This document shows, piece by piece, positions 1 through 64,000 of a stretch of DNA of 64,000 bases. The stretch is from assembly GCA_016875875.1 (NCBI GenBank), contig VGOP01000006.1, positions 72,773-136,772 of the forward strand, given 5' to 3'. Under the pieces are notes generated by a model, which saw nothing but the letters and a program-made list of their open reading frames with translations, had not been told where the DNA came from and did no database searches. Positions within the stretch are counted from its first letter, which is position 1; each line of letters begins with the position of its first letter. This DNA is from Chloroflexota bacterium. Lineage in GTDB: Bacteria > Chloroflexota > Dehalococcoidia > GIF9 > UBA5629. The translations under genes were made by a program, and so were the position numbers.

Positions 1-234
1 TTCTAACCTGCCTTTCTGTGCTAATTCATGAGCTACGGTTATCTGATTTATACCCTCATTACGCTGGTAAATAGTGAAGCAAGCATCATAAACCCACTGA
101 TTGTCAGGCGTGAAGAAGTCCTCCGGCCTAAGAAATGTAGCAACCTTGAATATGCCATCACTATCAATAAGTAGAGAGCCAAGCACCGCTTTCTCAGCTT
201 CAACATCATGCGGGGGTAAATTGTCGTTAATCAC
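1..234 (-). CDS. dnaB: replicative DNA helicase DnaB, N-terminal part (gene runs off the left edge)
   Basis: My own minus-strand translation from the GTG at 234 gives [61 protein letters not shown]..., the canonical DnaB N-terminus. It is open to position 1 and lies directly downstream of rplI. It is absent from the ORF track because it has no stop in the window. Confidence 0.8.
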
Positions 235-685
235 TTTTAGTTGTCTCTTCCTCAATGACTATTTTGACTTTAGCCTCCGAACCTGTGCCTAGATTAATTG
301 TCACATCGTAGCTGCCGAGATGGTGCAAAGGCTCCTCCAGCTCAACCATTTTCTTATCGACCTCAAAACCTGTGAGCTTAGAGAGTTCATCAGCTATATT
401 AGCACTGGTAATAGCACCATGAAGGCGACCTTTAGCACCTGCCTTAGCCTTGAAATACAGCTCTTTGCCTTCCAGCTCCTGAGCTATCCTACTTAGCTCC
501 TCCCGCTGGCGAGCCTGGCGCTCTGCTTTCTCATCAGATAACACTCTAGCCGCTTTTGTAGCCGAGGGTGTGGCTGGCAAAGCTAGACCTTTAGGAAACA
601 GAAAGTTCCTAGCATAACCATCGGCTACCTCTTTTATCTCTCCCATTTTGCCCTTAGGTACATCCTTCAGAAAAATAACCTTCAT
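227..685 (-). CDS. rplI: 50S ribosomal protein L9
   Basis: 152-aa [38 protein letters not shown] is the conserved bL9 N-terminal domain. Confidence 0.95.
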
Positions 686-890
686 TCTATAACCCCCATC
701 TAGATCTTAAAATTGGCCTAATAATTTCCAAGATCGTCAGAAGATGTGATTTGTAACCATATTTTATAATTTTCACCCAACTTTTGCCTAGCAGCAACAA
801 AGGTGTTTCAACCACCAATGCCAAAAATTTTTGTTGCATGTTAATAACCATCAACTGCAGAGCAAGACCTAAACATATGCGCTAAGATGA

Positions 891-2099
891 CTAGCCGGAG
901 AATTCATCCTTAACCTTGGCTAGGGTTTGAGACTCACTTAGAAGGTCAGCAATCGTCATAGCCAGAGCTTTAGCCGCAACTAACAGCCCCTCGTGTCCTG
1001 ACTCCGAGGCAGCAGCTAAGGCAAAGTCTGATGAATGCAACAGCACGTTAGGGAGAACAATGGCAACCGAAGGATGAATGGCAGGTATAAGCTGGCTAAC
1101 ATTGCCCATATCAGTGCTACCGAAACCAAAGTGAGGTTCAAAAGGTTCCACTTTGCGACCCAACGATTCCAAGTTCTGAGCAAATAGCTTAGCTAAGGCC
1201 AAGTTATTTTTCATCGGAGCATAGACTACCTCCCCCCACCTGTAGTCCAATCTGGCACCTGTAGCTAGCGCTGCCCCTTCAAAGCAATTTAAAACCTTTT
1301 GTTTCAACTCATCAAGATAGGCATTATCCATAGCACGAACGAGAAATGCGGCTGCTGAATATGCTGGCACTACATTAGCCGCCTCACCACCATGCGTAAT
1401 TATGCCATGAATCCGAGCCTTGTTTTTGATATGCTGGCGGAGTGAATTCACAGCGTTAAATGCCAAGATCATAGCTTCGAGCGCATTTATTCCCTGCTCA
1501 GGATAGGCAGCCGCATGAACCGCCTTGCCCAAAAATTGAACCTCCAGTCCAATACAGGCGAGTGCTTCGGTAGTCGCTGTGTCTCGCACCCCGGGGTGCA
1601 TTATCATAGCCACATCAACTCCGTCAAAAACACCAGCCTTCAACATGAAGACCTTACCACCAAAAAGCTCCTCTGCAGGTGTACCGAAAACAACAACCGA
1701 CCCACCATAATCATCAACAATACATCTGCTAGCCGCAGCAGCCCCTACTGCCGAGGCAGCTATTATATTATGGCCGCAGGCATGTCCAATCTCAGGTAAG
1801 GCGTCATATTCAGCAAGCAAAGCAATTACAGGTTTACTGCTGCCATAGGCTGCCTTGAAAGCGGTAGGTAAATTCCCGATCCCGTTTTCTACCTGAAAGC
1901 CTTTTCCTGCCAGGTAGCTGGTCAACCAGCCTGATGCCTTTTCTTCCTTGAAACCCAACTCTGGATTGGCATGAATCTTGAGGCTTAATTCAATGAGTTC
2001 CTGGCGCTGTTGTTCTACCTGCCTGCTTACCTCAGCTTTAAGTTCCACCTTTGAAAGAGCCTTATTCGCCACTTTTAACTCTGCCCCACAAGGACTCAT
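891..2099 (-). CDS. M20-family amidohydrolase/peptidase (AbgB / hippurate-hydrolase-like)
   Basis: Motifs GHACGHN, MIMHPG and ITHGGEAANVVP are typical of M20D amidohydrolases. I chose the ATG at 2099 (MSPCG...), which is preceded by GGAG, rather than the GTG at 2120. Confidence 0.8.
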   Translation of the reverse strand: MSPCGAELKVANKALSKVELKAEVSRQVEQQRQELIELSLKIHANPELGFKEEKASGWLTSYLAGKGFQVENGIGNLPTAFKAAYGSSKPVIALLAEYDALPEIGHACGHNIIAASAVGAAAASRCIVDDYGGSVVVFGTPAEELFGGKVFMLKAGVFDGVDVAMIMHPGVRDTATTEALACIGLEVQFLGKAVHAAAYPEQGINALEAMILAFNAVNSLRQHIKNKARIHGIITHGGEAANVVPAYSAAAFLVRAMDNAYLDELKQKVLNCFEGAALATGARLDYRWGEVVYAPMKNNLALAKLFAQNLESLGRKVEPFEPHFGFGSTDMGNVSQLIPAIHPSVAIVLPNVLLHSSDFALAAASESGHEGLLVAAKALAMTIADLLSESQTLAKVKDEFSG

Positions 2100-2175
2100 T
2101 ATACTCCACGAGCCCAGCACATTCTACCTACGTTCACTCGGTTAAAAGACGGTCCCTACCGATAGCTACGTTAGC

Positions 2176-2204
2176 TTGACTTTAAAAATATCTCAACTTA
2201 TAAT
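2176..2204 (+). promoter_or_regulatory. sigma70-type promoter candidate for the yceD-rpmF operon
   Basis: TTGACT (2176-2181), a 17-nt spacer, then TATAAT (2199-2204), 16 nt upstream of the yceD start. Confidence 0.6.
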
Positions 2205-2219
2205 GAGCCGAGATCATAA

Positions 2220-2744
2220 ATGTTAATAGATAGATTTAACATTGGTGTTTCCCAGTTACTCAAGGAACCGATAGGCGCAAGCTGTAGCTATCAGATAGAC
2301 GGGAGCCTCGATACGGACGACATAAATTCCGTAAAGGGAGCTATAATCTTAACCCGCACCAATCGCGGCATCGTGGTTAAAGGTGAGATGAAAACCTTAG
2401 TAACAGGAATTTGCAGTCGGTGCCTCAAACTGATTGATTATAAAGTAATCTATGACTTTGAAGAGGAATGTCTTCCTAGCGTAAGCACATCAGAAGACCT
2501 ATCTTCACCCGGTCAGTCTGATAACCTTATTATTGATGAGAGTCACATGCTGGACTTAAGCGAAGTGATACGCCAATATGCCTTATTGGCCATGCCTGCC
2601 AAGCCACTTTGCCGTCTAGATTGCGCTGGAATTTGTTTATCCTGCGGGCACGACCTCAACCAAGGTCGCTGTCAGTGCCCGTCTCAGACTCATGACCAAC
2701 GCTGGTCAAAACTAATTCGCTTGGGGAAGGAGAGTAAAACTTAA
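2220..2744 (+). CDS. yceD: YceD/DUF177 family protein (23S rRNA accumulation protein)
   Basis: 174 aa with C-terminal Cys clusters (CRLDCAGICLSCGHDLNQGRCQC). It sits immediately upstream of rpmF, the conserved yceD-rpmF pairing. Confidence 0.8.
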   Translation: MLIDRFNIGVSQLLKEPIGASCSYQIDGSLDTDDINSVKGAIILTRTNRGIVVKGEMKTLVTGICSRCLKLIDYKVIYDFEEECLPSVSTSEDLSSPGQSDNLIIDESHMLDLSEVIRQYALLAMPAKPLCRLDCAGICLSCGHDLNQGRCQCPSQTHDQRWSKLIRLGKESKT

Positions 2745-2942
2745 ATGGCGTTGCCAAAGAGAAAATATGCTAAATCGCGGCAGGGGAAAAGGCGCAGCCA
2801 CCTAGCTCTTAGCATCCCTAAACTGGTTGATTGCCCTCAATGTCACACTCCCAAATTACCTCATCATGTTTGCCCCACCTGTGGTACTTATGCAGGAAGA
2901 GAAATGGTTGAAATTAAGGCTCCAAAGAAAACATCTAGCTAG
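2745..2942 (+). CDS. rpmF: 50S ribosomal protein L32
   Basis: MALPKRKYAKSRQGKRRSH plus the zinc ribbon CPQC...CPTCG. Confidence 0.95.
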   Translation: MALPKRKYAKSRQGKRRSHLALSIPKLVDCPQCHTPKLPHHVCPTCGTYAGREMVEIKAPKKTSS

Positions 2943-3044
2943 ATGACTAGTCTTAGAGAGATAACAATCCCTAAAAACCATTAGATAAGTAAAACTGAGG
3001 AAGATAATTGACCTCTAGATGAACCTGAGCTACAAGGAGGAGGC

Positions 3045-3989
3045 ATGGTAGAAGCAATAAAAGTCGCTTATGTTTTCCCCGGACAGGAATCCCACTCCGT
3101 AGGCATGGGGTTAGACCTTTACGTCCATTACTCTTCAGCCCGACAGATTTTCGACGAAGTTGACAAAACTCTGGGCTTCTCTCTATCTCGCGTATGCTTT
3201 GAAGGCCCTCAAGACGACCTCAGGCAGACCGTCAATGTCCAACCAGCAGTATTAGCCACAAGCGTTGCCTGCCTGAGAGCAGCTCAGGAGGTTAGCAACA
3301 ACGGCATACCAGAGCCCACTTTCGTCGCTGGACATGACGTGGGCACCTACGCAGCCCTGGTAGCTGCTGGCGCTCTCAGCTTATCTGATACCGTGCGTTT
3401 GATTCGCGAGAGAGGCCGATTAATGAACGAAGCCGGACAAAGAACAGCCGGTGGCATGGTGTCTATGACCGGGCTAGATATAGAAGTCTTCAAGAACATC
3501 TGCTTCTCCACAGGTGTTGAGATTGCCTATATTGACGCTCCAGACCAGGTCACCATCAGCGGAACCCAAGAAAGCCTGACTAAAGCCAAGAGGCTAGCAC
3601 AGATAAAGGGGGCTCGCCGCATCCTCCCACTGAGGGCAAGCGGACCTTTCAATTCCACATTAATGGAGCCGGCCATAGAAAGGCTAAGAAATACCATCTC
3701 GGAGTTCACCTTTAATAAACCATCAGTCCCTATTGTGGCTAATGTTGCTGCGCAGCCGCTTACTGACCTGGAAGCGATAAAGGAGGAGCTGGTTAGCCAG
3801 ATTGTCCGCCCGGTTCAATGGCAGCAATCTGTTGAAACTATGATCGCCCGAGGTGTAACCACCTTCTTTGAGATGGGGCCTGGTGAGGCACTAGCCAAGT
3901 TGATTAAGCGAATCAGCCCCGGAGCACAGACCTTTAACATCAGCAGCGCTCAAACCATCAGCGAAATAACAAGATGGCGCAGAGGATAA
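3045..3989 (+). CDS. FabD-like acyltransferase domain protein (malonyl-CoA:ACP transacylase fold, catalytic residues substituted)
   Basis: Collinear by eye with E. coli FabD: FPGQ..., ...ERGRLM, ...PVQWQQSVE..., ...EMGPG. GHSLGE is replaced by GHDVGT (D98, nt 3336-3338). The His of the PSH motif is replaced by Asn (N203, nt 3651-3653). Confidence 0.75.
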   Translation: MVEAIKVAYVFPGQESHSVGMGLDLYVHYSSARQIFDEVDKTLGFSLSRVCFEGPQDDLRQTVNVQPAVLATSVACLRAAQEVSNNGIPEPTFVAGHDVGTYAALVAAGALSLSDTVRLIRERGRLMNEAGQRTAGGMVSMTGLDIEVFKNICFSTGVEIAYIDAPDQVTISGTQESLTKAKRLAQIKGARRILPLRASGPFNSTLMEPAIERLRNTISEFTFNKPSVPIVANVAAQPLTDLEAIKEELVSQIVRPVQWQQSVETMIARGVTTFFEMGPGEALAKLIKRISPGAQTFNISSAQTISEITRWRRG

Positions 3990-5213
3990 TTGCTGCACGC
4001 CAGACCACAGATGTGGCAACTGCGCTTAACCAGACCGGTCAAATCTCGGGGTATGGCCAAAATGCTAAAGCCTAGCTTGCCCCCCAAAACTGCTGCCATC
4101 TGTAACCACTGCGATAAGAAATCCGCCCTCATCTCCAAGTCCCTTGGTCTATGTGCTGATTGTATCCACCACGATTTCCAAAAGGTCGAGCCCACAATCC
4201 AGGAAGCACATCAGAAATCAAGGCAGTCCTTTAACCTACCGCTACAACCACCAAAGACAATAAATGGCGTTGCTTGCCACCTATGCCTTAATGAATGCCA
4301 ACTTCCAGAAGGGCAAAGGAGTTACTGTGGCATACGCATAGCCGTCTCAGGGAAGCTCACTGGTGCCACGGCAGAGAAAGGCAATGTAAGCTGGTACTAT
4401 GACCCATTACCTACAAATTGCGTTGCCGACTGGGTCTGCCCTGGCGGCACAGGTTCAGGGTATCCTGACTTCGCTTATTGCCCAGGTCCAGAGCACGGTT
4501 ATAATAATCTCGCCGTTTTCTATCAAGCTTGCTCTTTTGATTGCCTCTTCTGCCAGAATTGGCACTACCGATCAGCAGCAATAAAGCAAGACTGGGTTAG
4601 CCCCTTGGAACTAGCTGGTGCAGTTGACGACCGAACCTCCTGCATCTGCTATTTTGGTGGCGACTCAACACCCCAATTACCCCATGCCCTACGTGCTTCA
4701 CGTCTGGCATTAGATAGAAATAAAGGGCGCATCCTCCGCATTTGCTGGGAAACCAACGGCTCAATGCATCCAGCTTTACTCAAGCAAGCGGCTAAGCTTT
4801 CACTTGATTCCGGCGGATGCATCAAATTTGATCTTAAAGCTTGGGACGAGAAGTTACACATCGCCCTTTGCGGCGTAAGCAACAAGAGAACGTTAGACAA
4901 CTTCAGCCTTCTCGCCGGCTATGCAAGAAAAAGACCTGAGCCGCCTTTTCTCATAGCCAGTACCTTGCTAATTCCTGGCTATATAGCCGAACAGGAAGTA
5001 TCCAATATCGCCAAATTTATCGCCTCTTTAGACCCGAATGTACCTTACGCTCTTCTCGCTTTCCACCCTGATTTCTTGATGACTGACTCGCCAACTACCT
5101 CGCTGCAGCATGCAGAGCGATGCTTAAAAGCAGCTAAAGAGGCCGGGTTATGCCGGGTACAGCTAGGAAACGTTCATTTGTTGAGGAATGAATATCAGAA
5201 TGGCTGGATTTAG
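3990..5213 (+). CDS. radical SAM protein, PflA-like / AmmeMemoRadiSam-like, with an N-terminal zinc-ribbon
   Basis: CxxxCxxC radical SAM motif CSFDCLFCQNW. Upstream motif CHLCLNECQLPEGQRSYCGIR. N-terminal CNHC...CADC. The start is uncertain: TTG 3990, ATG 4010 or ATG 4053. Confidence 0.7.
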   Translation: MLHARPQMWQLRLTRPVKSRGMAKMLKPSLPPKTAAICNHCDKKSALISKSLGLCADCIHHDFQKVEPTIQEAHQKSRQSFNLPLQPPKTINGVACHLCLNECQLPEGQRSYCGIRIAVSGKLTGATAEKGNVSWYYDPLPTNCVADWVCPGGTGSGYPDFAYCPGPEHGYNNLAVFYQACSFDCLFCQNWHYRSAAIKQDWVSPLELAGAVDDRTSCICYFGGDSTPQLPHALRASRLALDRNKGRILRICWETNGSMHPALLKQAAKLSLDSGGCIKFDLKAWDEKLHIALCGVSNKRTLDNFSLLAGYARKRPEPPFLIASTLLIPGYIAEQEVSNIAKFIASLDPNVPYALLAFHPDFLMTDSPTTSLQHAERCLKAAKEAGLCRVQLGNVHLLRNEYQNGWI

Positions 5214-5652
5214 ACGGATAGCCAGGACTATTGCTCTACAGACGCTTTACGAGCTTGATTGTTCGGCTCACAAGCCGGATGAGATTTTGACTCGCTTGCT
5301 AGAGGGAAAAGCCCTGCCTGGCGAAGCAGCCGATTTCGCCAGAAGCTTAGTTAATGGAGTCCTTAAGAACAAGAAAAATATCGATGATATGATTCGAAGG
5401 TTCGCTCCCGCCTTTCCCGTCAACCAAATAGCCCCTATAGATAGAAATATTCTCCGCCTTGCCATTTTTGAGATTTTATTCGATAATAGAGTTCCAGTCA
5501 AAGCAGCTATTAATGAAGCTGTTGAGCTGGCTAAGAGTTTTGGTGGTGATACTTCTCAAAAATTTGTCAACGGGGTTTTGGGCTCAGTAGTCAATGCTGG
5601 CATGCAGCAAGAGAACCGACAGGAAGCGATTAAAGAAACTGAACAAACCTGA
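5188..5652 (+). CDS. nusB: transcription antitermination factor NusB
   Basis: RRIARTIALQTLYELD ... DRNILRLAIFEIL ... INEAVELAKSFGG ... FVNGVLG are NusB hallmarks. The ATG at 5200 is an alternative start. Confidence 0.9.
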   Translation: MNIRMAGFRRIARTIALQTLYELDCSAHKPDEILTRLLEGKALPGEAADFARSLVNGVLKNKKNIDDMIRRFAPAFPVNQIAPIDRNILRLAIFEILFDNRVPVKAAINEAVELAKSFGGDTSQKFVNGVLGSVVNAGMQQENRQEAIKETEQT

Positions 5653-5669
5653 ATGCACAGAGGAAACTA

Positions 5670-5927
5670 ATGACACAAATTCCAGATAAGCTCAAGAAGA
5701 TGATTGCAGAGCAACTCGGCGTTGACGAGGAATCCATAGAGCCTTCGGCATCCTTTGTTGACGACCTCAATATCGACCCATCCGATTTGGCCGAGCTTAT
5801 CACCGCCATAGAACAGGAATTCAGCACACCAAGACGCAAGTTGGAAATATCAGACGAAGATACCGAAAAAATCGTTACCGTTCAGGACCTCATTGACTGC
5901 CTTCACGACTACGGCATAGAAGATTAA
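5670..5927 (+). CDS. acyl carrier protein-like protein (non-canonical Ser motif)
   Basis: Aligns with AcpP (KKMIAEQLGV...ASFVDDL...AELI.AIEQEF...VTVQDLIDCL). DLGADSLD is replaced by DLNIDPSD. Confidence 0.7.
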   Translation: MTQIPDKLKKMIAEQLGVDEESIEPSASFVDDLNIDPSDLAELITAIEQEFSTPRRKLEISDEDTEKIVTVQDLIDCLHDYGIED

Positions 5928-6051
5928 ATGCTCTTGATAATCCCACTTGTAGCATTCTAAGCATTCCTGCGTGTCACCAGCCTAGGGGTGACCATGTGGT
6001 TTTAATTTGCGTGGTGGGTCACCTCTGGGCAGGTGCCACCTAGAAGAGCAG

Positions 6052-9000
6052 TTAAGCACGTATAGCTACTTTTTTAAGCACTTCCTTAAGTACATCCTGC
6101 CAATTAGTGTCCAGGAGCTTTATGTCAAGTTTTATGTGCTGGCTGCCTACTCTAATTCCAGATTTAAAATCCTGTGCTAAAGACAGTTTGTTTAACTGTC
6201 TGGTATTGTTGAAATGCAAAACGATTTGTCGACCCTCTGTAGAAATCGATTCCACCATCGCGGCAGCAGCAAGCTGCTTAACTTCCACTACATAGAGAAG
6301 ATTCTTGACCGGCTGTGGCATCTGCCCGAATCTGTCATCAATTTCCATCGCTATGTCCTCTATTTCCTGAACTCGTTTAACCGCAGCCAACCGCTGATAA
6401 AAAGTCAGCCTGGTGCTTAAAGCCGGGATATATTCTTCTGGAATATAGGCGTCCAAAGGTAGAGCTACAGTTGGAACCGCAGGTTGCGGCGTTCTTCGCT
6501 CCTCTCCTACTACTCGCTCCTGCCTTAACTCCTCCACTGCCTCAGCCAATAGCCGGCAATAAAGGTCAAAGCCTACGGCAGCTATATAACCACTTTGCTC
6601 CACACCCAGCAGATTACCAGCCCCTCGAATCTCCAGGTCTTTCATTGCAACAGCAAATCCAGCACCCAGTTCTGCGGCCTCAGAGATAGTTTTGAGACGC
6701 TTCCGAGCCTCAGGAGTCAGTTGCTTACCTTTCTCAAAAAAGAAATAAGCGTAGGCATTGTTGCTACCGCGCCCGATGCGTCCCCGCAGCTGATAAAGCT
6801 GCGTTAGACCTAACCTGTCCGCATGGTCAACAATCAAGGTATTGACGTTAGATATATCGAGTCCGGACTCGATAATGGTGGTAGTAACCAGAATATCGCT
6901 TTTGTGATTAACGAAATCCGTCATCACCTTTTCCAGCTCCTCTTCAGGCATTTGGCCATGGGCAACAGATATTTTGCCTTCAGGAACCAAACTGCTTAGC
7001 CTGCTGGCAACCATAGCAATGCTGTGAACCCGGTTATGAACGAAAAATATCTGGCCATTCCGCTCCAGTTCACGCAGTATTGCCTCACGGATTATCCTTT
7101 CATCATAAGCACCAACATGAGTCTTGATTGGTAAACGCTCCTCCGGCGGGGTTTCAATCGTGCTCATGTCCCTAATCCCAGCCAGCGACATATGAAGAGT
7201 GCGAGGAATAGGAGTTGCACTTAATGTAAGAACATCTAGCTCCCTTCTCAGTTTCTTAAAGTGCTCCTTGTGTATCACACCAAAACGCTGCTCTTCATCT
7301 ATGATTATGAGCCCTAAGTCTTTAAACACGACATCTTTTTGCAATAAACGGTGAGTACCAATGCAGATATCCACTGTGCCTGCTGCCAAGCATTCGATTA
7401 TGTCAGCCTGTTCTCTTTCAGTGCAGAAACGGCTCAACATCTCGACTCTTACTGGAAAAGCTTGTAGTCTCTCACAAAAAGTGGCAAAGTGTTGCTGTGC
7501 CAACACTGTCGTCGGAACGAGCAAGGCTACCTGCTTGCCATCCATCACTGACTTGAAGGCAGCCCGAAGCGCAACTTCAGTCTTACCATAACCTACATCT
7601 CCGCAAACAAGGCGGTCCATCGGCCTTTGCTTCTCCATATCACTCTTGACAGCTAGAACAGCCTCCAACTGGTCAGTGGTTTCCATGTAGGGGAAAGATG
7701 ACTCTAGCTCATGCTGCCACAGGCTGTCTGAGGAGAAAGCGAAGCCAGAAATTACCTCCCTCGTCGCATATAGACCCAAAAGCTCACGGGCAACACTAGC
7801 CACGGATTCTTTAATTCTCTGCTTGGTACGTGCCCATTCCTGGGTTCCCAATCGGCTTAAGGTTGGCGGTTGGTCGCTGGCGCCAACATAGCAGCTAACA
7901 CGGTCAACTTGGTCAGTAGGCACATAAAGCCTATCACCAGCAGCATATTCCAGGACAAGATACTCCCGCTCAATGCCATCAGTGATCATCTTGGTCAACC
8001 CAGAAAACCTGGCAATACCATGTTCAATGTGGACTATATAATCACCGGGCGTCAATTCGGAAATAAACCAGTGGTAACGTATTGGTTTCTTCCTGGATAA
8101 GCGTCTTTGTTTGACGAAGCCGAAAATTTCATTATCCGTAAACAGAGTGAGGACATCTCTCATCGCCCAGCCTTCAGCCAGTGCCCCTTGAACTAGAGTG
8201 ACTGATTTCGAAGATGGCACCTGCTCTATCTGTGAAACTGGGCTGGCCAGGACATCCTGCTCCTGCAACAGTTCGGCTAGACGATTTGCTTGCTGACTAA
8301 CTACAACGATTCGCTGGCCTTCCTGTAGCATCTCTCTAAGTCCTTTGGAGAAGGCTTCAAGTCTGCCTCCATAACTTGGCACCGGAGCTAAAGGCAAGAA
8401 CTGAATATGGGTTTTATCAGAGTCACCGGTGTTCCACGAATAAAGCATTAAGCGTTGCTTGATTTTCTTTGTCTTTGTATCAAATTCTGGCCAGGACACA
8501 ATAGGCAAATCCGATGCTGGTTCACCTTGTTCCAACTTCGCCTGGTCAAGCTCCTCAGCCTCCTTGTTTAGCTTGTCTATAACAGTTTTGAGTTCATCAA
8601 GGTCATCTGTAACTAGCAGCGCCTTTTCAGGCAGGTAATCCAAGATAGTGTCCCCATTAAGATGCTGCTGGCTTTCTTTAGCCGAAACTATTGTAACCGA
8701 GTTTGCTAACTTCAATGACCGCTGTGTCTTCGGGTCAAAGATCCTGATGCTTTCAATCCGGTTGCCAACGAACTCTATTCTGGCAGGGAACCCATTATCC
8801 GGAGAGAAAACATCAACGATACCTCCTCGGCGACTGATTGTTCCCGGAACTTCAACAATATTCTCCAATTCGTACCCAATAGCCTGCCATCTTGCTATAA
8901 GTTGGAGCGGGTCGATATTCATGCCGACCCTCAAGGCATGGCAAGACGCAACGAACTCGTCTCGAGGCATGGTCCTGCTAACCGCAGCTAAAGCGGAACT

Positions 9001-9393
9001 TACAATTATAGGGCTCAGTCTATCTGCCGATATGTCACAGCAAGGAGTAAAGGCCGAAAGAGTTCGCAATCTTTCAGCTATCGTAAAGATGTCAGACGTC
9101 AAGTATTCACCAGCCAAAATGTCAATTTCAGGGAAAAACTGCAGCCAAGTTGCACTGGGACACCAAGCCTGGAGCTCGTCATAGAGTCTCTTGGCGCTTT
9201 CAGGCTGAGCAGCTATCACCAAAATGGGCAGGTTTAGTTCTTCATGGAGAGCAGCTATCACGAAAGGCTTGACGGCGTCAGCTACCACCAGCCTAATGTC
9301 TTTCTCCTGCAACCCGGTTAGTTCGCCTTTTAGCTGCCGATAGCCGGGAACCTGTTCGATTAAAGAAAGGAGACGAGACAAATCCATTTCCAA
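6052..9393 (-). CDS. mfd: transcription-repair coupling factor Mfd
   Basis: 1113 aa. It has a CarD/TRCF RNAP-interaction region ([14 protein letters not shown]), a superfamily-2 helicase core ([41 protein letters not shown]) and a TRG motif region. Confidence 0.95.
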
Positions 9394-9431
9394 ACACCCA
9401 TAGGGCTAGCCGCTACCTCAAGGGTAGTCCA

Positions 9432-9461
9432 GACTAGCCCTGACTGAATTGTAGCACACGC
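9432..9461. repeat. left copy of a ~30-bp direct repeat flanking the orphan gene
   Basis: GACTAGCCCTGACTGAATTGTAGCACACGC versus GACTAGTCCTGACTGAATTTTATCACGCG at 10237..10265. About 25 of 30 positions match by hand alignment. Confidence 0.7.
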
Positions 9462-9532
9462 TCAACTACTCGAACAATTAATGCGAGTGTGTAAAAGGAC
9501 GGAGCCAGCATATCAAAAATAACCCAAATTGG

Positions 9533-10252
9533 TTGAGGCCGACAAGTTTAGAGAATATAATTGTATGGAAGGATGTTCAGATAGCGCGAATATCACAAAC
9601 CAAAGCAGAATTACTTAATCATCTAAAAGAGCAAATAGTCTTCATGATTGCCTCTGCGGCCTCCTATGACCAAGGGTTCGAAGGCGAAGCTAGGAGATTA
9701 TCCGTTAGTATTAGGATATTGGCTCATGATACATCACGTGCTAAGTCTCTACTGACCCAATTAGGAAAGAAGGAAATTGGGTTTCTTGATACCGCTACTC
9801 CCTTCAACCCAAATAATCCGCTTGCAGTTAATTGTCTAACAATGATGAAGTATTCCTTCAAGGATGGCGTACATACTGGGGCCTATGTAGCCCCTTTAGA
9901 TAATCTGTCCCCGTCTAGAGCCAACAAAAAGATACCCTTTGACGCTTGGTGGTCAGAAAATATTATCTATCGGGATAACAGGAGAAACACATTTACTCGG
10001 AAGGATTTAGTTTTGAACGTTGCAAATACAGACGGAGGAGCTCATGTTGACCCAAACCTAGACCAAGCGTATGCTCAATTCTCTAGGTTTAATACGTTAG
10101 GTTGGAAGGTATTCAAAGGTAGTGCTGCGGAGGACTTTGCAAATACCCCTGTATTGCCAAGCATACGTCAGATGACCCATGAACTACTTATAACGCTAAA
10201 GGATGAATTCCCTGGTTTATTTCCAAACACCTATAGGACTAGTCCTGACTGA
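9533..10252 (+). CDS. hypothetical protein (orphan, no motif recognised)
   Basis: 239-aa ORF with a TTG start, so the start is uncertain. No recognisable family motif. It looks more AT-rich than its neighbours by eye. Its last codons (RTSPD*) lie inside the right direct repeat. Confidence 0.55.
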   Translation: MRPTSLENIIVWKDVQIARISQTKAELLNHLKEQIVFMIASAASYDQGFEGEARRLSVSIRILAHDTSRAKSLLTQLGKKEIGFLDTATPFNPNNPLAVNCLTMMKYSFKDGVHTGAYVAPLDNLSPSRANKKIPFDAWWSENIIYRDNRRNTFTRKDLVLNVANTDGGAHVDPNLDQAYAQFSRFNTLGWKVFKGSAAEDFANTPVLPSIRQMTHELLITLKDEFPGLFPNTYRTSPD

Positions 10253-10265
10253 ATTTTATCACGCG
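10237..10265. repeat. right copy of the ~30-bp direct repeat flanking the orphan gene
   Basis: See 9432..9461. The two copies are 805 bp apart. Confidence 0.7.
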
Positions 10266-10286
10266 ATTGCTTAACCAAAAAAACTG

Positions 10287-10316
10287 TTGCCAGTGCGACC
10301 TCTACAAGGCTATAAT
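10287..10316 (+). promoter_or_regulatory. sigma70-type promoter candidate for the USP gene
   Basis: TTGCCA (10287-10292), an 18-nt spacer, then TATAAT (10311-10316). AAGGAGG precedes the ATG at 10346. Confidence 0.5.
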
Positions 10317-10345
10317 GCAAGACACATCAGGATTAAGGAGGCATA

Positions 10346-11227
10346 ATGGCATACAGAAGAGTGCTCGTCCCCTTAGACGGCTCCGAACTGGCAGAACGAG
10401 CTATCCCCTACGCTAAGACCATTGCCAGAATCAAGGGCAGCGAGTTAATACTGTTTACAGTTAGCATTGCTGCTGTCGAGCAGTTGGACCGCCCCATGAA
10501 AGCTTATCTGGAGCTCAACGCACAGGAGCTACAGTCGCAGGGTATCAAAGCATCTACAGCTATTGCCTATGGCAACGTAGCGGATGAGATTATTAGCTTC
10601 GCCGACAAGAACAATATTGACCTTATAATCATCTCCACCCATGGATACTCTGGAATCAAGCGCTGGGTGCTAGGAAGCGTAGCTCGAAAGGTGCTCTACG
10701 GCACCTGCGTTCAAGTGCTGCTGATAAAGTCAAAGGCACCGAAAGCCTCCCAGGTAGAATTGAAAAAGTTATTACTTCCCCTGGATGGCTCACCTTTCTC
10801 CGAGGCCCCTATTCCTTTTATTGAGGAACTTACAAAAGGAACTGAGGCAGAGATTGTTCTAACTGTAGTCTGCGAGCCCCCACTAGTGCCTTCTTATGGG
10901 GACCGCCCCATCAACCCGACTTGGGAAAAGCACCGGGATAAACTGTGGACAGAGACACAACAGCAGGCTTCAGAATACCTGAAAAAGGTAAAAACCAGAC
11001 TTGAAAAACAGGGGATAAAGGTAAAGTCACAAGCTATACCAGGTGACCTCGGGAAGGTAGCAGAGAGCATCATGCAAGTAGCTCAGAAAGAGAAGGTCAA
11101 CTTGATAGCCATGACCACCCAAGGACGCACCGGAATCAGCCGCTGGGTCTATGGCAGCGTAGCTACTAGAATTGTGGAGGAATCGCTGCAGCCGGTTATG
11201 CTCATCCGCCCATCCGTGCCTAAGTAG
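10346..11227 (+). CDS. tandem universal stress protein (two UspA domains)
   Basis: Two repeats of the USP pattern: VLVPLDGSELAERA...STHGYSGIKRWVLGSVARKV, and LLLPLDGSPFSE...TTQGRTGISRWVYGSVATRI. Confidence 0.9.
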   Translation: MAYRRVLVPLDGSELAERAIPYAKTIARIKGSELILFTVSIAAVEQLDRPMKAYLELNAQELQSQGIKASTAIAYGNVADEIISFADKNNIDLIIISTHGYSGIKRWVLGSVARKVLYGTCVQVLLIKSKAPKASQVELKKLLLPLDGSPFSEAPIPFIEELTKGTEAEIVLTVVCEPPLVPSYGDRPINPTWEKHRDKLWTETQQQASEYLKKVKTRLEKQGIKVKSQAIPGDLGKVAESIMQVAQKEKVNLIAMTTQGRTGISRWVYGSVATRIVEESLQPVMLIRPSVPK

Positions 11228-11277
11228 CCTTCAGCCTAAGTACTTCTGGCTAGCATGCCCATCCTCAGCAGTTAATA

Positions 11278-12873
11278 TCATGCTGCCGCCTCAATCACTA
11301 CTGCCGTGCCTTTGCCAGACCTAGACTTTATTCTCAGGCTGCCACCCACCAACTGGATACGCTCTTGCATCCCAGCCAAGCCCAATCTACCTTGCTTCAC
11401 CAAGTCGCCGGTTGTTTCTGGAAGGTCGAATCCCTTGCCATTGTCCTTGACAGTTATTCTAATTTTCCCATCGCCGAACTCCACTGCGACCACAGCACTA
11501 GTCGCCTGAGCATGCCTCAAGGCATTTCTCAATGCTTCCTGGGCAACACGAAAAAGCACAAGCTCCACTTCGGAGGAAAATCTTCGGCTAACACCATGTA
11601 TACTAAACTTGACATTTATCCCTGAGCGTTTTCCTACGTCGGAGGCTAACCATTCTAGCGCTGGTACCAAGCCCAAGCGATCTAACGCTGGAGGACGCAA
11701 GTCCTGGCTTAACCGCCTCACATCTGCCATTATGTTGTTGATCTGCCCCCTCAAGATCTCCAATAGGATTCTCTTGTATTCAGACAACCCCTTATCACTG
11801 GAAGCAATATCATCTAGCTGACGCGCCAGGACAACCAAGGACTGAATGGTCTCATCGTGAAGTTCTCGAGCAATACGTTTTCTTTCTTCCTCTTGAGCCA
11901 TAGTGATTTGGCCTAAGTAAAAGCGTAAGCTCTCCTGCATTCGTTTCTCCTGGGTAACATCCCTGGCAATGTGCTGGAAACCAACAGGGCTTCCATCAAC
12001 TCCAACCAAGTTAGTAGTTAGCTTCAAAATAGCCTCAGCCCCTTCTTTTGTAATTAATCTCTGCTCATAAGGTTGAGCAACAGGCTCTCCTTGAAGCAGC
12101 CTTGCTCTAATATCTTTAGCTAGGTTCAAGCTTCCTTCAGAAAGGAAAGATTTAACATTCATGCAGCATAACTCCCCTACTTCGTATCCCGTAAGTCTGG
12201 CAGCTGCTGCATTAGATGACACAATATTTCCATCCATGTCATGAACCCAGATAGCGTCATGGGCATTCTGGAATAGCTCTCGATACCTTTCCTCAGATGC
12301 TCGCAATTGCTCTGCGACTTTATGCTCCTGTTCATAAAGGCGGGCATTTTCAATAGCAACGCCAATCTGGTTGCCTATAGCAGCAAGCAATTCCACCTCG
12401 TCTCGATTAAATTGACGGTGTCGATGCATAGCCACACAAATAGTACCCATGACCTTACCTTTGGATTCCAAAGGCACGATAATTTGAGACCGTATTTCTT
12501 CTTCCTTAACCGCCATTTTAGTCAATCTATTATCTTTTGAGGCGTCTTTTATAAACGTTGGCTCCCCAGTCTGAGCGACCATCCCGTTTAAACCATCACC
12601 CAGTTTCAGTCTGTTAACACTCTGGACAAATGAGTCTGAAACTCCTCTGTGGGCACTAAGAACAAGCTCGCCAGCTTCATTATCCAGAAGAAATATCAAT
12701 ACAACATCAACATTCATCACATCGATGATGCTATCGATGCTGCTGTTCAGAATCTGTTTTAAGTCCAGCGACTGAGAGACTACACTTGAGATGTAATTGA
12801 TAGCCGCAAGTCGGAGGTGGTGTTCACGCTGCCCACCCAACGATTTGAAGCCAAAAACCCGGCCTAGAAACAA
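11278..12873 (-). CDS. sensor histidine kinase (GAF-PAS-HisKA_3-HATPase)
   Basis: N-terminal GAF-like region, a PAS region (ERYRELFQNAHDAIWVHDMDG), the NarX-type H-box RIARELHDETIQSL, and an ATPase G-boxes region (DNGKGF...GLAGMQER...GKGT). Confidence 0.9.
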   Translation of the reverse strand: MFLGRVFGFKSLGGQREHHLRLAAINYISSVVSQSLDLKQILNSSIDSIIDVMNVDVVLIFLLDNEAGELVLSAHRGVSDSFVQSVNRLKLGDGLNGMVAQTGEPTFIKDASKDNRLTKMAVKEEEIRSQIIVPLESKGKVMGTICVAMHRHRQFNRDEVELLAAIGNQIGVAIENARLYEQEHKVAEQLRASEERYRELFQNAHDAIWVHDMDGNIVSSNAAAARLTGYEVGELCCMNVKSFLSEGSLNLAKDIRARLLQGEPVAQPYEQRLITKEGAEAILKLTTNLVGVDGSPVGFQHIARDVTQEKRMQESLRFYLGQITMAQEEERKRIARELHDETIQSLVVLARQLDDIASSDKGLSEYKRILLEILRGQINNIMADVRRLSQDLRPPALDRLGLVPALEWLASDVGKRSGINVKFSIHGVSRRFSSEVELVLFRVAQEALRNALRHAQATSAVVAVEFGDGKIRITVKDNGKGFDLPETTGDLVKQGRLGLAGMQERIQLVGGSLRIKSRSGKGTAVVIEAAA

Positions 12874-12940
12874 CCCTCACTCACCCCCCAAAGGGCTCTT
12901 TTCACAACAATATATCCCAGTCATTCGGAGGCCACAATCC

Positions 12941-13606
12941 TCAGGACACATCATCGAGAGTGACCCAACCTTCCTTCAAGGCATGTACTACAGCCTCAGT
13001 ACGTGAGCCAACCCGAAGCTTATTGAAGATATTTGCCAAGTGCCCCTGCACAGTGCGTACACTTAAGCAAAGCTCATCGGCAATATCCTTGTTGCCCAAA
13101 CCTCTGGTTACCAGCTTCAACACCTCCATCTCTCGCTCGGTGAGCAGTTCCAAGGTTTTCTTTTCACGTGGCTTGCTGGAAACGTTGGCGAACCGGTTTA
13201 GAACTTTACGGGCGACTGAGGGATGAAGCACCGACTCCCCAGCATGTACCGCCCGAATAGCGTCGACTATCTCATGACCACGAACGCTCTTCAACATGTA
13301 ACCAGCAGCCCCTGCCTCCAGCAAACCGAAGACAAATTGATCATCGTCATAGGCACTAAGCACTAGCACCGCTACAGTGGGGCATAGAGCTTTTATCTGT
13401 CTGGTCGCCTCAATGCCATCTAGTTTGGGCATGGCGACATCAACTAAAGCAACATCTGGCTTTAAGTCGGAGGCAAGTCTCACTGCTTCCTCGCCATCCC
13501 CAGCCTCAGCCACTACTTCCAAATCCGACTCCTGCTCCAGAATGCGGCGTGTGCCCTCACGGACAAATGCGTGGTCATCTGCAATCAAAATCTTTATCGT
13601 TTTCAA
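12941..13606 (-). CDS. NarL/LuxR-family response regulator
   Basis: Receiver domain (ILIADDH...DVAMPKLDG...SAYDD) plus a LuxR HTH (LTEREMEVLKLVTRGLGNKDIADELCLSVRTVQGHLANIFNKL). Confidence 0.95.
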   Translation of the reverse strand: MKTIKILIADDHAFVREGTRRILEQESDLEVVAEAGDGEEAVRLASDLKPDVALVDVAMPKLDGIEATRQIKALCPTVAVLVLSAYDDDQFVFGLLEAGAAGYMLKSVRGHEIVDAIRAVHAGESVLHPSVARKVLNRFANVSSKPREKKTLELLTEREMEVLKLVTRGLGNKDIADELCLSVRTVQGHLANIFNKLRVGSRTEAVVHALKEGWVTLDDVS

Positions 13607-13694
13607 ATAATGTCTCTCCCACCTGGGTTCATTATATCAGACCATTGCCCAAAATTAACCACAAATCCGCCTCAGTCTAGGTATAATTGCCTGC

Positions 13695-13712
13695 TGTCAG
13701 AGTCATCTGACA
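13695..13712. promoter_or_regulatory. perfect 7-4-7 inverted repeat in the divergent RR / hdrC intergenic region (operator candidate)
   Basis: TGTCAGA-gtca-TCTGACA. It lies within the 381-bp ORF-poor spacer between 13606 and 13988. Confidence 0.3.
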
Positions 13713-13987
13713 AGCTTTCCGTACAAATAAAAACAAGCATTATTACGGAGGCAAATCTGCTGGCAGATATGATAACCTGACGCTGGGGGCAAGATAAGCA
13801 GTAACTCACCAGCAGCAACAAAAATAAAAAATGACCTGAAGATCAGACTTAGCTCCAAATCTCTTACCTGCTTCTATTCATTATATACGGTGCGACATTC
13901 TAAGTCGAGAGAAGTAAGAGCAAACATAGTCCGTTCCTCATTTTATTTAAAACTGGAAAAGAATTATAATAATGCAAAGGTAGGTGC

Positions 13988-14563
13988 ATGATGGAGATAA
14001 GAAAAGAAGGCAGCAACGATTTTATTCAAGAAATTTCATCCATGCCCGGCGGCGAAAAAATCAACCTTTGCATCCAATGTGGCACTTGCTCTGCATCCTG
14101 CCCCAATGCCAACAAAATGGACTATACACCACGCGAACTAATTGCCATGGCACGGGCTGGTATGCGAGATGAGGTTCTATCCAGCAACTCAATGTGGCTT
14201 TGCTTATCCTGTTATCTCTGCACCGTGCGCTGTCCCAGAGGAATCGTACCGACCTACATCATGCATGCTCTGGAGTCTCTGGCCATGCGTCATCATCTGA
14301 GCACGAAACGAACGCGCACGCCGATCCTGTACAAAGTCTTTAGCGATACTGTCTATAATGTCGGCATGATTCCCCGTTTTGGCTGCATGAGCCGGTTTTA
14401 TCTCAATGTGAACCCATTTGGTGCTCTAAAGGCAGTACCGGTAGCGCTTGGCCTGCTCCGGCATGGGCGCCTGCAGCTCAAATCCAAGACACTGAAACCA
14501 CAGGCAAAACACCAGCTCCAAACGATTCTAGACAAGGCAAAGGCATTTGGAGGCGCATCATGA
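13988..14563 (+). CDS. hdrC: heterodisulfide reductase subunit C
   Basis: Two ferredoxin-type motifs, CIQCGTCSASCP and CLSCYLCTVRCP. It is 191 aa and is followed by hdrB with a 4-nt overlap. Confidence 0.9.
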   Translation: MMEIRKEGSNDFIQEISSMPGGEKINLCIQCGTCSASCPNANKMDYTPRELIAMARAGMRDEVLSSNSMWLCLSCYLCTVRCPRGIVPTYIMHALESLAMRHHLSTKRTRTPILYKVFSDTVYNVGMIPRFGCMSRFYLNVNPFGALKAVPVALGLLRHGRLQLKSKTLKPQAKHQLQTILDKAKAFGGAS

Positions 14564-15435
14564 AATATTATAGTTACTTCCCTGGCTGCTGTATGCACGA
14601 TGACAGCCCGATGTACGACACGTCGGCCAGAGCTGTCGCCCAAGTTTTGGATATGGAACTCATCGAGCTTGATGACTGGAATTGTTGTGGTTCCACACCC
14701 TACACAGTTGTTGACGAATTGTCTGCCTTTTGCTGCTGCGCCCGCAACTTGGCACTGGCTGAAAAAAGAGGCTTTGACCTGGTGGCAGCCTGTAGCGACT
14801 GCTACCTCATACTTAATAGGACCGACCAGCACTTCAAGGAATACCCGGAGATAAAAACCAGAATAAACGAAGCCCTCGCCGCTGGTGGGCTGGAATATCA
14901 TGGGACTGTCAGGGTACGACATATCCTCGATGTCTTTGCCAATGATGTCAGCAGTGAGGACATCAAAGCCAAGGTCAAAGTGGACCTCGGTGGGTTGAAA
15001 GTAGCTCCTTATTATGGCTGCCAGGTAGTGCGGCCGACACCTAACTTCGATGATCCAGAATATCCTCAATCACTGGAGCACCTGATAGAAGGCTTAGGAG
15101 CCGAAGCTGTACCCTATCCGTTGAAAACTCGCTGCTGTGGTGGTTCCCTGATACTATCCGAAGAGAGTATAGCGCTAGGATTAATGCACAAGCTACTCGA
15201 TAACGCGTTAAGCAACGGCACCGAGTGCATTGTGACCGTATGCCCATTCTGCCAACTAAATCTGGATGCTTACCAAAGCATGGTCAACAGGAAGTTCAAG
15301 ACAAATTTCAACCTGCCTATTTTGTTCTTCACCCAGCTCATGGGTATAGCCTTTGGAATCGAGAGCAAAGCTGTAGGTCTGAAATATAACATAGTTCCAG
15401 CCGATAAAGTATTAGCCTCATATGTCAGAAAATGA
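14560..15435 (+). CDS. hdrB: heterodisulfide reductase subunit B
   Basis: Two CCG domains (DDWNCCGS..., ...[15 protein letters not shown]). 291 aa. Confidence 0.9.
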
Positions 15436-15448
15436 TAAGGAGGAGCGA

Positions 15449-17410
15449 ATGGAGCCGAAAATAGGTGTCTATATCTGCCACTGCGGAGCCAATATCGCCG
15501 CCACAGTTGATGTCGAGAAAGTAACTGAGTCCGCCAAAAGCTTACCATCGGTATTTGTGGCCAGAGATTACAAATTCGTGTGCTCGGACCCAGGACAAGA
15601 GCTGATAAAGAATGACATCAAAGAACTGGGACTTAACCGCATTGTGGTGGCCTCATGTTCACCAAGATTGCATGAACAAACTTTCAGACGAACATTAGCC
15701 AGTGCCGGTCTGAATCCATACCTTTTCGAGATGGCAAATATCCGTGAGCACTGCTCCTGGGTACATGAGGACGGTGGAAGAGCAACTGAGAAAGCCAAGG
15801 CGCTTGTCAGCGCTGCAGTAAGGCGAGTTGCTCACCACATACCACTGGAAACTAAAGAAGTTCCGTTTAATCCTAACACGTTGGTAGTCGGCGGAGGCAT
15901 TGCTGGTATACAGGCAGCGCTGGAGATCGCCGACTCGGGCCATAAAGTCTATCTGGTAGAGCGGGAACCTTCGATCGGCGGCCACATGGCTCAACTCGAT
16001 AAAACCTTTCCCACCTTAGACTGTTCCGCCTGAATACTCACACCTAAGATGGCCTCGGTGAGGTCACACGAAAACATCGAGATGATGACTTATAGCGAAG
16101 TCATGGAAGTTTCAGGCTATGTGGGTAACTTCAAGGTCAAGATTAGAAAGAAGCCACGCTACATAGACGAAAGCAAATGCACCGGCTGTGGCACCTGCCA
16201 GGATAAATGCCCCATGAAAGCAGACAGCGAATTCGATTTTGGGATTGGCACAAGAAAGGTAATATATACACCATTCCCGCAGGCGGTACCAAATATCCCG
16301 ATAATTGACCGAGAGCGTTGCACCTATTTCCTCAAAGGCAAGTGTAGAGCCTGCGAGAAATTTTGCGAGGCCAAGGCAATTGACTTCGAGCAGACAGAGA
16401 AGATAATCGACCTGGATGTGGGCTCGATCATCGTTGCTACAGGCTTCGATTCCTTTGATCCCTCCCCAATGTCTCAATTCGGTTATGGACGATACGATGA
16501 CGTTATCACCGGCTTCCAGTTCGAGAGAATGAGCAGTGCTTCGGGACCCACCGGAGGTAAGATATTGCTCAAAGACGGCTCAGAGCCACGAAGCATAGCC
16601 ATACTGCACTGCATTGGCAGCCGCGACCTCAACTATCACGAATATTGCTCTCGTGTCTGCTGCATGTATTCGCTCAAGTTCGCTCACCTAATTAGGGAAA
16701 AAATCCACGACGCCGAAATCTATGACCTTTACATTGACCTCCGCTGCTTCGGCAAAGGCTACGAGGAATTCTACAACCGCCTTCAGGAGGAGGGGGTCAA
16801 CTTCATCAGGGGCCGTGCTGGAGAGGTTACCGATGTAGCCGAAACTCCCGAAGAAAAGGGAAGACTCGTGGTTCTCTGTGAAGACACCTTAATCGGTCGG
16901 CAACGGCGCCTTCCCGTTGACATGGTAATTCTGAGCAATGCCTTGGAGCCTCGTTCTGATGCCAAAGAGGTAGCCAAGCTCTTTTCTATCAGCCGAAGCA
17001 GAGATGGCTTCTTCCTGGAGAAGCATCCCAAGCTTGACCCCGTGGCCACAACAACAGATGGCGTTTTCGTCACCGGTTGCTGTCAGGGACCAAAAGACAT
17101 TCCCGACACCGTAGCCCAGGCCTCAGCCGCCGCCGCCCGTGTCATGGCCATGATATGCAAAGGCAGTGTTGAGATTGAGGCAGCTACTGCGGTTATCGAA
17201 GAGGAGTTCTGTTCCGGATGCAAGACTTGCATTTCGCTCTGCCCTTATAATGCGATTTCCTTCAACGAGGATAAGAAAGTATCTATTATCAACGAAGCTC
17301 TATGCAAAGGTTGCGGCACCTGTACTGCCGCCTGCCCCAGCGGAGCTATCACCAGCCGACATTTCACCGTTAAGCAGATTATGGCACAGCTGGAAGGAGT
17401 GATGATATGA
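15449..17410 (+). CDS. hdrA: heterodisulfide reductase subunit A, selenocysteine-containing (in-frame TGA at 16031..16033)
   Basis: Track ORFs 15422..16033 and 16049..17410 share one frame and are separated only by a TGA. The joined protein reads ...[27 protein letters not shown]. It is collinear with the Cys paralogue at 19250 (...[27 protein letters not shown]). Both are 653 aa. The start is the ATG at 15449 behind AAGGAGGAG. Confidence 0.9.
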
Positions 17411-17814
17411 GCTACGAGCCAAAGATAGTCGGATTCTTATGCAATTGGTGCTCTTATGCAGCCGCCGATTTGGCAGGCACCTCCCGGAAAAAATATGCGC
17501 CTAATGTACGCGTAATCCGAGTTATGTGCAGCGGTCGTGTCGAGCCCACCTTTATCCTCAAAGCTTTCCAGTTGGGTGCAGACGGTGTGCTCGTATGCGG
17601 CTGACATCCCGGCGAATGTCATTACCTGGAAGGTAATGTAAAGGAAGCCCGCAGGATACCCTTGCTCAAGAAAATGCTAGGTCAACTCGGCATCGAAGAG
17701 GAGCGGCTTAGGCTGGACTGGGTCTCAGCCTCAGAAGGCGACCGCTTTGCTTCCATTGTCGATGATATGACTGATCAAATAAGAAAGCTTGGCCCTTTTA
17801 GCCAAAATGGCTGA
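17407..17814 (+). CDS. mvhD: MvhD/VhuD-like [2Fe-2S] subunit, selenocysteine-containing (in-frame TGA at 17602..17604)
   Basis: The ORF stops at ...DGVLVCG-TGA. My read-through translation continues [69 protein letters not shown] (stop 17812-17814). This matches the paralogue at 21208 (...[17 protein letters not shown]...[29 protein letters not shown]). The TGA aligns with Cys67 of the paralogue. Confidence 0.9.
17620..17638 (+). promoter_or_regulatory. candidate bacterial SECIS hairpin for the mvhD UGA
   Basis: CAUUACC-UGGAA-GGUAAUG: a perfect 7-bp stem with a 5-nt loop. It starts 16 nt 3' of the UGA at 17602. Confidence 0.6.
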
Positions 17815-17868
17815 CGTTTCTTTCTAGCCCAACGGTTTTTAGTTTCAAATAGTATCCTCCTTTTAGCC

Positions 17869-17884
17869 TGAGGCTCTAGCCTCA
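17869..17884. repeat. GC-rich palindromic hairpin, member of a recurring TGAGGC/CGAGGC...GCCTCG family
   Basis: TGAGGC-TCTA-GCCTCA, ~55 nt downstream of the mvhD(Sec) stop. Related copies are at 56307, 57571 and 61470. Confidence 0.5.
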
Positions 17885-17975
17885 ACTAGTTTGGCATCGT
17901 TTCGCTCAGAATAACAAAGGGCCAAAGCCAAACCGTTTCCTTTTAAAAAAACTTGCGTAAAACTACCTAAAAAAC

Positions 17976-17992
17976 TTGCCTGAAACAGGCAA
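17976..17992. promoter_or_regulatory. perfect 7-3-7 inverted repeat upstream of the second hdr/mvh cluster (operator candidate)
   Basis: TTGCCTG-aaa-CAGGCAA. AAAAACTTGC occurs twice just upstream of and into it. A TTGCAA-N18-TATCAT promoter-like pair follows at about 18010-18039. Confidence 0.35.
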
Positions 17993-18078
17993 AATCCCCG
18001 TGTTTCCGCTTGCAAGGAATTCCCAATATGTTGTATCATATTGCGATTTCCAAACTCGAGAGAAAGGAAGGATTCGTT

Positions 18079-19233
18079 ATGGAAGCAGTAGTACCCTTGA
18101 AAGAAACCACCGATATCATTTTAGAGGAGGGGGGCAACCCCCTTGAATTATGTTATCAATGTGGTCTATGCACCGGCGTCTGTCCCTGGAACATGGTAAG
18201 AGACTTCACTCTGCGCAAGTTGATTCATAAGACGCAGATGGGCCTGATTGATTTCGAAGATGAAGACCTGTGGAGATGCACCAACTGCTACGCTTGCGTC
18301 AAGCGGTGTCCTCGTGGTGTGGAAGTGCCACACATCATGAGGGCTATGCGCAGAGTCATTATGGAGGTGGGCGCAGGCAAAGCCCCCGAATCGTTCCGTA
18401 TTACAGTTAAAAACATCGCCAGTGTGGGCAACCCGCTCGGCGAACCACCAGAGAAGCGAATAGATTGGGCAAAATTCCTTGGGGTTAAGACCTTCACTAA
18501 AGGAACCGAGTATCTATACTTCCCCTGCTGTTACCAGGCCTACGACCTCGCTATCCAGAGAGTGCTCCGGGCAGCAGTCTATATCATGAACAAAGCCAAT
18601 GTAGACTTCGGTATCTCAGATAGCAGGGTAGTCTGCTGCGGCGAAAGTGTACGCAACGGAGGTGCCCAAAGCTTATGGAATAACTTGGCTCAGACTAATA
18701 TTAAGACCTTTGCCGAACTTGGGGTTAAAAAGATTGTGGTCACCTCCCCACACTGCTATCTTGCTTTCAAGAATGACTACCCCGAGCTCGGAGGCAATTT
18801 CGAGGTAATTCATATTATGCAATTATTGGCCGAGCTGATTAAGGACGGAAAATTGAAGTTCACAAAACCAGTGAACAAAAAGGTTACTTTGCATGACACC
18901 TGCTGTGTCGGACGCAGAGAGGGCATGTATGATGAACCCAGGTTGGTTCTAAACAGTATCCCCGGCCTGGAACTGGTCGAGATGAGGGATTCTCGTGAGT
19001 ATTCCCTATGTTGTGGCGGTGGTTGTATGGGAAGAATCTGGATGGAAACCAAAAAGGGAGAGAGGTTTTCTGACATCAGACTGGAGCAAGCTCTCGAGAC
19101 GGGAGCCAACACCTTAGCCATCTACTGCCCTTACTGCATGCTCAATTTCGATGATACTGTACTGGTCATGGACAAGGCTGGCGAAATCGAAATCAAAGAT
19201 GTTTTAGAGCTGGCCTCAGAGGCATTGGAATAA
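18079..19233 (+). CDS. fused HdrC/HdrB-like (HdrD-type) iron-sulfur CCG-domain protein
   Basis: N-terminal CYQCGLCTGVCPW and CTNCYACVKRCPRG (HdrC-like), followed by CCG motifs (VVCCGES, SLCCGGGC, CPYCMLN). The start is the ATG at 18079 behind AAGGAAGGA. Confidence 0.85.
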   Translation: MEAVVPLKETTDIILEEGGNPLELCYQCGLCTGVCPWNMVRDFTLRKLIHKTQMGLIDFEDEDLWRCTNCYACVKRCPRGVEVPHIMRAMRRVIMEVGAGKAPESFRITVKNIASVGNPLGEPPEKRIDWAKFLGVKTFTKGTEYLYFPCCYQAYDLAIQRVLRAAVYIMNKANVDFGISDSRVVCCGESVRNGGAQSLWNNLAQTNIKTFAELGVKKIVVTSPHCYLAFKNDYPELGGNFEVIHIMQLLAELIKDGKLKFTKPVNKKVTLHDTCCVGRREGMYDEPRLVLNSIPGLELVEMRDSREYSLCCGGGCMGRIWMETKKGERFSDIRLEQALETGANTLAIYCPYCMLNFDDTVLVMDKAGEIEIKDVLELASEALE

Positions 19234-19249
19234 TCAAAAGGAGGAAAGA

Positions 19250-21211
19250 ATGGCGAAACCCAAGATAGGTGTATATGTTTGCCACTGCGGGTCTAATATC
19301 GCCGGTACCATTGATGTACCGCAGGTAGTCGAGTTTGCTAAGGGGCTGCCGGCGGTAGCAATTGCCCGCGAATACAAATTTATGTGTTCTGACCCGGGAC
19401 AGAGCATGATTAAGGATGACATTAATAACTTAAAGCTTAACCGGGTAGTGGTTGCCTCCTGTTCTCCACTACTGCACGAGCAAACCTTCCGCCGCGCAGT
19501 TCAAGAGGCCGGAATCAATCCCTATCTCTTCGAGATGGCAAATATCAGAGAACACTGCTCCTGGACCACCGAAGACCACGGAGAAGCCACCGAGAAAGCC
19601 AAAGCCCTGGTAAGCGCTGCAGTAAAACGCGTCTATTATCATCAGCCTTTAGAGACAAGAGAGGTTCCGGTCAATCCAAATACCTTAATTGTTGGTGGCG
19701 GCATCGCCGGGATTCAGGCTGCATTAGAAATCGCCGATGCCGGGCACAAAGTTTATCTGGTCGAGAAAGACCCGAGCATCGGTGGACACATGATTCAATT
19801 CGACAAAACCTTCCCCACCCTGGACTGCTCTGCCTGCATCCTCACCCCCAAGATGACCTCAGCAGGCTCTCATCATAACATCGAATTAATGACCCACAGT
19901 GAAGTCAAGGAAATCGCCGGTTTTATCGGCAACTTCAAAGCCAAGATTCGTAAAAAAGCTAGATTTGTTGATGAGTCCAAATGCAATGGCTGCGGTGTGT
20001 GCATGGAAAAATGTCCATGGAAAGCAGATAGCGAGTTTGACCTCGGATTAAGCCAGCGAAAAGCTATCTACACCCCATTCCCACAAGCAGTACCTAATAT
20101 CCCCGTGATAGACAAGGAGAGCTGTGCCTATTTCCTCAAAGGCAAATGCCGTGCCTGCGAAAAGTTCTGCGAGAGAGAAGCCATTGACTTCGAGCAGCAG
20201 GATAAAATTGTCGAGATAGATGTAGGCAACATAATCATAGCCACCGGCTATGACCCGTTCGACCCCACCCCCATCATCAAGTACGGTTATGGTAAATTTC
20301 CTAACGTTGTCACCGGCCTCGAATTCGAGAGAATCTGTAATTCCGTAGGACCTACCGGTGGCAAAATCGTTCTTAAAGACGGTTCTGAGCCAAAGAGCAT
20401 AGCTATCATCCACTGTGTCGGCAGCCGCGATGAAAATTACCATGAATACTGTTCTCGCGTCTGCTGTATGTATGCCCTCAAATACTCCCACCTTATAAAA
20501 GAAAAAACAAAAGCCGATGTCTATCAGATGTATATAGATATGCGCTGCTTTGGCAAGGGATACGAGGAATTCTATAAGCGACTATCTAAAGAAGGGGTTA
20601 CTTTCATACGAGGCAAGCCAGCCGAGGTTAGTGATAGGGCAATGAGTGAAGAGGAGAAAGGAAAACTGATTGTCGTCGGCGAGGACAGTTTACTTGGAAC
20701 CATTGTCAGAGTCCCGGTCGACATGGTTATCCTGTGCATAGCACTAGAAGCCCGTGCTGATGCCAAGAACGTTGCCCAGTTGTTCAGTATAAGCCAAGGG
20801 GCCGATGGCTTCTTTATAGAGAGACATCCCAAACTTGACCCGGTAGCAACTATGACTGAGGGTGTCTTTATCGCCGGCTGCTGCCAGAGTCCTAAAGACA
20901 TACCTGACACCGTAGCCCAGGCCTCAGCCGCAGCTACTCGCGTCTTGGCCTTGATAAGCAAGGGGAAAGTTGAGCTAGAGGCAGCCGTCGCAGTAATTGA
21001 TGAAGAGAAATGCTCTGGCTGCCGAATCTGCAATCTACTCTGTCCCTACAACGCTATTGACTTTATTGAAAAAGACGAGGTATCTCGAATTAACGAAGCT
21101 CTGTGTAAGGGTTGCGGTACTTGCGTCGCCGCCTGTCCTAGCGCAGCTATAACACATAAGCATTTTACCACTGAAGAAATTATGGCAGAAATCGAGGGGG
21201 TATTAGTATGA
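19250..21211 (+). CDS. hdrA: heterodisulfide reductase subunit A (Cys form)
   Basis: 653 aa. FAD-binding [17 protein letters not shown], several 4Fe-4S motifs ([36 protein letters not shown]), and Cys where the upstream copy has TGA. Confidence 0.95.
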
Positions 21212-21636
21212 ACAACTTCGAACCAAAAATCGTCGGCTTCTGTTGTAACTGGTGCTCCTACCGGGGAGCCGATTTAGCTGGCACTGCCAGAATGAAATGC
21301 TCTCCTAATGTCCGCATCATCAGAGTGATGTGCAGCGGCCGGGTGGAACCAACATTTGTTGCCAAAGCTTTCGAACTGGGAGCGGATGGCGTTCTGGTTT
21401 TAGGTTGCCATCCTGGTGATTGCCACTATGTCGAGGGCAACTATAAGACAATGCGGCGCATGCCATTGCTCAAGAAAATGCTAGGGCAGCTCGGCATTGA
21501 AGACGAGCGGGTGCGGCTCGACTGGGTATCAGCTTCCGAAGGGGACCGCTTCGTCTCAATAGTTGACGATATGACCACAAAGGTTAGAGCCTTAGGGCCC
21601 TTCAAAAAGAACTCCAAGGAGGCAAAACATGGCTAA
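21208..21636 (+). CDS. mvhD: MvhD-like [2Fe-2S] hydrogenase/heterodisulfide reductase linker subunit (Cys form)
   Basis: CCNWCSY...VMCSGRV...GCHPGDCHY pattern. ATGA overlap with hdrA. Confidence 0.9.
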
Positions 21637-22588
21637 GCTCAAAATTGCGCTCTACTGGGCAGCTAGTTGCGGTGGCTGTGAAATCGCTCAACTCCAGATT
21701 GGCGATAAAATCCTCAAGCTGGCCGAGGTTGCCGATATCGTTTTCTGGCCAGTTGCTATCGACGCCAAGTATAAAGACGTCGAAGCTATGCCAGAAAAGA
21801 GCATAGATGTCTGCCTGTTTAACGGAGGCATCAGGAATTCCGAACAGGAACACCTAGCAAAAATGCTGCGCGAAAAATCCAAAGTGATGATTGCCTATGG
21901 CGCTTGTGCTTCTGAAGGTGGCATTCCCGGACTAGCGAATCTGTTCAACCGGGAACTGATTTTCCAGAGGGTCTACCTTGAAACACCGTCGACAGATAAT
22001 AAAGACAAAGTATTCCCCCAGCCGAAATACAAGGTGCCTGAAGGTGAACTTAACATACCCGAGTTCTACGACACAGTCAGGACCCTCGCTCAGACAGTGG
22101 ATGTAGACTATACCATCCCCGGTTGCCCACCAGAAGCCAGGACAACTTGGCTGGCTTTGGAAGCCTTGATTGAAGGTAAATTGCCTCCAAAAGGGACGGT
22201 GATCACTCACAATGCCAAAGCAGTATGCGATGATTGCCCTCGGAAGAGGGATGTGAAAAAGGTCAAGAAATTCTACAGAACTTTCGAAATCATACCGGAA
22301 CCGGAAATCTGCTTGCTTGAGCAGGGCCTCCTGTGTGCCGGCATCGCCACCCGTGGTGGCTGTGAGGCTCCCTGCCCACAGGCCAATATGCCGTGCACCG
22401 GCTGCTATGGACCAGTGGACGGAGTGATCGACCAAGGGGCACATTTTTTGAGCGGAGTGTCTTCAGTGATTGACTCCAATGACCCAACCGAAATCGACAA
22501 AATCATTGCCGGTATTCATGACCCGGTGGGCATCTTCTATCGCTACAGCTTAGCTGATTCGCTACTAAGGAGGGCAAGAATAAAATGA
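21629..22588 (+). CDS. mvhG: [NiFe] hydrogenase small subunit, group 3 (MvhG-like), no Tat signal
   Basis: N-terminus [16 protein letters not shown], and distal cluster Cys motifs ([30 protein letters not shown]). Confidence 0.9.
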
Positions 22589-24045
22589 AGAAAATAACCA
22601 TAGACCCTATAACCAGGCTTGAAGGCCATGGCAAAATAGAGATATTTCTCAACGACGCTGGAGAGGTGGAAAATACCTACTTCCAGGTCCCGGAACTCAG
22701 AGGCTTTGAGAAGTTCTCTGAAGGGCGGCTGGCTGAGGACATGCCTCAGATAACCCAGAGAATCTGTGGCGTCTGTCCTGAAGCTCACCACATGGCATCA
22801 GCAAAATGTCTGGATGACCTGTTCCATGTTGACCCACCAAGCCCAGCCAAGAAGCTTCGCGAACTCTTTTATAGCTCCTTCTATGTCACTGACCACACCA
22901 CCCATTTCTACATCCTGGCTGGTCCCGACTTCGTCATGGGACCAGAGGCTCCTGTGGCCGAGCGCAACATCCTGGGAGTTATCGCCAAAGTCGGCCTGGA
23001 ACTAGGTGGAGCCGTGATTAATACACGAATGAAAAATCACCACATCATCCACATGCTCGGCGGTAGAGCCGTGCATCCTGTCTTCGGCCTGCCCGGTGGT
23101 GTCAGCAAGGGGCTTAATGAGGAGGAGAGAAAGGAAGTCGAGCAAATAGCCAAGGACTCCGTTGAATTTGCCAAATTATCCCTCAAAGTATTTGATGATA
23201 TTGTCCTCAAGAACAAAGAGTACCTGGATATGGTCCTCAGTGACGCCTATACTCACCGCACCTACTACATGGGTCTGGTCGACGAAAAGAACAGAGTAAA
23301 CTTCTATGATGGCAAAGTTAGAGTGGTTGACCCTGACGGCAAGGAATTTGTTAAATATGCACCCCGAGAATATCTCGACCATATCGCTGAACATGTAGAA
23401 CCGTGGACTTATGTCAAGATGCCCTACCTCAAGAAGATCGGCTGGAAAGGGTTTGTCGACGGCAAGGACAGCGGCGTTTTCCGGTCAACTCCTCTTTCCC
23501 GACTCAATGCCGCCAATGGTATGGCAACTCCTCTGGCCCAGGCAGAGTACGAGAGATTCTACTCCACACTGGGCGGCAAGCCGGTCCATCAGACGTTGGC
23601 GACTCACTGGGCTCGACTTGTCGAGCTTCTATATGCTGCCGAAAGATTGCTTGAGCTCAGCAAAGACCCTGAGATTACCAGCCCCAACATCCGCACTATC
23701 CCCACAGCCACCCCAGATGAAGGCGTTGGCATAGTGGAAGCTCCCAGAGGCACCCTAACACATCATTATATTACTGATGAGAAAGGGATTATCAAGAAAG
23801 CGAACTTGATTGTGGCTACAGTCAATAATGCAGCGCCTATTAACATGTCCATCAAAAAAGCAGCCATGGCTCTCATAAAGCCCGGCAAGAAGATAACTGA
23901 AGGGCTGCTTAACCGCATTGAGATGGCCTGGCGCCCCTATGACCCCTGCTGGGGATGTGCCACCCACACTTTTCCGGGTCAGACGCCAATGGAGGTAACT
24001 ATCTACAACAGCCAGGGAGAGGTAGTAGAAAGGTTAAGCCGTTAA
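22585..24045 (+). CDS. mvhA: [NiFe] hydrogenase large subunit, group 3 (MvhA-like), Cys type
   Basis: RLEGHGKIEI, N-terminal RICGVCPEAH and C-terminal DPCWGCATH Ni-binding motifs. Confidence 0.95.
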   Translation: MKKITIDPITRLEGHGKIEIFLNDAGEVENTYFQVPELRGFEKFSEGRLAEDMPQITQRICGVCPEAHHMASAKCLDDLFHVDPPSPAKKLRELFYSSFYVTDHTTHFYILAGPDFVMGPEAPVAERNILGVIAKVGLELGGAVINTRMKNHHIIHMLGGRAVHPVFGLPGGVSKGLNEEERKEVEQIAKDSVEFAKLSLKVFDDIVLKNKEYLDMVLSDAYTHRTYYMGLVDEKNRVNFYDGKVRVVDPDGKEFVKYAPREYLDHIAEHVEPWTYVKMPYLKKIGWKGFVDGKDSGVFRSTPLSRLNAANGMATPLAQAEYERFYSTLGGKPVHQTLATHWARLVELLYAAERLLELSKDPEITSPNIRTIPTATPDEGVGIVEAPRGTLTHHYITDEKGIIKKANLIVATVNNAAPINMSIKKAAMALIKPGKKITEGLLNRIEMAWRPYDPCWGCATHTFPGQTPMEVTIYNSQGEVVERLSR

Positions 24046-24087
24046 CCTCTGTGTATAGCAATTTAAAGAATAAGTGCATTTACATAA

Positions 24088-24558
24088 GTGGATGGGAAAA
24101 CGAAGACACTAATATTGGGGATGGGCAATTCACTCCTCAGCGACGATGGAGTGGGCCTCTACGTTGCTGCTGAACTTAGAAAAAAACTGAATCAACCAGA
24201 CATAACCGTTATGGAGACCGGCGTGGCCGGTCTCAGTCTTTTAGACCTGCTGGTTGGCTATGACAGAGCCATCATCATTGATGCCATTCAAACAATAGGC
24301 GGAAAAGCGGGGCAGATTTACCGCCTCGACCCAAAAGCGTTTGATACCGCCCTACACACGGCATCAGCTCACGGTATTGACTTTACTACCGCCCTTGAAT
24401 TTGGTAAAAAATTCGGCCTTGCCCTACCACAGCAAATCGTCATCTTCGCCATCGAGGCTTTGGACATAAGCACATTCAGCGAAGAGTGCACACCCGAGAT
24501 TAAACAGGCAATTCCCGCCTGTGTCGAAATGGTCCTCCAAGAACTAAAAATGGGGTGA
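24088..24558 (+). CDS. hydrogenase maturation endopeptidase
   Basis: LILGMGNSLLSDDGVG ... IIIDAI ... HG pattern of the HycI/HybD/FrhD family. GTG start. Confidence 0.85.
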   Translation: MDGKTKTLILGMGNSLLSDDGVGLYVAAELRKKLNQPDITVMETGVAGLSLLDLLVGYDRAIIIDAIQTIGGKAGQIYRLDPKAFDTALHTASAHGIDFTTALEFGKKFGLALPQQIVIFAIEALDISTFSEECTPEIKQAIPACVEMVLQELKMG

Positions 24559-24585
24559 CAGCTTCTCAGCCATCACCCCATTTTC
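24546..24585. terminator. bidirectional intrinsic terminator between convergent protease and FNT genes
   Basis: GGGGTGA (24552-58) and TCACCCC (24573-79) form a stem. It is flanked by AAAAA upstream and ATTTT downstream, so each strand sees a hairpin plus a U-run. Confidence 0.6.
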
Positions 24586-24603
24586 AAAAAGGAGGAAAAA
24601 TTA

Positions 24604-25854
24604 TCACCACTTTTCTTGAGATAATCTGGAGGTAAGCCAGGTACGCAAAGGTTCATCTAACATACCAACCCTGGATTCCAGCCAGCGGACGTCCCCGCTC
24701 TCCAGTGCAGCTTTTGCTTCCGGTGTTAGATTATAAGCCTTGAGAGCCTGATTAGGATTGTCCGCCAGTTTAGCCAAGAACTTAGTGTCATCTCTAGCTC
24801 TAGCTAACACCGATATGAGGGCATTAGTCTCCGCATCCAGATAGGCTGCTTGCTGAGGCTGCAATTGTGGCTTAGAAAACATACCTGCAAGCCAGGGCCT
24901 AGCAGCTACTGCTTCAGCAGCACGTTCCTTGCGAAGGTATATTAGCCAATATATACTACCTACAAACGTGCCGCCGACGATATTGCCCAGAGTAACTGGA
25001 AACAGATTACCGATAAGGCCAGCGACATTGAGATTAGCCACCTGGCTTGCAGTCACGCCAGCTACTTCAAGGACTTTGGCCTGTCCCGCCATAGCTATGC
25101 CCATTGGAATGAAGTACATGTTAGCTATGCTATGTTCAAAACCACAAGCCACAAATGCAGTTATAGGAAAAAGGATGGCGAATACCTTATCAATGGTGGA
25201 GCGAGCACCAAAACAAAGCCAGACAGCTAGACAGACAAGCGTATTGCACAGAATTCCACGAGCAAAAGCCGTCCAAAAAGCCAAGTTGACTTTGGCATTA
25301 GCTATTGATAAGGCATTGACACCCACTTTAAAACCATCCAGTGCCCAAAACTGACTATAAAAGACTACAAGCACTAAGAGCAGTGACCCAACAAGATTGG
25401 CGAAATAAACTATGCCCCAGTTTTTAAACAATTGAGACAGCCTTATCTTGCCACTGGCTCGACCAGCTACCATAAGCGCATTACCAGTGAACAGCTCGGC
25501 TCCAGCTAACACCACGAGAATAAGTCCTAGGCAGAACACAACTCCGCCGAGCAGCTTGGTCAGGCCAAAACCAACCTGGATATCAGTAGTAACCAGAGTG
25601 CAGAACATGGCTCCCAAACCAATAAAGAACCCCGCCAATATTCCTAGCAGCGAGATAGACCAGATATTGCCATTAGCTTTGGTTACTCCCACACCTTCCA
25701 TTTTTACCGCCATCTCCGCCGGCGGTCTACAGTCAGTAGTGGCACAGATTTTCAGCTCTTCCAAGGCAGTCTGTAAGCGAGACACCTCCATAGTTGGAAG
25801 CTTCCCCACCTCCAGTCTTTGTATTTCCTTACCTGATGACTTTAAGTCTGCCAT
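24604..25854 (-). CDS. formate/nitrite transporter (FNT) family channel with a C-terminal ~100-aa soluble extension homologous to the two small SQEKW proteins
   Basis: FNT signatures (LAGAELFTGN, ACGFEHSIANMYFIP). I chose the ATG at 25854 (MADLKSS...) behind GGGGGAGG, not the track start at 25965, which overlaps the upstream gene. The tail ...ISVLARARDDTKFLAKLADNPNQALKAYNLTPEAKAALESGDVRWLESRVGMLDEPLRTWLTSRLSQEKW aligns with 25871..26200 and 30126..30452. Confidence 0.85.
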   Translation of the reverse strand: MADLKSSGKEIQRLEVGKLPTMEVSRLQTALEELKICATTDCRPPAEMAVKMEGVGVTKANGNIWSISLLGILAGFFIGLGAMFCTLVTTDIQVGFGLTKLLGGVVFCLGLILVVLAGAELFTGNALMVAGRASGKIRLSQLFKNWGIVYFANLVGSLLLVLVVFYSQFWALDGFKVGVNALSIANAKVNLAFWTAFARGILCNTLVCLAVWLCFGARSTIDKVFAILFPITAFVACGFEHSIANMYFIPMGIAMAGQAKVLEVAGVTASQVANLNVAGLIGNLFPVTLGNIVGGTFVGSIYWLIYLRKERAAEAVAARPWLAGMFSKPQLQPQQAAYLDAETNALISVLARARDDTKFLAKLADNPNQALKAYNLTPEAKAALESGDVRWLESRVGMLDEPLRTWLTSRLSQEKW

Positions 25855-25870
25855 GATTCCATTCCTCCCC

Positions 25871-26200
25871 CTACCATTTCTCCTGAGACATTCGGTACCA
25901 CAACCAGGTTGACAGACGCTTGTCCAGTTTCCCCACCCAACTCTCAATCTTCTGGATATCACCACTAGCTAGAGCTGCTTTCTCTTCCTGTGTCAATGTG
26001 TAATACTCCTTAAGTGCTTCGTGAGGATTATCTGCCAGACGGGACATGAATTCAGGCTCGTCGGCTGCTCTGGCCAGCACAGACAATACTGCCCACCTTC
26101 CGGTCAAGCCCTCTTTTGGGACAACTGTAGGTGCACTAATAAGTCTGTCAAGTGCTTCGGGGGTAGTTTCTTCGGTCTTTCTATGAACTTCCTTAGCCAT
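25871..26200 (-). CDS. small helical protein ending in SQEKW (paralogue 1; NHLP/LigA-like appearance)
   Basis: 109 aa. A strong SD (AAGGAGG) lies 7 nt before the ATG. The stop is 16 nt before the FNT start. Over the last 87 residues I counted 9 differences from the protein at 30126..30452. Confidence 0.8.
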   Translation of the reverse strand: MAKEVHRKTEETTPEALDRLISAPTVVPKEGLTGRWAVLSVLARAADEPEFMSRLADNPHEALKEYYTLTQEEKAALASGDIQKIESWVGKLDKRLSTWLWYRMSQEKW

Positions 26201-26238
26201 TTTGACACCTCCTTCTTTATTTTGGTTTCCACCCTAAA

Positions 26239-26303
26239 TGTAGCAACTATCAAAGTATCTCTCATCGGTCTTCAGCTCTAATTGCGATAGGGCTTTAGGT
26301 ATG
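26239..26303 (-). promoter_or_regulatory. conserved ~65-bp upstream element, copy A (promoter/operator or 5' leader of paralogue 1)
   Basis: It aligns with 30496..30561 at a similar distance from the start codon. Shared blocks (plus-strand reading) are TGTAGCAA, TCATCGGTCTT, AGC.CTAATT.CGATAG and CTTT. Confidence 0.55.
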
Positions 26304-26455
26304 TACAAAAGTATCATGTTGGCCGAACAAGCAGTGCTGCTATTTGGAATCCTACGGATGCTCAAAACAAGTGTGCTTTGGCCATTAGTACTAGTTCTTT
26401 TAGGCTCCGCAATTGACACTGGGTTGACTTTATTTTAGAATGCAAGCCAAATAAA

Positions 26456-26576
26456 GAGGGGGGTGGACGGTGACAAACGCGGCGTGTTCGGCTATTACGT
26501 CAAGGGGGCAAGGCACAGGCTCGGGGTCAACTGCTTTGAAGGAATTGTCTGTCACCGCCCACTCGGTACCCTCCTC
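26456..26576. other. unassigned ~120-nt element with a long interrupted closing helix (possible structured RNA; strand undetermined)
   Basis: GAGGGGGG...TGGACGGTGACA (26456-26475) pairs with TGTCACCGCCCA...CCCTCCTC (26549-26576) around a G/C-rich ~70-nt interior. It lies in the 533-bp gap between the satP stop and the paralogue-1 start. The only ORF listed in that gap (26234..26419) is unconvincing and does not overlap the element. Confidence 0.4.
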
Positions 26577-26733
26577 TATTAAGGCATCACACCTACAAGT
26601 TGAATTAAGTTAATGCCACCGAGTTTAACAATTAATTCCAGATTACCTTGCTCATATTTATTTGTTAATAGCAACTCCCTGGTTTCCAAGGTATTACAAC
26701 TAGTCCAAACAGCTAAAATATGTCTCTAACAAT

Positions 26734-27309
26734 TTATTTGGAAATCAGGCCGATAGGGAACACCCACCTTCCGAACTTGTCATTCAACACCACGGCTGCT
26801 GATCCATAGGCTGCTGCAGCACCACAGCACAGTCCTTCTATTCCTGCTACCACTGCTGGCAGAATACCAAAAAACACGGCTGCAAGCAGGAAGAACAGTA
26901 TCGTCAAAGTGGCGAACACGAAGATGTGCATCACTGACATTCTAAAGGTGCCTATGGTCATATAACCGGTGAATATACCCCAGCATATGAACAACCAGGC
27001 AAGTCCGGAGCTCTCCATCTCTACTACACCAGTCCACTGCAACAGGAAGTAAAAACTCAGTCCTAGCCAGAACAAACCATATGAAGTGAATGCAGTCAGA
27101 CCAAAGGTGTCACCACGACGAGCGTCTATTATGCCGGCAATAACCTGAGCCACACCCCCCCAGAAAAATCCGTATACCAGTGGCAGGGTACCTTCAATCA
27201 AACCGAGATTGTGTATCTGTAACAAAATAGTATTCAGGCCAAATCCAGCTAACCCTAAGGCACCTGGATTAGCCCACTTAACATCATTTTGAGTCATTAC
27301 CTTTGCCAT
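26734..27309 (-). CDS. satP: acetate/succinate channel, GPR1/FUN34/YaaH (SatP) family
   Basis: NPGALGLAGFGLNTILLQIHN and six hydrophobic helices, as is typical of YaaH/SatP. It lies directly downstream of acs. Confidence 0.85.
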   Translation of the reverse strand: MAKVMTQNDVKWANPGALGLAGFGLNTILLQIHNLGLIEGTLPLVYGFFWGGVAQVIAGIIDARRGDTFGLTAFTSYGLFWLGLSFYFLLQWTGVVEMESSGLAWLFICWGIFTGYMTIGTFRMSVMHIFVFATLTILFFLLAAVFFGILPAVVAGIEGLCCGAAAAYGSAAVVLNDKFGRWVFPIGLISK

Positions 27310-27383
27310 AAAAGTACCTCCTTTCTTAGAATTATCTTATATTGGTCGGAACCAGATACAGATTGGTCCGACCAGAAAAGACT

Positions 27384-29351
27384 CTAGATTCTCTCCTTAA
27401 CCAGTATATCAACCACCGAGGGGTCAGCCAGAGTAGTGGTATCACCCAATTGCTCTACGTCACCAGCAGCAATCTTGGTCAATATTCTCCTCATAATCTT
27501 GCCGCTCCTGGTCTTGGGCAAAGCATCAGCAAATTGAATCTTGTCTGGTGTAGCTATGGGGCCAATCTCTTTGCGAACATGGGCTACCAGTTCTTTCTTA
27601 AGCTCTTCGGACTTTACCACGCTAGCTTTTAGAGTAACAAAAGCATATATGCCTTGCCCTTTTATCTCATGGGGCATGCCAACAACTGCAGATTCTGCCA
27701 CCTTATCATGAGACACCAGAGCACTTTCGACCTCGGCCGTGCCTATGCGATGACCTGACACATTAATAACATCATCTATACGACCCATTAACCAGTAGAA
27801 CCCGTCTTCGTCTACCCTAGCTCCGTCTCCTGTTGTATACACGCCAGGGAACCGAACAAAGTAAGTGTTCTTGAACCTCTCAGGGTCACCATAGACCCGC
27901 CGCATCAGACCCGGCCAAGGTTTTTTAATCACCAAGTAACCGCCCTCATTCACATCAGCAACGGAACCATCCTCCCTAAGCACGGCTGGCTCAACCCCAG
28001 GAAATGGTAACGTCGCTGACCCTGGCTTAAGTGGAGTAGAACCGGGTAAAGGAGTGATTAATACTCCGCCTGTTTCTGTTTGCCACCAGGTATCTACAAT
28101 CGGACACTTACCTTTACCTATTACATTGTAGTACCAAATCCAAGCCTCGGGATTTATAGGTTCGCCCACTGTTCCTAAGAGACGCAAGGAGGTCAAATCA
28201 TGCTTTTCAGGCCACTCATCTCCCTCCCTCATTATGGCCCGTAGAGCAGTGGGGGCAGTGTAGAAAATACTGACTTGGTACTTTTCGACAATGTCCCAGA
28301 ACCTATCAGGATGGGGATAGTTTGGTACCCCTTCAAACATAAGGACCGTTGCTCCGTAAGACAAGGGGCCATAAACGATATATGAGTGCCCAGTCACCCA
28401 ACCAATGTCGGCTGTGCACCAGAAAGTGTCTTCTTCCTTCATGTCAAAAATCCACTTAAAGGTCTGATAGCAGTACAATAGGTAACCTGCCTGAGTATGG
28501 AGAACGCCTTTCGGTTTCCCGGTGCTACCACTGGTGTACAAGATAAACAGAGGGTCTTCAGCATCCATAACCTCAGGCTCACAGTGTGCTTTAACGCCAT
28601 CAGCAGCCATCTCGTTATCCCACCAATAGTCACGCCCTTCTTTCATGGCTACTTCAATATTAGCCCTCTTGACCACTATTACATCTTTTACGTCAGGGCA
28701 GGCCGCAAGGGCTTCATCAGCATTGTCTTTACTCCGGATAATCTTACCGCCACGATAGTAACCATCTACACAAATGAGTACCGTAGACCCGCAGTCCAGC
28801 ATCCTATCCTTCAAGGCGTCAGCGCTAAAACCACCAAACACAACACTATGAATAGCACCGATCCTGGTACAGGCCAACATAGCAATCGGTAATTCGACAA
28901 TCATAGGTAGATAAATAGATACCCTATCTCCCTTTTTAACGCCATGTTTTTTGAGCACATTAGCAAATTTGCACACCTCTTGATACAGCTGTTGATAGGT
29001 GAGTATCTTGCTGTCACCAATGTCACCTTCCCAAATCAGTGCTGCCTTATTTCTTCTCCATGTCCTAACATGCCTGTCCAAGCAATTTTGACAAACATTG
29101 AGTTTGCCGCCCACAAACCATTCGTGCTTGCCCTCTTTGAAATCATCAACAAGCACCTTATCCCATTTCTTGTACCAATCCAGCTGCTCTGCCATCTCTC
29201 CCCAGAATCCCTCGGGGTCGTTAATGGACCATTGATAGACGTCTTTATACTCGACCAGATTCCTTATGTAAGCCTTTTCACTGACTTCCCTTGGAGGATT
29301 AAAAACTCTTTTCTCCCCCATCATTGAGGTGATTGTTTTAATATCTGCCAT
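27384..29351 (-). CDS. acs: acetyl-CoA synthetase (AMP-forming)
   Basis: 655 aa. AMP-binding motif [20 protein letters not shown], and C-terminal SGKIMRR with the conserved acylatable Lys context. Confidence 0.95.
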
Positions 29352-29394
29352 TGCTAAACTCCTTTCTAGACTTGGGCATTTTCAATTACCTGAT

Positions 29395-29850
29395 CTACAC
29401 CTGAGAAGTGACACCCAATAACTGAGCATATGCCTGGCGCAGTCTAGTTGCTACCACACGTGCAATCCCCCTGGAGACTCTGCAGCCTATCTCAGGCTTG
29501 GTGATGCACAAAGCGGATAACTCTTGCCCATCAAAGGTCAACACCTTTGTACTCTCTAAAGCTTTTACCGTAGCCGTGCAAATATATGGGTCGAGCATAG
29601 CTGACCAACCGAATGCCTCGTAATCAGTTACCGCTTGAACCTGGCGTTGGGCAAGTGGCCCAACTTCCAGAATAATCCCTACCGTGCCGTTTTCAATCAC
29701 GTAGAGTTTTTGCTCCTTGCAACCCTGCTTGCAGATAATCGACCCAGCACCAAATTCTTCATGGTCGCACATTTTTTCCACTTCGCGAAGCTGCTTATCA
29801 TCCAAAGTCCTGAACATTTCGCATTTTCTCAACACATCAAACTTCTTCAT
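29395..29850 (-). CDS. cyclic-nucleotide-binding domain protein (effector domain only, no HTH)
   Basis: 151 aa with a CAP_ED-like pattern (FRTLDDKQLREVEKMC...FGAGSIICKQG...LYVIENGTV...EAFGWSAML). No DNA-binding domain follows. Confidence 0.7.
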   Translation of the reverse strand: MKKFDVLRKCEMFRTLDDKQLREVEKMCDHEEFGAGSIICKQGCKEQKLYVIENGTVGIILEVGPLAQRQVQAVTDYEAFGWSAMLDPYICTATVKALESTKVLTFDGQELSALCITKPEIGCRVSRGIARVVATRLRQAYAQLLGVTSQV

Positions 29851-29934
29851 TTGTTCAACCTCCTAATTTCTATTTGCCTTTGCCGCAAGACACCAATTGC
29901 TCCTCAGCTGCTACCACAGCTATGTACTTTACCC

Positions 29935-30111
29935 TCAGCCACGGCAGCCGGAATCAGTCATAGACCTAGCTCCTGTGCGGTCAGAGCGCAACCTGAATAC
30001 CCTCTGAGCGACACTGTAAAGACCACGCAAGCTCGAAAACAGAAAAAATGCTGTAAGACACAGGGCAATAGAAATCACAAAACCTACAACTGCAATAAAG
30101 TGCAAATTCAT
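29935..30111 (-). CDS. micro membrane protein (single predicted TM helix), translationally adjacent to paralogue 2
   Basis: MNLHFIAVVGFVISIALCLTAFFLFSSL... has one hydrophobic helix followed by a basic tail. AAGGAG directly follows the paralogue-2 stop and lies ~10 nt before this ATG. The track ORF starts at 30132. Confidence 0.45.
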   Translation of the reverse strand: MNLHFIAVVGFVISIALCLTAFFLFSSLRGLYSVAQRVFRLRSDRTGARSMTDSGCRG

Positions 30112-30125
30112 TGTTTCCATCTCCT

Positions 30126-30452
30126 TTACCACTTCTCCTGTGACAGTCTATACAACAGCCAGGTTGACAAACGCCTGTCTAGCTTGCCCACCCAACTCTC
30201 AATTTTCTGTATATCACCGCTGGCTAAAGCCGCTTTTTCTTCCTGAGTCAATGTGTAGTATTCCTTAAGGGCTACGTGAGGGTCATCTGCCAAGCGGGAC
30301 ATGAACTCAGGTTCATCAGCTGCCCGGACAAGCACAGATAGTATCGCCCATCTCCCAGCCAAGCCATCCTTCGGAACAACGGTAGGCGCTTTGATCAGCT
30401 CCTCCATTGCTTCGGTAGTTTCTTCGGTCTTCCCACGAACCATCTTATCCAT
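30126..30452 (-). CDS. small helical protein ending in SQEKW (paralogue 2)
   Basis: ...KTEETTEAMEELIKAPTVVPKDGLAGRWAILSVLVRAADEPEFMSRLADDPHVALKEYYTLTQEEKAALASGDIQKIESWVGKLDRRLSTWLLYRLSQEKW. I chose the ATG at 30452, 8 nt after GGAG. The GTG at 30461 and the ATG at 30443 are alternatives. Confidence 0.8.
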   Translation of the reverse strand: MDKMVRGKTEETTEAMEELIKAPTVVPKDGLAGRWAILSVLVRAADEPEFMSRLADDPHVALKEYYTLTQEEKAALASGDIQKIESWVGKLDRRLSTWLLYRLSQEKW

Positions 30453-30495
30453 TCCTGTCACTCCATTGGCTTTTGACTCGCTTTTCTGCTTTTAC

Positions 30496-30561
30496 TGTAG
30501 CAATTAGCAATTGGGCTATCATCGGTCTTTAGCCCTAATTTCGATAGTACTTTGGCCTATG
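30496..30561 (-). promoter_or_regulatory. conserved ~65-bp upstream element, copy B (in the divergent region between paralogue 2 and the response regulator)
   Basis: See 26239..26303. About 47 of the first 60 aligned positions are identical by hand alignment. Confidence 0.55.
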
Positions 30562-30660
30562 CCTCAACCAAGGCATTCGAAGCGTCTGACCATGTGATTA
30601 TTGTTTCTTTCGGTTGATATACCTTATAATTGATATCAAACTGGCCGTGGGTTATAGAAA

Positions 30661-31350
30661 ATGAAGACGAAGACCAGAATTTTAATCGCCGATGACCATC
30701 CACTGCTGCGCGAAGCACTGTGCCAAGTATTTTCCAATCAAAAAGACATGGAGATAGTTGGCCAAGCAAATAATGGTGAGGAGGCTATCAACCTAACTTC
30801 CCAATTGAAGCCAGATATTCTAGTTATGGATATTATGATGCCAAAGTTCGATGGTCTTGAAGCTAGCCGACAGATTAAGAAAATTGCTCCCAATACTGCC
30901 ATATTAATTCTCACTGCCTACGATGACGACAATTATGTTCTTGGATTACTAGAGGCTGGAGCAACTGGTTACTTGATGAAGAGTGCTCGAGGACAAGACC
31001 TGGTAGAAGCCGTGCGAGCTATAAGAGCCGGCGAATCAGTACTTCACCCTAAAATCATTGAGAAGCTGCTCAAGCAAGCCATGGCTAAACCAGCAGAAAC
31101 TGTAGACCGCAAAATAAAGGACCTTCTGAGCGACCGGGAGATGGAAATGCTGAAGCTGTTGGCTACCGGAATGAGCAACAAAGAGATAGCCGACAAACTA
31201 TGTCTCAGCCTACGTACTGTCAAGGCTCACATGTCCAATATTTTCACCAAGATGAATGTCGCTTCGCGAAGTGAAGCTCTCGTTGAGGCCCTTAGAACAG
31301 GACTTCTTACCTTAAAAGATATCAAACAAGAAGCTACTCCAGAAGATTAG
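30661..31350 (+). CDS. NarL/LuxR-family response regulator (paralogue of 12941..13606)
   Basis: ILIADDHPLLREAL...DIMMPKFDG...TAYDDD, plus the LuxR HTH LSDREMEMLKLLATGMSNKEIADKLCLSLRTVKAHMSNIFTKM. Confidence 0.95.
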   Translation: MKTKTRILIADDHPLLREALCQVFSNQKDMEIVGQANNGEEAINLTSQLKPDILVMDIMMPKFDGLEASRQIKKIAPNTAILILTAYDDDNYVLGLLEAGATGYLMKSARGQDLVEAVRAIRAGESVLHPKIIEKLLKQAMAKPAETVDRKIKDLLSDREMEMLKLLATGMSNKEIADKLCLSLRTVKAHMSNIFTKMNVASRSEALVEALRTGLLTLKDIKQEATPED

Positions 31351-31413
31351 AATAGGCTAATGCTTGAATTAGTATCCGTACGCATAAATAGATGAGGAGA
31401 AACATTCGCAGCA

Positions 31414-32850
31414 ATGTCAGATAGATGGCGAATTTTCCACATCTGTTTGCTAACCCTCTTTTTCTTAGTTCTAACTCTATCTCATTACCACGAGCTTCTG
31501 GCCGGGATACCTATAGTAGGCGAGGTATCTATTACTTCGTCCCTTGGTTTATCAAGGCATGTCATAGAGCGATTCATTTACATCGTACTCGTAATCTATG
31601 CTGGCTGGTCACTGGGAATAATGTTCGGCATTGCTACATTGTTGGCCTCTGCTATCGCTATGCTACCTTGGGCACTATTTATATCCACTAATCCCATAGA
31701 CGCCATAACCGAGAGCATCGCTGCGCTTATTATCAGTGGCTTAAGCATTTCCCTAATTCAAATGCACCGCGGATGGTATCGGCAAAAACAAAGGCTGCGT
31801 GGAATCAAAGTGGCCTTAAGAACATCCCAACAAAACTACGAGGAGCTTTTTACTAATGCCAGTGATGCCATCTGGGTTCATGACCTTAACGGCAAGATAA
31901 TTATGGCCAATAAAGCCTGCGAAACAGTCAGTGGCTATTCCCCAGATGACGCAATAGGCAAAAATGTTTCCGAATTTATGTCCCCCGATGCGCTCAGTAT
32001 AGCCAGAGGAATCAAAATTAAGCTCATGAAGGGCCAAGCCATAGACCAGCGCTACGACCAAAGATTAATCAAAAAAGATGACTCAGAAGCTATTGTAGAA
32101 TTGTTTACCCGTCTAATCAGAGATGATGACGGCAAGCCCATCGCCTTTCAGAATATCGCTCGTGATGTGACTGAGGAAAGAAGACTGCGGGACAATCTCC
32201 GATTTCAAATTCACAAAACTCTCATGGCACAGGAAGAAGAGCGAAAACGCATTGCTCGGGAACTCCATGATGATATTGCCCAATCTATATTGTTATTGTC
32301 ACGCCAACTGGATATCCTTATATCCGGAGGTGCCCAGAATAGGCTGCCAAAAGCTTCAGTAGGCGAGCTAGAGTATATACAAAACATAGCCAACGAGACC
32401 TACAAAGGTCTGCAGCGCTACGCACGTGACCTGAGACCAAGCATTTTGGACCAGATGGGACTAGTGGCAGCATTGAATTGGCTGGCTGAGGAACTTAGTA
32501 AAGAACTGGGGACCAAAACTACGGTGAAAGCGGATAAATTGCCCCTACTCGCCTCAGAAACAGAGCTAGCCATGTTTCGCATTGCGCAAGAGGCATTGAA
32601 CAACGTTCGGAAGCATGCTCAAGCTTCCGAGGTCAACATTACAGTGAAAACTGATTCGAACAATATAAAGATGGCTATCACAGACAACGGCAAGGGCTTC
32701 TCGACACCCAGATTGACCGGGGATCTGGCAAGAGAGGGAAAACTCGGCGTCTTGGGCATGGAAGAGCGAGCACGTCTTATCGGAGGTGAGTTACACATAA
32801 AATCCGGGCCAGGCAAAGGTACAACTGTAATCGCCAAAGCACCTATTTAA
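31414..32850 (+). CDS. membrane-bound sensor histidine kinase (TM-PAS-HisKA_3-HATPase)
   Basis: Hydrophobic N-terminal ~125 aa, a PAS region (NYEELFTNASDAIWVHDLNGKI), the H-box RIARELHDDIAQSI, and an ATPase region (DNGKGF, GVLGMEER, GKGT). Confidence 0.9.
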   Translation: MSDRWRIFHICLLTLFFLVLTLSHYHELLAGIPIVGEVSITSSLGLSRHVIERFIYIVLVIYAGWSLGIMFGIATLLASAIAMLPWALFISTNPIDAITESIAALIISGLSISLIQMHRGWYRQKQRLRGIKVALRTSQQNYEELFTNASDAIWVHDLNGKIIMANKACETVSGYSPDDAIGKNVSEFMSPDALSIARGIKIKLMKGQAIDQRYDQRLIKKDDSEAIVELFTRLIRDDDGKPIAFQNIARDVTEERRLRDNLRFQIHKTLMAQEEERKRIARELHDDIAQSILLLSRQLDILISGGAQNRLPKASVGELEYIQNIANETYKGLQRYARDLRPSILDQMGLVAALNWLAEELSKELGTKTTVKADKLPLLASETELAMFRIAQEALNNVRKHAQASEVNITVKTDSNNIKMAITDNGKGFSTPRLTGDLAREGKLGVLGMEERARLIGGELHIKSGPGKGTTVIAKAPI

Positions 32851-32948
32851 ATTTGATAAAGAGGTTCATCATGCCATATTCTGAAACGCAGTTTCTTTTG
32901 CTTATATCACCTTAATTTGTACCACCTCTGGTAAAATCAGGACAAGAA

Positions 32949-33800
32949 ATGAGATTGCCAAACACTCCGCAAGCTAAACTAATTATTGACCAGGCTCTAG
33001 CCGAAGACCTCAGTTGGGGAGATGTGACTACAGAGGCATTGGTACCCGAAACACAGCAGGGCAAGGCATCGATAATAGCCAAAGCAAGAGGAATCATAGC
33101 TGGAACCGATATAGCCAGACAGGTTTTTCTTAAAGTTGACCCGAAATTAAAGATAAATATTCTTATCAAGGACGGTACTGAAGTTAAGCCCAGCGATGTG
33201 ATAGCCAGAATAGAAGGCAAAACATCAAACATATTGAAAGCCGAGCGGGTCGCCCTAAACTTCCTGCAACGTCTCAGCGGAATTGCCTCAGAAACAGCCC
33301 GTTATGTCGAAGCCGTAAAGGGGCTGCCTGTTAACATCACCGATACTAGGAAGACTACACCGGGATTAAGAACATTGGAAAAGTACGCTGTGCAAATCGG
33401 CGGCGGTAAAAACCATCGCATGCATCTAGGAGACGGCATTCTTATTAAGGACAACCACTTGGCAGCACTCCGTAACCAAGGGCTGAGCATAGAGGAAATT
33501 ATAGCCAGAGCCCGCCAAAATGCTCCTCCGAAGCTGAAAATCGAGGTTGAAGTCAAAACTCAAAAGGAAGCTGTCGAAGCTGCTGCAGCCGGAGCCGATG
33601 TTATAATGCTTGATAATATGGAACTTGAAGATATGCGTCAGGCTGTACAACTAATCAAAGGCCGTGCCCTAATCGAAGCTTCCGGAGGCATTAATCTGGA
33701 AAGAGTTAGAGCCGTTGCTGAAACCGGCGTTGACCTTATATCAATAGGAGCCCTCACTCACTCTCCGAAAGTCTTAGATATCAGCCTGGAATTAGATTAA
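32949..33800 (+). CDS. nadC: nicotinate-nucleotide pyrophosphorylase (quinolinate phosphoribosyltransferase)
   Basis: DVTT, ERVALNFLQRLSGIA, DTRKTTPGLR, HR.GL.D..LIKDNH and MLDN are NadC signatures. Confidence 0.95.
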   Translation: MRLPNTPQAKLIIDQALAEDLSWGDVTTEALVPETQQGKASIIAKARGIIAGTDIARQVFLKVDPKLKINILIKDGTEVKPSDVIARIEGKTSNILKAERVALNFLQRLSGIASETARYVEAVKGLPVNITDTRKTTPGLRTLEKYAVQIGGGKNHRMHLGDGILIKDNHLAALRNQGLSIEEIIARARQNAPPKLKIEVEVKTQKEAVEAAAAGADVIMLDNMELEDMRQAVQLIKGRALIEASGGINLERVRAVAETGVDLISIGALTHSPKVLDISLELD

Positions 33801-34513
33801 ATCCTAGTTGGCGCCAGACCATGTCCCTTGAGCAAAGGAATATCACCCAAAATCGCTTCGGTGTCACCATCAGCAACTACTTTTCCTTCATCCATCACCA
33901 TAGTCCGATGGCACAGAGCACTTACCAATTCCAGGTCATGAGTGGCGATGATTTTGGTCATAGGAAGCTGCTTCAGCAAAGCAATCAAAGACCATTTGCT
34001 TCGCGGGTCGAGGTTGCTAGTAGGTTCATCAATAACCAGAACCTCAGGGTCTAAGGACAAAACAGTGGCAATGGCAATACGTTTTTTCTCGCCAAAGCTA
34101 AGATGATGAGGTGAACGCTGTTCATAACCACACATTCCAACCCACTCCAGAGCTCGAATCACACGCTGTCCAACTTCGGCCTCGGAGTAATCCATGTTTA
34201 TAGGGCCAAAGGCAACATCATCAAAGACGCTCAATGAGAAAAGCTGGTCCTCAGGATCCTGAAATACCAGGCCAACTCTTTTCCTTATTTCTTTCAAATT
34301 ATTATCCTCCATAGCTAAGCCGCAAATCTTCACAGAGCTATTGCCACGGAGGATTCCATTTAGATGAAGTAAAAGCGTTGATTTCCCAGCTCCATTGGGG
34401 CCAATCACCGCCACATTCTCACCAGGACAGACGACAAAGTCAACATTTTTCAATCCCTTATGTCCATCAGGATAATTAAAGGAAAGGTTTTTGATTTCTA
34501 TGACTTTATCCAT
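33797..34513 (-). CDS. cbiO: ECF transporter ATPase component (CbiO/NikO-like)
   Basis: Walker A GPNGAGKST, the ABC signature LSFGEKKR, and Walker B LVIDEP. Confidence 0.9.
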   Translation of the reverse strand: MDKVIEIKNLSFNYPDGHKGLKNVDFVVCPGENVAVIGPNGAGKSTLLLHLNGILRGNSSVKICGLAMEDNNLKEIRKRVGLVFQDPEDQLFSLSVFDDVAFGPINMDYSEAEVGQRVIRALEWVGMCGYEQRSPHHLSFGEKKRIAIATVLSLDPEVLVIDEPTSNLDPRSKWSLIALLKQLPMTKIIATHDLELVSALCHRTMVMDEGKVVADGDTEAILGDIPLLKGHGLAPTRI

Positions 34514-34525
34514 AGCCTACCAAAT

Positions 34526-35296
34526 CTACCACGAGATAATAAATGGGAAAATGAGCATAAGACAAAAGATGGCGCTAAAATAAGCATCAGCCGGTCTGAG
34601 GCTCAAATTTTGCAGCGTGCGAATCTGGCCATCAAAACCTCTGGACAACATAGCGGCATAAATCCTTTCGCCCCGCTCATAGCTCCTGATAAACAAGGTT
34701 CCGACCATGCTACCGATGGCCTTCAGTTGATGCAGCCGTTTGCCACCGAAATTTCTACTATCGCGCGCTTGCTGCATCCGCATCACCTCATCCGCCAAAA
34801 CAAAAATGTAGCGATACATGAAAGAAAGTATCAATATCATCACAAGAGGCATACCTAATTGCCTCAAGCCTTTTAACAAGTCGGCAAGCCTTGTTGTCGA
34901 TGGCAGCAAAATCAGAGCTAAAATACAGAGCCAGGCTTTTACCACCACATTCGCCAGAATAAACAAGCCATTGTAAGTTACTGAGACGTGCCATAGCCAG
35001 ATATTATAGCTGCCAGCTATCTCCCCTTCTTTAAAAAAGGGGATAAAGACAGCGATCAGCAAAACGAAGGGGAAAATAACCAGAGATCTTTTAAGAACGT
35101 AAAGCGGCGGTAACTTGGAAAGGATTAGCAAAGCAACTATGATACAGAAGTAGAAAGCAAAAACTCGCCAGTTGCTTGCCGGTGTCAACACCACGGTCAG
35201 TATAAAAGCCAGGTTGGCAATGAGCTTAGTCCGCGGGTCAAGCCTGTGGATAAAGCTGTCCAGGTCACTATATTCGTCAATAAAGCTATGCTTCAC
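34526..35296 (-). CDS. cbiQ: ECF transporter transmembrane T component (CbiQ/NikQ-like)
   Basis: 256 aa, polytopic. It shows the DPRTKL start and the ARDSR / ERGERIY motifs typical of CbiQ. Confidence 0.85.
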   Translation of the reverse strand: MKHSFIDEYSDLDSFIHRLDPRTKLIANLAFILTVVLTPASNWRVFAFYFCIIVALLILSKLPPLYVLKRSLVIFPFVLLIAVFIPFFKEGEIAGSYNIWLWHVSVTYNGLFILANVVVKAWLCILALILLPSTTRLADLLKGLRQLGMPLVMILILSFMYRYIFVLADEVMRMQQARDSRNFGGKRLHQLKAIGSMVGTLFIRSYERGERIYAAMLSRGFDGQIRTLQNLSLRPADAYFSAIFCLMLIFPFIISW

Positions 35297-35588
35297 CTTT
35301 TGCCCTCAATAATCTGGCTAATCCATAACCGATGCCGAAAAGGATAAGAGTACCCACTATGCCAGCCAGAATTGTAGCTAAAGCTTCATTCGTCACACAG
35401 GGTATCACATAGTCAGGCAAAATTTTGAAGAAAGGTTCAAGAGCTGCACCAATAAAGCCCTTATCCTCAGCCACCCTTTCTAAACCATCTGGCGACGAAG
35501 AAGCCAAGGGAGACGATATCGCCAGCAACAAAGCTAAAATCAGAGCTCCATACCACCATTTGAATTTCATCTCTGATTTCACTCCCAT
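35286..35588 (-). CDS. PDGLE-domain small membrane component of a Ni/Co ECF importer (CbiN/NikN position)
   Basis: An N-terminal TM helix, the literal PDGLE motif (SSPDGLERVAED) and a C-terminal TM helix. Its ATG overlaps the cbiM stop (TGATG). Confidence 0.75.
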   Translation of the reverse strand: MGVKSEMKFKWWYGALILALLLAISSPLASSSPDGLERVAEDKGFIGAALEPFFKILPDYVIPCVTNEALATILAGIVGTLILFGIGYGLARLLRAKGEA

Positions 35589-36226
35589 CAAGCCTTCTGT
35601 AGTTCCAACAGGTCAGCCCTAGTAGCTAACACCAAAGAGAGCACTGCTGCAGTTATCAAACCCTCACCAATACCAATGATAGCATGCATACCTGCCATCG
35701 CCGGCAAGGCTATACCCAAGGGCACGGTACCCGATATCGCCAACTCAACCGCACAAGCACCCGATGCAATTACCACTGTAAACCAGGCAGCCACACCACT
35801 GCCGACCATCATGCCTAATTTGCGCTTACGGAAAAGCGGAGCAATACCTCTATAGAGATAATACCCTATAAAGCAAGGAACAACACCCATATTGGCAACA
35901 TTAGCCCCTAAAGCGAGAAGTCCACCATCCTGAAAAATCAAGCTTTGCACAATGAGCACACAGGCCATTATAAGCACCCCCGCCCAAGGACCTAAAAGGA
36001 TAGCAGCTAAAGCAGCTCCGATAAGATGCCCAGAAGTACCCCCAGCCACAGGGAAATTCAACATCTGGGCAGCAAAGATAAAAGCCGCCAGCACTCCCAT
36101 CAGAGGTATTTGCTTCTCACCCATCTTTTTGTTCGTCGCCTTTACCGCATAAGCAACACTGCCAGCAGCCATGGCAATTCCAGCCGCTGCTACCGGCGTA
36201 CTAATAAAGCCATCTGGAATATGCAT
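35588..36226 (-). CDS. cbiM: ECF substrate-capture component CbiM/NikM
   Basis: A mature N-terminus MHIPDGF is diagnostic for CbiM/NikM. The start is taken at that Met (36226) rather than at 36250. Confidence 0.9.
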   Translation of the reverse strand: MHIPDGFISTPVAAAGIAMAAGSVAYAVKATNKKMGEKQIPLMGVLAAFIFAAQMLNFPVAGGTSGHLIGAALAAILLGPWAGVLIMACVLIVQSLIFQDGGLLALGANVANMGVVPCFIGYYLYRGIAPLFRKRKLGMMVGSGVAAWFTVVIASGACAVELAISGTVPLGIALPAMAGMHAIIGIGEGLITAAVLSLVLATRADLLELQKA

Positions 36227-36304
36227 CGAAATCCCCCTAAACAAACACATTCAATTAAATGCAACTGCAACTAATTTCACCAAGCACCAAAAATAAAAAT
36301 CATC

Positions 36305-36718
36305 CTAGCTACCTTGACACCTCGAACACAGACCAAAAACAGCCATATGTTTCAAATCAGCCTTAAACTGATACATATCGGTCAAAGTATTTTCCAAATG
36401 AGTCAGTGCCGACTCAGGCAAATCAATTAGTCTGCCGCACTTCTGGCACACAAGATGATGATGATGCCCTTTCTCCGCAGGATGGAAACGAACACACCCG
36501 TCTCCCAAGGCTATCTCTGTAACCAGCCCGAGTTCCTTCAACAAATCTAATGTCCGGTAAACCGTAGAAATATTGGCATAAGGATACCTGGCTTTAACCT
36601 GAGCATAAATCTCCTCAGCGCTAACATGCTTGTCAGCGCTATGCAACGCTTCGACCACCATCATCCGCTGCGGCGTCAGCCTATAGCCCATCCCTTTAAG
36701 CGCCTGACCACAACTCAT
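36305..36718 (-). CDS. Fur-family metalloregulator
   Basis: RLTPQRMMVVEAL...HVSAEEIY...ISTVYRTLDLLKELGLV, then HHHHLVCQKCG...CSRC metal sites. It lies directly upstream of the cbiM operon. Confidence 0.85.
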   Translation of the reverse strand: MSCGQALKGMGYRLTPQRMMVVEALHSADKHVSAEEIYAQVKARYPYANISTVYRTLDLLKELGLVTEIALGDGCVRFHPAEKGHHHHLVCQKCGRLIDLPESALTHLENTLTDMYQFKADLKHMAVFGLCSRCQGS

Positions 36719-36782
36719 ATCTATAAAGTATAGCAACGGAAGATGAAAAATGCAAACAGTTGCATTAGCAACTAATTGAAAC

Positions 36783-37235
36783 TCATGAAAGCTTGTCCTT
36801 GCTATTCAATGATATAGTAACCGGACCATCGTTATATATTTCCACCAGCATGTGTTGCTGAAATCTCCCCGTCTCCACTTTCAGCCCGGTATCGCGTACT
36901 CGGCCAATAAGAAAGTTAATCAAAGCTTCGGCCTGCTCCGGCGGTGCTGCTTCTTCAAAACTAGGTCGACGTCCCTTCCGCGTATCAGCCAAGAGGGTAA
37001 ACTGGCTGATAATCAAAACTTCGCCTTTAGTTTCCAGCACCGAAAGATTGAACTTGCTTGCTTCGTCAGCAAAAACACGAAGGCTGGTCATCTTTTCAGC
37101 TAGATAAGCAGCGTCTCTCTCCGTGTCTCCCCGAGCTACACCAACGAGGACAACTAAACCCCGACCTATTTCTCCAACGACCTCACCATTCACACTTACA
37201 GATGCCTTGGTGACCCGCTGCACTAACGCCTTCAA
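36783..37235 (-). CDS. dtd: D-aminoacyl-tRNA deacylase
   Basis: MKALVQRV..ASV...VLVGV...SQFTL...KGRRPSF... and NDGPVT are Dtd hallmarks. Confidence 0.95.
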   Translation of the reverse strand: MKALVQRVTKASVSVNGEVVGEIGRGLVVLVGVARGDTERDAAYLAEKMTSLRVFADEASKFNLSVLETKGEVLIISQFTLLADTRKGRRPSFEEAAPPEQAEALINFLIGRVRDTGLKVETGRFQQHMLVEIYNDGPVTISLNSKDKLS

Positions 37236-37309
37236 AACGTCTCCAATCTCTTAACGAACTAGTAAAAGCCTACCTCGATATTTTACGAAAGCAGTCCGCC
37301 TAAGACAAA

Positions 37310-37338
37310 TTGACACCTAAAATTTGATAGAGTACAAT
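37310..37338 (+). promoter_or_regulatory. sigma70-type promoter candidate
   Basis: TTGACA (37310-15), a 17-nt spacer, then TACAAT (37333-38), 30 nt upstream of the ATG at 37369. Confidence 0.55.
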
Positions 37339-37368
37339 GGTTTTTGCATAAGACACTGAGGACCAAGC

Positions 37369-38160
37369 ATGATAGAGATAGAGATGACGATTCACAGCAT
37401 TCGGGTGAGCCCGATGAATTATGATCACGCAGTAATCCTGCTAAAAGAGAAGGCGTCAGACCGCTACCTGCCTATCTGGATCGGCCTAGCAGAGGCAAAC
37501 GCTATATCAATAAAATTGCAGAATGTTGATTTAGCACGACCAATGACCCACGATCTTCTTAAAAATGCAATCTTCGCGCTGGAATCCACATCAGGAACCG
37601 TAGTAAGTAAAATTGTTGTAAATGACCTCCGTGCTGACACTTTCTATGCCCAGATTATTTTTGAAACTACCAATGGACCGAACCCGATCAGCGTAAAGCA
37701 CCTCCCTGAAGGTAGTTCGCGTCGAGGACATGATAACGAACCATGGATATCTCTCACCTGGCAGGGAAAAGAGCACAAACTTAAAATAGCCAATGAGTTG
37801 CACGAATCAGGTGACAGATTCATCGAGGCGGTGAATGATGACGGCCTGATGTTTGTACTTCGCTTTGACAAAACAATTGAACGGTGGCTTCTTACCAAAA
37901 TAAAGCTTGATTCCCGTCCCAGCGATGCAATCGCTTTAGCAGTAAGAGTAGCAGTACCTATATATGTTGAGGAAGCAGTCTTGGACAAGGCTGGCATCAT
38001 GCTCGACCTAGAAACAGGCAAACCCATACCCATAGATAGAAGTGCTGATAAGCCAGGCGGTAAGGGTAAGGTTGACGAGCAAGAACTGAAGAAACTGTCA
38101 GCTTTCTACGATTTCATTAATACCCTTAACTTGGATGACATAGGGAAGCATAAATCATAA
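37369..38160 (+). CDS. bifunctional nuclease (BFN/DUF151) domain protein with an internal ~70-aa insertion
   Basis: The DUF151 pattern is split. It reads ...VILLKEKASDRYLPIWIGLAEANAI...RPMTHDLL...FYAQIIF, then ~70 unrelated residues, then LDSRPSDAIALAVRVAVPIYVEEAVLDKAG. Confidence 0.7.
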   Translation: MIEIEMTIHSIRVSPMNYDHAVILLKEKASDRYLPIWIGLAEANAISIKLQNVDLARPMTHDLLKNAIFALESTSGTVVSKIVVNDLRADTFYAQIIFETTNGPNPISVKHLPEGSSRRGHDNEPWISLTWQGKEHKLKIANELHESGDRFIEAVNDDGLMFVLRFDKTIERWLLTKIKLDSRPSDAIALAVRVAVPIYVEEAVLDKAGIMLDLETGKPIPIDRSADKPGGKGKVDEQELKKLSAFYDFINTLNLDDIGKHKS

Positions 38161-38535
38161 ACAGACACACATATGCGCCATATTTACAAAGTCTGTTCAA
38201 CGACTCGATAGGGATTTAGCTGAACTTCCCAGTCAAAGTACAGGGCAACAACATAGCTTTGTGTCTACCAAACACGGCGGTTGTTTATAAGAGCTACAAG
38301 GGGCTGGTACCTAGCTGATAAAACCAAACTAATGTAGTCCATCAACAATTTGTGGCATTGTCTTTTAGTACATATGAAAATTAGTCCTAAGGTCGATGAC
38401 AGCTATTTCTCAACCTGCTAGATTAAGTGTATGGACAAAATTGTGCCAAGGCAAGAAGCAGTTTCACATAGCTTCTGAAGTCTTATAACTAAAAAGCCAC
38501 AACATAACTAGAAAGCAGATTACAGAAATAGCAAC

Positions 38536-38844
38536 ATGACTTCAGTTCAAGAAAAGGCCTATTATATAGTGGCGCAGCCTAAGCCCGATAAACCGACATC
38601 AAAGGAATGGGTCCGCCCCCTGTGGTTCCTTTTCACCGTTGGCTGGTACGTGGCCCTGAGCGTTGTTCTCCCAACCTTATTAGGCCTCTGGCTCGACAGT
38701 CCCGAAAGGTTTGACAGCCACCCTCTATTCACACTCATCGGTTTCTTCCTAGGCACAGTAATTGCCTTTTACGGTCTGTACCAGATGCTACGCCAATTCT
38801 ATAGGGAGCAAAAGGAGCAGGACAAGAGCAAAGAGTCGCAATAG
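38536..38844 (+). CDS. AtpZ/AtpI-like small membrane protein of the ATP synthase operon
   Basis: 102 aa with two hydrophobic helices (WFLFTVGWYVALSVVLPTLLGLWLD, LFTLIGFFLGTVIAFYGLY). It is the first gene of the atp operon. Confidence 0.65.
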   Translation: MTSVQEKAYYIVAQPKPDKPTSKEWVRPLWFLFTVGWYVALSVVLPTLLGLWLDSPERFDSHPLFTLIGFFLGTVIAFYGLYQMLRQFYREQKEQDKSKESQ

Positions 38845-38848
38845 TGAG

Positions 38849-39811
38849 ATGAAATTAGGCTGTGGTTGCTCTACAAAAATCTTTGCCTTGGTGGCTATTG
38901 TTCTGCTGGCGCTTCTATTAACGGGATTTGTGGTTGGACCAATTGGCTCAAGTCTACTAGGCATTAAAGCTCCTAGTTTCCTGGCTGTGACCAAGCCTCA
39001 AGTTGAACTCCCATCAGAAGGCATATTTCATGTCAGCACCTTTACCATCACAAATACTCTTATAGCTTCCTGGCTTACCATGATTGTTTTGGCCGTCTTA
39101 TTTTACGCCGCCACTCGCAAGATGAGATTGATACCGGGTGGGCTCCAGAACCTCGCTGAATTTATCATAGAAACACTCTTAAACTTCGTTAAAGGCGTAG
39201 CCGGAGACAAAAATGCTCGAAAACTCTTCCCGGTGGTAGCCACCATATTCCTTTATGTCCTGACTAATGCTTTTCTAGCTCTTCTACCCTTCTTTGGAAC
39301 CGTAGGTATTACTGAGCACAATGGTACCTTTGTGCCTTTGCTCCGGGCGGCAAACACAGATATCAATTTACCTCTCTCTATCGCCCTCATTTCATTCTTG
39401 ATCGTCGAATACTGGGGCTTGCGCAGTTTAGGGTTTTTCCGCTATCTCAACAGCTTTTTTAATGTTGGACAGTTACGTGACGGTTTCAAGAGCTTATTTA
39501 AAGGAAAATTTAGACCTGCCATCAGCGGTATAATGTTCGGCTTCATCAATATATTTGTAGGTTTGATAGAAGTACTCAGTCACATCATTCGGATAATCAG
39601 CTTCACCTTCCGTCTCTTTGGCAATATGACTGCCGGCGAGATATTGCTGCTGGTAGTGACTTTTCTGGTACCATTTGTAGTATCAATAATCTTCTACGGA
39701 TTAGAATTACTTGTCGGCGTTGTTCAAGCATTGATTTTCGCCGGCTTAACGCTTGTATTTGGCGTTATCGCCATGGCTCCACATGAAGAGGAGCCGGAGC
39801 ATGCAAATTAA
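38849..39811 (+). CDS. atpB: F0F1 ATP synthase subunit a
   Basis: Conserved FRLFGNMTAGE (essential Arg) and polytopic. The start is taken at the ATG at 38849, just after the upstream stop, not at 38762. Confidence 0.9.
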   Translation: MKLGCGCSTKIFALVAIVLLALLLTGFVVGPIGSSLLGIKAPSFLAVTKPQVELPSEGIFHVSTFTITNTLIASWLTMIVLAVLFYAATRKMRLIPGGLQNLAEFIIETLLNFVKGVAGDKNARKLFPVVATIFLYVLTNAFLALLPFFGTVGITEHNGTFVPLLRAANTDINLPLSIALISFLIVEYWGLRSLGFFRYLNSFFNVGQLRDGFKSLFKGKFRPAISGIMFGFINIFVGLIEVLSHIIRIISFTFRLFGNMTAGEILLLVVTFLVPFVVSIIFYGLELLVGVVQALIFAGLTLVFGVIAMAPHEEEPEHAN

Positions 39812-39814
39812 TAA

Positions 39815-40057
<243 letters not shown>

Positions 40058-40072
40058 AAAGGAGAGTTAAAA

Positions 40073-40189
40073 ATGGAAGAGGGTGGATTGCCAGGTTTCA
40101 TAGGTGGCCTTATCAGCGCAGCTATAACCATCGGGGTTGTAGTAGCTTTTAGCATGATTATCCTGGTCTTTATTCTGGCTCAAGCCTGA
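40073..40189 (+). CDS. unannotated 38-aa hydrophobic ORF between atpE and atpF
   Basis: AAAGGAGAG lies 6-7 nt before the ATG at 40073. Translation is MEEGGLPGFIGGLISAAITIGVVVAFSMIILVFILAQA*, with a TGA at 40187-89. It is too short for the supplied ORF track. Confidence 0.45.
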   Translation: MEEGGLPGFIGGLISAAITIGVVVAFSMIILVFILAQA

Positions 40190-40267
40190 GTTATCAAGCT
40201 TGATTTTGCGCTTGGTGTCTAACTGATAGTAAAGGATAATCAATAAACTAACAGGTCAGGTGACGAT

Positions 40268-40771
40268 ATGGAAGGTATAGGGATTAACATACCGCTTTTA
40301 ATAGCATTTGTCGTAAACTTCATTATTTTGTTTACCATATTGAGTATTGTTGCATACAAGCCGGTACTCAAGATGCTCGAGGCAAGACAAGCTAAAATAA
40401 GAGAAAGTATGGAACAAGCCGAAAAAATCAGGCAAGAAACGGCACGCAGCGAAGAGGAAATCAAAGCTCAACTGGAAAAAGCACGCAAAGAGGGACAGGG
40501 TGTCATAGCCCAGGCGACGCAAATTGGAGAAAGGTTAAAGGAAGAGGCCAAACAGGGTGCTCGCGAGGAAGCTGAGTCGCTGATTGCCAAAGCGCGCAGC
40601 GAAATACAACGGGAACGTGATAAAAGTATCGAGGAACTACGTGCCGAATTTGCTGATATCGCCATCCTCGCTGCAGAAAAGGTCATTAAAGAAACATTAG
40701 ATAAAAAGAAACACCGCAAAATCATTGATCAAGTGCTCAAGGAAAGCACAACTTTTGAACAAAAAAAATAG
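40268..40771 (+). CDS. atpF: F0F1 ATP synthase subunit b
   Basis: An N-terminal TM helix followed by a long charged coiled coil. It lies between subunit c and subunit delta. Confidence 0.9.
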   Translation: MEGIGINIPLLIAFVVNFIILFTILSIVAYKPVLKMLEARQAKIRESMEQAEKIRQETARSEEEIKAQLEKARKEGQGVIAQATQIGERLKEEAKQGAREEAESLIAKARSEIQRERDKSIEELRAEFADIAILAAEKVIKETLDKKKHRKIIDQVLKESTTFEQKK

Positions 40772-40785
40772 AAGGCTTCGGTTAA

Positions 40786-41325
40786 ATGCCAGTAACAACA
40801 TCTGTTAAACGATACGCTCAAGCAGTCTTCGAGATTGCTCTGGAAGGCAATAAGCTGAAAGAGTGGCAATCTAACCTGACAAAGATTGCCAAACTTGTAC
40901 AAGATGATGAATTTGTATCATTGGCGGAAAATCCTAAAATTCAGTTCGACCTGAAGACAAAGCTGGTACAAGAGAGATTAGGGAAAATAAATCCTATGGC
41001 CCTGAATCTAGTCTATCTCCTAATCTCCAAAGGAAAAATCAAAACAGCTAGTCAAATCTCAGAAGAATATAACCGCTTATTGAATGAGCACTATGGAATA
41101 ATAAATGCGGAGGTTACCACAGCCATTCCGCTAGATAACATGGAAAGAGAAAGGCTTGGTCAAAACCTTGAAGCGCTGGTCGGAAAGAAAGTCAGCATGA
41201 ACGTTCAAGTCAACCCAGATATTCTGGGTGGTTTCATTGCCAGAATAGACGATAGTCTTATTGACGGTAGCATCCGCCACAACCTAGAAATGTTAAAGAA
41301 GAGGTTGGCTGAAACCAGAAAATAA
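40786..41325 (+). CDS. atpH: F0F1 ATP synthase subunit delta
   Basis: YAQAVFEIA start, C-terminal ILGGFIARIDDSLIDGSIR motif. Confidence 0.9.
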   Translation: MPVTTSVKRYAQAVFEIALEGNKLKEWQSNLTKIAKLVQDDEFVSLAENPKIQFDLKTKLVQERLGKINPMALNLVYLLISKGKIKTASQISEEYNRLLNEHYGIINAEVTTAIPLDNMERERLGQNLEALVGKKVSMNVQVNPDILGGFIARIDDSLIDGSIRHNLEMLKKRLAETRK

Positions 41326-41346
41326 CTGCCCATAAGGGGGTGAAAA

Positions 41347-42858
41347 ATGACAACGGGTGGTCGAGACATAGTCTCTGTAATTAAAGAGCAAATCAAGCAA
41401 TTTGGGTCTACCGTGGCCGTGGTAGACGTGGGAACAATAATCAGCGTCGGTGATGGCGTTGCTCGAATTCATGGGCTACGTGGTGCTAAATATAACGAAC
41501 TTTTGGAATTCCCAAATGGGATTATGGGATTAGCACTTAATTTGGAAGAGGATAACGTCGCTACGGTTATTCTTGGCGATTTCAGTCATATTAAAGAAGG
41601 AGACGAGGTCCGCTCCACCGGAAGAGTAGTCGAGGTGCCTGTAGGTAACGAGCTTATCGGCCGCGTGGTCGACCCGCTTGGCAACCCCTTAGATGAGCAG
41701 GGATCGATTAAAACAACCAAGACACGGCCAGTGGAAAGGGTTGCGCCTAACGTCGTGATGAGGCAACGAGTAAACACGCCAGTATATACAGGTATAAAGG
41801 CGATAGATGCTTTGATTCCAATCGGGCGGGGGCAACGCGAGTTAATAATAGGCGACCGGTCCATAGGCAAATCAGCCATTGCTATCGATACCATCATCAA
41901 CCAGAAAGGCGGCGACCTCATCTGCATTTACGTCGCTATCGGGCAAAAAACATCAAAAGTAGCACAAGTAATAGGCACGTTTCAGAAATATGGAGTCATG
42001 GAGCATACAATAGTCGTCGTTGCCAGTGCTTCTGACCCGGCGCCTTTGCAATACTTAGCCCCTTATTCCGGCTGTGCTATCGGCGAAGAATTCATGGAAC
42101 AAGGAAAAGATGCGCTGGTTATCTATGACGACTTAACCAAGCATGCCTGGGCGTACCGGCAGCTATCCCTTATACTCAGGCGTCCGCCTGGCCGTGAGGC
42201 CTATCCCGGTGATGTTTTCTACCTTCACAGTCGACTTCTTGAAAGAGCTGCTAAGTTGGATGAAGAACATGGAGGCGGCTCACTCACCGCCCTCCCTATC
42301 ATAGAAATCCAGGCCGGTGATTTAGCTGCTTATATTCCAACCAATGTTATCTCCATTACCGACGGGCAGATTTATCTTGAAACAGATATGTTTAATAGCG
42401 GTATCCGTCCGGCGTTAAACATTGGTCTATCGGTATCAAGAGTAGGCGGTAATGCTCAGACCAGAGCTATGAGACAGGTAGCTGGTAGATTAAGGATAGA
42501 TATGGCCCAATATCGCGAGCTGGCCGCCTTCGCCCAATTCGGTACTGCTGATTTGGATAAAGCCACCCGGTCCCAACTAGAGCGCGGGCAACGTATCACC
42601 GAAGTATTGAAACAGCCCCAATACGTCCCGATGTCCTTAGATAAAGAGGTAACCATTCTGTATGCGGTCACGAACGGCTATCTGGACGATGTGCCCCTGG
42701 AAAAAATGGCTGCTGCGGAGCAGGGCTTCCATCGGTTTTTGGAAACGAATCACCCTGAGATAAATCAGCGTATCTTGACCGATAAGGAAATTAAACCAGA
42801 AACTGACGAGGCATTAAAATCAGCAATATCGGAGTTCAAGAAAAGCGCAGCTTACTAA
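41347..42858 (+). CDS. atpA: F0F1 ATP synthase subunit alpha
   Basis: Walker [12 protein letters not shown] and the conserved [23 protein letters not shown]. Confidence 0.98.
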
Positions 42859-42867
42859 AGGAAAACA

Positions 42868-45130
<2,263 letters not shown>

Positions 45131-45131
<1 letters not shown>

Positions 45132-45556
45132 TGGCAACTCTAAGACTCGAAATCATAACGGCTGAGCGCCAGGTTTTTTCTGATTATGTAAATACGGTGG
45201 TCGCCCCAGGCGTTGAGGGAGAGCTAGGTATACTACCACACCATGCTCCTTTAATAACCATGCTCAAACCGGGAGAAGTACTAATTAGAAAAGATGGCGA
45301 GGAAACATACATGTCTGTTTCCGGTGGTTTCCTCGAAGTACGTCCCGATAAAATCTTAATCCTGGCCGATGCCTGTGAACGCGCCGAAGAAATCGATATT
45401 GAACGCGCCGAAGCGGCTAAACGTCGAGCTGAAGAAAGGCTCAAAACCCTTACACCGGAAGTAGACGTGGCACAAGTCCAAGCTGCTCTTCTTCGCTCTC
45501 TTGTACGTCTTAAGGTAGCTGAAAGGAGACGCCGAAAGTCGGCAGCAGGGCGATAA
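45131..45556 (+). CDS. atpC: F0F1 ATP synthase subunit epsilon
   Basis: LEIITAERQVFS...GELGILPHHAPLIT pattern. It overlaps the atpD stop. Confidence 0.95.
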
Positions 45557-45650
45557 TTATCCTTCAGCAAATCAGCAGGCGATTGTATATCGGAATTACA
45601 GGAGCTTTCAATTACCAAACCACTGACCTACGGTGTACCTGACAGGTCAA

Positions 45651-45881
45651 CTATATTATCTCAAGCCTGACACGAATACCCTCTTTAGTCGCCACCACAC
45701 GAAGCAGGGTTCGCATCGCCTCAGCAACACGGCCCTGCCTACCAATCACTCTCCCTTTATCATCTGGAGCAACTTCCAACTTCACCACCACCATATTCTT
45801 ATCATCAGTTTCCTCAGTAACTCTTACATCATCAGGTGCGTTAACAATAGACTTGGCGATGTACTCTATTATCTCCTTCAT
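45651..45881 (-). CDS. khpA: KH-domain RNA-binding protein (KhpA/YlqC family)
   Basis: 76 aa with the GKVIGRQGR-type motif (GRVIGRQGRVAEAMRTLL). It lies immediately downstream of rpsP. Confidence 0.85.
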   Translation of the reverse strand: MKEIIEYIAKSIVNAPDDVRVTEETDDKNMVVVKLEVAPDDKGRVIGRQGRVAEAMRTLLRVVATKEGIRVRLEII

Positions 45882-46219
45882 TATGATGACTCCTCAGTAG
45901 TTGATTTGGTTTTGGCTGTGGTTTTCGTCTTTCTTGGTTTTGTTGCCCGTGTCTTCTTTGCAGCAGTTGGCTTAAACTTATCCATTACCCCCGCTTTAGA
46001 CAGCAACCTTAATACAGTGTCTGTTGGCTTGGCACCATGCTTAAGCCACTTCAGCGCTTTTTCTTCATCAACAACAAATGTCTCCGGCTCAGTCAACGGA
46101 TTATAATGTCCGATGATCTCGATAAAATCGCCATCTCTCGGTGACCTGTGATCAGCCACTACAACTCGGTATATAGGTTTATTTCTGGTGCCAACCCGCC
46201 GTAATCTTATCTTTACCAT
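45881..46219 (-). CDS. rpsP: 30S ribosomal protein S16 with a Lys/Thr-rich C-terminal tail
   Basis: [37 protein letters not shown], followed by a ~35-aa basic tail ([27 protein letters not shown]). Confidence 0.95.
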
Positions 46220-46267
46220 GAGCTACCCGTTTAGGTTAAGCCTCCTCGATAATTTTTACAGGCTATT

Positions 46268-47086
46268 ATGCACCAAGTTACCATACCTGTCAACATGTCA
46301 GCACTTCCGATGTTGCCACCAGTGAACTCAGCCATTATAATCAAGGATGTGAAAATACAGCAGCTGCACGGTTGGCAAATAAGTATCGCCCAAGCTAAAC
46401 AGATACAAACGGAGCTGGCTAGCCAAGTATCACGCAAAAGCGAGGCCATTAAACCTCGCTTTATCGCCGGTGTTGATATATCGGCACCAGACGCCAGAGG
46501 GATTGCTCGGGCTGCTGCGGTCATCCTCAACTACCCCGAACTTAAGGTGATTGAGGTCAAAACCGCAGAGGATAAACTCAATTTTCCTTATATACCCGGC
46601 CTCTTATCTTTCAGAGAGGCCCCGTTAGTATTGGCTGCTTGTCAAAAACTATCTACCGACCCCGACCTTATTCTAGCGGATGGCCAAGGAATTGCTCATC
46701 CCAGACGCTTTGGAATCGCCTCACACCTAGGTTTGCTCCTCGACATACCCACTATAGGCTGTGCCAAATCACGCCTGTGTGGCACCCATGCATCCACAAC
46801 CGCTGAAGCCGGTGCTTACACTGAACTTACTGACAACGGCGAGATTATCGGAGTCGCTTTGCGAACTAAAGCTAATGTGAGCCCACTCTACGTTTCTATC
46901 GGTCATAAGATTGACCTCCCAACAGCCATCCATTGGGTAATGGAGTGCTGCCGCAACCAACGACTTCCTGAGCCTTCTCGATTGGCCCATATTGCTGCTA
47001 GCGGTAAACCAGTACCCATCCTTGATAATCAACAACAGAGATTATTTACCCAGCCTTCTGACTCAACCAATCCACATGCAGAATAG
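46268..47086 (+). CDS. nfi: endonuclease V
   Basis: Collinear with E. coli Nfi: AGVDIS..., YIPGLLSFREAP, DGQGIAHPRRFGIASHLGL, PTIGCAKSRL, RLPEPSRLAH. The start is uncertain (46268 or 46295). Confidence 0.9.
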   Translation: MHQVTIPVNMSALPMLPPVNSAIIIKDVKIQQLHGWQISIAQAKQIQTELASQVSRKSEAIKPRFIAGVDISAPDARGIARAAAVILNYPELKVIEVKTAEDKLNFPYIPGLLSFREAPLVLAACQKLSTDPDLILADGQGIAHPRRFGIASHLGLLLDIPTIGCAKSRLCGTHASTTAEAGAYTELTDNGEIIGVALRTKANVSPLYVSIGHKIDLPTAIHWVMECCRNQRLPEPSRLAHIAASGKPVPILDNQQQRLFTQPSDSTNPHAE

Positions 47087-47098
47087 GAGTTGTGAATA

Positions 47099-48203
47099 AT
47101 GCAGGAAGAAAAGGATAAACTAGAAGCTCTGCAACATCGAATCTCAGACATAATGGTGCGTCTTTGACATTCCAAACAAGGAAATGGAAATCGCCAAGTT
47201 AGAGGCTGAAACCACTAAGCCAGACTTCTGGCTAGATCCAGCTAAGGCACAGTCCACAATGCGTCGGCTAGTAGCTACTAAGGATATGGCCCAGACCTGG
47301 CGTCAGCTAGAGAAGAAAGTCACTGATCTTATTGACATGACAATCTTAGCCATCGAAGAAAATGAACAATCTCTTCGAGAAGAAACCCAGCGAGACATAG
47401 AGGAAATAACCTCTCAACTCGATGAACTGGAAACCAGATTGCTTTTGAGTGACGAATATGACACCAGAGATGCCATATTAGCTGTGCATGCTGGCGCTGG
47501 CGGCACCGAGTCCCAGGACTGGGCAGAAATGCTGTTTAGAATGTACATGCGCTGGGCAGAACAGCGCAAATACAAAACCGAAATACTAGATACCTCCAGT
47601 GGTGAGGAGGCTGGTATCAAGAGTGCCACTGTGGAAATTAAAGGGGATTATGCTTATGGCTATTTAAAATCAGAGCACGGGGTCCACCGTTTAGTTCGCC
47701 TGTCCCCATTCGATGCCGACCATGCCCGTCATACTTCGTTCGTCCTGGTCGAAGTCCTTCCCGAAGCTGAAGAGGAAATAGATATCAAGGTAAATCCTGA
47801 GGATTTGAAAATAGATACCTTCAGGTCAAGCGGACCAGGCGGACAGCACATGCAAAAAACAAGCAGTGCTGTTAGAATAACTCATCTACCTACTGGACTA
47901 GTAGTGGCCTGTCAAAGTCAACGTTCTCAGCGTCAGAACAAAGAGAGCGCCCTAAAGGTGCTTTATGCTCGCCTTCTTGAACTAAAGCGCGCTGAAAAGG
48001 AGAGGGAAAAGGCTAAATTCAAAGGCGAACGCATTGAAGCTGGCTGGGGTAACCAAATTAGAAGCTATGTCCTCCATCCCTACCGAATGGTCAAAGACCA
48101 TCGCACTAATTACGAAACCAGTGATACCACCGCTGTCCTGGACGGAGAGCTTGATGATTTCATCACCGCCTATCTGCGTCACAAACTGGGAGAGGGAAAA
48201 TGA
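47099..48203 (+). CDS. prfB: peptide chain release factor 2, requires programmed +1 frameshift at 47162..47168
   Basis: Frame 1 reads MQEEKDKLEALQHRISDIMVRL then TGA (47165-67). After a +1 slip on CTT TGA C, the frame continues DIPNKEMEIAKLEAE... with the SPF (RLSPFD) and GGQ (SGPGGQHMQ) motifs. The track lists only 47184..48203. Confidence 0.95.
47162..47168 (+). promoter_or_regulatory. RF2 autoregulatory +1 frameshift site CTT TGA C
   Basis: Exact CUU UGA C heptamer. The downstream ORF is in the +1 frame (47166 is in phase with 47184). Confidence 0.9.
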
Positions 48204-49405
48204 CTAAATGGTTCATTCCGCTAATCCTGGCTATTATTCTATTTATTACACCGACGATTACCTATTCCCAAGACGGAATCTCTCTACTAGACAGCACTGC
48301 TGAGATATATTTCCCCTCTGCCTTAGTCTTCAAAATCAAGACCACAAGCCAGAGCAATATCACTAAAATACGTCTTCACTATCAAGTTGATAGAATGAAC
48401 TATGCTCAAGTTACTAGCGAAGCCTGGCCTGATTTCACGCCATCTCCAAAAGTGGGAACAGAATGGATATGGGATATGAGAAAAGCCAATCTGTTAGCCG
48501 GGGCCACAGTCAGATACTGGTGGACGATCGAAGATAAAACCGGGGATAGACTGATAACTCCCTCTAAGGTAATTCGCTTTGACGACCTCCGCTATTCCTG
48601 GCAAAAGTTAACTTCAGGGCAACTTAGCCTCTTCTGGTATAAAGGTAGTCAATCCTTTGCTGACGAACTGATGGCTGCTTGCAACCAGGCATTGGAAAGG
48701 CTGGCTAAAGACACCGGTGTCTATCCTGAAAGGCCTATAAGTATATTCATCTATGCCAGCACCAGAGACCTCCAGGGTGCCATGATTTTCCCACAAGAAT
48801 GGACAGGCGGTGTCGCTTTTACTGAATACGGCCTTATCGCCATTGGTGTTCCTGCAAATGAACTGGATTGGGGGAAAAAGGCTTTAGCTCACGAGCTGGG
48901 CCACATGGTAACTCATCAGATAACTTTCAGTCCCTACGGAGCCGTTCTACCCACCTGGCTAGATGAAGGCTTAGCCATGCACGCCGAAGGCGAACCAGAC
49001 CCCTATCTCCAGGCGTGGCTCAAAAAGGCAACCACTCAACAGAAACTCATTTCGGTACGCAGCCTATCCAGTCCATTTTCAGCCAAAACTGAAGAGGCCT
49101 ATATCTCTTATGCTGAAAGTCAAAGCCTGGTCGAATTCCTCATCCAAAACTATGGCAAAGATAAAATGCTTCACCTTCTAAATTTATTAAAAGAAGGTAA
49201 CTCTTGCGATGAAGCACTGACCGAGGTTTATGGGTTCGACCAGGATGGACTTGATGCACTATGGCGAAACTATATAACTAGCCACAAGCAATCGCAGCCT
49301 GGATTCCAGCATATCTCGCTGTGGGAGACCAGTCCAGAAACCTCCCTCTGGGATGAGACGCTGGGTAAACTGGTGACAGCAAACATACTAATAGAGGTGC
49401 CTTGA
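48200..49405 (+). CDS. secreted zinc metallopeptidase (MA clan, HExxH)
   Basis: N-terminal signal or TM segment (WFIPLILAIILFITPTITYS), and HELGH in ALAHELGHMVTH with a downstream WLDEGLA. Confidence 0.7.
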   Translation: MTKWFIPLILAIILFITPTITYSQDGISLLDSTAEIYFPSALVFKIKTTSQSNITKIRLHYQVDRMNYAQVTSEAWPDFTPSPKVGTEWIWDMRKANLLAGATVRYWWTIEDKTGDRLITPSKVIRFDDLRYSWQKLTSGQLSLFWYKGSQSFADELMAACNQALERLAKDTGVYPERPISIFIYASTRDLQGAMIFPQEWTGGVAFTEYGLIAIGVPANELDWGKKALAHELGHMVTHQITFSPYGAVLPTWLDEGLAMHAEGEPDPYLQAWLKKATTQQKLISVRSLSSPFSAKTEEAYISYAESQSLVEFLIQNYGKDKMLHLLNLLKEGNSCDEALTEVYGFDQDGLDALWRNYITSHKQSQPGFQHISLWETSPETSLWDETLGKLVTANILIEVP

Positions 49406-50095
49406 TTGAAGGACTCTTTCACCGTTCATGACCTGCCGCTTTCTGAACGGCCTAGGGAGAGGCTCTTAAAGCTGGGCAGCGAAGCTCTGTCCAGCCAGGA
49501 GATTCTAGCCTTGATTCTGGGACGAGGAATTAAAGGCGAATCAGTAATTGTCACCGCACAGAAACTGCTGAGTAAATTCGGCAATCTTAAGAACCTCGCC
49601 TCTGCCTCTATGGAAGAACTAACTCAAATAAAAGGCATTGGTCCGGCCAAAGCCGCTCAGATCAAAGCCACCTTTGAGTTGAGCAAACGGCTGGAAGATT
49701 CCTCCAGCGAAGGCCCCAAAATCACGGTTAAATCTCCAGAGGATGCCATAAAAGCAGCCAGAAACCAGCTAAAGGGCAAGAAGAAAGAGCACTTCCTTGC
49801 ACTCTGCTTGGACACTAGAAATCATCTGATAAACACGCATAGGGTCTCTATCGGCAGCCTTGACTGCAGCATCGTGCATCCACGTGAGGTATTCAAAGAT
49901 GCCATCTCTTCCTGTGCTGCTTCAGTAATCTTCATGCACAATCACCCCTCTGGTGACCCTACCCCCTCCGAAGATGACATCAAGCTAACCAAGCGCCTTG
50001 TCGAAGCCGGTGAAATCCTGGGCATCGAAGTCCTCGACCACATAATCATCTGTGATAGAGACCATTTAAGCATGAAAGCGAAAAATCTATTTTGA
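49406..50095 (+). CDS. radC: RadC-family JAB/MPN domain protein
   Basis: HhH region (LTQIKGIGPAKAAQI) and the JAMM motif HNHPSGDPTPSEDD. TTG start. Confidence 0.9.
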   Translation: MKDSFTVHDLPLSERPRERLLKLGSEALSSQEILALILGRGIKGESVIVTAQKLLSKFGNLKNLASASMEELTQIKGIGPAKAAQIKATFELSKRLEDSSSEGPKITVKSPEDAIKAARNQLKGKKKEHFLALCLDTRNHLINTHRVSIGSLDCSIVHPREVFKDAISSCAASVIFMHNHPSGDPTPSEDDIKLTKRLVEAGEILGIEVLDHIIICDRDHLSMKAKNLF

Positions 50096-50108
50096 GGCCC
50101 AAAAACAA

Positions 50109-51701
50109 ATGAAACAAGCTTGGCATTTCACACTACTGGGTGCACTTCTTTGTGCTTTAGTTGCCTTACCATTCATCACTAACTGCCTGCCAGAGGAAAC
50201 ACCCACCCGAGAAAATGGAGTGCTCAACCTGTGGGACACCGGCCCGATAACAATTGACCCGGCGATATCCAGCGAGATGACTTCACACGCCTACGTTATG
50301 CAAATTTTTAACGGCCTGATCAGTCTTGGTGACGAGGCAAAGCCGGTGCCGGACATAGCCGAAAGCTGGCAAAGAAGCGATGATGGTAAAACCTACACTT
50401 TCTATTTGCGCAGAGGAGCAAAGTTCCACGATGGGAGAGAAGTTACCGCCCAGGACTTCAAATATTCCTGGGAAAGAGCCTGCCATCCTGAAACCGTCTC
50501 GCAAACAGCAGCTACATATTTAGGCGATATCGTCGGTGTGAAAGATGTACTGGAAGGCAAGACTATAGACATAAGCGGTGTCGAGATTATCGACGATTAC
50601 ACCCTAAAGATCACCATTGACGCTCCTAAGGCTTATTTTCTGGCCAAGCTAACCTACCCTACTGCCTTTGTTGTTGATAAAGCCAATGTAGAATCCGGCA
50701 AAAAATGGTGGCTCAAGCCAAACGGTACCGGCCCATTCAAGCTTAAGGAATGGAAAACAGACGATATATTAGTGCTGGAGCAAAACGAGCTTTACTACGG
50801 TCAGCCAGCCACTATCAAGAGAGTAGTCTTCCATCTACTAGCCGGTCTTCCAATGGCGATGTATGAAATGGGTGAAATCGACGTAGCCGAGGTCGACGAA
50901 TATTACATCGATAGGGCAGCAGATGAACAGGGACCTTTCTACAAAGAACTGGCTGTATTCCCAGAGCTAAGCCTGTTCTATATAGGATTCAATACCCAGA
51001 AGCCACCTTTTGATGATGTCAACATCCGCCGGGCTTTTTGCCATGCCATAAATAAAGAACGGATCATCAAGCTAACTCTCAAAGGGATGATGACCAAAGC
51101 CGATGGTATTCTGCCGCTGAACATGCCCGGCTATAACGAAAATCTGGGGGGGCTTAGCTACGATATAGCTAAGTCAAAGGAACTCATCGCTAATTCAAAA
51201 TATGGCAGTGCGGCCAACCTACCGCCTATTACGCTTACCACCTCTGGCTGGGGAGGCAATATACCGGAATATCTAGGTGCCATAATCCAAGACTGGCGAG
51301 AAAATCTTGGCGTGGAGGTAAGCGTAAGACAGCTTGAGCCAGAGATATTCTCCTACTTCTTAAAAGAGGAGGCTGATGAGATGTTTATTACTGGTTGGAT
51401 TGCTGACTATCCCGATCCACAGAACTTCCTGGACATACTATTCCACACTGGTGCTGAGTATAACACGGGTAACTATAGCGACCAAAACGTAGACGCCCTG
51501 CTCGACCAGGCAGGCGTAGAGCAGGATGAGACCACCAGATTTAACCTGTACCGGCAAGCCGAGCAGATACTAGTAGACGAAGCCGCCTGCCTGCCTCTGT
51601 GGTTCGGTAAGACTTATCTTCTAATTAAACCTTATGTCAAGAACTATAAACTGGACGCTCAGGGTATTCCCACACTAAAAGAGGTATGTGTAAATGAGTA
51701 A
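50109..51701 (+). CDS. ABC transporter substrate-binding protein, family 5 (peptide/nickel type)
   Basis: 530 aa. It has a signal sequence with a Cys (LPFITNCLPE, lipobox-like) and the family-5 pattern (KFHDGREVTAQDFKYSWER, GTGPFKLKEW). No permease or ATPase genes are adjacent. Confidence 0.8.
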   Translation: MKQAWHFTLLGALLCALVALPFITNCLPEETPTRENGVLNLWDTGPITIDPAISSEMTSHAYVMQIFNGLISLGDEAKPVPDIAESWQRSDDGKTYTFYLRRGAKFHDGREVTAQDFKYSWERACHPETVSQTAATYLGDIVGVKDVLEGKTIDISGVEIIDDYTLKITIDAPKAYFLAKLTYPTAFVVDKANVESGKKWWLKPNGTGPFKLKEWKTDDILVLEQNELYYGQPATIKRVVFHLLAGLPMAMYEMGEIDVAEVDEYYIDRAADEQGPFYKELAVFPELSLFYIGFNTQKPPFDDVNIRRAFCHAINKERIIKLTLKGMMTKADGILPLNMPGYNENLGGLSYDIAKSKELIANSKYGSAANLPPITLTTSGWGGNIPEYLGAIIQDWRENLGVEVSVRQLEPEIFSYFLKEEADEMFITGWIADYPDPQNFLDILFHTGAEYNTGNYSDQNVDALLDQAGVEQDETTRFNLYRQAEQILVDEAACLPLWFGKTYLLIKPYVKNYKLDAQGIPTLKEVCVNE

Positions 51702-52128
51702 CAAAACTGGTTTACCCGCTCCCTGTGGACTTCACTGTGGTATGTGTCCGTTATATAAAGCACTATCCGACGAGAAATTGAGAGACACCTTGTCACAGCG
51801 GATGCAGCTACCTCCAGAAAAGGCCAAATGCCAGGGATGCCGAGCTGTTAACGGCCATTGTCCCGTTATTGGCGAACAGTGTGCAACTTATGTCTGTGCC
51901 AAAGAAAAAGAAGTGGAGTTCTGCTCTGACTGTTCAGAATTCCCCTGCTCTAAACTGTTACCCTGCACCGACAGAGCCGAGAGTTTGCCTCACAACCTCA
52001 AAGCCTACAGCCTGACTTTACGGAAGCTTCAGGGTGAGCAAGTCTGGAATCAGACGATAGGTCAAATGTATTCGCTATATTACAGGGGCCAAATAGTGAT
52101 AGGCAAAGGACCAGTTGCACGCACATAG
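51694..52128 (+). CDS. Cys-rich DUF3795-like protein
   Basis: CGLHCGMCPLY, CQGCR, CPVIGEQCATYVCA and CSDCSEFPC clusters. The family name is from memory. Confidence 0.55.
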   Translation: MSNKTGLPAPCGLHCGMCPLYKALSDEKLRDTLSQRMQLPPEKAKCQGCRAVNGHCPVIGEQCATYVCAKEKEVEFCSDCSEFPCSKLLPCTDRAESLPHNLKAYSLTLRKLQGEQVWNQTIGQMYSLYYRGQIVIGKGPVART

Positions 52129-52393
52129 CCAAATCATCTTATGCCCATAAATCCTCTATAGCTTTTTCTGTTGGCTTGTTACCCAAAGGTTACAAATTGA
52201 AAGCGCAGTAAGTGGCAGATATGGTATATCGAGCTACCGCCTTTTGATCCAGAGACCTTATTATTAGCCATATTACTTCTTTCCCATACATAATCTCCTA
52301 CTCGTAAAGTTACCTTTAGGCTATTCATAATAGCTCCGAGGGATGGTATATTAGATTCAACTGATTCAACGATAAATTATCGAACAGGGGGAG

Positions 52394-52676
52394 GTGACTG
52401 ATCAAATGGAAAAGACGGGTGAACAAAACAAACCCAGCATGGATGAGCTGGCAGAACTGGCTCAAGCTTTGATATGCTGTGCCGGAACAGATATCTATAT
52501 TGTTCCGGATGAAAAATCTCAGTATGCTAACTCACTGCTCCAAGAGCTAACAAGCTATACAGACATTGCGCCGGAACAGCTAGTTACATTGTCCCGGATG
52601 CAAAATTTAAGCACGCCAACTCCCTGCGCTAGGAACTAACTAGACTACACAGAGCAGAAACTGCGAGGTAATTTAG
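52394..52676 (+). pseudogene. remnant of a PAS-domain N-terminus containing an 89-bp imperfect tandem duplication
   Basis: The 81-aa ORF contains IVPDEKSQYANSLLQELTSYT. A second copy starting at 52588 encodes IVPDAKFKHANSLR-stop-ELTRL in a shifted frame. A TAG at 52674-76 directly precedes the ATG of the next gene. Confidence 0.4.
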
Positions 52677-54059
52677 ATGGTAAAGAAAGGTACATCAACC
52701 GAATATATAGGAAACCAGACCACTGTGGAAAGTTTTATGGACATAACCGAACACAAACAGGAGGAAAAAGCCCTAAGACAATCAGAGGAGAGATATCGGA
52801 CTATCTTGGATGAGATGCAAGATGCCTATTTTGAGGTTGACCTGGCTGGTAATTTCACTTTCGTCAATGACTCGCAGTGCCGTCTTCTAGGATATTCAAA
52901 CAAAGAGATGCTAGGAATGAACTATCGAGGCCATATAGCCAAAGAGGACGCTCAAGCTGTGTACCAGGCATTTAATCAGGTTTATCGGACCGGGAAGCCG
53001 ATCAAAAATCTTATTTACAAAGTCATTCGAAAGGATGGTACCACTGGAATTGCTGAGACCTCGGCTTCTCTCCTATGGAATGCACAGGGTGAGGTCATCG
53101 GATTCCGTGGTATTGGCCATGATGTCACAGAACGCGTGCAGATGGAGGAGGCTTTAAGGCGGTCAGAGGAGAGATATCGGACCATACTTGAGGAGATAGA
53201 AGAAGGCTACTACGAGGTAGACCTCGCTGGTAACTTCACCTTCGCCAATGACGCAGCTTGTCGTCAATTCGGATACTCACGGGAAGAGTTAATCGGAATG
53301 AACTATCGAGTCTACGTACCCAAGGAGGATGTAAAGAGCGTATATAAGGCCTGGAATAAAGTCTATCGGACAGGCAAGTCACTGAAATCGTATCTTTTTG
53401 CAACCATTAGAAAAGATGGAACGCAAATGTTCTTAGAAAATTCGGTCTCTCCTTTGCGAAACAAGAAGGGAAAGATTGTCGGATTTAGGTCGGTCAGCCG
53501 TGATGTTACCGAGCGCAAGCAGCTTGCGCAAAAACTTGCTGATATGGCCACACATGATTCCCTGACTGGCCTGCCCAACAGAACATTGTTAAGTGACCGT
53601 CTTACGATGGGATTGGCTCTGTCACGGCGCAGTGGTAACAGGCTGGCCGTACTGATGCTCGATTTGGACCGATTTAAAGCTATCAATGATGCTATGGGGC
53701 ACAGCGTCGGTGACCAATTACTGAAAGCTGTTGCAGAGCAGCTAACAGGTATTATGCGCAAGAGCGATACGATTGCCCGCATAGGTGGAGACGAGTTTGT
53801 TTTGGTGCTGCCACAAATATCCCAGGCGAATCATGTTACCAAGTTAGCCCAAAGAATCTTAGATGTCTTTCGACAGCCATTTGTTTTTGATGGTCACCGG
53901 CTCGATATCACAACCAGCATCGGCATTGCTATTTACCCCGAAGATGGTAAGGAGATTGAAAGCTTGTTAAAGAATGCCGACGCCGCCATGTACTGGGCTA
54001 AGGAGCAAGGTCGGGATACCTATAGGTTCTATGGTGGCGAAGACACCGGGACACTGTGA
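52677..54059 (+). CDS. PAS-PAS-GGDEF diguanylate cyclase
   Basis: Two near-identical PAS modules (SEERYRTILDEM...DLAGNFTFVND and SEERYRTILEEI...DLAGNFTFAND). The GGDEF domain carries RIGGDEF and an upstream RxxD-like context. Confidence 0.9.
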   Translation: MVKKGTSTEYIGNQTTVESFMDITEHKQEEKALRQSEERYRTILDEMQDAYFEVDLAGNFTFVNDSQCRLLGYSNKEMLGMNYRGHIAKEDAQAVYQAFNQVYRTGKPIKNLIYKVIRKDGTTGIAETSASLLWNAQGEVIGFRGIGHDVTERVQMEEALRRSEERYRTILEEIEEGYYEVDLAGNFTFANDAACRQFGYSREELIGMNYRVYVPKEDVKSVYKAWNKVYRTGKSLKSYLFATIRKDGTQMFLENSVSPLRNKKGKIVGFRSVSRDVTERKQLAQKLADMATHDSLTGLPNRTLLSDRLTMGLALSRRSGNRLAVLMLDLDRFKAINDAMGHSVGDQLLKAVAEQLTGIMRKSDTIARIGGDEFVLVLPQISQANHVTKLAQRILDVFRQPFVFDGHRLDITTSIGIAIYPEDGKEIESLLKNADAAMYWAKEQGRDTYRFYGGEDTGTL

Positions 54060-54218
54060 TAAAAGCAGACAGGCATATGATTCTAGTTTTCCTTCGTGGC
54101 GTTTAGCAACCAGTACGATAGGCCTTGGACCTCAGAAGCTTCCATTATTGAGCAACACATATCAAATTACGCCCACAGAATACATAGCACCGCTACCACG
54201 TTGCACGGTAGCTGTTTG

Positions 54219-55052
54219 CTACTCCTCCATGACAGTTACCGATAGAACATTAGGACCTGTATGTGTGCCGATAACGGGGCTAACATTAGATAGATAGATT
54301 GGGACTTTTGGAAACACAGAGGCGATACGTTTGGCCAACGCCTCAGCTTCAGCTACGTTGGTGCCATACTCCACAGCCAATGCCTTTACCTTGTTGAACT
54401 TCGATGCAAACTCGCAAAGCCAATCCGTAGCCTTAGCTCTCGAGCGCACTCTGGCAAAAGGAAAAGCTACACCATCTTTTATACCAAGGATAGGATTCAT
54501 CTTAAGCATCGACCCCATTAAAGCCTGTACTTTGCCGATGCGTCCTCCTCTGGCCAAATACTCGAGGGTATCAAGTGTAATTCGGATATGTATTCGTGGG
54601 ATGGTTTTTGATATCATACCGACAAGCTCGCTGAGGTTGGCTCCAGATAGAGCTCTTTTGGCTGCCTCCATAACCAATAGTCCTTGCCCCATTATACCCA
54701 GTGTAGAATCGACAATTTCCACCTGGCACTTTCTCTTCATTAGATTTACACCCTGTACCGCTGCATCATAGGTGGCGCTCAACTTTCGAGACAGAAACAC
54801 GCCCAGAATTTGGCTATACTTCGCAGCCAGACCATCGAAGACTTCAGCAAAAAAACCAGGGCCAGGGGCAGAGGTAGTAGGCAACGTAGAACTATGCTCT
54901 AACTTCTGGTAAAAGTCCTCAGAGCTCAGGTCAACCCTATCTTTATAGGTCTCATGGCCAAATTGGACATGTAACGGGATTACCGTGATTTCTAAGGCTT
55001 TGACCACCTCAGGTGGTAGGTCAGACACGCTATCAGTAACAAGCTTAACCAC
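54219..55052 (-). CDS. DegV-family fatty-acid-binding protein
   Basis: VKLVTDSVSDLP...ITVIPLHV...TSAPGPG pattern of DegV. Confidence 0.9.
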   Translation of the reverse strand: MVKLVTDSVSDLPPEVVKALEITVIPLHVQFGHETYKDRVDLSSEDFYQKLEHSSTLPTTSAPGPGFFAEVFDGLAAKYSQILGVFLSRKLSATYDAAVQGVNLMKRKCQVEIVDSTLGIMGQGLLVMEAAKRALSGANLSELVGMISKTIPRIHIRITLDTLEYLARGGRIGKVQALMGSMLKMNPILGIKDGVAFPFARVRSRAKATDWLCEFASKFNKVKALAVEYGTNVAEAEALAKRIASVFPKVPIYLSNVSPVIGTHTGPNVLSVTVMEE

Positions 55053-55294
55053 AGCTTCCTCCTTTACTCCAAACTGCCTCTTGCTTTCACTTGTGTCGAA
55101 TGCCTAGTAGTACTAGGTATTATATTCCATCTCCGCTGCTGAATACAAGAGGTTAAGAAGTAGCATTCTCCCTGTTCAGGCTCGCTTCACTATGGGATAG
55201 ATGCTTTCAGGAGACAAGCCAGACCCGGAATGGCAAGGATTAAGCTAGGAAAATCTGGGCTCTCTCAGTTTGATAACCACCGTGATAAAGCCAA

Positions 55295-56206
55295 TTACTT
55301 GGTCTGACAGACAGATGAATTCACCGAGCACCGCTTGCATTTACCATCACAGGGCTCAACATGAATAGTAACATTGGTTCGGGGCAATCGCGCCTGGATA
55401 TCATGCTCTAACAGGTCACACACCCGATGAGTCTGCTCCAGACTGATGTCCTTGGCCATTACCAGATGGAGATCAATATAGCGTTGGTTTCCAGAGCGGC
55501 GGGTGCGCAATTCATGGAAGCCAACTATCTGACTGCCTTGCTCGGATAAGCAAGATTTTATGACCGTCTGCTCAGAACTGGGAAGGCTGGCATCCACCAA
55601 CCCAAGAAGCGGTTTGTTTATGGCATCATAGGCTAATTTCGCGATATAGATAGCAATACCGATGGCAATTATCGGATCGAGTATGCTTAAGCCGGTGAGT
55701 CGCACCACCAGCAACCCAACCAGCACTGCTGCTGTCGAATAGATATCACCAGTGATATTGCGGGCATTGGCCTCCAATACCACCGAGCCGGTAGCTCGGG
55801 ATACCTTTAGCAGGTGGCGCGAAAGCAGAATGCTGGCAACCATGGAGACAGCCATCGCTCCAATTCCTGCCTCAGCCAGCCCTATAGTAGTCCTGTTTAT
55901 TATCCGCCCGACTGACGAATAGACTATCAGCCCAGCAGCAACAAAAATGAGCACCCCCTGCACCGCACCGGCCATATCTTCTACTTTGCCATGACCAAAA
56001 GGATGTTCTTCATCAGCCGGCTTGGTAGCAATGCGCACAGCAAAAAATGTGACCAGCCCAGCAAAGAGGTCCAGAAAACTATCCGCTGCCTGGGCAAACA
56101 CGCTGATGCTGCCGCTAATCCAGCCAACAATTATCTTCAGCAATATCAGCCCAATAACAACCCCGATTAAGAGATTAGCAGCGCCCTTTTCAGTTGAAAA
56201 CATCAA
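55295..56206 (-). CDS. cation diffusion facilitator (CDF) metal efflux protein with a Cys-rich C-terminus
   Basis: Six TM helices, the FAQAADSFLD and HPFGHGK motifs, a cytoplasmic domain, and the tail PCDGKCKRCSVNSSVCQTK. Confidence 0.85.
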   Translation of the reverse strand: MMFSTEKGAANLLIGVVIGLILLKIIVGWISGSISVFAQAADSFLDLFAGLVTFFAVRIATKPADEEHPFGHGKVEDMAGAVQGVLIFVAAGLIVYSSVGRIINRTTIGLAEAGIGAMAVSMVASILLSRHLLKVSRATGSVVLEANARNITGDIYSTAAVLVGLLVVRLTGLSILDPIIAIGIAIYIAKLAYDAINKPLLGLVDASLPSSEQTVIKSCLSEQGSQIVGFHELRTRRSGNQRYIDLHLVMAKDISLEQTHRVCDLLEHDIQARLPRTNVTIHVEPCDGKCKRCSVNSSVCQTK

Positions 56207-56306
56207 ATGGCTTTTCCTTGCGATAATTCGCTTTTCGGGCTACGAGTTTACCACTTATGCCCCAATAAAACAAATAAGGTATTTAAGGCCGTTTATTAAT
56301 GTAGTG

Positions 56307-56324
56307 GCGAGGCTTTAGCCTCGC
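56307..56324. repeat. palindromic hairpin GCGAGGC-TTTA-GCCTCGC (recurring family)
   Basis: The core CGAGGCTTTAGCCTCG is identical to the one at 61471..61486. It lies in the divergent CDF/HDAC intergenic region. Confidence 0.6.
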
Positions 56325-56511
56325 TATACCCAGAAAATCGTAGATTTAGCCAAGTGTAAAAGGCAACCCTAAAGGGTCGCAACCACATTGAAAATGGAAA
56401 TGGATTGTTTAGTAAATGCCTCTATATTGCTCACCAGACCCAGCTCTGATATCATAGTGACGCTCTTCTTCATAGCTTGCTTTTGAACAACTTTTAAGAG
56501 ACAGAGTCACA

Positions 56512-57549
56512 ATGAGCGTAGGCTTGATTTACGACCCAGTCTATCTAGAGCACGATACCGGAACGCATGTCGAAAACGCCCAGAGATTGATAACCACCAT
56601 GTCCCACCTCGAGGAGAATCACCTCAAAGACAAGCTTATCTCAGTATCACCACGCGCCGCCACAATTGACGAATTAGCCGCAGTGCACGCCCCCGAATAC
56701 ATCTCCAGAATCCAAAATCAAGCGGAAAGAGGCGGGGGCTGGCTTGACCCTGATACCGTAATGTCACCGGGCTCATACAATGCGGCTGCCTATGCTGCTG
56801 GTGGCGCTTTGGCAGCAGTTGATGCAGTGATGAACAGACAGGTTAATAGCGCTTTCGCCCTGGTTAGGCCACCAGGACACCACGCCACATGCTGGCAAGC
56901 CATGGGCTTCTGCCTGTTCAATAACATAGCTGTGGCCGCCAAGTATGCCCTGTCCAACTTCGACATCAAGCGAATACTTATCGTCGATTTCGATGTCCAC
57001 CATGGCAATGGCACACAGGACACCTTCTATACTGACCCCCACGTCCTCTATTTCTCCACTCACGAATACCCGTTCTACCCGGGAACCGGCAGCATAGATG
57101 AGACCGGAGCCAGAGATGGCGAAGGCTTTACTGTTAACGTGCCCCTACTGGCTGGCTGGGGAGATGACGAATACCAGACAGTCTTCGAAGACATCCTGGC
57201 ACCAGTGGCCAAGCGCTTCGAGCCACAACTGATCATGGTCTCCGCCGGCTATGATGGGCACTGGGCTGACAACCTGGCTCTAATGCAATTAAGTGTCTCC
57301 GGCTTGGCCCGCTTGGTAGAGATCATAAAGACATTAGCTGATATGTTATGTCAAGGACGTATGGCCTTTACCTTAGAAGGTGGCTACCACCTTGAGGCAT
57401 TGTCTCTATCCATAGGTGCCACGCTTAACATACTTCAGGGAAACCGTGAAACCTTTGACCCTCTGGGCAAACAAGAAGGAAAAACAGAACCAATAGATTT
57501 CGATAATTTCATAAAAATGGTGAAGGATATCCACCAGATAGAGTCTTGA
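56512..57549 (+). CDS. histone deacetylase-family (AcuC/acetoin-utilisation-type) deacetylase
   Basis: RPPGHHA, DFDVHHGNGTQ and the GGY near the C-terminus (LEGGYH). Confidence 0.9.
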   Translation: MSVGLIYDPVYLEHDTGTHVENAQRLITTMSHLEENHLKDKLISVSPRAATIDELAAVHAPEYISRIQNQAERGGGWLDPDTVMSPGSYNAAAYAAGGALAAVDAVMNRQVNSAFALVRPPGHHATCWQAMGFCLFNNIAVAAKYALSNFDIKRILIVDFDVHHGNGTQDTFYTDPHVLYFSTHEYPFYPGTGSIDETGARDGEGFTVNVPLLAGWGDDEYQTVFEDILAPVAKRFEPQLIMVSAGYDGHWADNLALMQLSVSGLARLVEIIKTLADMLCQGRMAFTLEGGYHLEALSLSIGATLNILQGNRETFDPLGKQEGKTEPIDFDNFIKMVKDIHQIES

Positions 57550-57570
57550 CATAGCGTTTAAGCCGATTCG

Positions 57571-57588
57571 ACGAGGCTAAAACCTTGC
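57571..57588. repeat. degenerate copy of the CGAGGC hairpin between convergent genes
   Basis: ACGAGG-CTAAAA-CCTTGC: a 5-bp stem with one G-U pair. It sits between the HDAC stop (57549) and the secF stop (57601). Confidence 0.35.
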
Positions 57589-57600
57589 AGCATTTCCACT

Positions 57601-58509
57601 TCAAGCGGGACTACTGACTGCCTTTTGCCGAGAAGCCAATCCCTTTTCCCAAACTACCAAAAGCTGCCCGGCAATGCACAGGGAAGAATAGATTCCAGTA
57701 GCGATACCAATGAGAAGCGCCAACACTAAATTATAGGTAGTTGTTCCACCAAGTAGAAAAAGCGCCACTATAACGAAAAGAGTAGCCAGACCTGTATTTA
57801 GAGAGCGTCCCATAGACTCGGTGATACCGTAATTTACTATCACTTCAAAGTCGCGGCTCACCCCTCGCTTCAAGTTCTCTCGAATGCGGTCAAAGACAAC
57901 CACGATGTTATTCACACTGACGCCGACAACCGCTAACACGCCGGTAACAAACAAGGCATCGATCTCAACACCAGCCGCCCAACCCAGAATAGAGAAGACA
58001 GCGATAACCACCACCAAATCGTGCACCAGGGCAATAACGGCGCAGGTGCCCCAGCGGAAGGGATTGGGCATCTTGCGGAATGCCCAAGAGATATAGAGCA
58101 AAATACCTACCGAAGCCACCACAACAGCAATAATAGTGTTACTCACCGTTCCCCTAGCTACAATTGGCGAAACGCTGTAAAGGCTGCTAACTTCAATTTT
58201 GGTATCTAACTCTGTCTCTAAACCTTCCTTTAGCTTTGTGTTTTCCTCAGCAGATATTTCCGGGAGACGAACAAAGAAATCTCCTTCGCCAGCAGGTTGA
58301 ACAACGGCCCTATCATAACCCAAGCTAGTAAACTCTTGACGCAATGTACTTAGCTCTATTTCCTTATCGAAATGCAAGGTCATGGCAGTGCCACTGCTGA
58401 AATCTACTCCCAGCTTAAGCCCGAAAACAGCCAGTGAGATTATACCTGGAATGATTACAATAGCTGAGATTAGAAAGAACCAGTTTCTTTTGCCAACCAA
58501 ATCAATCAT
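57601..58509 (-). CDS. secF: protein translocase subunit SecF
   Basis: 302 aa. DFSSGT, a periplasmic loop and six TM helices. It overlaps the secD stop by 4 nt. Confidence 0.9.
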   Translation of the reverse strand: MIDLVGKRNWFFLISAIVIIPGIISLAVFGLKLGVDFSSGTAMTLHFDKEIELSTLRQEFTSLGYDRAVVQPAGEGDFFVRLPEISAEENTKLKEGLETELDTKIEVSSLYSVSPIVARGTVSNTIIAVVVASVGILLYISWAFRKMPNPFRWGTCAVIALVHDLVVVIAVFSILGWAAGVEIDALFVTGVLAVVGVSVNNIVVVFDRIRENLKRGVSRDFEVIVNYGITESMGRSLNTGLATLFVIVALFLLGGTTTYNLVLALLIGIATGIYSSLCIAGQLLVVWEKGLASRQKAVSSPA

Positions 58510-59843
58510 TGTTTCAATACTCCGTAAGCGCCCGGTCTTCTTGCCACGCCAAGTCCCACAAATGTACGTAGAAAAGTTCTAGTAACCACAACCTGTGTAA
58601 ACATACTCAAGGCCGTGCCGATGAACAGAGTGGTGGCAAAACCTATGACCAAAAAATTGCCGAACGTATTTCCCAACCAGTAAAGGACGGCACAGGCGAT
58701 AAAGACGGTTACGTTGGCATCAAAGATGGCTGACCAAGATTGGCGGAAGCTCTCCTCTACTGCCGCCCCCAGAGTACGCCCGCGTCTCAGTTCCTCTTTC
58801 AAACGCTCGGCCACAAGAACATTCCCATCTACTCCCATACCTATGGATACAATAAAGCCGGCAATACCTGGGAGTGTCAAAACCACCGGAATTAGCTTAA
58901 AAATAGCCAGGTTCAATGCTACAAAAACAACCAGCGCCAGACAGGCCACAAAACCAGAGAAACGGTAATAGGCAATCATAAATAGAACCACCATAGCCGA
59001 TCCGATTATTCCTGCCATCAGGCTTTTCCGCAGAGAATCCTCACCCAATGTAGCCCCGATATCTCTACGTTCAACTACTGTCAGGGGCACATCCAGAGAG
59101 CCCGAGTTAAGCTGTATAGCCAGTGTCCTGGCTTCCTCTAGATTTAGCCCAGTAATAACCCCTCTCTCCTTAATCACGGATTGCACTGTCGGCCAAGAGA
59201 TGGGTTCGCCATCCAAGTATATACCCAGCGGCTTCTGCAAGTTGCGTTGCGTAATCTGCTCAAAGAGAATGGCGCCTTCCTCGTTCCACTCAAAAGCCAC
59301 TTCAGGCTTATTGGTCTGTGGCTCTAAAACAACCTGGGCATTTGGCTTTAGATACTTGCCAGTGAGTTCCCTTTCTTGCCCATCGCTGCCTTTGGCCTTA
59401 GCAACCGCAGTGAACTTGGGCTTACCAGTCTCATCAAACACTAACCGGCCAGACGCATCAAGCTCCATCTCCCTAAAATCAAGCTCAGCCGTCTGACCAA
59501 TAAGCTTAATCGCCTCGTCAATATCTTTGACGCCAGGAAGCTGGACCAGAACGAAGCTGCCTCGTTCGTTCCGAATTGTCTGAACTATGGGCTCAGTCAC
59601 ACCGTAGGCGTTAACTCGCCGTTCGATTTTGTTTTTCACGCCCTCAATAACGTCAGCATCTGTCTGTGCCGGGTCTTTCTTGGTCAAGTCGATGCTGTAA
59701 ACTAAATGGCTGCCTCCACTGAGATCAAGCCCCAATTTAAAGTCATCCCTGCCGAATATTCCATTACCCGGCAATATCACCCACAGGGAAAAGCCGAAAA
59801 GAATCAGTATGAAAATGAGTAGAGGGGCATTTCCTCTTTTCAA
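58506..59843 (-). CDS. secD: protein translocase subunit SecD
   Basis: LGLDLSGG, a periplasmic P1 domain and a C-terminal six-TM RND-like half (GIAGFIVSIGMGVDGNVL). Confidence 0.9.
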   Translation of the reverse strand: MKRGNAPLLIFILILFGFSLWVILPGNGIFGRDDFKLGLDLSGGSHLVYSIDLTKKDPAQTDADVIEGVKNKIERRVNAYGVTEPIVQTIRNERGSFVLVQLPGVKDIDEAIKLIGQTAELDFREMELDASGRLVFDETGKPKFTAVAKAKGSDGQERELTGKYLKPNAQVVLEPQTNKPEVAFEWNEEGAILFEQITQRNLQKPLGIYLDGEPISWPTVQSVIKERGVITGLNLEEARTLAIQLNSGSLDVPLTVVERRDIGATLGEDSLRKSLMAGIIGSAMVVLFMIAYYRFSGFVACLALVVFVALNLAIFKLIPVVLTLPGIAGFIVSIGMGVDGNVLVAERLKEELRRGRTLGAAVEESFRQSWSAIFDANVTVFIACAVLYWLGNTFGNFLVIGFATTLFIGTALSMFTQVVVTRTFLRTFVGLGVARRPGAYGVLKQ

Positions 59844-59884
59844 TTAATCACCCATTCCTAGTAATTTAAATCGGTTGAAAAATC

Positions 59885-61366
59885 TCAACAAGCCATACCG
59901 CACTGTCTCTTCTCCAATTCCTTACGCACCAGCTCTAGGGCTTCCTCCCTCGTGCTTAACTCCCCAGCCGCTTGAGCCTCTCGCACCTCAGTCAAAAGCC
60001 CACCGACCAGACGCCCCGGCCTCAAGCCAAAGATATCGATTAAATCATGGCCATCAATCAACTTGACCGGCAGAACCTCAGCCTCCTGCTTTAAATGCTC
60101 GGCCAGTATATAGCTAATTAACTGATTATGCTGCTGCCATTCCTCAATGTCAAGTTTGGGCCCATGAGTAGCCAGATAATCAGCCAGGGCTAGAAACAGG
60201 ACATCGATTCCAGCCTCCTCGGTATCACGAAAATACCGATAAATAGCCCGGCTGGTAGGCAAGCCATCGTTAGCCATCTGGGCGGGGCGGAGATGGTGAT
60301 AAACCAGATTCTCCACCAATCTTATCTCCCGACCGCTGAACCGCAGCCTCTCTAAAATCACAGCCGCCATAGCCGCTCCCTGCTTGGTATGTCCCAAAAA
60401 ACGCGTTCTGCCTGTTTCATCAACCGTCTTGGTCGTCGGTTTGGCAATATCATGCATCAGTGCCCCCAATTTGAGCAGCAGCCTTCGATTGCTGCCGCCG
60501 GACACCTCCTCATCGAAATGCTTACTTATCTCCTCCGACCACGGGGTTACTGTCAACAAGTCCTCTTTGCCATATTTCCATAGGTTCTCCCGGAGCAAAA
60601 AATCCGCAGCAGCCATCGTCTCTACAGAATGGTCGAAGACGTCCCAATAATGCTCTTTCGGCTGCTTCGCTCCCTTCATCTCCTCCAGCTCAGGAATTAT
60701 CTCGGTGAGCAAACCTAACTTGTCCAAATAGCGCACCGTCTCACCGGAGCCGGGCAAAGCCAATATCCTCACCAGCTCTTCACGCAGTCTCTCCCCGGGA
60801 ACCAGCTTAGCCAATCGGCAGTCTTTTCGAATTAAACTTTCGGTTCCAGGCTCGATCTTGAAGCCAAGCTCAGCAGCCAACCTGACACCCCGCAGCAACC
60901 TTGCCGCATCTTCCTCGAAAATCCGCTGGCCAACTGCCCGCACCAGCCTCTTCTTCAAATCGCTTTTTCCGGAGAAGGGGTCAATAAGCTGAGGCGACCC
61001 CGAAATCAGGCCTTGAAGCTCCACCGCCATGGCGTCAATGGTGAAGTCACGTCGTGCCAGGTCATTTTGGATGCTGTTTGAGAAAGAAGAGAAATCCAGA
61101 TGCCACAGGTGTTCATCGGCAACAATCACCCTGGCCACCATATTCGCCTCATCCAGCAGCACATACCTGCCGTCAATGGCTCTTGCCACTTCCTGAGCCA
61201 TATTCAAGGCGTCACCACTTACGGCAACGTCAATATCGGCTGTCTCTCTGCCTAGCAGCCAATCGCGGACAAAGCCACCGACTACATAAGTTGGGCACTT
61301 ATGTGGGGTGAGAATGGTGGATATTTTGGCCAGGAGGCCAAGCGGGTTTTGATTGATGTCAGGCAT
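59885..61366 (-). CDS. cca: CCA-adding tRNA nucleotidyltransferase (PolyA-pol head plus HD domain)
   Basis: VVGGFVRDWLLGRETADIDVAV, RRDFTIDAMA, and the HD region (LMHDIAKP, GH). Confidence 0.85.
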   Translation of the reverse strand: MPDINQNPLGLLAKISTILTPHKCPTYVVGGFVRDWLLGRETADIDVAVSGDALNMAQEVARAIDGRYVLLDEANMVARVIVADEHLWHLDFSSFSNSIQNDLARRDFTIDAMAVELQGLISGSPQLIDPFSGKSDLKKRLVRAVGQRIFEEDAARLLRGVRLAAELGFKIEPGTESLIRKDCRLAKLVPGERLREELVRILALPGSGETVRYLDKLGLLTEIIPELEEMKGAKQPKEHYWDVFDHSVETMAAADFLLRENLWKYGKEDLLTVTPWSEEISKHFDEEVSGGSNRRLLLKLGALMHDIAKPTTKTVDETGRTRFLGHTKQGAAMAAVILERLRFSGREIRLVENLVYHHLRPAQMANDGLPTSRAIYRYFRDTEEAGIDVLFLALADYLATHGPKLDIEEWQQHNQLISYILAEHLKQEAEVLPVKLIDGHDLIDIFGLRPGRLVGGLLTEVREAQAAGELSTREEALELVRKELEKRQCGMAC

Positions 61367-61469
61367 AGCCCCAGATTATACCCCGGGGCAGTAAAATTGT
61401 AAAGACTAAAGTGTATCGTCTATTAGGCTTTTCTTTGGAAAGGAGAGCCATCCTAAACAGCATGTAGCC

Positions 61470-61487
61470 ACGAGGCTTTAGCCTCGT
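61470..61487. repeat. palindromic hairpin ACGAGGC-TTTA-GCCTCGT (recurring family)
   Basis: Same core as 56307..56324. It lies downstream of the S8 protease gene on the minus strand. Confidence 0.6.
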
Positions 61488-61545
61488 AGCCAGCGACGGA
61501 ACAATCTCTGTGGATGGTAGACATAATCGGATTGATTAGCTCCGA

Positions 61546-62571
61546 CTATCTGGAGGTTAAAACTTCATTTACCGCATGAAAAGCATTGATACGCCATTTA
61601 ACTGCACTGATATCAAGCTCGTCACAGCCATGCTCAATAGCTGCTCGCACCTCGTCATTGACAAAGCCATTGCTATTGTTATCGCTTCCCAAGGCAAAGA
61701 GGAGGCCGGTCAACCCGGATACATGAGCTGCAGCCATTGAAGTGCCACTCTTGTTGTCATATCGATTACCAGGCAACGTGGAATAGATGCCCACACCCGG
61801 AGCTGCTACATCTACCCAATTACCACGACTCGACCACGAGGCTACAGTATCATTACTGTCGGTAGCTGCCACAGCAATAGAATTGGAGTAATAAGCTGGA
61901 TACACTACTTTTGTACCTACGAAGTTGCCGGCTGCAGCTACTACAACAGCTCCTTGGCTCCAGGCATAGTCAATTGCTTTTTCCAAGCCTGGCGACGGCT
62001 CGGTGCTGACCAGGCTCATATTAATAACCTTGGCGCCATGCTCCACTGCCCAGGTAATACCCTTAGCCGCTGCCGAACCATAAAATCTGCCTTGGTCATC
62101 AGCCACTTTGACATTCATCAAACGGCAATTGTATGCCACGCCAGTAACACCCACGCCATTATTTGCCGCAGCGGCAATTATGCCGGCAATATGCGTACCA
62201 TGACCATATATGTCCTTGGTGGTCGGGCTATCGGTGAAATTAACTTCAGCTATCACCTTGCCAGCCAGGCCCTCATACTCCTTATCAATCCCCGTGTCCA
62301 GGATAGCGATAACAATGCTGGCCTCTCCTGATGCAATTTCCCAGGCTTGAGGCGCCATAATCTTCGGGATAGCCCACTGCCTGCCAGAATAGTCACCCTC
62401 CGAAGTTGCCACAGCCGCTCTATAACTAACAGACTCAGAGTTGGAAGCAACGACAGCCACAGAGCCTGTCATAGCCTCAAAGCTGTCTGGCAACGCCTGA
62501 AAGGGGAGAAAACTTGCCGCCAGGCAGAGGAGAAGTAAAACCGGTAACCATATAAACTTTATTCTGATCAT
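61546..62571 (-). CDS. secreted subtilisin-like serine protease (S8)
   Basis: A signal peptide and the catalytic triad motifs DTGID, HGTHIAG and GTSMAAAHVSG. Confidence 0.9.
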   Translation of the reverse strand: MIRIKFIWLPVLLLLCLAASFLPFQALPDSFEAMTGSVAVVASNSESVSYRAAVATSEGDYSGRQWAIPKIMAPQAWEIASGEASIVIAILDTGIDKEYEGLAGKVIAEVNFTDSPTTKDIYGHGTHIAGIIAAAANNGVGVTGVAYNCRLMNVKVADDQGRFYGSAAAKGITWAVEHGAKVINMSLVSTEPSPGLEKAIDYAWSQGAVVVAAAGNFVGTKVVYPAYYSNSIAVAATDSNDTVASWSSRGNWVDVAAPGVGIYSTLPGNRYDNKSGTSMAAAHVSGLTGLLFALGSDNNSNGFVNDEVRAAIEHGCDELDISAVKWRINAFHAVNEVLTSR

Positions 62572-62808
62572 TTCTGTGTTAGTTTATATGGTCTAGTCCG
62601 TTTTCGAATCGCCCGTAGGTCACGTTTTGATGTGGTAACTTGGTCACAACACAAACCAGGACTAAGTTCCTAAGCAGCATTCAAGGAGATGCACAGGATA
62701 ATGGCGATACGCAAACAAAGGCATATTGCCCTTAATGGAGGAAATAAAACTGGTGTGGTACGGACTTATTTACTGCCGTGCTCGGGAGAGGTTTCTTCGT
62801 TTAGCCTT

Positions 62809-63006
62809 TTAGCTAATCCCGCCCTTCTCTGCAATGAACAGAGCAATATCCTCCCTGCTGAATCTGCGGTCACCTCGCGGGCCGATGCGGTATGCCTTCA
62901 GTACTCCTCTGTCATCCCACCGTCGCACCGTATTAATATGCACGTTGAGAAGCCGGGCTAACTGTCGCCCTGTTAACATACCGTTTGATTGACTAATACG
63001 CGCCAT
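62809..63006 (-). CDS. excisionase-family / MerR-like helix-turn-helix DNA-binding protein
   Basis: The 65-aa protein LTGRQLARLLNVHINTVRRWDDRGVLKAYRIGPRGDRRFSREDI matches the small excisionase-type HTH pattern. Confidence 0.75.
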   Translation of the reverse strand: MARISQSNGMLTGRQLARLLNVHINTVRRWDDRGVLKAYRIGPRGDRRFSREDIALFIAEKGGIS

Positions 63007-63023
63007 GCCAAAAACTCCTTATG

Positions 63024-63101
63024 CCTACTCTAAAATCGTCTTAACTACTCTAAATCATCCTAACTACTCTAGATTATCTATATTAACTTTAACTCACTCT
63101 A
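63024..63101. repeat. four direct iteron-like repeats containing ACTCTA (two exact TAACTACTCTA) immediately upstream of the HTH gene
   Basis: ACTCTA occurs at 63027, 63047, 63066 and 63096, giving spacings of 20, 19 and ~30 bp. TAACTACTCTA occurs at 63042-52 and 63061-71. Confidence 0.6.
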
Positions 63102-63269
63102 TGTCACTACACAATCACCCAAAGGTACCGAATGACATGGTAGATTAGCCCTATACAATTATCACTAAAAAGTCCTTCTAGTAAAAAAGTCCTATACATG
63201 GTGAGGTTTTGTTATGATAAGTTACTTGACAATGAGCGCCTTATATGCGATTATGGCCCTACTAAATAT

Positions 63270-63291
63270 TAAATACAATTTAAATACAATT
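63270..63291. repeat. exact 11-bp tandem duplication TAAATACAATT x2
   Basis: Read directly at 63270-80 and 63281-91, in an AT-rich spacer. Confidence 0.7.
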
Positions 63292-63349
63292 GGGGGGCAA
63301 TGAAGCGCCGGCCGCAATTTGGTCACTTGGTTGGTGCCGAGCCAGTAGT

Positions 63350-63390
63350 GAAACCGACCCATTTTTTGTGTCGGTTTCTTTCTCTTTCTT
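63350..63390 (+). terminator. terminator/attenuator-like hairpin followed by a T-rich run, upstream of the secreted-protein gene
   Basis: GAAACCGAC (63350-58) and GTCGGTTTC (63370-78) form a perfect 9-bp stem, followed by TTTCTCTTTCTT. A second hairpin, TTTCTTG-CACG-CAAGAAA, follows. Confidence 0.4.
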
Positions 63391-63439
63391 GCACGCAAGA
63401 AAAGATAGGCTTAGAGAATAAATTAAAGGCAAAGACTAC

Positions 63440-64000
63440 ATGAGAAAAGAAGGCAAATACACTAGATTGTTCCGTGGCCTGGCTGTTACTGTCATCCTCA
63501 GCTTACTGCTCTCTATGGGATTGGCCACAACAGCACCACGGCCAGTATCGGCGGGAAATGAGTCTTTCTGGGGCTGGCACCTCGACGATCGCACTGGTGG
63601 CTACCCAGGCTGGTTAGGCGACTGGACGGGGGGGGGACCTTGGACCTAACTGGAGAGAGGCCGATTGGGTATCCTATGTGCTGGTATTGGATGGCTACGG
63701 CGGAGCGCCTCTGCCTAACATTGATATTGCATTTGACTTCTATGCAAGTAATAAGAATGCTATTTTCGTAGACCTGATAAGAAACTTCTCCTATAAGATT
63801 AGAGACCCGTACCCTGGCAGTGGCAAGCCAAACGATGTGTTTCCATCCAATTTCCAAACGTGGCGTACTGGCACTTTCACTCCCACCGTGATTAACCGGA
63901 CTTTTCCGGTGGGGACTCCCGACGATCAAGCTAACCCTCCAAAACAAGCCTACTGGCGATTAACACCTAATGCTGGACTCCCCGCGATTCCAGCAGGTCA
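63440..64000 (+). pseudogene. secreted protein gene interrupted by a frameshift at a G9 tract (continues beyond the window)
   Basis: The ORF from 63440 has a signal peptide (...LLSMGLATTAPRPVSA) and stops at 63647-49. The +1 frame is open from 63618 to the end of the window (DLGPNWREADWVSYVLVLDGYGGAPLPNIDIAFDFYASNKN...). The two frames meet in the G9 run. Confidence 0.6.
63628..63636 (+). repeat. homopolymeric G9 tract at the frame junction
   Basis: Nine consecutive G counted at 63628..63636. Confidence 0.9.

What the first reader, a model, noticed from the sequence alone, without database searches (positions are those of the whole stretch)
3045..3989. FabD-like protein in which both catalytic residues are replaced
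The protein is collinear with malonyl-CoA:ACP transacylase. The nucleophile motif GHSLGE reads GHDVGT (Ser to Asp, nt 3336-3338). The catalytic His of the PSH/AFHS motif reads GPFNS (His to Asn, nt 3651-3653). The malonyl-binding Arg (ERGRLM) and the GQ of the oxyanion region (FPGQESH) are retained. The usual partners plsX, fabH and fabG are absent from this rpmF-linked cluster. The neighbours are instead a zinc-ribbon radical SAM enzyme and an ACP-like protein with a shifted Ser. This points to a pseudo-enzyme, or to a transacylase fold repurposed for binding or a different chemistry.
Basis: partly seen in the sequence, partly recalled or inferred. Interest (0 to 1): 0.6.

Follow-up and report, generated by a model that had tools for sequence, protein, structure and literature searches.

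The report
Dead FabD kept with serine-less ACP
An uncultured lake Dehalococcoidia bacterium that cannot make fatty acids keeps, under very strong selection, a copy of the fatty-acid enzyme FabD without its catalytic serine and histidine, beside a carrier protein that has lost its cofactor site, so the pair must do another, still unknown job.

Summary
ORF 3045-3989 is a full-length FabD orthologue (TIGR00128 284 bits, FabD fold). Ser92 is Asp98 and His201 is Asn203. Arg117, Gln11, Gln63 and Gln250 remain.

It is neither an error nor a relic:
- Of the 120 nearest public protein clusters, 77 carry D/N. Most others are G/H, G/Y or D/Y intermediates linked by single-nucleotide steps.
- dN/dS within the genus is 0.06, as low as rpmF. 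The gene evolves three times slower than the canonical FabD2 paralogue in the same genomes.
- The phosphopantetheine-groove floor is rebuilt with new invariant residues (N160Y, N162D, G165D). The ACP-docking Lys/Arg residues remain.
- The nusB-linked ACP has lost its Ser (DPSD here, DPPD in sister species).

The genome shows no other FabD or ACP, no ketosynthase and no PPTase. It has FakA, 5 FakB and 5 PlsY, so it scavenges fatty acids. Sister species with a complete second fab cluster keep the dead copy too.

Best reading: a pseudo-transacylase/apo-ACP pair with a function independent of fatty-acid synthesis; mechanism unknown. The adjacent radical SAM gene is decaying in relatives and is not part of it. 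The scan met this clade before on other DNA (e1-4650278). No paper was found.

The parts
2176..2204 (+). Promoter-like site (TTGACT-17-TATAAT, 11 of 12) ahead of yceD; likely operon start
   Evidence: This is a consensus match only; the number of sites is not above shuffles.
2220..2744 (+). yceD (DUF177, large-subunit rRNA accumulation protein)
   Evidence: PF02620, E 8e-25. Syntenic in all relatives.
2745..2942 (+). rpmF (ribosomal protein L32)
   Evidence: ORF and orthologues. dN/dS 0.050.
3045..3989 (+). FabDx: FabD orthologue with the catalytic dyad replaced (pseudo-transacylase)
   Evidence: TIGR00128 283.7 bits. PDB alignments. FabD fold. dN/dS 0.061.
3336..3338 (+). Codon GAC = Asp98, at the position of nucleophile Ser92
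   Evidence: D in 77 of 77 DN-type clusters. Codon path AGY>GGY>GAY.
3651..3653 (+). Codon AAT = Asn203, at the position of catalytic His201
   Evidence: N in 77 of 77. Codon path CAY>TAY>AAY.
3087..3095 (+). E15-S16-H17: GQGSQ loop changed to GQESH (G12E, Q14H in E. coli numbering)
3528..3545 (+). Y162-I-D164-A-P-D167: rebuilt floor of the former phosphopantetheine groove (N160Y, N162D, G165D)
   Evidence: D164 and D167 in 77 of 77. The role of N160/N162/Q166 is taken from bioRxiv 10.1101/2020.05.15.098798.
3411..3413 (+). Arg123 = retained malonyl-carboxylate-binding Arg117
   Evidence: Invariant in all 48 sequences compared and in 77 of 77 DN clusters.
3990..5213 (+). Radical SAM gene (weak AmmeMemoRadiSam-like, CSFDCLFC cluster); a dispensable passenger, not part of the system
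   Evidence: PF04055 and TIGR04337 at 78 bits, below the cut-off of 220. Truncated or absent in most congeners.
5188..5652 (+). nusB, sitting between fabDx and acpX as in the whole order
   Evidence: PF01029, E 2e-36. Synteny.
5670..5927 (+). ACPx: the only PP-binding-family gene of the genome, with a degenerate attachment motif
   Evidence: PF00550. Single hit in the genome. dN/dS 0.084.
5775..5786 (+). D36-P37-S38-D39 in place of D35-S36-L37-D38 of AcpP
   Evidence: Alignment. Congeners read DPPD, APPD or DASD.
5973..5992 (+). Weak terminator-like hairpin after acpX
   Evidence: Consensus match only.

Best explanation
FabDx is the orthologue of the rpmF-linked malonyl-CoA:ACP transacylase of Dehalococcoidia. 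It has stopped being a transacylase and is kept as a folded protein with a function independent of fatty-acid synthesis, together with the nusB-linked ACP, which has become a permanent apo-protein.

Shown:
- The Ser-His dyad and the Asn-Asn floor of the phosphopantetheine groove are replaced, and the replacements are themselves fixed.
- The basic ACP-docking residues of FabD (K189/R190, K286/R287, L192 equivalents) are kept. So are the acidic docking residues of ACP helix II (D35, D38, E41 equivalents).
- Both genes are under purifying selection as strong as that on ribosomal protein genes.
- Both persist in species with and without a complete fab cluster.
- In this genome no ketosynthase, PPTase, second ACP or second FabD was found, while a fatty-acid kinase/PlsY scavenging route is present.

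Inferred:
- FabDx still docks ACPx through the ancestral electrostatic interface, but no prosthetic arm enters the tunnel.
- The rebuilt acidic tunnel (E15, H17, D98, Y162, D164, D167, N203, next to the retained R123) either locks the protein in one conformation or binds a small ligand.
- The complex acts by binding (regulatory or structural), carrying on a second role that the ancestral FabD/ACP pair already had or acquired after FabD2/ACP2 took over catalysis.
For: - Dyad loss by formal alignment and fold.
- Fixation across the clade: 14 of 14 genomes of the genus, and 115 of the 120 nearest public clusters are degenerate (DN 77, GY 21, DY 10, GH 6, GN 1).
- The degenerate forms make one clade on the tree (SH-aLRT 92). 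The intermediates are linked by single-nucleotide steps.
- Selection: dN/dS is 0.061 for FabDx and 0.084 for ACPx, against 0.050 for L32, 0.126 for NusB, 0.131 for L9 and 0.188 for YceD. dN of FabDx is lower than dN of canonical FabD2 in 21 of 21 species pairs, 0.071 against 0.206. Omega is 0.07 in species without a fab cluster and 0.04 in species with one.
- Internal control: the adjacent rSAM gene decays in the same genomes.
- Sites invariant in 27 canonical sequences but replaced here are nearly all active-site or groove residues, and the new residues are invariant in 77 DN clusters.
- Docking residues are retained on both partners, mapped with the AcpP-FabD structure paper.
- ACPx lacks any Ser at the site in six congeners.
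- Genome inventory: no strong KS, no PPTase, one PP-binding gene. FakA, 5 DegV and 5 PlsY are present.
- Four sister genera (G014, G017, G018, G020) show no KS, PPTase or PlsX, yet keep FabDx and ACPx.
Against: - No direct evidence for a FabDx-ACPx complex, and no expression data (no RNA run was listed).
- The retained Lys/Arg residues also bind the CoA nucleotide in real FabD, so their retention does not prove ACP docking.
- ACP Leu37 and its FabD pocket residue I136 both changed. This could mean co-adaptation or loss of the contact.
- The invariance of the new acidic pocket residues suggests a specific ligand or chemistry rather than a mere scaffold.
- PlsX, which normally needs holo-ACP, is still present in this genome, and this is unexplained.
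- All genomes are MAGs. Absence of KS or PPTase rests on 77-99% complete bins, although it repeats across many of them.
Confidence: 0.6

Rival explanations
1. FabDx is a neo-enzyme or small-molecule/metal sensor. The former active-site tunnel has been rebuilt into a new acidic site (E15, H17, H97, D98, Y162, D164, D167, N203) beside the retained Arg123, Gln14, Gln66 and Gln252. This site binds a cation, a metal or a new carboxylate or CoA-type ligand, and either carries out non-covalent chemistry or reports the ligand's level. ACPx may be irrelevant to it.
For: The replacement residues are invariant in 77 DN clusters. D164 and D167 appear early in the series and stay fixed through the GH, GY, DY and DN forms. 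Positions 98 and 203 kept evolving directionally (G to D, Y to N) rather than drifting. Arg117, Gln11, Gln63 and Gln250 equivalents are invariant in all 48 sequences. The genome encodes five carboxyltransferases, so carboxylated acyl-CoAs are probably made.
Against: Position 98 is Gly in a quarter of the clade, and position 203 is H, Y or N, so no single catalytic residue set is shared by the whole clade. No known enzyme family has this site. No coordinates were available to show that the residues form one site. The tight co-retention and similar constraint of ACPx suggest that the partner still matters.
Confidence: 0.25
2. The pair works in ribosome biogenesis or translation control. This would resemble human MCAT, a FabD orthologue that is a bona fide assembly factor of the mitochondrial small ribosomal subunit, and mitochondrial ACP, which sits in ribosome-assembly and respiratory complexes. 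Its place in the yceD-rpmF-...-nusB operon would then be functional.
For: MCAT binds rRNA h31 and blocks h42 docking in mtSSU intermediates (PMC9892005, read; PDB 8csp matches the model at TM 0.73). The operon yceD-rpmF-fabDx-nusB-acpX is kept intact in every genome examined, even after fatty-acid synthesis is lost. Constraint equals that on rpmF.
Against: Linkage of fabD and acp to yceD-rpmF is ancestral in bacteria, and the nusB insertion is order-wide, so synteny is inherited rather than new. FabDx is not notably basic: median pI 6.0 against 5.45 for canonical forms, with a net charge of about -3. There is no evidence that bacterial FabD binds ribosomes. The mitochondrial ACP roles known to me need the acyl-phosphopantetheine arm, which is missing here.
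Confidence: 0.1
3. FabDx is still a malonyl or acyl transferase that uses Asp98 (acyl-aspartate) or another residue, and it loads the shifted Ser38 of ACPx.
For: It scores above the TIGR00128 cut-off. Arg117 and the oxyanion Gln are retained. This genome's ACPx has a Ser one residue downstream. PlsX is retained.
Against: Close relatives have Gly at position 98. Six congeners have no Ser in the ACP motif. No PPTase was found in this genome or in nine other degenerate-only genomes. No ketosynthase is present to use malonyl-ACP. The Asn-Asn floor that holds the phosphopantetheine arm is gone. Species that do make fatty acids carry a separate canonical FabD2/ACP2/AcpS set.
Confidence: 0.03
4. FabDx is a decaying relic of a lost pathway, or an assembly or sequencing artefact.
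For: The pathway is absent from the genome. Both catalytic residues are lost.
Against: Intact ORFs in every genome examined. dN/dS is 0.06. FabDx evolves slower than the active paralogue. The neighbouring rSAM gene shows what real decay looks like in the same locus. Independent contigs from several runs and habitats give the same residues.
Confidence: 0.02

Closest known systems
Bacterial FabD, malonyl-CoA:ACP transacylase (TIGR00128, EC 2.3.1.39; E. coli 1MLA, 2G2Z, 6U0J)
   Same: - Orthologous descent and the same length.
- Same two-subdomain fold, TM 0.76-0.79.
- 35-40% identity.
- Same rpmF-linked locus.
- Arg117, Gln11, Gln63, Gln250, His91, K189/R190, K286/R287 and L192 equivalents are kept.
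   Different: - Ser92 is Asp and His201 is Asn.
- Other replacements: G12E, Q14H, L93V, E95T, N160Y, N162D, G165D, A199P, V280 variable.
- No holo-ACP, PPTase or ketosynthase in the genome.
- FabDx persists alongside a separate canonical FabD2 in sister species.
Human mitochondrial MCAT as small-subunit ribosome assembly factor (PMC9892005; PDB 8CSP-8CSS)
   Same: A FabD-family protein with a documented second role that does not use transacylation. It shows that the fold can act by binding.
   Different: MCAT keeps its catalytic residues and its enzymatic role. No ribosome link has been shown for FabDx, and FabDx is not basic.
Trans-AT PKS acyl hydrolases and trans-ATs (PksD 8AW0, PksC/PksE, DisD)
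   Same: Free-standing FabD-fold proteins diverted to another task. They were recovered as structural and sequence neighbours.
   Different: They keep the Ser-His dyad and act on holo-ACP thioesters inside PKS clusters. No PKS genes are seen at this locus.
Dead FabD / Ser-less ACP pairs noted earlier by this scan (same Dehalococcoidia clade: e1-4650278; Dependentiae: e1-3588495, e1-3015436)
   Same: The same phenomenon: a FabD without its nucleophile beside an ACP without its Ser, conserved in lineages said to lack fatty-acid synthesis.
   Different: These are unchecked AI notes. The Dependentiae proteins also lack the Arg, and I did not examine them. This report adds the link to KS/PPTase loss, the paired rate test against FabD2, the stepwise S>G>D and H>Y>N series, and the groove-floor remodelling.

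Membership tests
FabD / malonyl-CoA:ACP transacylase (TIGR00128, EC 2.3.1.39) | Sequence match to the equivalog model above its curated cut-off | tested here: met
   283.7 bits against a cut-off of 260.9. PF00698 at 120 bits.
FabD / malonyl-CoA:ACP transacylase (TIGR00128, EC 2.3.1.39) | Alpha/beta-hydrolase-like core plus ferredoxin-like subdomain | tested here: met
   The AF2 model matches 3h0p, 6u0j and 1mla at TM 0.76-0.79, E about 1e-25.
FabD / malonyl-CoA:ACP transacylase (TIGR00128, EC 2.3.1.39) | Nucleophilic Ser in GHSxG (Ser92) | tested here: not met
   GHDVG, Asp98. D or G across the clade.
FabD / malonyl-CoA:ACP transacylase (TIGR00128, EC 2.3.1.39) | Catalytic His (His201) | tested here: not met
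   GPFNS, Asn203. N, Y or H across the clade.
FabD / malonyl-CoA:ACP transacylase (TIGR00128, EC 2.3.1.39) | Arg117 for the malonyl carboxylate and Gln11 of the oxyanion loop | tested here: met
   R123 and Q14 are invariant.
FabD / malonyl-CoA:ACP transacylase (TIGR00128, EC 2.3.1.39) | Asn160/Asn162/Gln166 floor of the phosphopantetheine groove | tested here: not met
   Y162, D164 and Q168: only the Gln is kept. Residue roles are from the paper read.
FabD / malonyl-CoA:ACP transacylase (TIGR00128, EC 2.3.1.39) | A holo-ACP acceptor and a condensing enzyme that uses malonyl-ACP in the same genome | tested here: not met
   - One ACP-family gene, with a degenerate site.
- No PPTase.
- No KS I/II/III; the weak hits are thiolases.
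- The genome is 96.75% complete.
FabD / malonyl-CoA:ACP transacylase (TIGR00128, EC 2.3.1.39) | Malonyl transfer activity | not testable with these tools
   Needs an enzyme assay or fabD(Ts) complementation.
Pseudoenzyme (inactive homologue retained by selection) | Clear homology to an enzyme family, with essential catalytic residues lost | tested here: met
Pseudoenzyme (inactive homologue retained by selection) | Purifying selection and long-term retention | tested here: met
   dN/dS 0.061. Slower than the active paralogue in 21 of 21 pairs. 115 degenerate clusters from many habitats.
Acyl carrier protein (PF00550, TIGR00517) for the neighbour ACPx | Ser36 of the DSL motif for phosphopantetheine attachment | tested here: not met
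   DPSD here. DPPD, APPD, DASD, DPED, DPND and DPDD in relatives. Canonical DSLD in the orthologues of other families of the order.

The most novel reading that the evidence does not exclude
FabD and ACP have an old second function that needs neither the catalytic dyad nor the phosphopantetheine arm. One candidate is a role in ribosome assembly or growth-rate coupling, inherited with the yceD-rpmF operon and echoed by human MCAT and mitochondrial ACP. These Dehalococcoidia lost fatty-acid synthesis, or handed it to a second gene set, and so expose that function in pure form. That would make them a natural separation-of-function mutant.
Probability: 0.15. Interest if true: 0.85.

Novelty: new variant of a known kind. 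Interest (0 to 1): 0.62.

Why it matters
FabD and ACP are textbook housekeeping proteins and drug targets, and they are annotated automatically wherever they occur. This clade, with over 100 protein clusters in lakes, soils, peat, sediments and groundwater, is labelled 'ACP S-malonyltransferase' in every source that names it, yet it cannot be one. Metabolic reconstructions of these Dehalococcoidia therefore wrongly credit them with a step of fatty-acid synthesis.

The dead copy is more constrained than the live paralogue in the same cells, and it survives repeated loss of the whole pathway. This shows a second, essential-looking function of the FabD/ACP pair that nobody has described in bacteria. 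The case also gives a clean evolutionary series (SH, GH, GY, DY, DN) of how an enzyme becomes a pseudoenzyme. Finally, it supplies concrete proteins to express for finding the non-catalytic role, which may relate to the unexplained moonlighting of MCAT and ACP in mitochondria.

Tried and rejected
- RNA evidence: no RNA holder was listed for the locus, so nothing can be said about expression.
- The search of protein representatives was swamped by giant multi-AT polyketide synthases. The nearest single-domain representatives all have Ser and His, so it gave no view of other degenerate lineages. At 50% clustering this clade is merged with canonical FabDs.
- FabZ (PF07977) was not found in almost the whole order, including genomes with ketosynthases. 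It is therefore useless as a marker of pathway loss. The second fab cluster carries an ECH-family gene instead.
- Charge test for an RNA-binding shift: degenerate forms have median pI 6.0 against 5.45, both acidic, so there is no support.
- Promoter and terminator scans gave counts no higher than shuffles. The operon is inferred from gene spacing only.
- The AF2 model is of moderate confidence (pLDDT 77.5, the GQESH loop below 50), and coordinates are not exposed. I could not test whether the new acidic residues cluster in space.
- Origin of FabD2: the tree places it outside the rpmF-linked f1/f2 clade. A duplication at the base of the degenerate clade is not rejected (AU p 0.094), so duplication versus transfer stays open. 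A single origin that includes the f5 genome G028 is not rejected either (p 0.38).
- Weak KS and FabH hits in the genome were checked. They are a thiolase and two thiolase-like proteins fused to a DUF35 OB-fold/zinc ribbon.
- Literature: no paper holds both 'FabD' and 'pseudoenzyme'. Two papers (a preprint and its published version) hold 'Dehalococcoidia' and 'FabD', and I did not read them.
Full report
**What is there.** The ORF at 3045-3989 (+) encodes a 314-aa protein.
- It exceeds the curated cut-off of the FabD equivalog model TIGR00128 (283.7 against 260.9 bits).
- It aligns over its whole length with crystallised FabDs at E about 1e-60.
- An AlphaFold2 model built on 13 orthologues (pLDDT 77.5) superposes on FabD structures at TM 0.76-0.79.

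In the alignment with E. coli FabD (1mla), nucleophile Ser92 is Asp98 (GAC, 3336-3338) and His201 is Asn203 (AAT, 3651-3653). Arg117, Gln11, Gln63 and Gln250 are retained.

**It is not an error.**
- Contigs from four lake-water runs carry the same letters at both codons.
- All 13 other species of the genus have GHD[VM]G and GPFN.
- Among the 120 nearest 90%-identity clusters of the public protein collection, 77 are D/N, 21 G/Y, 10 D/Y, 6 G/H, 1 G/N and only 5 S/H.
- Every source that names these proteins calls them ACP S-malonyltransferase.
- The records are MAGs of uncultured Dehalococcoidia from Lake Tanganyika, the Black Sea, peat, Danish soils and other sites.

**How the site changed.** On a maximum-likelihood tree the degenerate proteins form one clade inside one family of the order (SH-aLRT 92). 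The order is G/Y at the base, then D/Y, then D/N. The wider sample adds G/H forms, and one S/H form that already has GQESH. The codons fit single-nucleotide steps: Ser AGY, Gly GGN, Asp GAY; His CAY, Tyr TAY, Asn AAT.

I compared 27 canonical sequences of the order with the D/N clade. The positions that are invariant in the former and replaced in the latter are almost all active-site residues (E. coli numbering): G12E, Q14H, S92D, L93V, E95T, A134S, N160Y, N162D, G165D, V168T, A199P, H201N, C254P and V280 variable. According to the AcpP-FabD structure paper:
- Asn160, Asn162 and Gln166 form the floor of the phosphopantetheine groove.
- The Gln11 and Leu93 backbone amides form the oxyanion hole.
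- Val280 touches the arm (bioRxiv 10.1101/2020.05.15.098798).

The new residues are themselves fixed. D98, N203, D164, D167, T170 and P256 occur in 77 of 77 D/N clusters, and D164/D167 are present through nearly all the intermediate forms. This is remodelling, not drift.

**Selection.** Within the genus, pairwise Nei-Gojobori dN/dS medians are:

| Gene | dN/dS |
|---|---|
| L32 | 0.050 |
| FabDx | 0.061 |
| ACPx | 0.084 |
| Mfd | 0.096 |
| amidohydrolase | 0.114 |
| NusB | 0.126 |
| L9 | 0.131 |
| YceD | 0.188 |

Seven species of the genus carry both FabDx and a canonical paralogue, FabD2. In all 21 species pairs FabDx has the lower dN (median 0.071 against 0.206). The pairs are not independent, but the direction never reverses. 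Omega is 0.07 among species without a fab cluster and 0.04 among those with one. The locus supplies its own negative control. The radical SAM gene between fabDx and nusB is intact here and in seven of the relatives examined (G001, G016, G017, G022, G023, G025, G029). In eight species of the genus it is cut down to 50-125 aa remnants, and in others it is absent.

**The carrier protein.** The order-wide arrangement is yceD-rpmF-fabD-(rSAM)-nusB-acp, usually followed by mfd on the opposite strand. In families with a canonical FabD the nusB-linked ACP reads DLNADSLDL, and it already carries the five-residue insertion after helix II. That insertion is therefore a lineage trait, not a sign of decay. 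In the degenerate clade the motif reads:
- DPSD (this genome and two others)
- DPPD or APPD (six species, no Ser at all)
- DASD, DPED, APAD, DGSD, DPND, DPDD

Asp35, Asp38 and Glu41 equivalents stay. Leu37 is lost, and its FabD pocket residue I136 becomes Thr, Ser or Gly in the same lineages. On FabDx the ACP/CoA-docking residues K189/R190, K286/R287 and L192 are kept without exception in the D/N clade.

**Genome context.** The genome is 96.75% complete.

| Searched for | Result |
|---|---|
| Acyl_transf_1 genes | one |
| PP-binding genes | one |
| 4'-phosphopantetheinyl transferase | none |
| FabA/FabZ | none |
| Ketosynthase | none; weak hits are a thiolase and two DUF35-fused thiolase-like proteins |
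| FakA-type Dak2 protein | present |
| DegV/FakB | five |
| PlsY | five |
| PlsC-type acyltransferase | one |
| PlsX | present |

This fits a fatty-acid scavenger.

Across 41 genomes the pattern is strict. Every genome with a strong ketosynthase hit also has a Ser/His FabD. The twelve genomes whose only FabD is degenerate have none. Ten of those twelve also show no PPTase. Four sister genera show no PlsX either, yet keep FabDx and ACPx.

In species that do have the pathway, it sits in a separate cluster: KS-AcpS-FabK-FabD2-ECH-PlsX-KS, with a canonical ACP2. The FabD2 topology mirrors the FabDx topology within the genus. FabD2 was therefore inherited vertically and lost several times, and FabDx was already dead while the cell still made fatty acids.

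**Interpretation.** FabDx is an evolutionary member of the FabD family, but it fails the functional definition (Ser, His, groove floor, holo-ACP, pathway). A covalent mechanism through residue 98 is excluded for the clade as a whole, because a quarter of it has Gly there.

The most economical reading is a pseudo-transacylase that still docks its equally disabled ACP through the ancestral electrostatic interface and acts by binding. The fixed acidic lining of the old tunnel leaves room for a ligand- or metal-binding function (rival, 0.25). A ribosome-linked role is an attractive analogy: human MCAT is a small-subunit assembly factor (PMC9892005). But the operon context is inherited and the protein is not basic, so I give it about 0.1. 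Residual transacylase activity and simple decay are contradicted by the data.

**Relation to earlier work.** The scan has met this clade before on another genome (e1-4650278, 'Dead FabD and serine-less ACP pair') and analogous pairs in Dependentiae (e1-3588495, e1-3015436). I re-derived the core claims independently. New here are the link to loss of ketosynthase, PPTase and PlsX, the paired rate comparison with FabD2, the stepwise mutational series, the groove-floor remodelling, and the decay of the rSAM neighbour. I found no publication on it.

Noticed in passing
window 3990-5213 (+); relatives L052-L062: The radical SAM gene (weak AmmeMemoRadiSam-like, with an N-terminal Cys-rich region) is intact here. 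It is reduced to 50-125 aa remnants in eight species of the genus and absent in others. This is gene decay in progress inside a conserved operon.
   Followed up: partly
G000:C3:121189-122145 (outside the window): PlsX is retained (E 2e-91), although the genome shows no PPTase and no ACP with an attachment Ser. It is unclear what PlsX and PlsC use as acyl acceptor or donor here. DegV and PlsY genes lie next to it (C3:116515-117910).
   Followed up: no
window 54225-55049 (-) and four other loci of the genome: Five DegV/FakB paralogues and five PlsY paralogues sit in a 2-Mb genome. This is an unusually expanded fatty-acid uptake and activation set.
   Followed up: no
L034 (G003:C1:552000-564000): The second fab cluster of sister species is KS-AcpS-FabK(NMO)-FabD2-ECH_1-PlsX-KS, with a canonical ACP2. 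FabA/FabZ was not found in most of the order, so an enoyl-CoA-hydratase-family protein may serve as the dehydratase.
   Followed up: no
protein P0226: A D/Y-type FabDx (80% identical) is deposited as 'Candidatus Bathyarchaeia archaeon'. It is probably a mis-binned Dehalococcoidia contig.
   Followed up: no
L118 736-2307 (+), L119 946-2436 (-): Two roughly 500-aa thiolase/KS-III-like proteins are fused to a ChsH2-type zinc ribbon and OB fold (DUF35). In archaea these are separate subunits of the thiolase/HMG-CoA synthase complex.
   Followed up: no
G012:C29:17362-18322: PlsX of one congener is split into two frames (residues 2-50 and 49-322). This may be a frameshift or the beginning of loss.
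   Followed up: no
G002:C9:80270-80623; G005:C3:157953-158306: Two species without ketosynthase and with a Ser-less ACPx (DPPD) still carry an AcpS-type PPTase of about 140 aa. Its substrate is unknown.
   Followed up: no

Follow-up and report, generated by a model that had tools for sequence, protein, structure and literature searches.

Why would a channel of the FNT family carry a soluble domain at its C-terminus, and why would that same domain also be encoded as free-standing small proteins close by? This question is raised by a gene in the 64-kb stretch of DNA analysed here (the window), for which a sequence-only reading had proposed a gating, sensing or partner-docking role of the additional domain. 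To our knowledge, the gating of FNT channels and the control of transport direction are still debated, and PflB is the only established partner, acting on FocA. In the literature on FNT fusions, on NHLP proteins together with FNT channels, on PF14407 and NF038399 and on the LigA-like domain, we did not find the architecture described. Here, we examine the channel, its tail and the free proteins, and ask how they might work together. The coordinates of all features are collected in Table 1.

The channel and the three copies of its tail domain

The tailed FNT gene starts with an ATG at position 25854, which is preceded by the Shine-Dalgarno-like sequence GGGGAGGA. A longer ORF of 453 amino acids, starting with a GTG at 25965, was dismissed as an artefact of the mechanical ORF listing because the homologues measure 415-418 amino acids. 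The FNT core matches PF01226 over the full length of the model with 243.8 bits, against a gathering score of 34.6. The sequence ...IYLRKERAAE (aa 305-316) closes the last transmembrane helix, with a further 100 residues behind it. The soluble C-terminal extension postulated from the sequence does indeed form part of one 416-aa ORF. The pore motifs GAELFTGN, with the threonine, and CGFEHSIAN, with the histidine, can be read directly from the translation; a study on FocA names T91 and H209 as its crucial residues (PMC9380403). In addition, IYLRKE at aa 305-310 contains the Y-L-R motif, which was defined in E. coli FocA and is essential there for formate translocation (PMC5572259). The protein reaches 249.9 bits with TIGR04060 (equivalog cut-off 290.1) and 228.8 bits with NF008069 (equivalog cut-off 440), below the cut-off in both cases, and on the basis of these matches it is FocA-like but without equivalog status. 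Judging from its motifs and neighbouring genes, the substrate of the channel is probably formate, a short monocarboxylate, rather than acetate or another acid.

Table 1. Position, strand and supporting evidence of the features in the window
Feature	Coordinates	Strand	Evidence
Tailed FNT channel gene	24604..25854	-	ORF 416 aa plus stop; RBS; homologues 415-418 aa
FNT core, aa 47-304	24943..25716	-	PF01226 E 2e-72
Y-L-R motif, aa 306-308, directly past the last transmembrane helix	24931..24939	-	sequence reading
Linker, aa 317-344, variable, not hydrophobic	24823..24906	-	conservation, hydropathy, pLDDT
Tethered domain copy, aa 345-416, ends SQEKW	24607..24822	-	BLASTP, NF038399 E 1.8e-6, AF2, Foldseek
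Small protein A, 109 aa; domain aa 37-109, nt 25874-26092	25871..26200	-	NF038399 44.4 bits
29-nt cis element upstream of small gene A, candidate operator/promoter element	26262..26290	-	window matches; conservation
SatP/GPR1-FUN34-YaaH family acetate/succinate channel	26734..27309	-	PF01184 E 1e-25
Acetyl-CoA synthetase (ACS)	27384..29351	-	ACAS_N, AMP-binding, AMP-binding_C
Stand-alone cyclic-nucleotide-binding domain (cNMP) protein	29395..29850	-	PF00027 E 7e-11
Small protein B, 108 aa; domain nt 30129-30347	30126..30452	-	NF038399 40.7 bits; synteny
29-nt cis element upstream of small gene B, between this gene and that of the response regulator	30519..30547	-	
Response regulator, REC plus LuxR/GerE HTH, divergent from small gene B	30661..31350	+	Pfam domains; synteny
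Histidine kinase, N-terminal hydrophobic region, PAS, HisKA_3, HATPase_c	31414..32850	+	Pfam domains; synteny

The tail domain is separated from the channel by a linker of about 27 residues, the conservation of which is 0.61, compared with 0.88 for both the core and the tail domain. The maximum Kyte-Doolittle hydropathy over 19 residues is 0.51 in the linker and no hydrophobic segment is present past TM6; therefore, a further pass through the membrane is not expected. Both termini of FocA are cytoplasmic (PMC5572259). The fusion of channel and tail is real and the tail is conserved like the core: at least 120 clusters (90% identity) from Dehalococcoidia metagenome genomes, drawn from NCBI, JGI, ENA and Logan assemblies, retain the full-length fusion with 415-418 amino acids, and more distant tailed versions of 446-482 amino acids are likewise uninterrupted. 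A stop codon or frameshift between core and tail, which the sequence-only reading had named as one of two observations that would overturn it, is thus not encountered in these clusters. Frameshifted FNT genes do occur in two related loci (L023 and L008), but the possibility that a sequencing or assembly frameshift has joined the channel gene to a third small gene is refuted by the conservation of the fusion across independent assemblies and deserves next to no credence. The impression that canonical channels lack such an appendage also holds, as in E. coli FocA the chain stops shortly, by a few residues, past YLR (PMC5572259) and a 2017 survey of the FNT family mentions no fusions.

The resemblance between the tail and the two small proteins, which by eye had seemed to extend to about half of the positions, turned out to be stronger. 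In BLASTP comparisons, the 72-residue tail is identical to small protein A at 44 of 73 positions (60%, E 1e-26) and to small protein B at 43 of 73 (59%, E 8e-25), and all three proteins end with SQEKW, just as had been noted. A tblastn search of the window located these three copies of the domain and no others. The free copy that had been placed upstream of the channel gene is found there, its stop codon preceding the start of the channel gene by 16 nt, and small gene B is the first gene of a cNMP-ACS-SatP unit and diverges from the response regulator gene. The identity between small proteins A and B is 89%, and 1222 homologues were retrieved for small protein A. The free copies form one orthologous class, with 71% identity across operons of both the FNT and the formate dehydrogenase (FDH) type, and a one-residue indel separates them from both classes of tails. 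The N-terminal motif APTVVPKEGLxGRW of the free proteins was considered as a possible channel-binding peptide or general functional element, but was rejected, as it is confined to the clade of the window and the N-termini of the other free copies are unrelated, variable or absent.

Family and predicted fold of the domain

Small proteins A and B score 44.4 and 40.7 bits, respectively, with the NF038399 model, above its curated cut-off of 40. The FNT tail stays below the cut-off both as part of the full protein (27.9 bits, E 1.8e-6) and when scored by itself (32.3 bits); since the tail is 60% identical to small protein A, we regard it as homologous to the members of this family despite its lower score. 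All three copies match PF14407 (Frankia_peptide) with 15-27 bits, below the gathering cut-off of 48, and profile HMM searches with the tail and the small proteins gave no direct match to the NHLP-leader and Nif11 models. Profile matches of the domain in the PDB are weak but consistent and comprise Os1348 (6LK7), SonA/LigA-domain proteins and the nitrile hydratase alpha subunit. LigA, nitrile hydratase alpha, Frankia_peptide and Nif11 are placed in one ECOD X-group (PMC12353581).

An AF2 model of the tail, built on a diverse alignment of 128 sequences, contains six helices, with a pLDDT of about 80 over the domain, below 60 in the linker and 73 overall. For small protein A, an AF2 model based on 39 close homologues reached a pLDDT of only 53.6 and was too poor for a fold search. 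The top Foldseek matches of the tail model are to the LigA-like domain of SonA, with a probability of up to 0.98, a target-normalised TM score of 0.67-0.74, an rmsd of 1.9 Å and about 24% identity, at a best E value of 0.5. LigA (1bou) appears at rank 19, no match reaches E <= 0.001, and Os1348 is absent from the top 50 structural matches. The profile matches and the identity to small protein A place the tail domain in NF038399 (Os1348 family NHLP clan protein), and its predicted fold is most similar to LigA-like domains. The resemblance to NHLP/Nif11-leader-like and LigA-like helical domains named in the sequence-only reading is supported by NF038399, the SonA and LigA matches and the shared X-group, although a direct match to the NHLP-leader or Nif11 models was not obtained. 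The invariant residues of the domain are mostly core hydrophobics and turn glycines, together with D388, E393, E414 and W416, and no recognisable ligand-binding motif is found among them.

Related loci and other carriers of the domain

A synteny survey covered 42 related loci, 24 of which contain a tailed FNT gene; the use of the subfamily alignment as a query added only four loci. The comparison with related FNT genes that had been suggested earlier gave a uniform picture, with a free copy directly upstream of the tailed gene in 24/24 loci. A divergent kinase and LuxR-type regulator are located near the free gene in about 30 of the 42 loci. In sister genomes, the layout is the same and the domain is attached to the catalytic subunit of an NAD-linked FDH: six operons encode a free copy, NuoE, NuoF and FdhA with the domain, in that order, and two further ones end before the C-terminus of FdhA is reached. 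Free copies also adjoin FDH or Hdr genes without any tailed protein (L035, L037, L038 and L042). None of the retrieved species-representative genomes combined a tailed FNT with a tailed FDH in one MAG, in a pattern-based search of limited sensitivity. Loci L021 and L033 lie on contigs of equal length, but these are different contigs according to BLAST and provide no evidence for such a coexistence. One further locus, L032 from a Pseudomonas MAG, was without a plausible ORF and was discarded as spurious.

The domain was also found in combination with REC domains (P0285, P0298, P0314 and locus L031, which has two REC-domain genes in tandem), with an HTH domain and two tandem copies (P0241), with Fer4_22 and two copies, and as a domain-NuoE fusion; natural tandem duplications are present in P0241 and P0243. 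A receiver-domain fusion is also encoded by the cultured species Desulfosarcina widdelii, and no tailed target was detected within 20 kb of the Desulfocicer REC-domain genes. Beyond what the first reading had covered, the domain thus occurs on FDH, receiver domains and other proteins, in a system that is tied to formate metabolism and an adjacent two-component system.

Upstream of both small genes, we identified a 29-nt element, CTATCGNAATTAGNGCTNAAGACCGATGA, with two matches in the window where 0 are expected by chance and with conservation in about 19 related loci. As an RNA element it was rejected, with a folding z-score of -0.66 and no Rfam match in the locus, and it is more likely to be a DNA site. 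A simple sigma-70 scan revealed no promoter over the element.

A proposed docking module in formate metabolism and its relation to known systems

We propose that the domain is a protein docking module, which brings free and tethered copies together and in this way regulates or assembles the transport and oxidation of formate, and we assign a probability of roughly 55% to this reading. The cytoplasmic C-terminus of the channel runs on past YLR via the variable linker into the 72-residue domain with its six predicted helices, and the tail joins a few residues past the C-terminal peptide on which translocation by FocA critically depends. On each protomer, the tethered copy would pair with the free copy or copies co-transcribed with the channel, and the pentameric channel would thereby gain a detachable soluble partner that could regulate it, gate it or link it to other proteins. 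The pair of free and tethered copies is the conserved unit of a presumed formate regulon adjoining the PAS histidine kinase and the LuxR-type regulator, which probably control this regulon. In the sister genomes, the same free protein would pair with the tail on the NAD-linked FDH catalytic subunit, and in Desulfobacterota the domain would act as the output of receiver domains. We infer both the pairing and its regulatory effect. Docking is supported by the crystal structure of Os1348, which is a stable homodimer (PMC7726476), and by SonA and LigA, both of which act through the binding of partner proteins according to the descriptions of their structure entries. Three further observations were counted for docking: domain copies recur pairwise per locus, either as a free copy plus a tail or, in L031, as tandem REC-domain genes; natural tandem duplications exist; and a cis element is common to both free genes. 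The gating, sensing or partner-docking role suggested at the outset is consistent with the comparative genomics, which strengthens it. However, as free copies are found beside untailed FDH or Hdr genes and the Desulfocicer REC-domain genes have no tailed target, a tethered copy is not strictly needed, and the free protein may bind something other than a tethered copy. In addition, a pentamer has five tails, so that simple dimerisation between tails cannot be the whole story.

It is conceivable, though this is a tentative extension, that the QE(K/R)W-terminated LigA-like domain forms a so far unrecognised interaction network that serves formate metabolism in anaerobes, namely in Dehalococcoidia and some Desulfobacterota. 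In this network, the constant free protein or its REC fusion would dock on copies of itself grafted onto the channel, FdhA, NuoE-like and HTH proteins, switch transport and oxidation on or off post-translationally and feed back to the two-component system. If true, this would amount to a GlnK/AmtB-like control layer for formate, derived from a fold hitherto tied to RiPP leaders.

The arrangement of the loci also invites other explanations. The domain could tether the channel, and in other genomes the FDH, to a shared redox complex, for example HdrA-MvhD/Mvh hydrogenase or FDH, so that imported formate is handed directly to the enzyme and free copies compete with this docking or cap it. In the clade of the window, a HycI-MvhAGD-HdrABC cluster invariably faces the tailed-FNT operon in convergent orientation, free or REC-fused copies adjoin HdrA-MvhD-FdhA(B) clusters in L031 and L042 and HdrA-like genes in L035, L036 and L039, and in L012 a large FDH gene lies beside the kinase, the regulator, the free copy and the tailed FNT gene. 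Furthermore, the formate-producing enzyme PflB controls E. coli FocA by binding to it (PMC5572259). We nevertheless consider such a tether rather doubtful, as the Hdr and Mvh subunits are without the domain in all surveyed loci, the pattern search, with its limited sensitivity, never placed tailed FNT and tailed FDH in the same MAG, and the constant co-encoding of a free copy would be left unexplained. Alternatively, the free protein could co-regulate the adjacent transcription machinery (LuxR-type regulator, kinase and cNMP/CRP-type proteins), while the tails of channel and dehydrogenase would sequester or release it depending on substrate flux, in the manner of a trigger transporter or a partner switch; in a variant of this idea, the tail would be a purely cis-acting autoinhibitory or ligand-sensing plug. 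In about 30 loci, the free gene comes first beside the divergent two-component system, receiver domains and HTH are fusion partners of the domain in the proteins listed above, two CRP-type regulators adjoin free copies in L035, L036 and L039, the cNMP-binding protein comes after small gene B in the window, and the free class is conserved regardless of the tail-bearing protein. We judge this explanation to be unlikely, given that the free copies in L037 and L042 have no nearby regulator and that the invariant residues do not form a recognisable ligand-binding motif.

The name of the NCBIfam model, 'Os1348 family NHLP clan protein', and the weak Frankia_peptide matches could be taken to mean that the small proteins are NHLP-type precursor peptides and the channel tail a related recognition or decoy element, all the more since the best structural match, SonA, is a RiPP precursor and Os1348 has been proposed as a modified, antibiotic-related precursor (PMC7726476). 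However, the conserved fold reaches the last residue in 114 of 150 representatives, with 105 ending in W, so that both a core peptide and a Gly-Gly cleavage site are absent. Moreover, no YcaO, SagB, lanthipeptide, GNAT/peptidase or peptidase-ABC exporter genes were found within about 8 kb in the window and the annotated related loci, where the neighbours code for FNT, SatP, ACS, a cNMP-binding protein, a two-component system, Hdr/Mvh, NuoEF and FdhA. Large enzymes, a channel and receiver domains also occur as fusion partners of the domain. A RiPP function of the system is thus highly improbable, and the domain does not act as a RiPP precursor here. As the 'NHLP clan' and 'Frankia peptide' proteins of these genomes are not RiPP precursors, genome-mining pipelines will report them as false positives.

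Returning to the proposed docking module, nature has here combined a channel that bears a folded cytoplasmic domain with a soluble paralogue of this domain encoded alongside, and the regulatory mechanism that this offers can be tested directly. Its presence on FDH suggests a joint control of formate uptake and oxidation in the abundant subsurface Dehalococcoidia, and the receiver-domain fusions, for example in D. widdelii, would represent response regulators whose output domain is of a new, protein-binding type.

Among the known systems, Os1348 from Pseudomonas sp. Os17 (PDB 6LK7) is the founder of the HMM family NF038399, to which the small proteins also belong, and is a small six-helix protein, as predicted here, that forms a homodimer in the crystal (PMC7726476); the sequence similarity of 6LK7 to the domain is weak (E 0.1). 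The gene coding for Os1348 lies in cluster OS3 and is followed by genes for a GNAT protein, an HEXXH peptidase and a SagB-type dehydrogenase (PMC7726476), none of which is present at the window or the related loci. Unlike Os1348, the small proteins described here have formate, acetate and two-component system genes as neighbours, a conserved ...QE(K/R)W end and relatives fused to channels and enzymes. With LigA-like RiPP leader and recognition modules (the borosin precursor SonA, NHLP and Nif11 leaders) and with LigA of LigAB, the domain is predicted to share a helical core and, as we propose, the binding of a partner. It differs from the leaders in that it forms the very C-terminal end of its host instead of an N-terminal leader, and comes without a core peptide or a maturase; a LigB-family gene, coding for the partner in the LigAB extradiol dioxygenase, is not found among the Pfam-annotated neighbours.

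Like E. coli FocA, the channel itself is an FNT protein, probably for formate, that has a Thr/His pore as well as the YLR motif, and the literature on FocA describes its cytoplasmic face as the site at which the soluble partner PflB/TdcE controls translocation (PMC5572259). Whereas FocA, which has just a few residues past YLR, binds its glycyl-radical enzyme via the N-terminal region, the channel described here possesses a folded C-terminal domain and a co-encoded paralogue. No pflB gene is located near the tailed FNT gene. A further parallel is provided by AmtB and GlnK, in which a small soluble regulator is co-transcribed with an oligomeric ammonium channel and is thought to dock on its cytoplasmic face, controlling the flux. 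By analogy, a channel and a small soluble protein are combined in one operon here as well. The small proteins would, however, have a LigA-like fold instead of the PII fold, the channel itself also bears the predicted fold of its small protein, and elsewhere, in other genomes, this small protein is encoded together with a soluble dehydrogenase.

A FocA-like channel with a cytoplasmic C-terminal domain of predicted fold

The FNT gene of the window (see table) encodes a FocA-like channel that ends in a conserved cytoplasmic domain with a predicted, probably LigA-like fold. The 416-aa protein contains a complete formate/nitrite transporter core (aa 47-304, Pfam, E 2e-72) with the pore motifs GAELFTGN and CGFEHSIAN. 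It does not reach the FocA equivalog cut-offs, although it belongs to the FNT family, and we infer that its substrate is formate. The lengths of the homologues and a good ribosome-binding site identify the ATG at 25854 as the real start. A longer frame from a mechanical ORF listing, beginning with GTG at 25965 (24604-25965, minus strand, 453 aa), runs into small gene A at its 3' end and was rejected.

The last transmembrane helix is directly followed by IYLRKE, which contains the Y-L-R motif without which E. coli FocA cannot translocate formate (PMC5572259). FocA stops only a few residues past this motif (PMC5572259); the window protein continues for 100 residues beyond the IYLRKE-bearing end of the helix. 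The early end of FocA, and a dedicated FNT phylogenomic survey in which fusions are unmentioned, agree with the sequence-only reading that canonical FocA-type channels lack such an appendage. FocA termini are cytoplasmic (PMC5572259), and the homology with FocA, together with the absence of any hydrophobic segment beyond TM6 (maximum 19-residue hydropathy 0.51), places the tail in the cytoplasm.

Judged from its homologues in a search of 5.8 billion proteins, the fusion is real and not an artefact. In NCBI, JGI, ENA and Logan assemblies, at least 120 distinct clusters (90% identity) match the window protein at 74-91% identity; nearly all are 415-418 aa long with 100% coverage, and all named ones are Chloroflexota or Dehalococcoidia. 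The architecture is uninterrupted in these clusters, which argues against a stop or frameshift between core and tail, and the tail is retained in remoter versions of 446-482 aa. Across 119 homologues, the fraction of positions identical to the window residue is 0.88 for both core and tail domain and lower, 0.61, for the 27-residue linker.

The last 72 residues of the channel match the C-terminal parts of small proteins A and B with 60% (E 1e-26) and 59% (E 8e-25) identity, respectively (BLASTP), a closer resemblance than had been estimated by eye. A and B share 89% identity, and tblastn found only these three copies of the domain in the window. The C-terminal SQEKW shared by all three proteins and the 16 nt between the stop of A and the FNT start were both as first described.

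Proteins A and B score 44.4 and 40.7 bits against NCBIfam NF038399, 'Os1348 family NHLP clan protein' (curated cut-off 40), and the FNT tail matches this model below cut-off (E 1.8e-6); matches to Frankia_peptide (Pfam) were sub-threshold only. A profile search of PDB sequences gave weak but coherent matches (E about 0.1-1.5) to Os1348 (6LK7), the LigA-domain borosin precursor SonA, nitrile hydratase alpha and gallate dioxygenase. When aa 320-416 were modelled with AlphaFold2 from a diverse alignment of 128 sequences, the linker came out as disordered and the domain as six helices (pLDDT about 80). With this model, Foldseek ranked SonA chains at the top (target-normalised TM 0.67-0.74, rmsd 1.9 A, about 24% identity, probability up to 0.98) and LigA at rank 19, none with a significant E-value. 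The suggested likeness to NHLP/Nif11-leader and LigA-like domains therefore holds at clan level, but not as a direct match to NHLP-leader or Nif11 models.

Features in the window and in two related loci
Feature	Location	Strand	Remarks
FNT channel gene	24604-25854	-	tail at aa 345-416
Small gene A	25871-26200	-	free copy
Small gene B	30126-30452	-	free copy
29-nt element CTATCGNAATTAGNGCTNAAGACCGATGA	26262-26290	-	about 75 nt upstream of A
29-nt element CTATCGNAATTAGNGCTNAAGACCGATGA	30519-30547	-	about 75 nt upstream of B
SatP to small gene A gap	26201-26733		533 nt
Weak terminator-like hairpin	26691-26677	-	within the gap
Second HdrA paralogue	15422-17410	+	in-frame TGA, 16031-16033, in LDCSA-[TGA]-ILTPKM
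HdrA paralogue	19250-21211		Cys at the TGA position
MvhD/FlpD paralogue	17407-17814	+	in-frame TGA, 17602-17604, in GVLVCG-[TGA]-HPGECHY
MvhD/FlpD copy	21208-21636		Cys at the TGA position
Cyclic di-GMP-II riboswitch aptamer	63284-63368	+	Rfam RF01786, 65.1 bits (gathering score 53.5), full-length
Domain-tailed FdhA	L018 7244-8380 and 8396-10219	+	split by one in-frame stop
Receiver-fusion genes, Desulfocicer vacuolatum DSM 3385	L031 8373-10213

The domain family and its genomic neighbourhood

A profile built from the three window copies retrieved 341 proteins at E <= 1e-3 (137 at E <= 1e-10) from 1.84 billion representatives. Among the best 150 of these, 125 are no longer than 140 aa, the domain extends to the final residue in 114, and 105 end in tryptophan, usually within ...QE(K/R/I)W. 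The 25 longer hosts among the same 150 show the domain to be a mobile module. Besides FNT channels, it is fused to the C-terminus of molybdopterin formate dehydrogenase alpha subunits and to one or two receiver (REC) domains, follows an HTH_17/MerR-type DNA-binding domain as two tandem copies, occurs twice in a Fer4_22 protein and is N-terminal in NuoE-like 2Fe-2S proteins. One receiver fusion is found in cultured Desulfosarcina widdelii (P0387, WP_155305044.1) and two in Desulfocicer vacuolatum, where the two REC-domain genes and a GAF histidine kinase precede HdrA-MvhD-FdhA (L031). Cultured Desulfobacterota have response regulators with this domain as sole output, and are tractable organisms for tests of the domain.

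The 42 related loci were collected by pattern-seeded searches of species-representative genomes and a few look-ups, and co-occurrence statements are lower bounds. The tailed FNT recurs in them and, without exception, a free copy is encoded directly upstream (24/24 loci). In the simplest layout (L012, L017, L028, L041), a kinase and a LuxR-type regulator on one strand are divergent from the free copy and tailed FNT; in the window's clade, a cNMP-binding protein, acetyl-CoA synthetase and SatP are inserted, plus a second free copy. The same free-plus-tail arrangement exists on formate dehydrogenase. Sister Dehalococcoidia have a kinase and regulator paralogous to these (about 50-60% identity), followed by a free copy, NuoE, NuoF and an FdhA of roughly 1000 aa with the domain at its C-terminus (Pfam; L018, L020, L021, L024, L026, L040); L025 and L027 end before the FdhA C-terminus. 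Free copies also occur with no tailed partner. In a Wood-Ljungdahl context (L037, L038) they directly precede other formate dehydrogenases, in L042 one lies upstream of an HdrABC-MvhD-FdhB-FdhA cluster, and in L035, L036 and L039 they are flanked by HdrA-like genes on one side and two CRP-type regulators on the other. No RiPP maturases lie beside family members in the related loci examined. Gene order and fusions consistently link the family to signalling proteins and to the transport or oxidation of formate.

The in-frame stop in the L018 FdhA falls where formate dehydrogenases have selenocysteine, and L031 and L037 likely contain Sec-split FdhA genes as well. In the window, the second HdrA paralogue, whose in-frame split recurs in related loci, is probably a selenocysteine HdrA, and the TGA-containing MvhD/FlpD paralogue is probably a selenoprotein.

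Free copies, tails and a shared upstream element

Free copies of the two operon types, FNT and formate dehydrogenase, share 71% identity, against only 53% with FNT tails and 63-66% with formate dehydrogenase tails. All free copies carry one extra residue (EYYTLT) that is missing from all tails. The constant, orthologous component is therefore the free protein, and the tails have been attached to various proteins that handle formate. Since the free proteins vary in their N-terminal extension, and minimal forms of 76-78 aa lack it, the function must reside in the domain itself.

The 29-nt element, seen twice in the window against a chance expectation of 0, is conserved, flanking bases included, in about 19 related loci and holds the imperfect inverted repeat CTATC...GATAG. 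It shows no RNA-structure signal, so a role as a shared operator or promoter element is probable, with the divergent LuxR-type regulator as a candidate for binding it. The hairpin and the conserved element between SatP and small gene A suggest that A and the tailed FNT are transcribed as a separate unit and that this unit was duplicated along with its control region.

A possible docking pair and its relation to known systems

We infer that the domain acts as a docking module between proteins; the functional unit would be a pair of domains, one free and one tethered. Every characterised relative binds a partner protein, as in the Os1348 homodimer (PMC7726476), SonA-SonM and LigA-LigB, and the natural tandem duplications and the recurrence of copies in twos per locus point to a pair. 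By Rosetta-stone logic, the free protein is expected to bind FNT and FdhA, to which the domain is fused elsewhere. The tail lies a few residues past the YLR peptide on which FocA translocation depends, and binding of a partner at this site could plausibly gate the pentamer; as its five tails could not all pair mutually, there would be a role for the free protein. Alternatively, the tail might tether the channel to Hdr/Mvh or formate dehydrogenase complexes, connect to the adjacent regulators by partner switching, or act in cis as a plug. The free copies beside untailed formate dehydrogenase and Hdr genes indicate that, in at least some organisms, the free protein has a target other than the tail. 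A docking pair of free and tethered domains would suggest a testable control mechanism for formate flux.

Both the channel family and the fold clan are known, but the architecture and its context are undescribed: full-text literature searches returned no FNT or formate dehydrogenase with this domain and no account of the family outside RiPP contexts. The finding reassigns a 'RiPP' family. NHLP/Nif11 RiPP precursors are defined by a cleavage motif with a core peptide behind it and by maturase and exporter genes nearby; neither feature is present here, and the composition of the Os1348 cluster and the LigB partner of LigA in LigAB are missing as well. Functionally, the closest parallels are FocA-PflB and AmtB-GlnK.

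Follow-up and report, generated by a model that had tools for sequence, protein, structure and literature searches.

Gene organization of the locus

The window, the whole 64,000-nt stretch of DNA from the genome of an uncultured Chloroflexota (Dehalococcoidia) that was analysed here, contains in one block all of the genes named in an earlier sequence-only reading, as judged from their coordinates and from Pfam and NCBIfam matches (Table 1), and all of these components are kept as genes in related genomes. The genes transcribed leftward form two operons, operon A (SQ2, micro-TM, cNMP-like, Acs and SatP), in which SQ2 is the first gene, and operon B (SQ1 and FNT-SQEKW). The Pfam domains on the plus strand agree with the predicted divergent pair of a membrane histidine kinase and a NarL-type response regulator. 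The SD sequence of the micro-TM gene, AAGGAG, is located directly 3' of the SQ2 stop codon as had been noticed.

Table 1. Features of the locus, with positions numbered along the window
Feature	Position	Strand	Remarks
FNT (FocA-like) channel with C-terminal SQEKW	24604..25854	-	416 aa; longest ORF 24604-25965
Free SQEKW protein 1 (SQ1)	25871..26200	-	109 aa
Promoter/operator block, copy 1	26236..26330	-	32-nt core 26259-26290
SatP/AceTr acetate (succinate) channel	26734..27309	-	NF038013 and PF01184
AMP-forming acetyl-CoA synthetase (Acs)	27384..29351	-	TIGR02188
Stand-alone CAP/cNMP-fold effector-domain protein	29395..29850	-	151 aa; PF00027
Micro-TM protein	29935..30120	-	~58-61 aa; one TM helix, then basic tail ending ...C-R-G
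Free SQEKW protein 2 (SQ2)	30126..30452 (ORF to 30461)	-	108 aa from ATG at 30452
Promoter/operator block, copy 2	30493..30587	-	core 30516-30547
NarL/GerE-type response regulator	30661..31350	+	PF00072 and PF00196
Membrane histidine kinase	31414..32850	+	PAS, HisKA_3, HATPase (Pfam)

The transport and activation genes were assigned as predicted. SatP matched NF038013 with 163 bits (cutoff 50) and PF01184 with 91 bits, and Acs matched TIGR02188 with 1012.8 bits (cutoff 725). The FNT channel (PF01226, 243 bits) carries the SQEKW domain at its cytoplasmic C-terminus (24607-24822 of the window), confirming the proposed fusion. Both focA equivalog models tried gave scores under the cutoff for this channel (TIGR04060, 249.6 against 290), and its formate specificity is deduced from the neighbouring genes. 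FNT most probably starts at the ATG in position 25854, which is preceded by GGGGAGG and gives a protein of the length of the orthologues, FNT-SQ proteins of 405-417 aa being present in 26 loci.

Family and fold of the SQEKW domain

SQEKW is a helical domain of about 72 residues, and tblastn detected the three expected copies, two free proteins and the FNT tail, but no fourth copy in the window. SQ1 and SQ2 are 84-89% identical, while either free copy shares 59-60% identity with the FNT tail (E ~1e-23). A total of 1222 homologues of SQ1 were found, most of them about 108 aa in length, and the 120 matches listed were all from Chloroflexota/Dehalococcoidia. The module is not unclassified, being a member of the LigA-like/NHLP superfamily that already has an NCBI name: SQ1 (44.4 bits) and SQ2 (40.6 bits) only just clear the cutoff of 40 of NF038399, the "Os1348 family NHLP clan protein". 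[quoted passage not shown]

In a profile search of the PDB, SQEKW matched the SonA docking domain (E = 0.0016) and the Os1348 entry 6lk7 (E = 0.0033). Foldseek ranked SonA, Os1348 (second) and the OphA clasp domain at the top, although these matches are weak (E ~2, with a TM of 0.47 to Os1348); the best structural matches, to the docking domains of borosin precursors, gave TM values of 0.56-0.72, normalised either way, with an rmsd of ~2 Å over ~50 residues. The best reading of the model is a LigA-like/NHLP-type fold of six helices, ending in a conserved QE-x-W-COOH. Among 123 full SQEKW domains 113 are terminal, and in almost all of these QE-x-W forms the end of the protein; the final W is lost in two of the three internal copies checked. 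The last three residues have low pLDDT, and the end is probably flexible.

Os1348 of Pseudomonas sp. Os17 (PDB 6LK7), the prototype of NF038399, is likewise a small all-helical protein, of six helices; it exists as a stable homodimer, and in the crystal the six residues at its end are disordered and unseen in the electron density. SonA was solved in a heteromeric complex with SonM, according to the PDB entry titles, and the OphA domain acts as a clasp in the OphA dimer. This LigA-like docking domain of borosin precursors is the best match of SQEKW both by profile and by structure. SQEKW differs from it in having additional C-terminal helices and the QE-x-W end, and in the lack of a methyltransferase partner and of a core peptide. 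Since the solved relatives contact partner proteins (the Os1348 homodimer and the SonA–SonM complex), SQEKW can be taken as a candidate protein-docking domain.

The database name suggests another role, in which the free SQEKW proteins would serve as precursors of RiPPs, of the NHLP/Os1348/Frankia_peptide type, and would stand beside transport genes incidentally. The NF038399 scores, weak matches to PF14407, one homologue so named by NCBI and the influence of Os1348 on antibiotic activity are all in line with this proposal. The genomic context, however, contradicts a peptide-antibiotic precursor. Os1348 itself lies in a GNAT/HEXXH-peptidase/SagB-type cluster beside an efflux pump, and no GNAT, HEXXH peptidase, SagB/YcaO, ATP-grasp or C39-exporter gene was found in the conserved neighbourhood of SQEKW; in the window the sole Peptidase_MA_2 gene, flanked by prfB and radC, is 18 kb off, and the distance to a radical-SAM gene is 20 kb. 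The proteins have no GG cleavage motif, they are 75-93% identical across many species, and their most conserved part is the extreme C-terminus, not a variable core. Moreover, the same domain ends a 416-aa channel and a 987-aa dehydrogenase. No sign of a RiPP role was seen, and we regard this proposal as highly improbable; the most likely role of SQEKW is that of an adaptor between proteins.

Gene neighbourhood and fusions of SQEKW

A set of about 100 loci from at least 6 phyla was compared. The SQEKW genes are not placed at random: in many genomes and in several phyla they are accompanied by genes for carboxylate channels and carboxylate activation and by a dedicated two-component system. Of the free SQ genes, 85 of them distinct, 74 stand directly at the head of an operon. 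The gene that comes next is FNT(-SQ) in 34 cases and NuoE/NuoF of a formate dehydrogenase (FDH) operon in 22; in 17 it is Acs, cNMP or micro-TM. A NarL-type regulator is divergent from 49 of the 85. FNT or FDH is located within 5 kb in 53 of 65 loci, and the kinase-regulator pair is kept within the same distance in 34 of 65, many of the remaining contigs being truncated.

Three arrangements start from a kinase and regulator divergent from the free SQ gene, which is followed by FNT-SQ in Dehalococcoidia, by Acs in Dehalococcoidaceae, and in other loci by NuoE, NuoF and a 987-aa FdhA-SQ with MobA adjacent. In Anaerolineae, Thermoleophilia, Planctomycetota and Syntrophorhabdus, the free SQ gene adjoins an untagged FNT or NuoE/NuoF/FDH. 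The widest and strongest link of SQEKW is to formate, through the FNT channel and the cytoplasmic NuoE/NuoF/FdhA dehydrogenase. The link to Acs is real but confined to some Dehalococcoidia lineages, and that to SatP is weaker than the formate link. The cNMP and micro-TM genes were met in the closest relatives only. FDH was missing from the earlier component list, yet it is part of the strongest link.

SQEKW is fused to the C-terminus of FNT, the C-terminus of FdhA (FDH-SQ) and the N-terminus of NuoE (SQ-NuoE), and its fusions to formate channels, FDH and receiver domains are spread over several phyla. A constitutive structural or assembly subunit, for instance one that stabilises or localises FNT pentamers and the FDH complex, could account for the fact that three different subunits of the formate machinery carry the domain; such a subunit would have no part in signalling, and its place at the operon head would ensure stoichiometry. 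The spacing of 16 nt between the SQ1 stop codon and the FNT start also suggests 1:1 co-production. Nevertheless, free SQ heads Acs operons that lack any SQ-tagged protein, SQEKW is missing from many of the FNT and FDH proteins of other phyla, and fusions to receiver and HTH domains (below) are left unexplained. An assembly role thus appears unlikely. In the closest complete relative, CP070642.1, no FDH-SQ was detected by a tail-based scan that depends on exact peptide patterns, and a simple FNT-to-FDH bridge is therefore probably not general.

The signalling fusions are REC-SQ and REC-REC-SQ, and one operon encodes REC, REC-SQ and REC-FNT. HTH-SQ-SQ (P0121) and an FeS protein-SQ-SQ were also found. 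The FNT and receiver fusions fit a regulatory or adaptor layer. The HTH-SQ-SQ protein is built like a one-component regulator, in which a DNA-binding domain is joined to a sensor, and SQEKW might accordingly be read as a sensor of a small molecule (formate, acetate or bicarbonate, for example) that controls its attached partner, the free copies reporting to the kinase. The strict tie to one metabolic theme and the near-invariant R67, W63 and W73, together with the Arg consensus at position 8, are consistent with this. Against it, the domain is small (~72 residues) and wholly helical, has a net acidic character and shows no obvious pocket, its conserved positions are mostly hydrophobic core, its solved relatives are protein-docking domains, and REC-SQ places SQEKW in the output position. 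We therefore consider a sensor role improbable, and the adaptor is preferred.

Some SQ genes lie in other surroundings, which counts against the formate/acetate reading. In three loci (L045, L049 and L052) SQ was found in a PhoR-like HK/Usp/Pst-like ABC context, L049 also having FNT, and the REC-SQ genes of Desulfobacterales have only a kinase nearby.

The cNMP-like and micro-TM proteins

The stand-alone cNMP-fold gene was identified as proposed (PF00027, 42.4 bits; cutoff 27.5), but its supposed role as an orphan sensor is doubtful. Its cassette reads GWSAM...PYICTATV in place of the canonical GE-x-AL...PR[ST]A, a feature conserved in 18 orthologues, and because the canonical phosphate-binding Glu and Arg are gone, the protein is probably not a cyclic-nucleotide sensor. 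The gene was always found with Acs. The micro-TM protein, for which no family match was detected in Pfam or NCBIfam, has orthologues of 41-64% identity after SQ2 in 9-10 related loci. Both are additions to the Acs operon within a single narrow lineage, and their proposed membership of an SQEKW layer is weakened by the fact that they travel with Acs, not with SQEKW generally.

Promoter/operator block and two-component system

Both free SQ genes of the window have a copy of a common block upstream. It consists of CYAAAG-type repeats, then ...GACCGATGAGAG, 17 nt and TACATT (copy 1), and copy 2 is located within the 208-nt divergent region common to the SQ2 operon and the response regulator gene. 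The two 32-nt cores differ at 4 positions, and that of copy 2 matches the consensus pattern built from both; the core recurs in front of free SQ genes at 17 loci as well as in the two window copies. Orthologous operons keep the block also when they lack SQ2 and start with Acs, cNMP or micro-TM. The layout CGATG(A/G)NNA, 17 nt, TANANT is kept in distant Dehalococcoidia and in most Anaerolineae loci examined. Neither a consensus RNA structure nor an Rfam match was detected in the block, which is a candidate binding site for the regulator.

The kinase has about 125 aa of TM segments with no large outside loop, followed by PAS, HisKA_3 and HATPase; these three were its only Pfam matches, and none was obtained for the N-terminus (residues 1-140). 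CrbS/CrbR and MxtR/ErdR are two-component systems that control acs and an acetate permease in Vibrio and Pseudomonas, and the CrbS/MxtR kinases carry an SLC5-type sensor domain at the N-terminus. The present locus resembles them in having a NarL/LuxR-type regulator and a membrane kinase beside acs and an acetate transporter, and in giving partial matches to the ErdR, MctR and MctS models. It differs in that all these matches are far under the equivalog cutoffs (ErdR, 86 against 390; MctS, 149 against 700), in the kinase N-terminus with no Pfam match, and in that the putative regulon also holds formate genes and SQEKW proteins.

Proposed role of SQEKW

In E. coli, the FNT formate channel FocA is gated by its cytoplasmic partner PflB (PMC11841067). 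The two systems are alike in that the cytoplasmic face of FNT has a dedicated element for protein interaction, a proposed one in the present locus, and that the gene for the channel shares its transcript with a function in formate metabolism (PMC11841067). In contrast to FocA, which uses an N-terminal helix, the element here is a separate C-terminal folded domain with a predicted adaptor interaction, a free paralogue is encoded directly upstream, and the linked enzyme is a NuoE/NuoF/FdhA-type dehydrogenase instead of pyruvate formate-lyase.

On balance, we slightly favour the interpretation that the block is a two-component-controlled regulon for formate/acetate uptake and activation, with SQEKW as a protein–protein adaptor. 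In this anaerobic member of the Chloroflexota, of the Dehalococcoidia type, the intramembrane/PAS kinase and the NarL-type regulator would drive both operons, each from its own copy of the promoter/operator block and each with a free SQEKW gene first. SQEKW may pair with a second SQEKW, a free copy with the tail of a channel or enzyme, in the manner of the Os1348 homodimer; a receiver domain may be its partner instead or in addition. Through such docking the signalling system would be connected with the formate channel, the cytoplasmic NAD-type FDH and the Acs operon; the docking might gate or mark the cytoplasmic face of the channel, or feed the status of transport or enzyme back to the kinase and regulator. 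The earlier proposal of a regulatory layer on short-chain carboxylate channels thus largely stands for SQEKW, from its context and fusions, and only weakly for the cNMP-like and micro-TM proteins, the action on the channels themselves being putative. SQEKW looks like a hitherto undescribed protein-docking part of formate/acetate metabolism.

Gene organization of the locus

The components that the sequence-only reading had listed for this locus were all found in place by the ORF map and by scans with Pfam and NCBIfam models, as listed in the table. SQEKW (SQ in the names of fused proteins), a helical domain of ~72 residues ending in QE-x-W, is present as two free proteins, SQ1 and SQ2, and as the C-terminal tail of the FNT channel (FNT-SQ). 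In agreement with the three copies claimed, tblastn of the window gave exactly three; an additional match at 60747-60965 (E = 0.018) was rejected as a chance match, in a stop-riddled frame antisense to the gene for the CCA-adding enzyme.

Genes of the locus, with strand and main evidence
Gene product	Position	Strand	Evidence
FNT channel, last ~72 residues SQEKW	ORF 24604-25965	-	PF01226, 243 bits
SQ1, free SQEKW protein, 109 aa	25871-26200	-	NF038399, 44.4 bits
SatP/AceTr	26734-27309	-	NF038013, 163.1 bits
Acs	27384-29351	-	TIGR02188, 1012.8 bits
cNMP-binding-fold protein, 151 aa	29395-29850	-	PF00027, 42.4 bits
Micro-TM, single-TM ORF, ~60 aa	29935-30120/30132	-	ORF map
SQ2, free SQEKW protein	30126-30461	-	NF038399, 40.6 bits
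NarL-type regulator	30661-31350	+	divergent from minus-strand genes
Membrane PAS/HisKA_3 kinase	31414-32850	+	divergent from minus-strand genes

Translation of the FNT channel most likely starts from the ATG at 25854, located behind GGGGAGG, giving a protein of 416 aa as in its orthologues, and the apparent overlap of FNT with SQ1 thereby disappears. SQ2 probably starts from the ATG at 30452, yielding a product of 108 aa. The ribosome-binding site proposed for micro-TM was confirmed as AAGGAG immediately 3' of the SQ2 stop codon.

The locus lies among genes for Hdr/Mvh, a two-component system (TCS), NadC and CbiMNQO. The upstream side carries genes for HdrCB, HdrA, the small and large subunits of a [NiFe]-hydrogenase and the maturation protease of this enzyme, and the hydrogenase was read from its context as Mvh-type; NadC and CbiMNQO are located downstream. 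The Hdr/hydrogenase, NadC and CbiMNQO surroundings fit with anaerobic, H2- and formate-using Dehalococcoidia. A search of the window for formate dehydrogenase (FDH) gave none.

Two other observations were made upstream. An HdrA-like gene at 15422-17410 (+) carries an in-frame TGA at 16031-16033 within LDCSA-TGA-ILTPKM, and its homologues in two related loci (L004 and L022) are split alike; its product probably contains selenocysteine. The HdrA paralogue at 19250-21211 is uninterrupted. Another kinase with HisKA_3 and GAF-PAS domains is encoded together with a NarL-type regulator at 11278-13606 (-), divergent from the HdrC/HdrB/HdrA operon, and this second TCS may serve a separate redox or hydrogen regulon.

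Family assignment of the channel, transporter, Acs and two-component system

The channel is a member of PF01226, with scores below the cutoffs of TIGR04060 (249.6 versus 290.1) and TIGR00790 (221.8 versus 232.3); we infer its formate specificity from its FDH and MobA neighbours. SatP and Acs scored well above the cutoffs of the AceTr/SatP model (50 bits) and of the model for AMP-forming acetate–CoA ligase (724.95 bits), respectively. A histone-deacetylase-family (AcuC-like) protein is encoded at 56512-57549 (+), 27 kb from acs; enzymes of this family deacetylate Acs in some bacteria.

The divergent kinase–regulator pair that had been described was identified by Pfam as a HisKA_3/NarL-type system, the kinase (HK) with HisKA_3 and HATPase and the regulator (RR) with REC and GerE, both encoded on the plus strand opposite the minus-strand operons. 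It differs from the known carboxylate two-component systems used for comparison. The score was 86 against a cutoff of 390 for the ErdR equivalog model (MxtR/ErdR), and 141 against 300 for MctR and 149 against 700 for MctS (MctS/MctR). Whereas an SLC5-like sensor domain would be expected on a kinase of the CrbS/CrbR, MxtR/ErdR or MctS/MctR type, no transporter-like domain was detected by Pfam in the window kinase.

Family and fold of the SQEKW domain

With NF038399 (cutoff 40 bits), SQ1 and SQ2 passed marginally and the FNT tail failed (27.5 bits); the domain was below the cutoff of Pfam Frankia_peptide (PF14407). Although phmmer against the PDB with a single SQEKW sequence gave nothing significant, a profile of 35 diverse domains matched the borosin precursor SonA (E = 0.0016), within its LigA-like docking domain, Os1348 (6LK7; E = 0.0033), which is the Pseudomonas sp. 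Os17 prototype of NF038399, and nitrile hydratase alpha (0.05). The AlphaFold2 model (pLDDT 80) consists of six helices, the last three residues being of low confidence, and its best Foldseek matches were SonA, Os1348 and the clasp domain of OphA, another borosin precursor, with weak E-values as expected for a query of 73 residues. LigA, NHase alpha, Nif11 and Frankia_peptide are merged by ECOD into one "LigA-like" group, and SQEKW belongs, by profile and fold likeness, to this superfamily (LigA, NHase alpha, Nif11, Frankia_peptide and the borosin docking domain). The crystal of Os1348 shows a stable homodimer, in which the last six residues are disordered. The fold family of SQEKW is already known, while its deployment at this locus is undescribed in the literature searched.

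A total of 1222 close homologues, nearly all of ~108 aa, were found in a large protein database and formed 328 clusters at 50%. The source names of 120 homologues among the matches listed were all Chloroflexota/Dehalococcoidia, and many were >75% identical. The domain forms the exact C-terminus in 113 of 123 full-length instances, ending almost always in QE-x-W, and the terminal Trp is missing in two of three internal copies checked. Among the longer members are the fusions FNT-SQ, FdhA-SQ (tailed formate dehydrogenase), SQ-NuoE, REC-SQ, REC-REC-SQ, HTH-SQ-SQ and an FeS protein with SQ-SQ.

Database names present the free SQEKW protein as a RiPP precursor, a reading contradicted by its context, its C-terminus, the lack of a cleavage site and its fusion to large proteins. 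SQEKW caps a channel of 416 aa and an enzyme of 987 aa, and in large proteins of this kind it occurs only as the C-terminal end. An NHLP/Nif11 precursor has a conserved leader, a GG-type cleavage site and a variable Cys/Ser/Thr-rich core at the C-terminus; in SQEKW the GG motif is absent and conservation peaks at the C-terminus, …RLSQEKW. Unlike the Os1348 prototype, which is adjacent to genes for GNAT, HEXXH/MA peptidase, SagB-type dehydrogenase and an efflux system, the window locus lacks these neighbours. No maturase or exporter genes were detected in the conserved SQEKW context, and in more than 100 related loci FNT, FDH, Acs and TCS are the neighbours where Os1348-type RiPP genes would be expected. 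A maturase search of the whole window gave only a Peptidase_MA_2 gene at 18 kb and a radical-SAM gene at 20 kb, both outside the ~10 kb around SQ genes that the related loci cover. The former (48200-49405, +; 268 bits) shares its Pfam family with a portion of Os1350, encoded in the Os1348 cluster, and was judged unrelated because of its distance and its position between prfB and radC.

Genomic neighbourhood of SQEKW genes

Neighbourhoods were scanned in GTDB representative genomes, covering ~100 relevant loci, one scan being made with a 5-sequence alignment. The core that does not vary in Dehalococcoidia consists of the HK and RR genes and, divergent from them, a free SQ gene, which is followed by one of three sets: FNT-SQ; NuoE-like, NuoF-like and the 987-aa FdhA-SQ, with MobA adjoining; or Acs. 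In Anaerolineae, Thermoleophilia, Planctomycetota and Syntrophorhabdus, free SQ adjoins untagged FNT or NuoE/NuoF/FDH, often with an HK-RR pair. Operons of lone REC, REC-SQ and REC-FNT (with N-terminal receiver) were found in a Spirochaetota MAG (L056:7109-9602) and a Hyphomicrobiales MAG (L061:6916-9447), in which the FNT channel would be under phosphorylation control.

FNT or FDH is located within 5 kb in 53 of 65 loci. For the 85 distinct free SQ genes, the gene that follows is FNT-SQ (26), FNT (8), NuoE/NuoF (22), Acs/cNMP/micro-TM (17) or unlabelled (11), and a regulator gene is divergent upstream in 49. Since, by our estimate, a genome has about one FNT gene and one FDH gene, these counts cannot be due to chance, and the proposed co-occurrence of SQEKW with carboxylate genes proved to be non-random. 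There are exceptions. In three Anaerolineae/Caldilineae loci (L045:2189-9451, L049:3759-13846 and L052:3788-12133) the genes preceding free SQEKW encode a kinase resembling PhoR, a regulator and Usp, a context not confined to formate or acetate; the genes 3' of it in L045 and L052 are for transporters of Pst-like ABC or Na/Pi type, and those in L049 are FNT and then ORFs whose sizes resemble those of Pst genes. Desulfobacterales REC-SQ genes have nothing but a kinase nearby. FNT-SQ and FDH-SQ occur together in one MAG (L037 and L038/L085). In the closest complete genome, the scan, limited by its search pattern, gave no FDH-SQ, so that a simple FNT-to-FDH bridge is unlikely as a general rule.

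Some variation was noted among the FdhA genes. Two loci (L030:3442-7542 and L039:3418-7470) carry ORFs of 1350-1366 aa beside an HK gene, with HK-RR-SQ-FNT-SQ on the other side; their FdhA part is ~52% identical to the FdhA of L024, and they have ~450 extra residues and no SQEKW tail. In L040, L041, L089, L094 and L096-L098, FdhA-SQ is split into ORFs of 376-395 aa and 606-607 aa (in L040/L041 the 606-aa part alone was seen). The second ORF of L040/L041 begins just past the conserved Cys of …CARLCHAS…, presumably the Mo/W ligand, and the split genes probably encode selenocysteine formate dehydrogenases.

A conserved putative promoter block upstream of SQEKW operons

A near-identical block is located 55-100 nt upstream of the start codons of both SQ genes in the window (cores, 26259-26290 and 30516-30547). 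It precedes the orthologous operons in 17 loci, including those without SQ2, where Acs, cNMP or micro-TM is the leading gene. Its CYAAAG-type repeats, of which one is inverted, precede GACCGATGAGAG, a 17-nt stretch and TACAGT/TACATT; this arrangement is read as putative activator sites directly next to a promoter with a weak −35 (ATGAGA) and a −10. The layout CGATG(A/G)NNA, 17 nt, TANANT is shared by distantly related Dehalococcoidia and by most Anaerolineae loci that were examined. We infer that the block would be bound by the NarL-type regulator.

An RNA leader or riboswitch 5' of the SQ genes was rejected, since Rfam gave no match at E ≤ 1 and RNAalifold predicted no pairs for 23 sequences, and we regard the block as a DNA promoter/operator; compensatory changes are absent from its variable left arm. 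A generic scan for sigma-70 promoters and terminators gave no excess over the shuffled expectation.

The cNMP-like and micro-TM proteins

The protein described as a cNMP sensor has the fold (PF00027 cutoff, 27.5) but not the canonical phosphate-binding cassette, G-E-x-A-L…P-R-[ST]-A with conserved Glu and Arg, which is replaced by G-W-S-A-M…P-Y-I-C-T-A in this highly conserved protein and 18 orthologues. We therefore regard it as a probable effector-domain protein with some other ligand or partner, and possibly as a regulator of Acs. It occurs in the closest relatives only, always alongside Acs; a scan for the gene gave the same loci, plus unrelated Bacteroidota matches at 25% identity. Micro-TM, a TM helix with a basic tail ending in C-R-G, matched no family and is narrowly distributed, being conserved in 9-10 loci, always 3' of SQ2. 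The sequence-only reading tentatively took the SQEKW copies, the cNMP protein and micro-TM together as an uncharacterised regulatory layer on carboxylate channels; the present results lend this strong support in the case of SQEKW and weak support in the case of the other two genes.

Possible role of SQEKW as an adaptor

Several features point to SQEKW as a protein–protein adaptor. It is fused to a channel, two dehydrogenase subunits, receiver domains and an HTH protein, and all of its relatives with solved structures have a docking role. A free copy is tightly paired with a tagged partner (16 nt separate it from FNT-SQ), tandem SQ-SQ proteins exist, and the C-terminal QE-x-W is conserved and probably flexible. 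Such an adaptor would connect the proteins of formate/acetate assimilation with the adjoining two-component system, and its partners would be other SQEKW domains, receiver domains or both kinds. We tentatively propose, as one possibility, that SQEKW is the dedicated adaptor of an unrecognised signalling network, which would occur in at least six bacterial phyla and comprise formate channels, the formate dehydrogenase of the cytoplasm, Acs operons, receiver proteins and an HTH factor, communicating through SQEKW pairing and the QE-x-W peptide. That the domain is instead a ligand sensor is improbable, and a purely structural subunit is an equally unlikely alternative. The nearest functional precedent is the gating of FocA by PflB (PMC11841067). 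If the proposed network exists, it would be a system of partner switching or flux sensing, with the two-component system receiving its signal from the channel or enzyme itself.

To our knowledge, FNT gating and metabolic coupling are understood for E. coli FocA–PflB only, and SQEKW offers a second testable model of channel–enzyme–sensor coupling. Formate and acetate serve anaerobic and syntrophic communities as central currencies, and Dehalococcoidia and Anaerolineae are abundant subsurface bacteria, mostly uncultured. The context of SQEKW corrects a database name that steers annotators to RiPP biosynthesis, and the SQEKW-led operons with their promoter block provide a genomic marker for formate/acetate regulons in metagenomes.

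Follow-up and report, generated by a model that had tools for sequence, protein, structure and literature searches.

The window analysed here, a stretch of 64,000 nucleotides from a Chloroflexota bacterium, carries on its minus strand the gene order p2 - micro-TM protein - cNMP-binding protein - acs - satP - gap of 533 nt - p1 - 16 nt - FNT::DOM. DOM is the name used here for a domain of roughly 75 residues and six predicted helices that almost always ends in ...RLxQExW-COOH. The proteins p1 and p2 are free DOM proteins, and the FNT channel has a third copy fused to its C-terminus. The features of the locus are:

24604..25854, minus strand: FNT (FocA-like) channel with C-terminally fused DOM, 416 aa; DOM at about 24604-24828
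25871..26200, minus strand: p1, free DOM protein, 109 aa with ATG start (open reading frame and translation)
26237..26298, minus strand: upstream block of ~66 nt before p1 (alignment; nhmmer E 6.6e-19)
26734..27309, minus strand: acetate uptake transporter SatP/AceTr (NF038013, 163 bits, cutoff 50)
27384..29351, minus strand: acetate--CoA ligase, Acs (TIGR02188, 1012.8 bits, cutoff 725)
29395..29850, minus strand: stand-alone cNMP-binding domain protein, 151 aa (Pfam cNMP_binding, 42.4 bits), kept in the cassette
29935..30132, minus strand: micro-TM protein (uTM), about 61-65 aa (open reading frame); its start overlaps the p2 stop codon
30126..30452, minus strand: p2, free DOM protein, 108 aa from ATG
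30494..30559, minus strand: the same upstream block before p2 (alignment; nhmmer E 1.7e-19)
30661..31350, plus strand: LuxR/GerE-type response regulator, divergent from p2 (Pfam Response_reg and GerE)
31414..32850, plus strand: membrane PAS-HisKA_3-HATPase histidine kinase, partner of the response regulator (Pfam); in the same place in most cassettes

Two small paralogues and a fused third copy

Both small open reading frames recognized in the initial annotation are present and have Shine-Dalgarno-type sites, AAGGAGG before the ATG of p1 and GGAG 9 nt upstream of the ATG of p2. A longer form of p2 starting from a GTG at 30461 is unlikely because the homologues have a length of 108 aa. The start of the FNT gene is the ATG at 25854 (416 aa, as in the related locus L001) rather than the GTG at 25965, which overlaps p1. 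Thus placed, p1 is the first cistron of a pair with FNT::DOM, while p2 is the first cistron of a p2-uTM-cNMP-acs-satP operon and adjoins the divergent two-component system. This gene order, and its conservation across genomes, supports the earlier proposal that each copy heads a transcription unit on the minus strand. The position of p2 is kept in loci L001, L012, L018, L104 and L117, and the micro-TM protein is conserved in the same loci (at 6055-6252 in L001).

The similarity between p1 and p2 is far from chance and equally far from a recent duplication. BLASTP aligned the last 90 residues with 80 identities (89%, E 2e-60), and the previous count of 9 differences over the last 87 residues was reproduced, with the stretch EYYTLTQEEKAALASGDIQKIESWVGKLD identical in both proteins. 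The DNA identity of the two genes is only 76%, and a pS of 0.70, a dN of 0.055 and a dN/dS of 0.027 were obtained with saturated synonymous sites; therefore, the duplication is old and has been under strong purifying selection. In other genomes, copies of the p1 type and of the p2 type fall into distinct orthologous groups, and 1222 homologues were matched by p1. The dN/dS value speaks against a lack of selection on the copies and, together with the number of homologues, the conserved duplication and synteny and the recurrent fusions described below, bears out the view that DOM is a real functional protein module. Free DOM is acidic (pI 5.2-5.8), which makes a DNA-binding role unlikely.

The third, fused copy that had been reported before corresponds to the C-terminal ~75 aa of the FNT protein, which are about 60% identical to p1 over ~75 aa (tblastn). 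The channel itself, for which formate or acetate may be the substrate, exceeds the threshold of Pfam PF01226 Form_Nir_trans (243.5 bits), stays under the cutoffs of TIGR04060 FocA (249.6 bits, cutoff 290.1) and TIGR00790 (221.8 bits, cutoff 232.3), and contains the pore motifs LFTG and FEHSIANM, with the Thr and His pore motifs kept. In a six-frame HMM search of the window, exactly three DOM copies were found, p1, p2 and the FNT tail. A tblastn match at 60747-60953 on the plus strand (E 0.014) was rejected as a fourth copy; it falls within the gene for a CCA-adding/poly(A) polymerase, in antisense, and was missed by the DOM HMM.

The upstream block, with the core AATTAGAGCTGAAGACCGATGAGAG...TTGCTACA, lies about 35-100 nt ahead of the p1 start codon and also precedes free DOM genes in nine related genomes. 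Its occurrence before both p1 and p2 is consistent with co-regulation of the two genes. An RNA element was rejected given the lack of an Rfam match, the prediction of zero pairs by RNAalifold on 15 sequences, and a hand-proposed stem, AATTAG/CTAATT, that showed no covariation beyond shuffles (209 of 500 shuffles scored as high). We infer that the block is a promoter or operator acting at the DNA level.

Family and fold of DOM

The initial annotation had found no characterized function for these proteins. This part holds, since the family is functionally uncharacterized, but the proteins do belong to a named family, NCBIfam NF038399 (Os1348 family NHLP clan protein), whose cutoff of 40 bits is just passed by p1 (44.4 bits) and p2 (40.6 bits). 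The RiPP-like context of the family prototype is missing here. The FNT tail scored 27.5 bits (residues 385-439 of the 453-aa open reading frame), under the NF038399 cutoff. None of the three copies reached the gathering threshold of 48 bits of Pfam PF14407 Frankia_peptide (p1 23.8, p2 26.5, FNT tail 15.2 bits).

When p1 alone was compared to the PDB with phmmer, only weak matches to NHase alpha and LigA were obtained, and Os1348 was reached only with a profile. The profile search retrieved Os1348 (6lk7, E 2e-4), SonA/LigA-domain precursors, the OphMA clasp domain and NHase alpha. The AlphaFold2 model of p1 consists of a disordered N-terminal region of ~33 aa followed by a six-helix DOM with the SQEKW end, and the block-mean pLDDT was 75-89 for residues 31-100. 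Foldseek gave SonA, DesB/LigA, OphA and Os1348 as top matches (probability 0.7-0.97), with a probability of 0.72, TM scores of 0.39/0.53 and an rmsd of 5.6 Å over 59 columns for 6lk7_A. In ECOD, LigA, OphMA clasp, SonA and NHase alpha-type domains are grouped as 'LigA-like domain' (PMC12353581), and the three-helix core that these share was recovered by both the profile and the Foldseek matches. The predicted fold of DOM is thus LigA-like, a helical docking domain known from RiPP leaders, and the relatives found (SonA, DesB/LigA, OphA, Os1348) are all protein-docking elements. A natural protein with an HTH followed by two DOMs (P0122), modelled from its single sequence without an MSA, gave confident domains with a pTM of 0.34, too low to read the packing of DOM against DOM from it.

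The most conserved part of the DOM family is the C-terminal 30 residues. Conserved positions are mostly hydrophobic, in addition to the SGD turn of all LigA-like domains, E86, D93, R103, Q106 and E107. The DOM alignments contain no conserved Cys or His, let alone a cluster of these, which speaks against a metal or redox site. The terminal residue is Trp in 102 of 150 representatives, and a simple dimer model does not account for this near-invariance.

The family prototype is Os1348 of Pseudomonas sp. Os17 (PDB 6lk7), a crystallographic homodimer that affects antibiotic activity and whose gene is followed by genes for a GNAT, a HEXXH/gluzincin-like protein and a SagB-type dehydrogenase (PMC7726476). 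Os1348 and p1/p2 are likewise small, all-helical proteins of about 85-110 aa; Os1348 has six helices, six are predicted in the model of p1, and the profile aligns the first four (E 2e-4). However, the alignment is confined to profile positions 17-73 and does not cover the VGKLDxRLxTWLxxRLxQExW tail, and GNAT, HEXXH-peptidase-like and SagB-type genes were not found around p1/p2 or in 120 related loci. Fusions to FNT, FDH or REC domains are not described for Os1348, unlike for DOM.

Forms and neighbours of DOM across genomes

Related loci were collected with a degenerate DNA pattern that matches 3 of 3 copies in the window with 0 expected. In the resulting 120 genome loci, mostly from Dehalococcoidia, DOM occurs as a free protein of about 100 aa in 89 cases, is fused to the C-terminus of formate dehydrogenase alpha in 36 cases and to that of FNT channels in 26, and serves as response-regulator output domain in 5. 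Two FDH alpha::DOM proteins of ~987 aa (L011, L033) scored 878 and 873 bits against TIGR01591. DOM was additionally found at the N-terminus of a NuoE-like subunit, fused to REC or REC-REC receiver domains, and in tandem behind a MerR-type HTH or a Fer4 protein. Receiver proteins of Desulfobacterota and Planctomycetota use DOM as their output domain, and their genes adjoin those for kinases of the Cache or GAF type, for FDH and Acs, and for a REC::FNT fusion.

The gene for free DOM typically comes first in its operon, which adjoins a two-component system of the LuxR type in divergent orientation; of the 75 free DOM genes with a visible upstream side, 52 are preceded by such a divergent response regulator. 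The operons headed in this way are NuoE-NuoF-FDH::DOM, FNT::DOM or, as in the window, uTM-cNMP-Acs-SatP. The next gene downstream of the 89 free copies belongs to NuoE (34), FNT (33) or the Acs cassette (10), and NuoE, FNT or Acs-cassette genes make up 80 of the 89 downstream neighbours. The order DOM-NuoE-NuoF-FDHa::DOM was seen in eight fully visible operons, and the gap between free DOM and FNT::DOM measures 12-59 nt in 21 of 22 pairs (L001 counted in addition to the 120 loci), compared to 16 nt in the window. The bracketing of acetate genes by p1 and p2, which had drawn attention to the pair, is confirmed as a gene order, but the acetate genes are just one of three cargo operons: across genomes, formate (FNT and formate dehydrogenase) and the adjacent two-component system are stronger links than acetate. 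We found no paper that ties DOM to formate metabolism.

The similarity of free to fused copies is no higher within a locus than between loci (0.57 and 0.60), giving no sign of pairwise co-evolution. Some cassettes contain a free DOM without a fused DOM in view, e.g. with REC::Acs-SatP in L055, and REC-REC::DOM proteins adjoin FDH alpha without DOM (L004, L090). Therefore, the partner of DOM need not be another DOM.

Possible roles of the domain

On the basis of these sequence comparisons, we tentatively favour the reading that DOM may be a cytoplasmic docking or regulatory module for the uptake and oxidation of formate and acetate, and would not be a RiPP leader in this lineage. Its fusion to unrelated cytoplasmic partners of one pathway and the combination of a free and a fused copy in one operon both support such a role. 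Each free DOM would be translated from the first cistron of its operon, and the LuxR-type two-component system next to the operon probably controls it. We infer docking as the mode of work of DOM: the free protein could bind a partner carrying the same domain, which would be the FNT channel with its DOM tail at the cytoplasmic C-terminus or, in other genomes, formate dehydrogenase alpha with its own tail. It may also, or instead, bind part of the two-component system. Binding may tune the activity of channel or enzyme, or couple this activity to signalling.

In E. coli, FocA and PflB provide a precedent, as the cytoplasmic partner PflB binds a cytoplasmic extension of the FNT channel, gates formate translocation and confers specificity (PMC11841067). 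By analogy, candidate partners of the FNT channel in the window, which differs from FocA by its folded C-terminal DOM, would be a small DOM protein, a formate dehydrogenase tagged with DOM, or both. A more far-reaching proposal, which we regard as possible but rather doubtful, is that DOM might be an unrecognized homotypic docking tag that, in Dehalococcoidia as well as some Desulfobacterota and Planctomycetota, builds a formate 'metabolon' and the circuit controlling it. The QExW-tailed domain would then be common to FNT channels, soluble NAD(P)- or ferredoxin-linked formate dehydrogenases, receivers and HTH regulators, and free DOMs like p1 and p2, as the first product of each operon, would pair with the tags or compete for them. 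Either could gate the channel, or bring about assembly and disassembly of the complex, as directed by the adjacent two-component system.

A role as accessory of the two-component system overlaps with the docking reading and differs in that the partner would not be another DOM: as connector or feedback protein, free DOM might bind the adjacent kinase or response regulator, and the DOM tails on FNT and FDH might let the kinase sense the status of transporter or enzyme, by analogy to transporter co-sensing systems. The divergent pair of response regulator and histidine kinase next to free DOM genes is in line with this explanation, as are the REC::DOM and REC-REC::DOM fusions with a kinase next door, and the MAG C2.bin.45, in which two cassettes (L029, L108) each have their own two-component system. 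REC::FNT and REC::Acs fusions indicate phosphorelay control of such proteins elsewhere. However, p1 in the window lies directly before FNT::DOM without a two-component system of its own, and a function in kinase co-sensing is difficult to reconcile with DOM tails on soluble FDH alpha. We judge this explanation unlikely. Small proteins at the head of an operon or adjoining it that feed back on the operon by binding a regulator include HycA of the formate regulon and the two-component-system connectors PmrD and SafA. To our knowledge, these have no sequence or fold relationship to DOM, and they differ from DOM, which is additionally fused to structural proteins of the operon. Quite improbable, in our opinion, is a role as sensor of a small ligand such as formate, acetate, CoA or some other metabolite, through which DOM could exert allosteric control over channels, enzymes, receivers and HTH proteins, like ACT, CBS or GAF domains. 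The range of architectures, from stand-alone protein, enzyme, channel and REC to HTH with two DOMs, does resemble that of ligand-binding regulatory domains, but the domain is just about 75 aa of helices with mostly hydrophobic conserved residues and no Cys/His cluster, and its solved relatives all serve in protein docking.

The membership in the NHLP clan, the RiPP-like cluster around the Os1348 prototype and the nearly invariant C-terminal Trp could suggest that DOM is an NHLP-type leader or scaffold, of which the invariant ...QEKW end would be the core for enzymatic modification. NHLP/Nif11-type leaders and the borosin-binding LigA-like domain of SonA (PMC2887384; PDB 7ltc, 9ch7) indeed have the same three-helix core and share the L-T-x-E-E-x-A-A-L-x-S-G-D turn with DOM, and their task is docking onto a partner enzyme. 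NHLP/Nif11 precursors differ by a variable core after a cleavage site and by maturases and exporters encoded nearby. In contrast, DOM has an invariant C-terminus and occurs also at the end of channels and enzymes of 400-1000 aa. The hallmarks of NHLP-type precursors, a Gly-Gly type site and a variable core rich in Cys, Ser or Thr (Haft et al. 2010, PMC2887384), are absent from p1 and p2, where neither GG nor another cleavage motif was found and the 'core' is conserved. Among the labelled neighbours of the 89 free copies there were no genes for GNAT, HEXXH, SagB, YcaO, cyclodehydratase, LanM, rSAM/SPASM or C39-peptidase ABC exporter proteins. NHLP maturases and such exporters were likewise absent from 147 further neighbours, in the Pfam census of which maturase families were not among the top 25. 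This context and the NuoE, FNT or Acs-cassette genes that follow most free copies argue against a RiPP role, which we consider very improbable. We give hardly any credence to a tether at the membrane interface, by which the Trp-rich C-terminal helix (TWLWYRMSQEKW) would anchor soluble FDH and small proteins near channels. Three Trp lie within the last 11 residues, and the soluble FDH that carries DOM receives its substrate via FNT, but the AlphaFold2 model packs the helix into the domain (block-mean pLDDT 87 for residues 91-100 and 74 for residues 101-109), the helix has a modest hydrophobic moment (0.5-1.0), just two Trp are present in tails of the FNT and FDH types, and an integral membrane channel needs no tether.

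Dehalococcoidia, most of which are uncultured, abound in subsurface sediments, where their syntrophic life has formate and acetate as central currencies. If DOM indeed has a docking or regulatory role, the formate channel, formate dehydrogenase and signalling proteins would carry a dedicated module that is widely conserved, and this would offer a new handle on the control or channelling of C1/C2 carboxylates. The NHLP/LigA-like fold of RiPP leaders would have a housekeeping use here, outside natural products, and the annotation 'NHLP clan' could lead genome miners to mark such proteins wrongly as bacteriocin precursors. If the proposal of a homotypic tag is true, the leader fold would be put to use outside RiPPs, in a system that corresponds in function to FocA-PflB gating but is made of other components. 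For research on FNT channels, DOM may provide a natural C-terminal regulatory domain to set beside the gating of FocA by PflB.

The two small proteins and their neighbours

The two near-identical small proteins of the window, p1 and p2, are 89% identical over their last 90 residues without gaps (BLASTP, E 2e-60), and our count of nine differences in the last 87 residues equals that of the initial annotation. Most of each protein is a six-helix domain of about 75 residues, here called DOM, which usually ends in RLxQExW. The FocA-like formate/nitrite-type channel (FNT) carries a third copy, with about 60% identity, as its C-terminal ~75 residues; in the 64 kb as a whole, a six-frame HMM search found these three copies and no others. 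The minus-strand order is p2, a micro-TM protein (uTM), a cNMP-binding protein, acetate--CoA ligase (Acs), SatP (an acetate transporter), then, after a gap of 533 nt, p1 and the tagged channel (FNT::DOM, the double colon denoting a fusion). Divergent from p2 lies a two-component system made up of a LuxR-type response regulator and a PAS histidine kinase.

Genes for p1, p2 and neighbours with the shared upstream block (window coordinates unless stated)
25871..26200, minus strand: p1, 109 aa
30126..30452, minus strand: p2, 108 aa from ATG (GTG at 30461 would make 111 aa)
start ATG 25854, minus strand: FNT::DOM, 416 aa, 16 nt past the p1 stop
29935-30132, minus strand (6055-6252 in locus L001 of another genome): uTM, single-TM protein of 61-65 aa (65 aa in the window), overlapping the p2 stop
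26237-26298 (p1) and 30494-30559 (p2), minus strand: upstream block of ~66 nt, core AATTAGRGCYNAAGACCGATGAGAG...TAATTGCTACA

A start of the FNT gene at GTG 25965, overlapping p1, was rejected in favour of ATG 25854 as the real start. Related genomes conserve the uTM protein, which contains the motif ..FFLFSSLRGLY.. and, C-terminally, ..S.CRG; no family was assigned to it. Immediately 3' of the FNT gene, and convergent with it, a plus-strand cluster (13988-24558) encodes Hdr-like subunits (Fer4/CCG proteins, two HdrA-like proteins), MvhD (FlpD), both the small and the large subunit of a [NiFe] hydrogenase, and a maturation protease of the HycI type. One HdrA-like flavoprotein frame (15422-17410, plus) is broken by an in-frame TGA at 16031-16033, which is probably a selenocysteine codon that would join ORFs of 203 and 453 aa into one protein. 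A second HisKA_3-type histidine kinase (GAF-PAS-HisKA_3-HATPase, 11278-12873, minus) has no linked DOM gene and adjoins a 221-aa ORF (12941-13606, minus). The window further contains a PAS-PAS-GGDEF diguanylate cyclase (52677-54059, plus) and a c-di-GMP-II riboswitch aptamer (63284-63368, plus; 65.1 bits, gathering score 53.5), whose controlled gene lies past the window end.

The p1 and p2 genes share only 76% DNA identity, with a saturated pS of 0.70, a dN of 0.055 and a dN/dS of 0.027 (Nei-Gojobori, 90 gapless codons). Both are real genes retained under strong constraint, and this purifying selection agrees with their initial annotation as functional. In related genomes, copies preceding FNT are nearer to p1 and those preceding uTM nearer to p2, indicating that the duplication is older than the divergence of these species. 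Despite the saturated synonymous sites, the DNA likeness reaches about 95 nt into the sequence preceding each start codon. With nhmmer, the upstream block was found before free DOM genes orthologous to p1 and p2 in nine other genomes altogether, twice each in L001, L012, L104 and L117, and also in L018, L026, L053, L063 and L111. It had no match in Rfam and no structure in RNAalifold; a stem proposed by eye failed the shuffle control. We infer that the block serves both genes as a common promoter or operator, on which the adjacent response regulator presumably acts.

Family and fold of the domain

At threshold, p1 and p2 are members of a named but functionally uncharacterised family, NCBIfam NF038399 ('Os1348 family NHLP clan protein'), whose cutoff of 40 bits they pass narrowly with 44.4 (p1) and 40.6 (p2), compared to 27.5 for the FNT tail; Pfam offered PF14407 Frankia_peptide alone, below threshold. 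The initial statement that no characterised function could be assigned thus holds for the function, but a family name exists. A word-indexed search returned 1222 p1 homologues, nearly all unnamed and from Chloroflexota/Dehalococcoidia metagenomes, one of which bears the NF038399 name given by NCBI. The family is small: when 1.84 billion cluster representatives were searched exhaustively with a profile, only 302 clusters reached E<=1e-3. The terminal Trp of the motif ...TWLxxRLxQExW-COOH is exact in 102 of the 150 best representatives.

Against the PDB, the profile matched Os1348 (6lk7, E 2e-4, limited to profile positions 17-73), SonA (a LigA-domain RiPP precursor) and the OphMA clasp domain, with a weaker match to nitrile hydratase alpha. 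AF2 (mean pLDDT 74.5; block means 75-89 over residues 31-100) modelled p1 as six helices behind an N-terminal third that is disordered. Foldseek retrieved SonA, DesB/LigA, OphA and Os1348 with probabilities of 0.7-0.97 but E values near 1, which is expected of a domain this small. ECOD recently joined these folds as 'LigA-like domain' (PMC12353581). Os1348 is a homodimer (PMC7726476), and in every solved relative the LigA-like domain docks onto another protein.

Fusions and recurrent gene order

In longer representatives, DOM is found on the C-terminus of FNT channels, behind a molybdopterin-dinucleotide-binding domain, at the N-terminus of NuoE-like [2Fe-2S] proteins, behind one or two receiver domains (REC) and, as a pair, behind a MerR-type HTH or a Fer4 protein. 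For each species, one genome was searched with a degenerate DNA pattern (GD...xE...G...W...RxxQExW-stop), which has three matches in the window with none expected by chance, and ORFs were identified through BLASTP comparison with reference proteins. The scan gave at least 120 loci, and all locus counts refer to the matches listed, which by record title are 85 Dehalococcoidia, 16 other Chloroflexota, 6 Anaerolineae, 7 Desulfobacterota, 2 Planctomycetota, 2 Clostridia, 1 Actinomycetes and 1 unclassified 'bacterium'. They comprise 89 free DOMs, 36 fusions to formate dehydrogenase (FDH) alpha, 26 to FNT and 5 to REC. The ~987-aa fusions are bona fide NuoG-type FDH alpha subunits, as judged from TIGR01591 scores of 878 and 873 bits (cutoff 666) for the two that were tested, L011 and L033. 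The ~606-aa forms are the portion 3' of an in-frame TGA following ...HCARL and therefore probable selenocysteine versions. In Dehalococcoidia, FDH alpha::DOM occurs as a single ORF (L011, L033 and others; presumably Cys) or split into ~376 aa, TGA and ~606 aa (L022, L023, L047, L054, L060, L070, L089).

Among the matches listed, the free DOM gene is nearly always the first of its operon, and a divergent LuxR-type response regulator with its kinase lies upstream of 52 of the 75 copies for which that side could be inspected. The 3' neighbour is NuoE in 34 of the 89 listed, followed by NuoF and a usually DOM-tagged FDH alpha (Pfam confirms NuoE and NuoF), FNT in 33, of which 22 are FNT::DOM with a gap of 12-59 nt in 21 of the 22 pairs, and the uTM/cNMP/Acs/SatP set in 10. 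The acetate link of the initial annotation is found again, but the theme shared across genomes is formate. The Acs/SatP cassette is joined to the DOM-FNT::DOM pair in the window, L001 (from a 1.76-Mb Chloroflexota genome), L012, L016, L104 and L115, and L057 and L068 have the order DOM-FNT::DOM-cNMP-Acs-SatP. In one MAG, C2.bin.45, there are two cassettes (L029, L108), and a separate two-component system belongs to each. REC::Acs occurs in some Dehalococcoidia (L055, 1478-3868, minus; also L092 and L106) as a protein of 796-800 aa with N-terminal REC that replaces the separate cNMP-binding protein and Acs of the window.

Outside Chloroflexota the links to FNT, FDH, Acs and phosphorelay proteins remain, but the architecture differs. 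In Desulfobacterota (L004, L090; in part L114, L118), REC-REC::DOM lies beside an sCache-HAMP kinase, a Sec-type FDH operon and an Acs-like gene. A Planctomycetota MAG (L031, 874-4420, minus) encodes REC::FNT, REC::DOM, a GAF-PAS kinase and an NtrC-like regulator in a row, REC::FNT having the receiver on the N-terminus of the formate/nitrite transporter.

The free, FDH-fused and FNT-fused DOMs are old orthologous classes, with the consensus WVGKLDkRLxTWLWCRLxQEKW, WvGKLDERLkTWLiaRLxQEKW and RWlESrvGxLdEPLrTWLtsRLxQEKW, respectively, in helices 5 and 6. Free and fused copies of one locus are no closer than copies of different loci (0.57 vs 0.60). Free DOMs are acidic (pI 5.2-5.8) and have a lineage-specific N-terminal extension predicted to be disordered, whereas the FNT tail is mildly basic (8.3).

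A proposed docking or regulatory role

The family name NHLP raises the question of a RiPP role. The Os1348 prototype has GNAT, HEXXH-peptidase-like and SagB-type genes downstream, none of which are present in the window. Among the matches listed, formate/acetate genes account for 80 of the 89 3' neighbours of free DOM. When 147 further ORFs lying no more than 3.4 kb from DOM genes were surveyed with Pfam, the most frequent were histidine kinases (12), MobA-like molybdenum-cofactor enzymes (8), TsaD (6) and MTHFR (4), and the top 25 families included no RiPP maturase or C39 exporter. The C-terminus, the best-conserved part of the protein, lacks a Gly-Gly site, and DOM also terminates proteins of 400-1000 residues, which likewise argues against a RiPP role.

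Four observations stand: a constrained LigA-like helical domain, its fusions, a free first cistron beside a two-component system, and free and fused copies in one operon. A RiPP scaffold, a pure two-component-system connector, a small-ligand sensor and a membrane tether are possible but less likely readings, which would each match fewer of the observations than a protein-protein docking or regulatory module, which we infer from docking in every solved relative together with the Rosetta-stone pattern of fusions to linked yet structurally unrelated cytoplasmic proteins of formate/acetate metabolism and to signalling domains. When a natural HTH-DOM-DOM protein was modelled from its sequence alone with AF2, the inter-domain geometry came out undefined (pTM 0.34). 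The functional module proposed in the initial annotation, whose observation was confirmed, is supported by selection, fusions and conserved gene order.

In the searchable literature we did not find this context, a QExW-tailed subfamily tied to FNT, FDH, Acs/SatP and two-component systems without RiPP machinery. The nearest functional analogy is PflB, which gates FocA through the channel's cytoplasmic extension (PMC11841067), and a partner might act likewise through the DOM tail of FNT. On this reading p1 and p2 would bind a DOM-tagged partner (the FNT tail in the window), the two-component system, or both, and would in this way tune or couple the uptake of formate and acetate.
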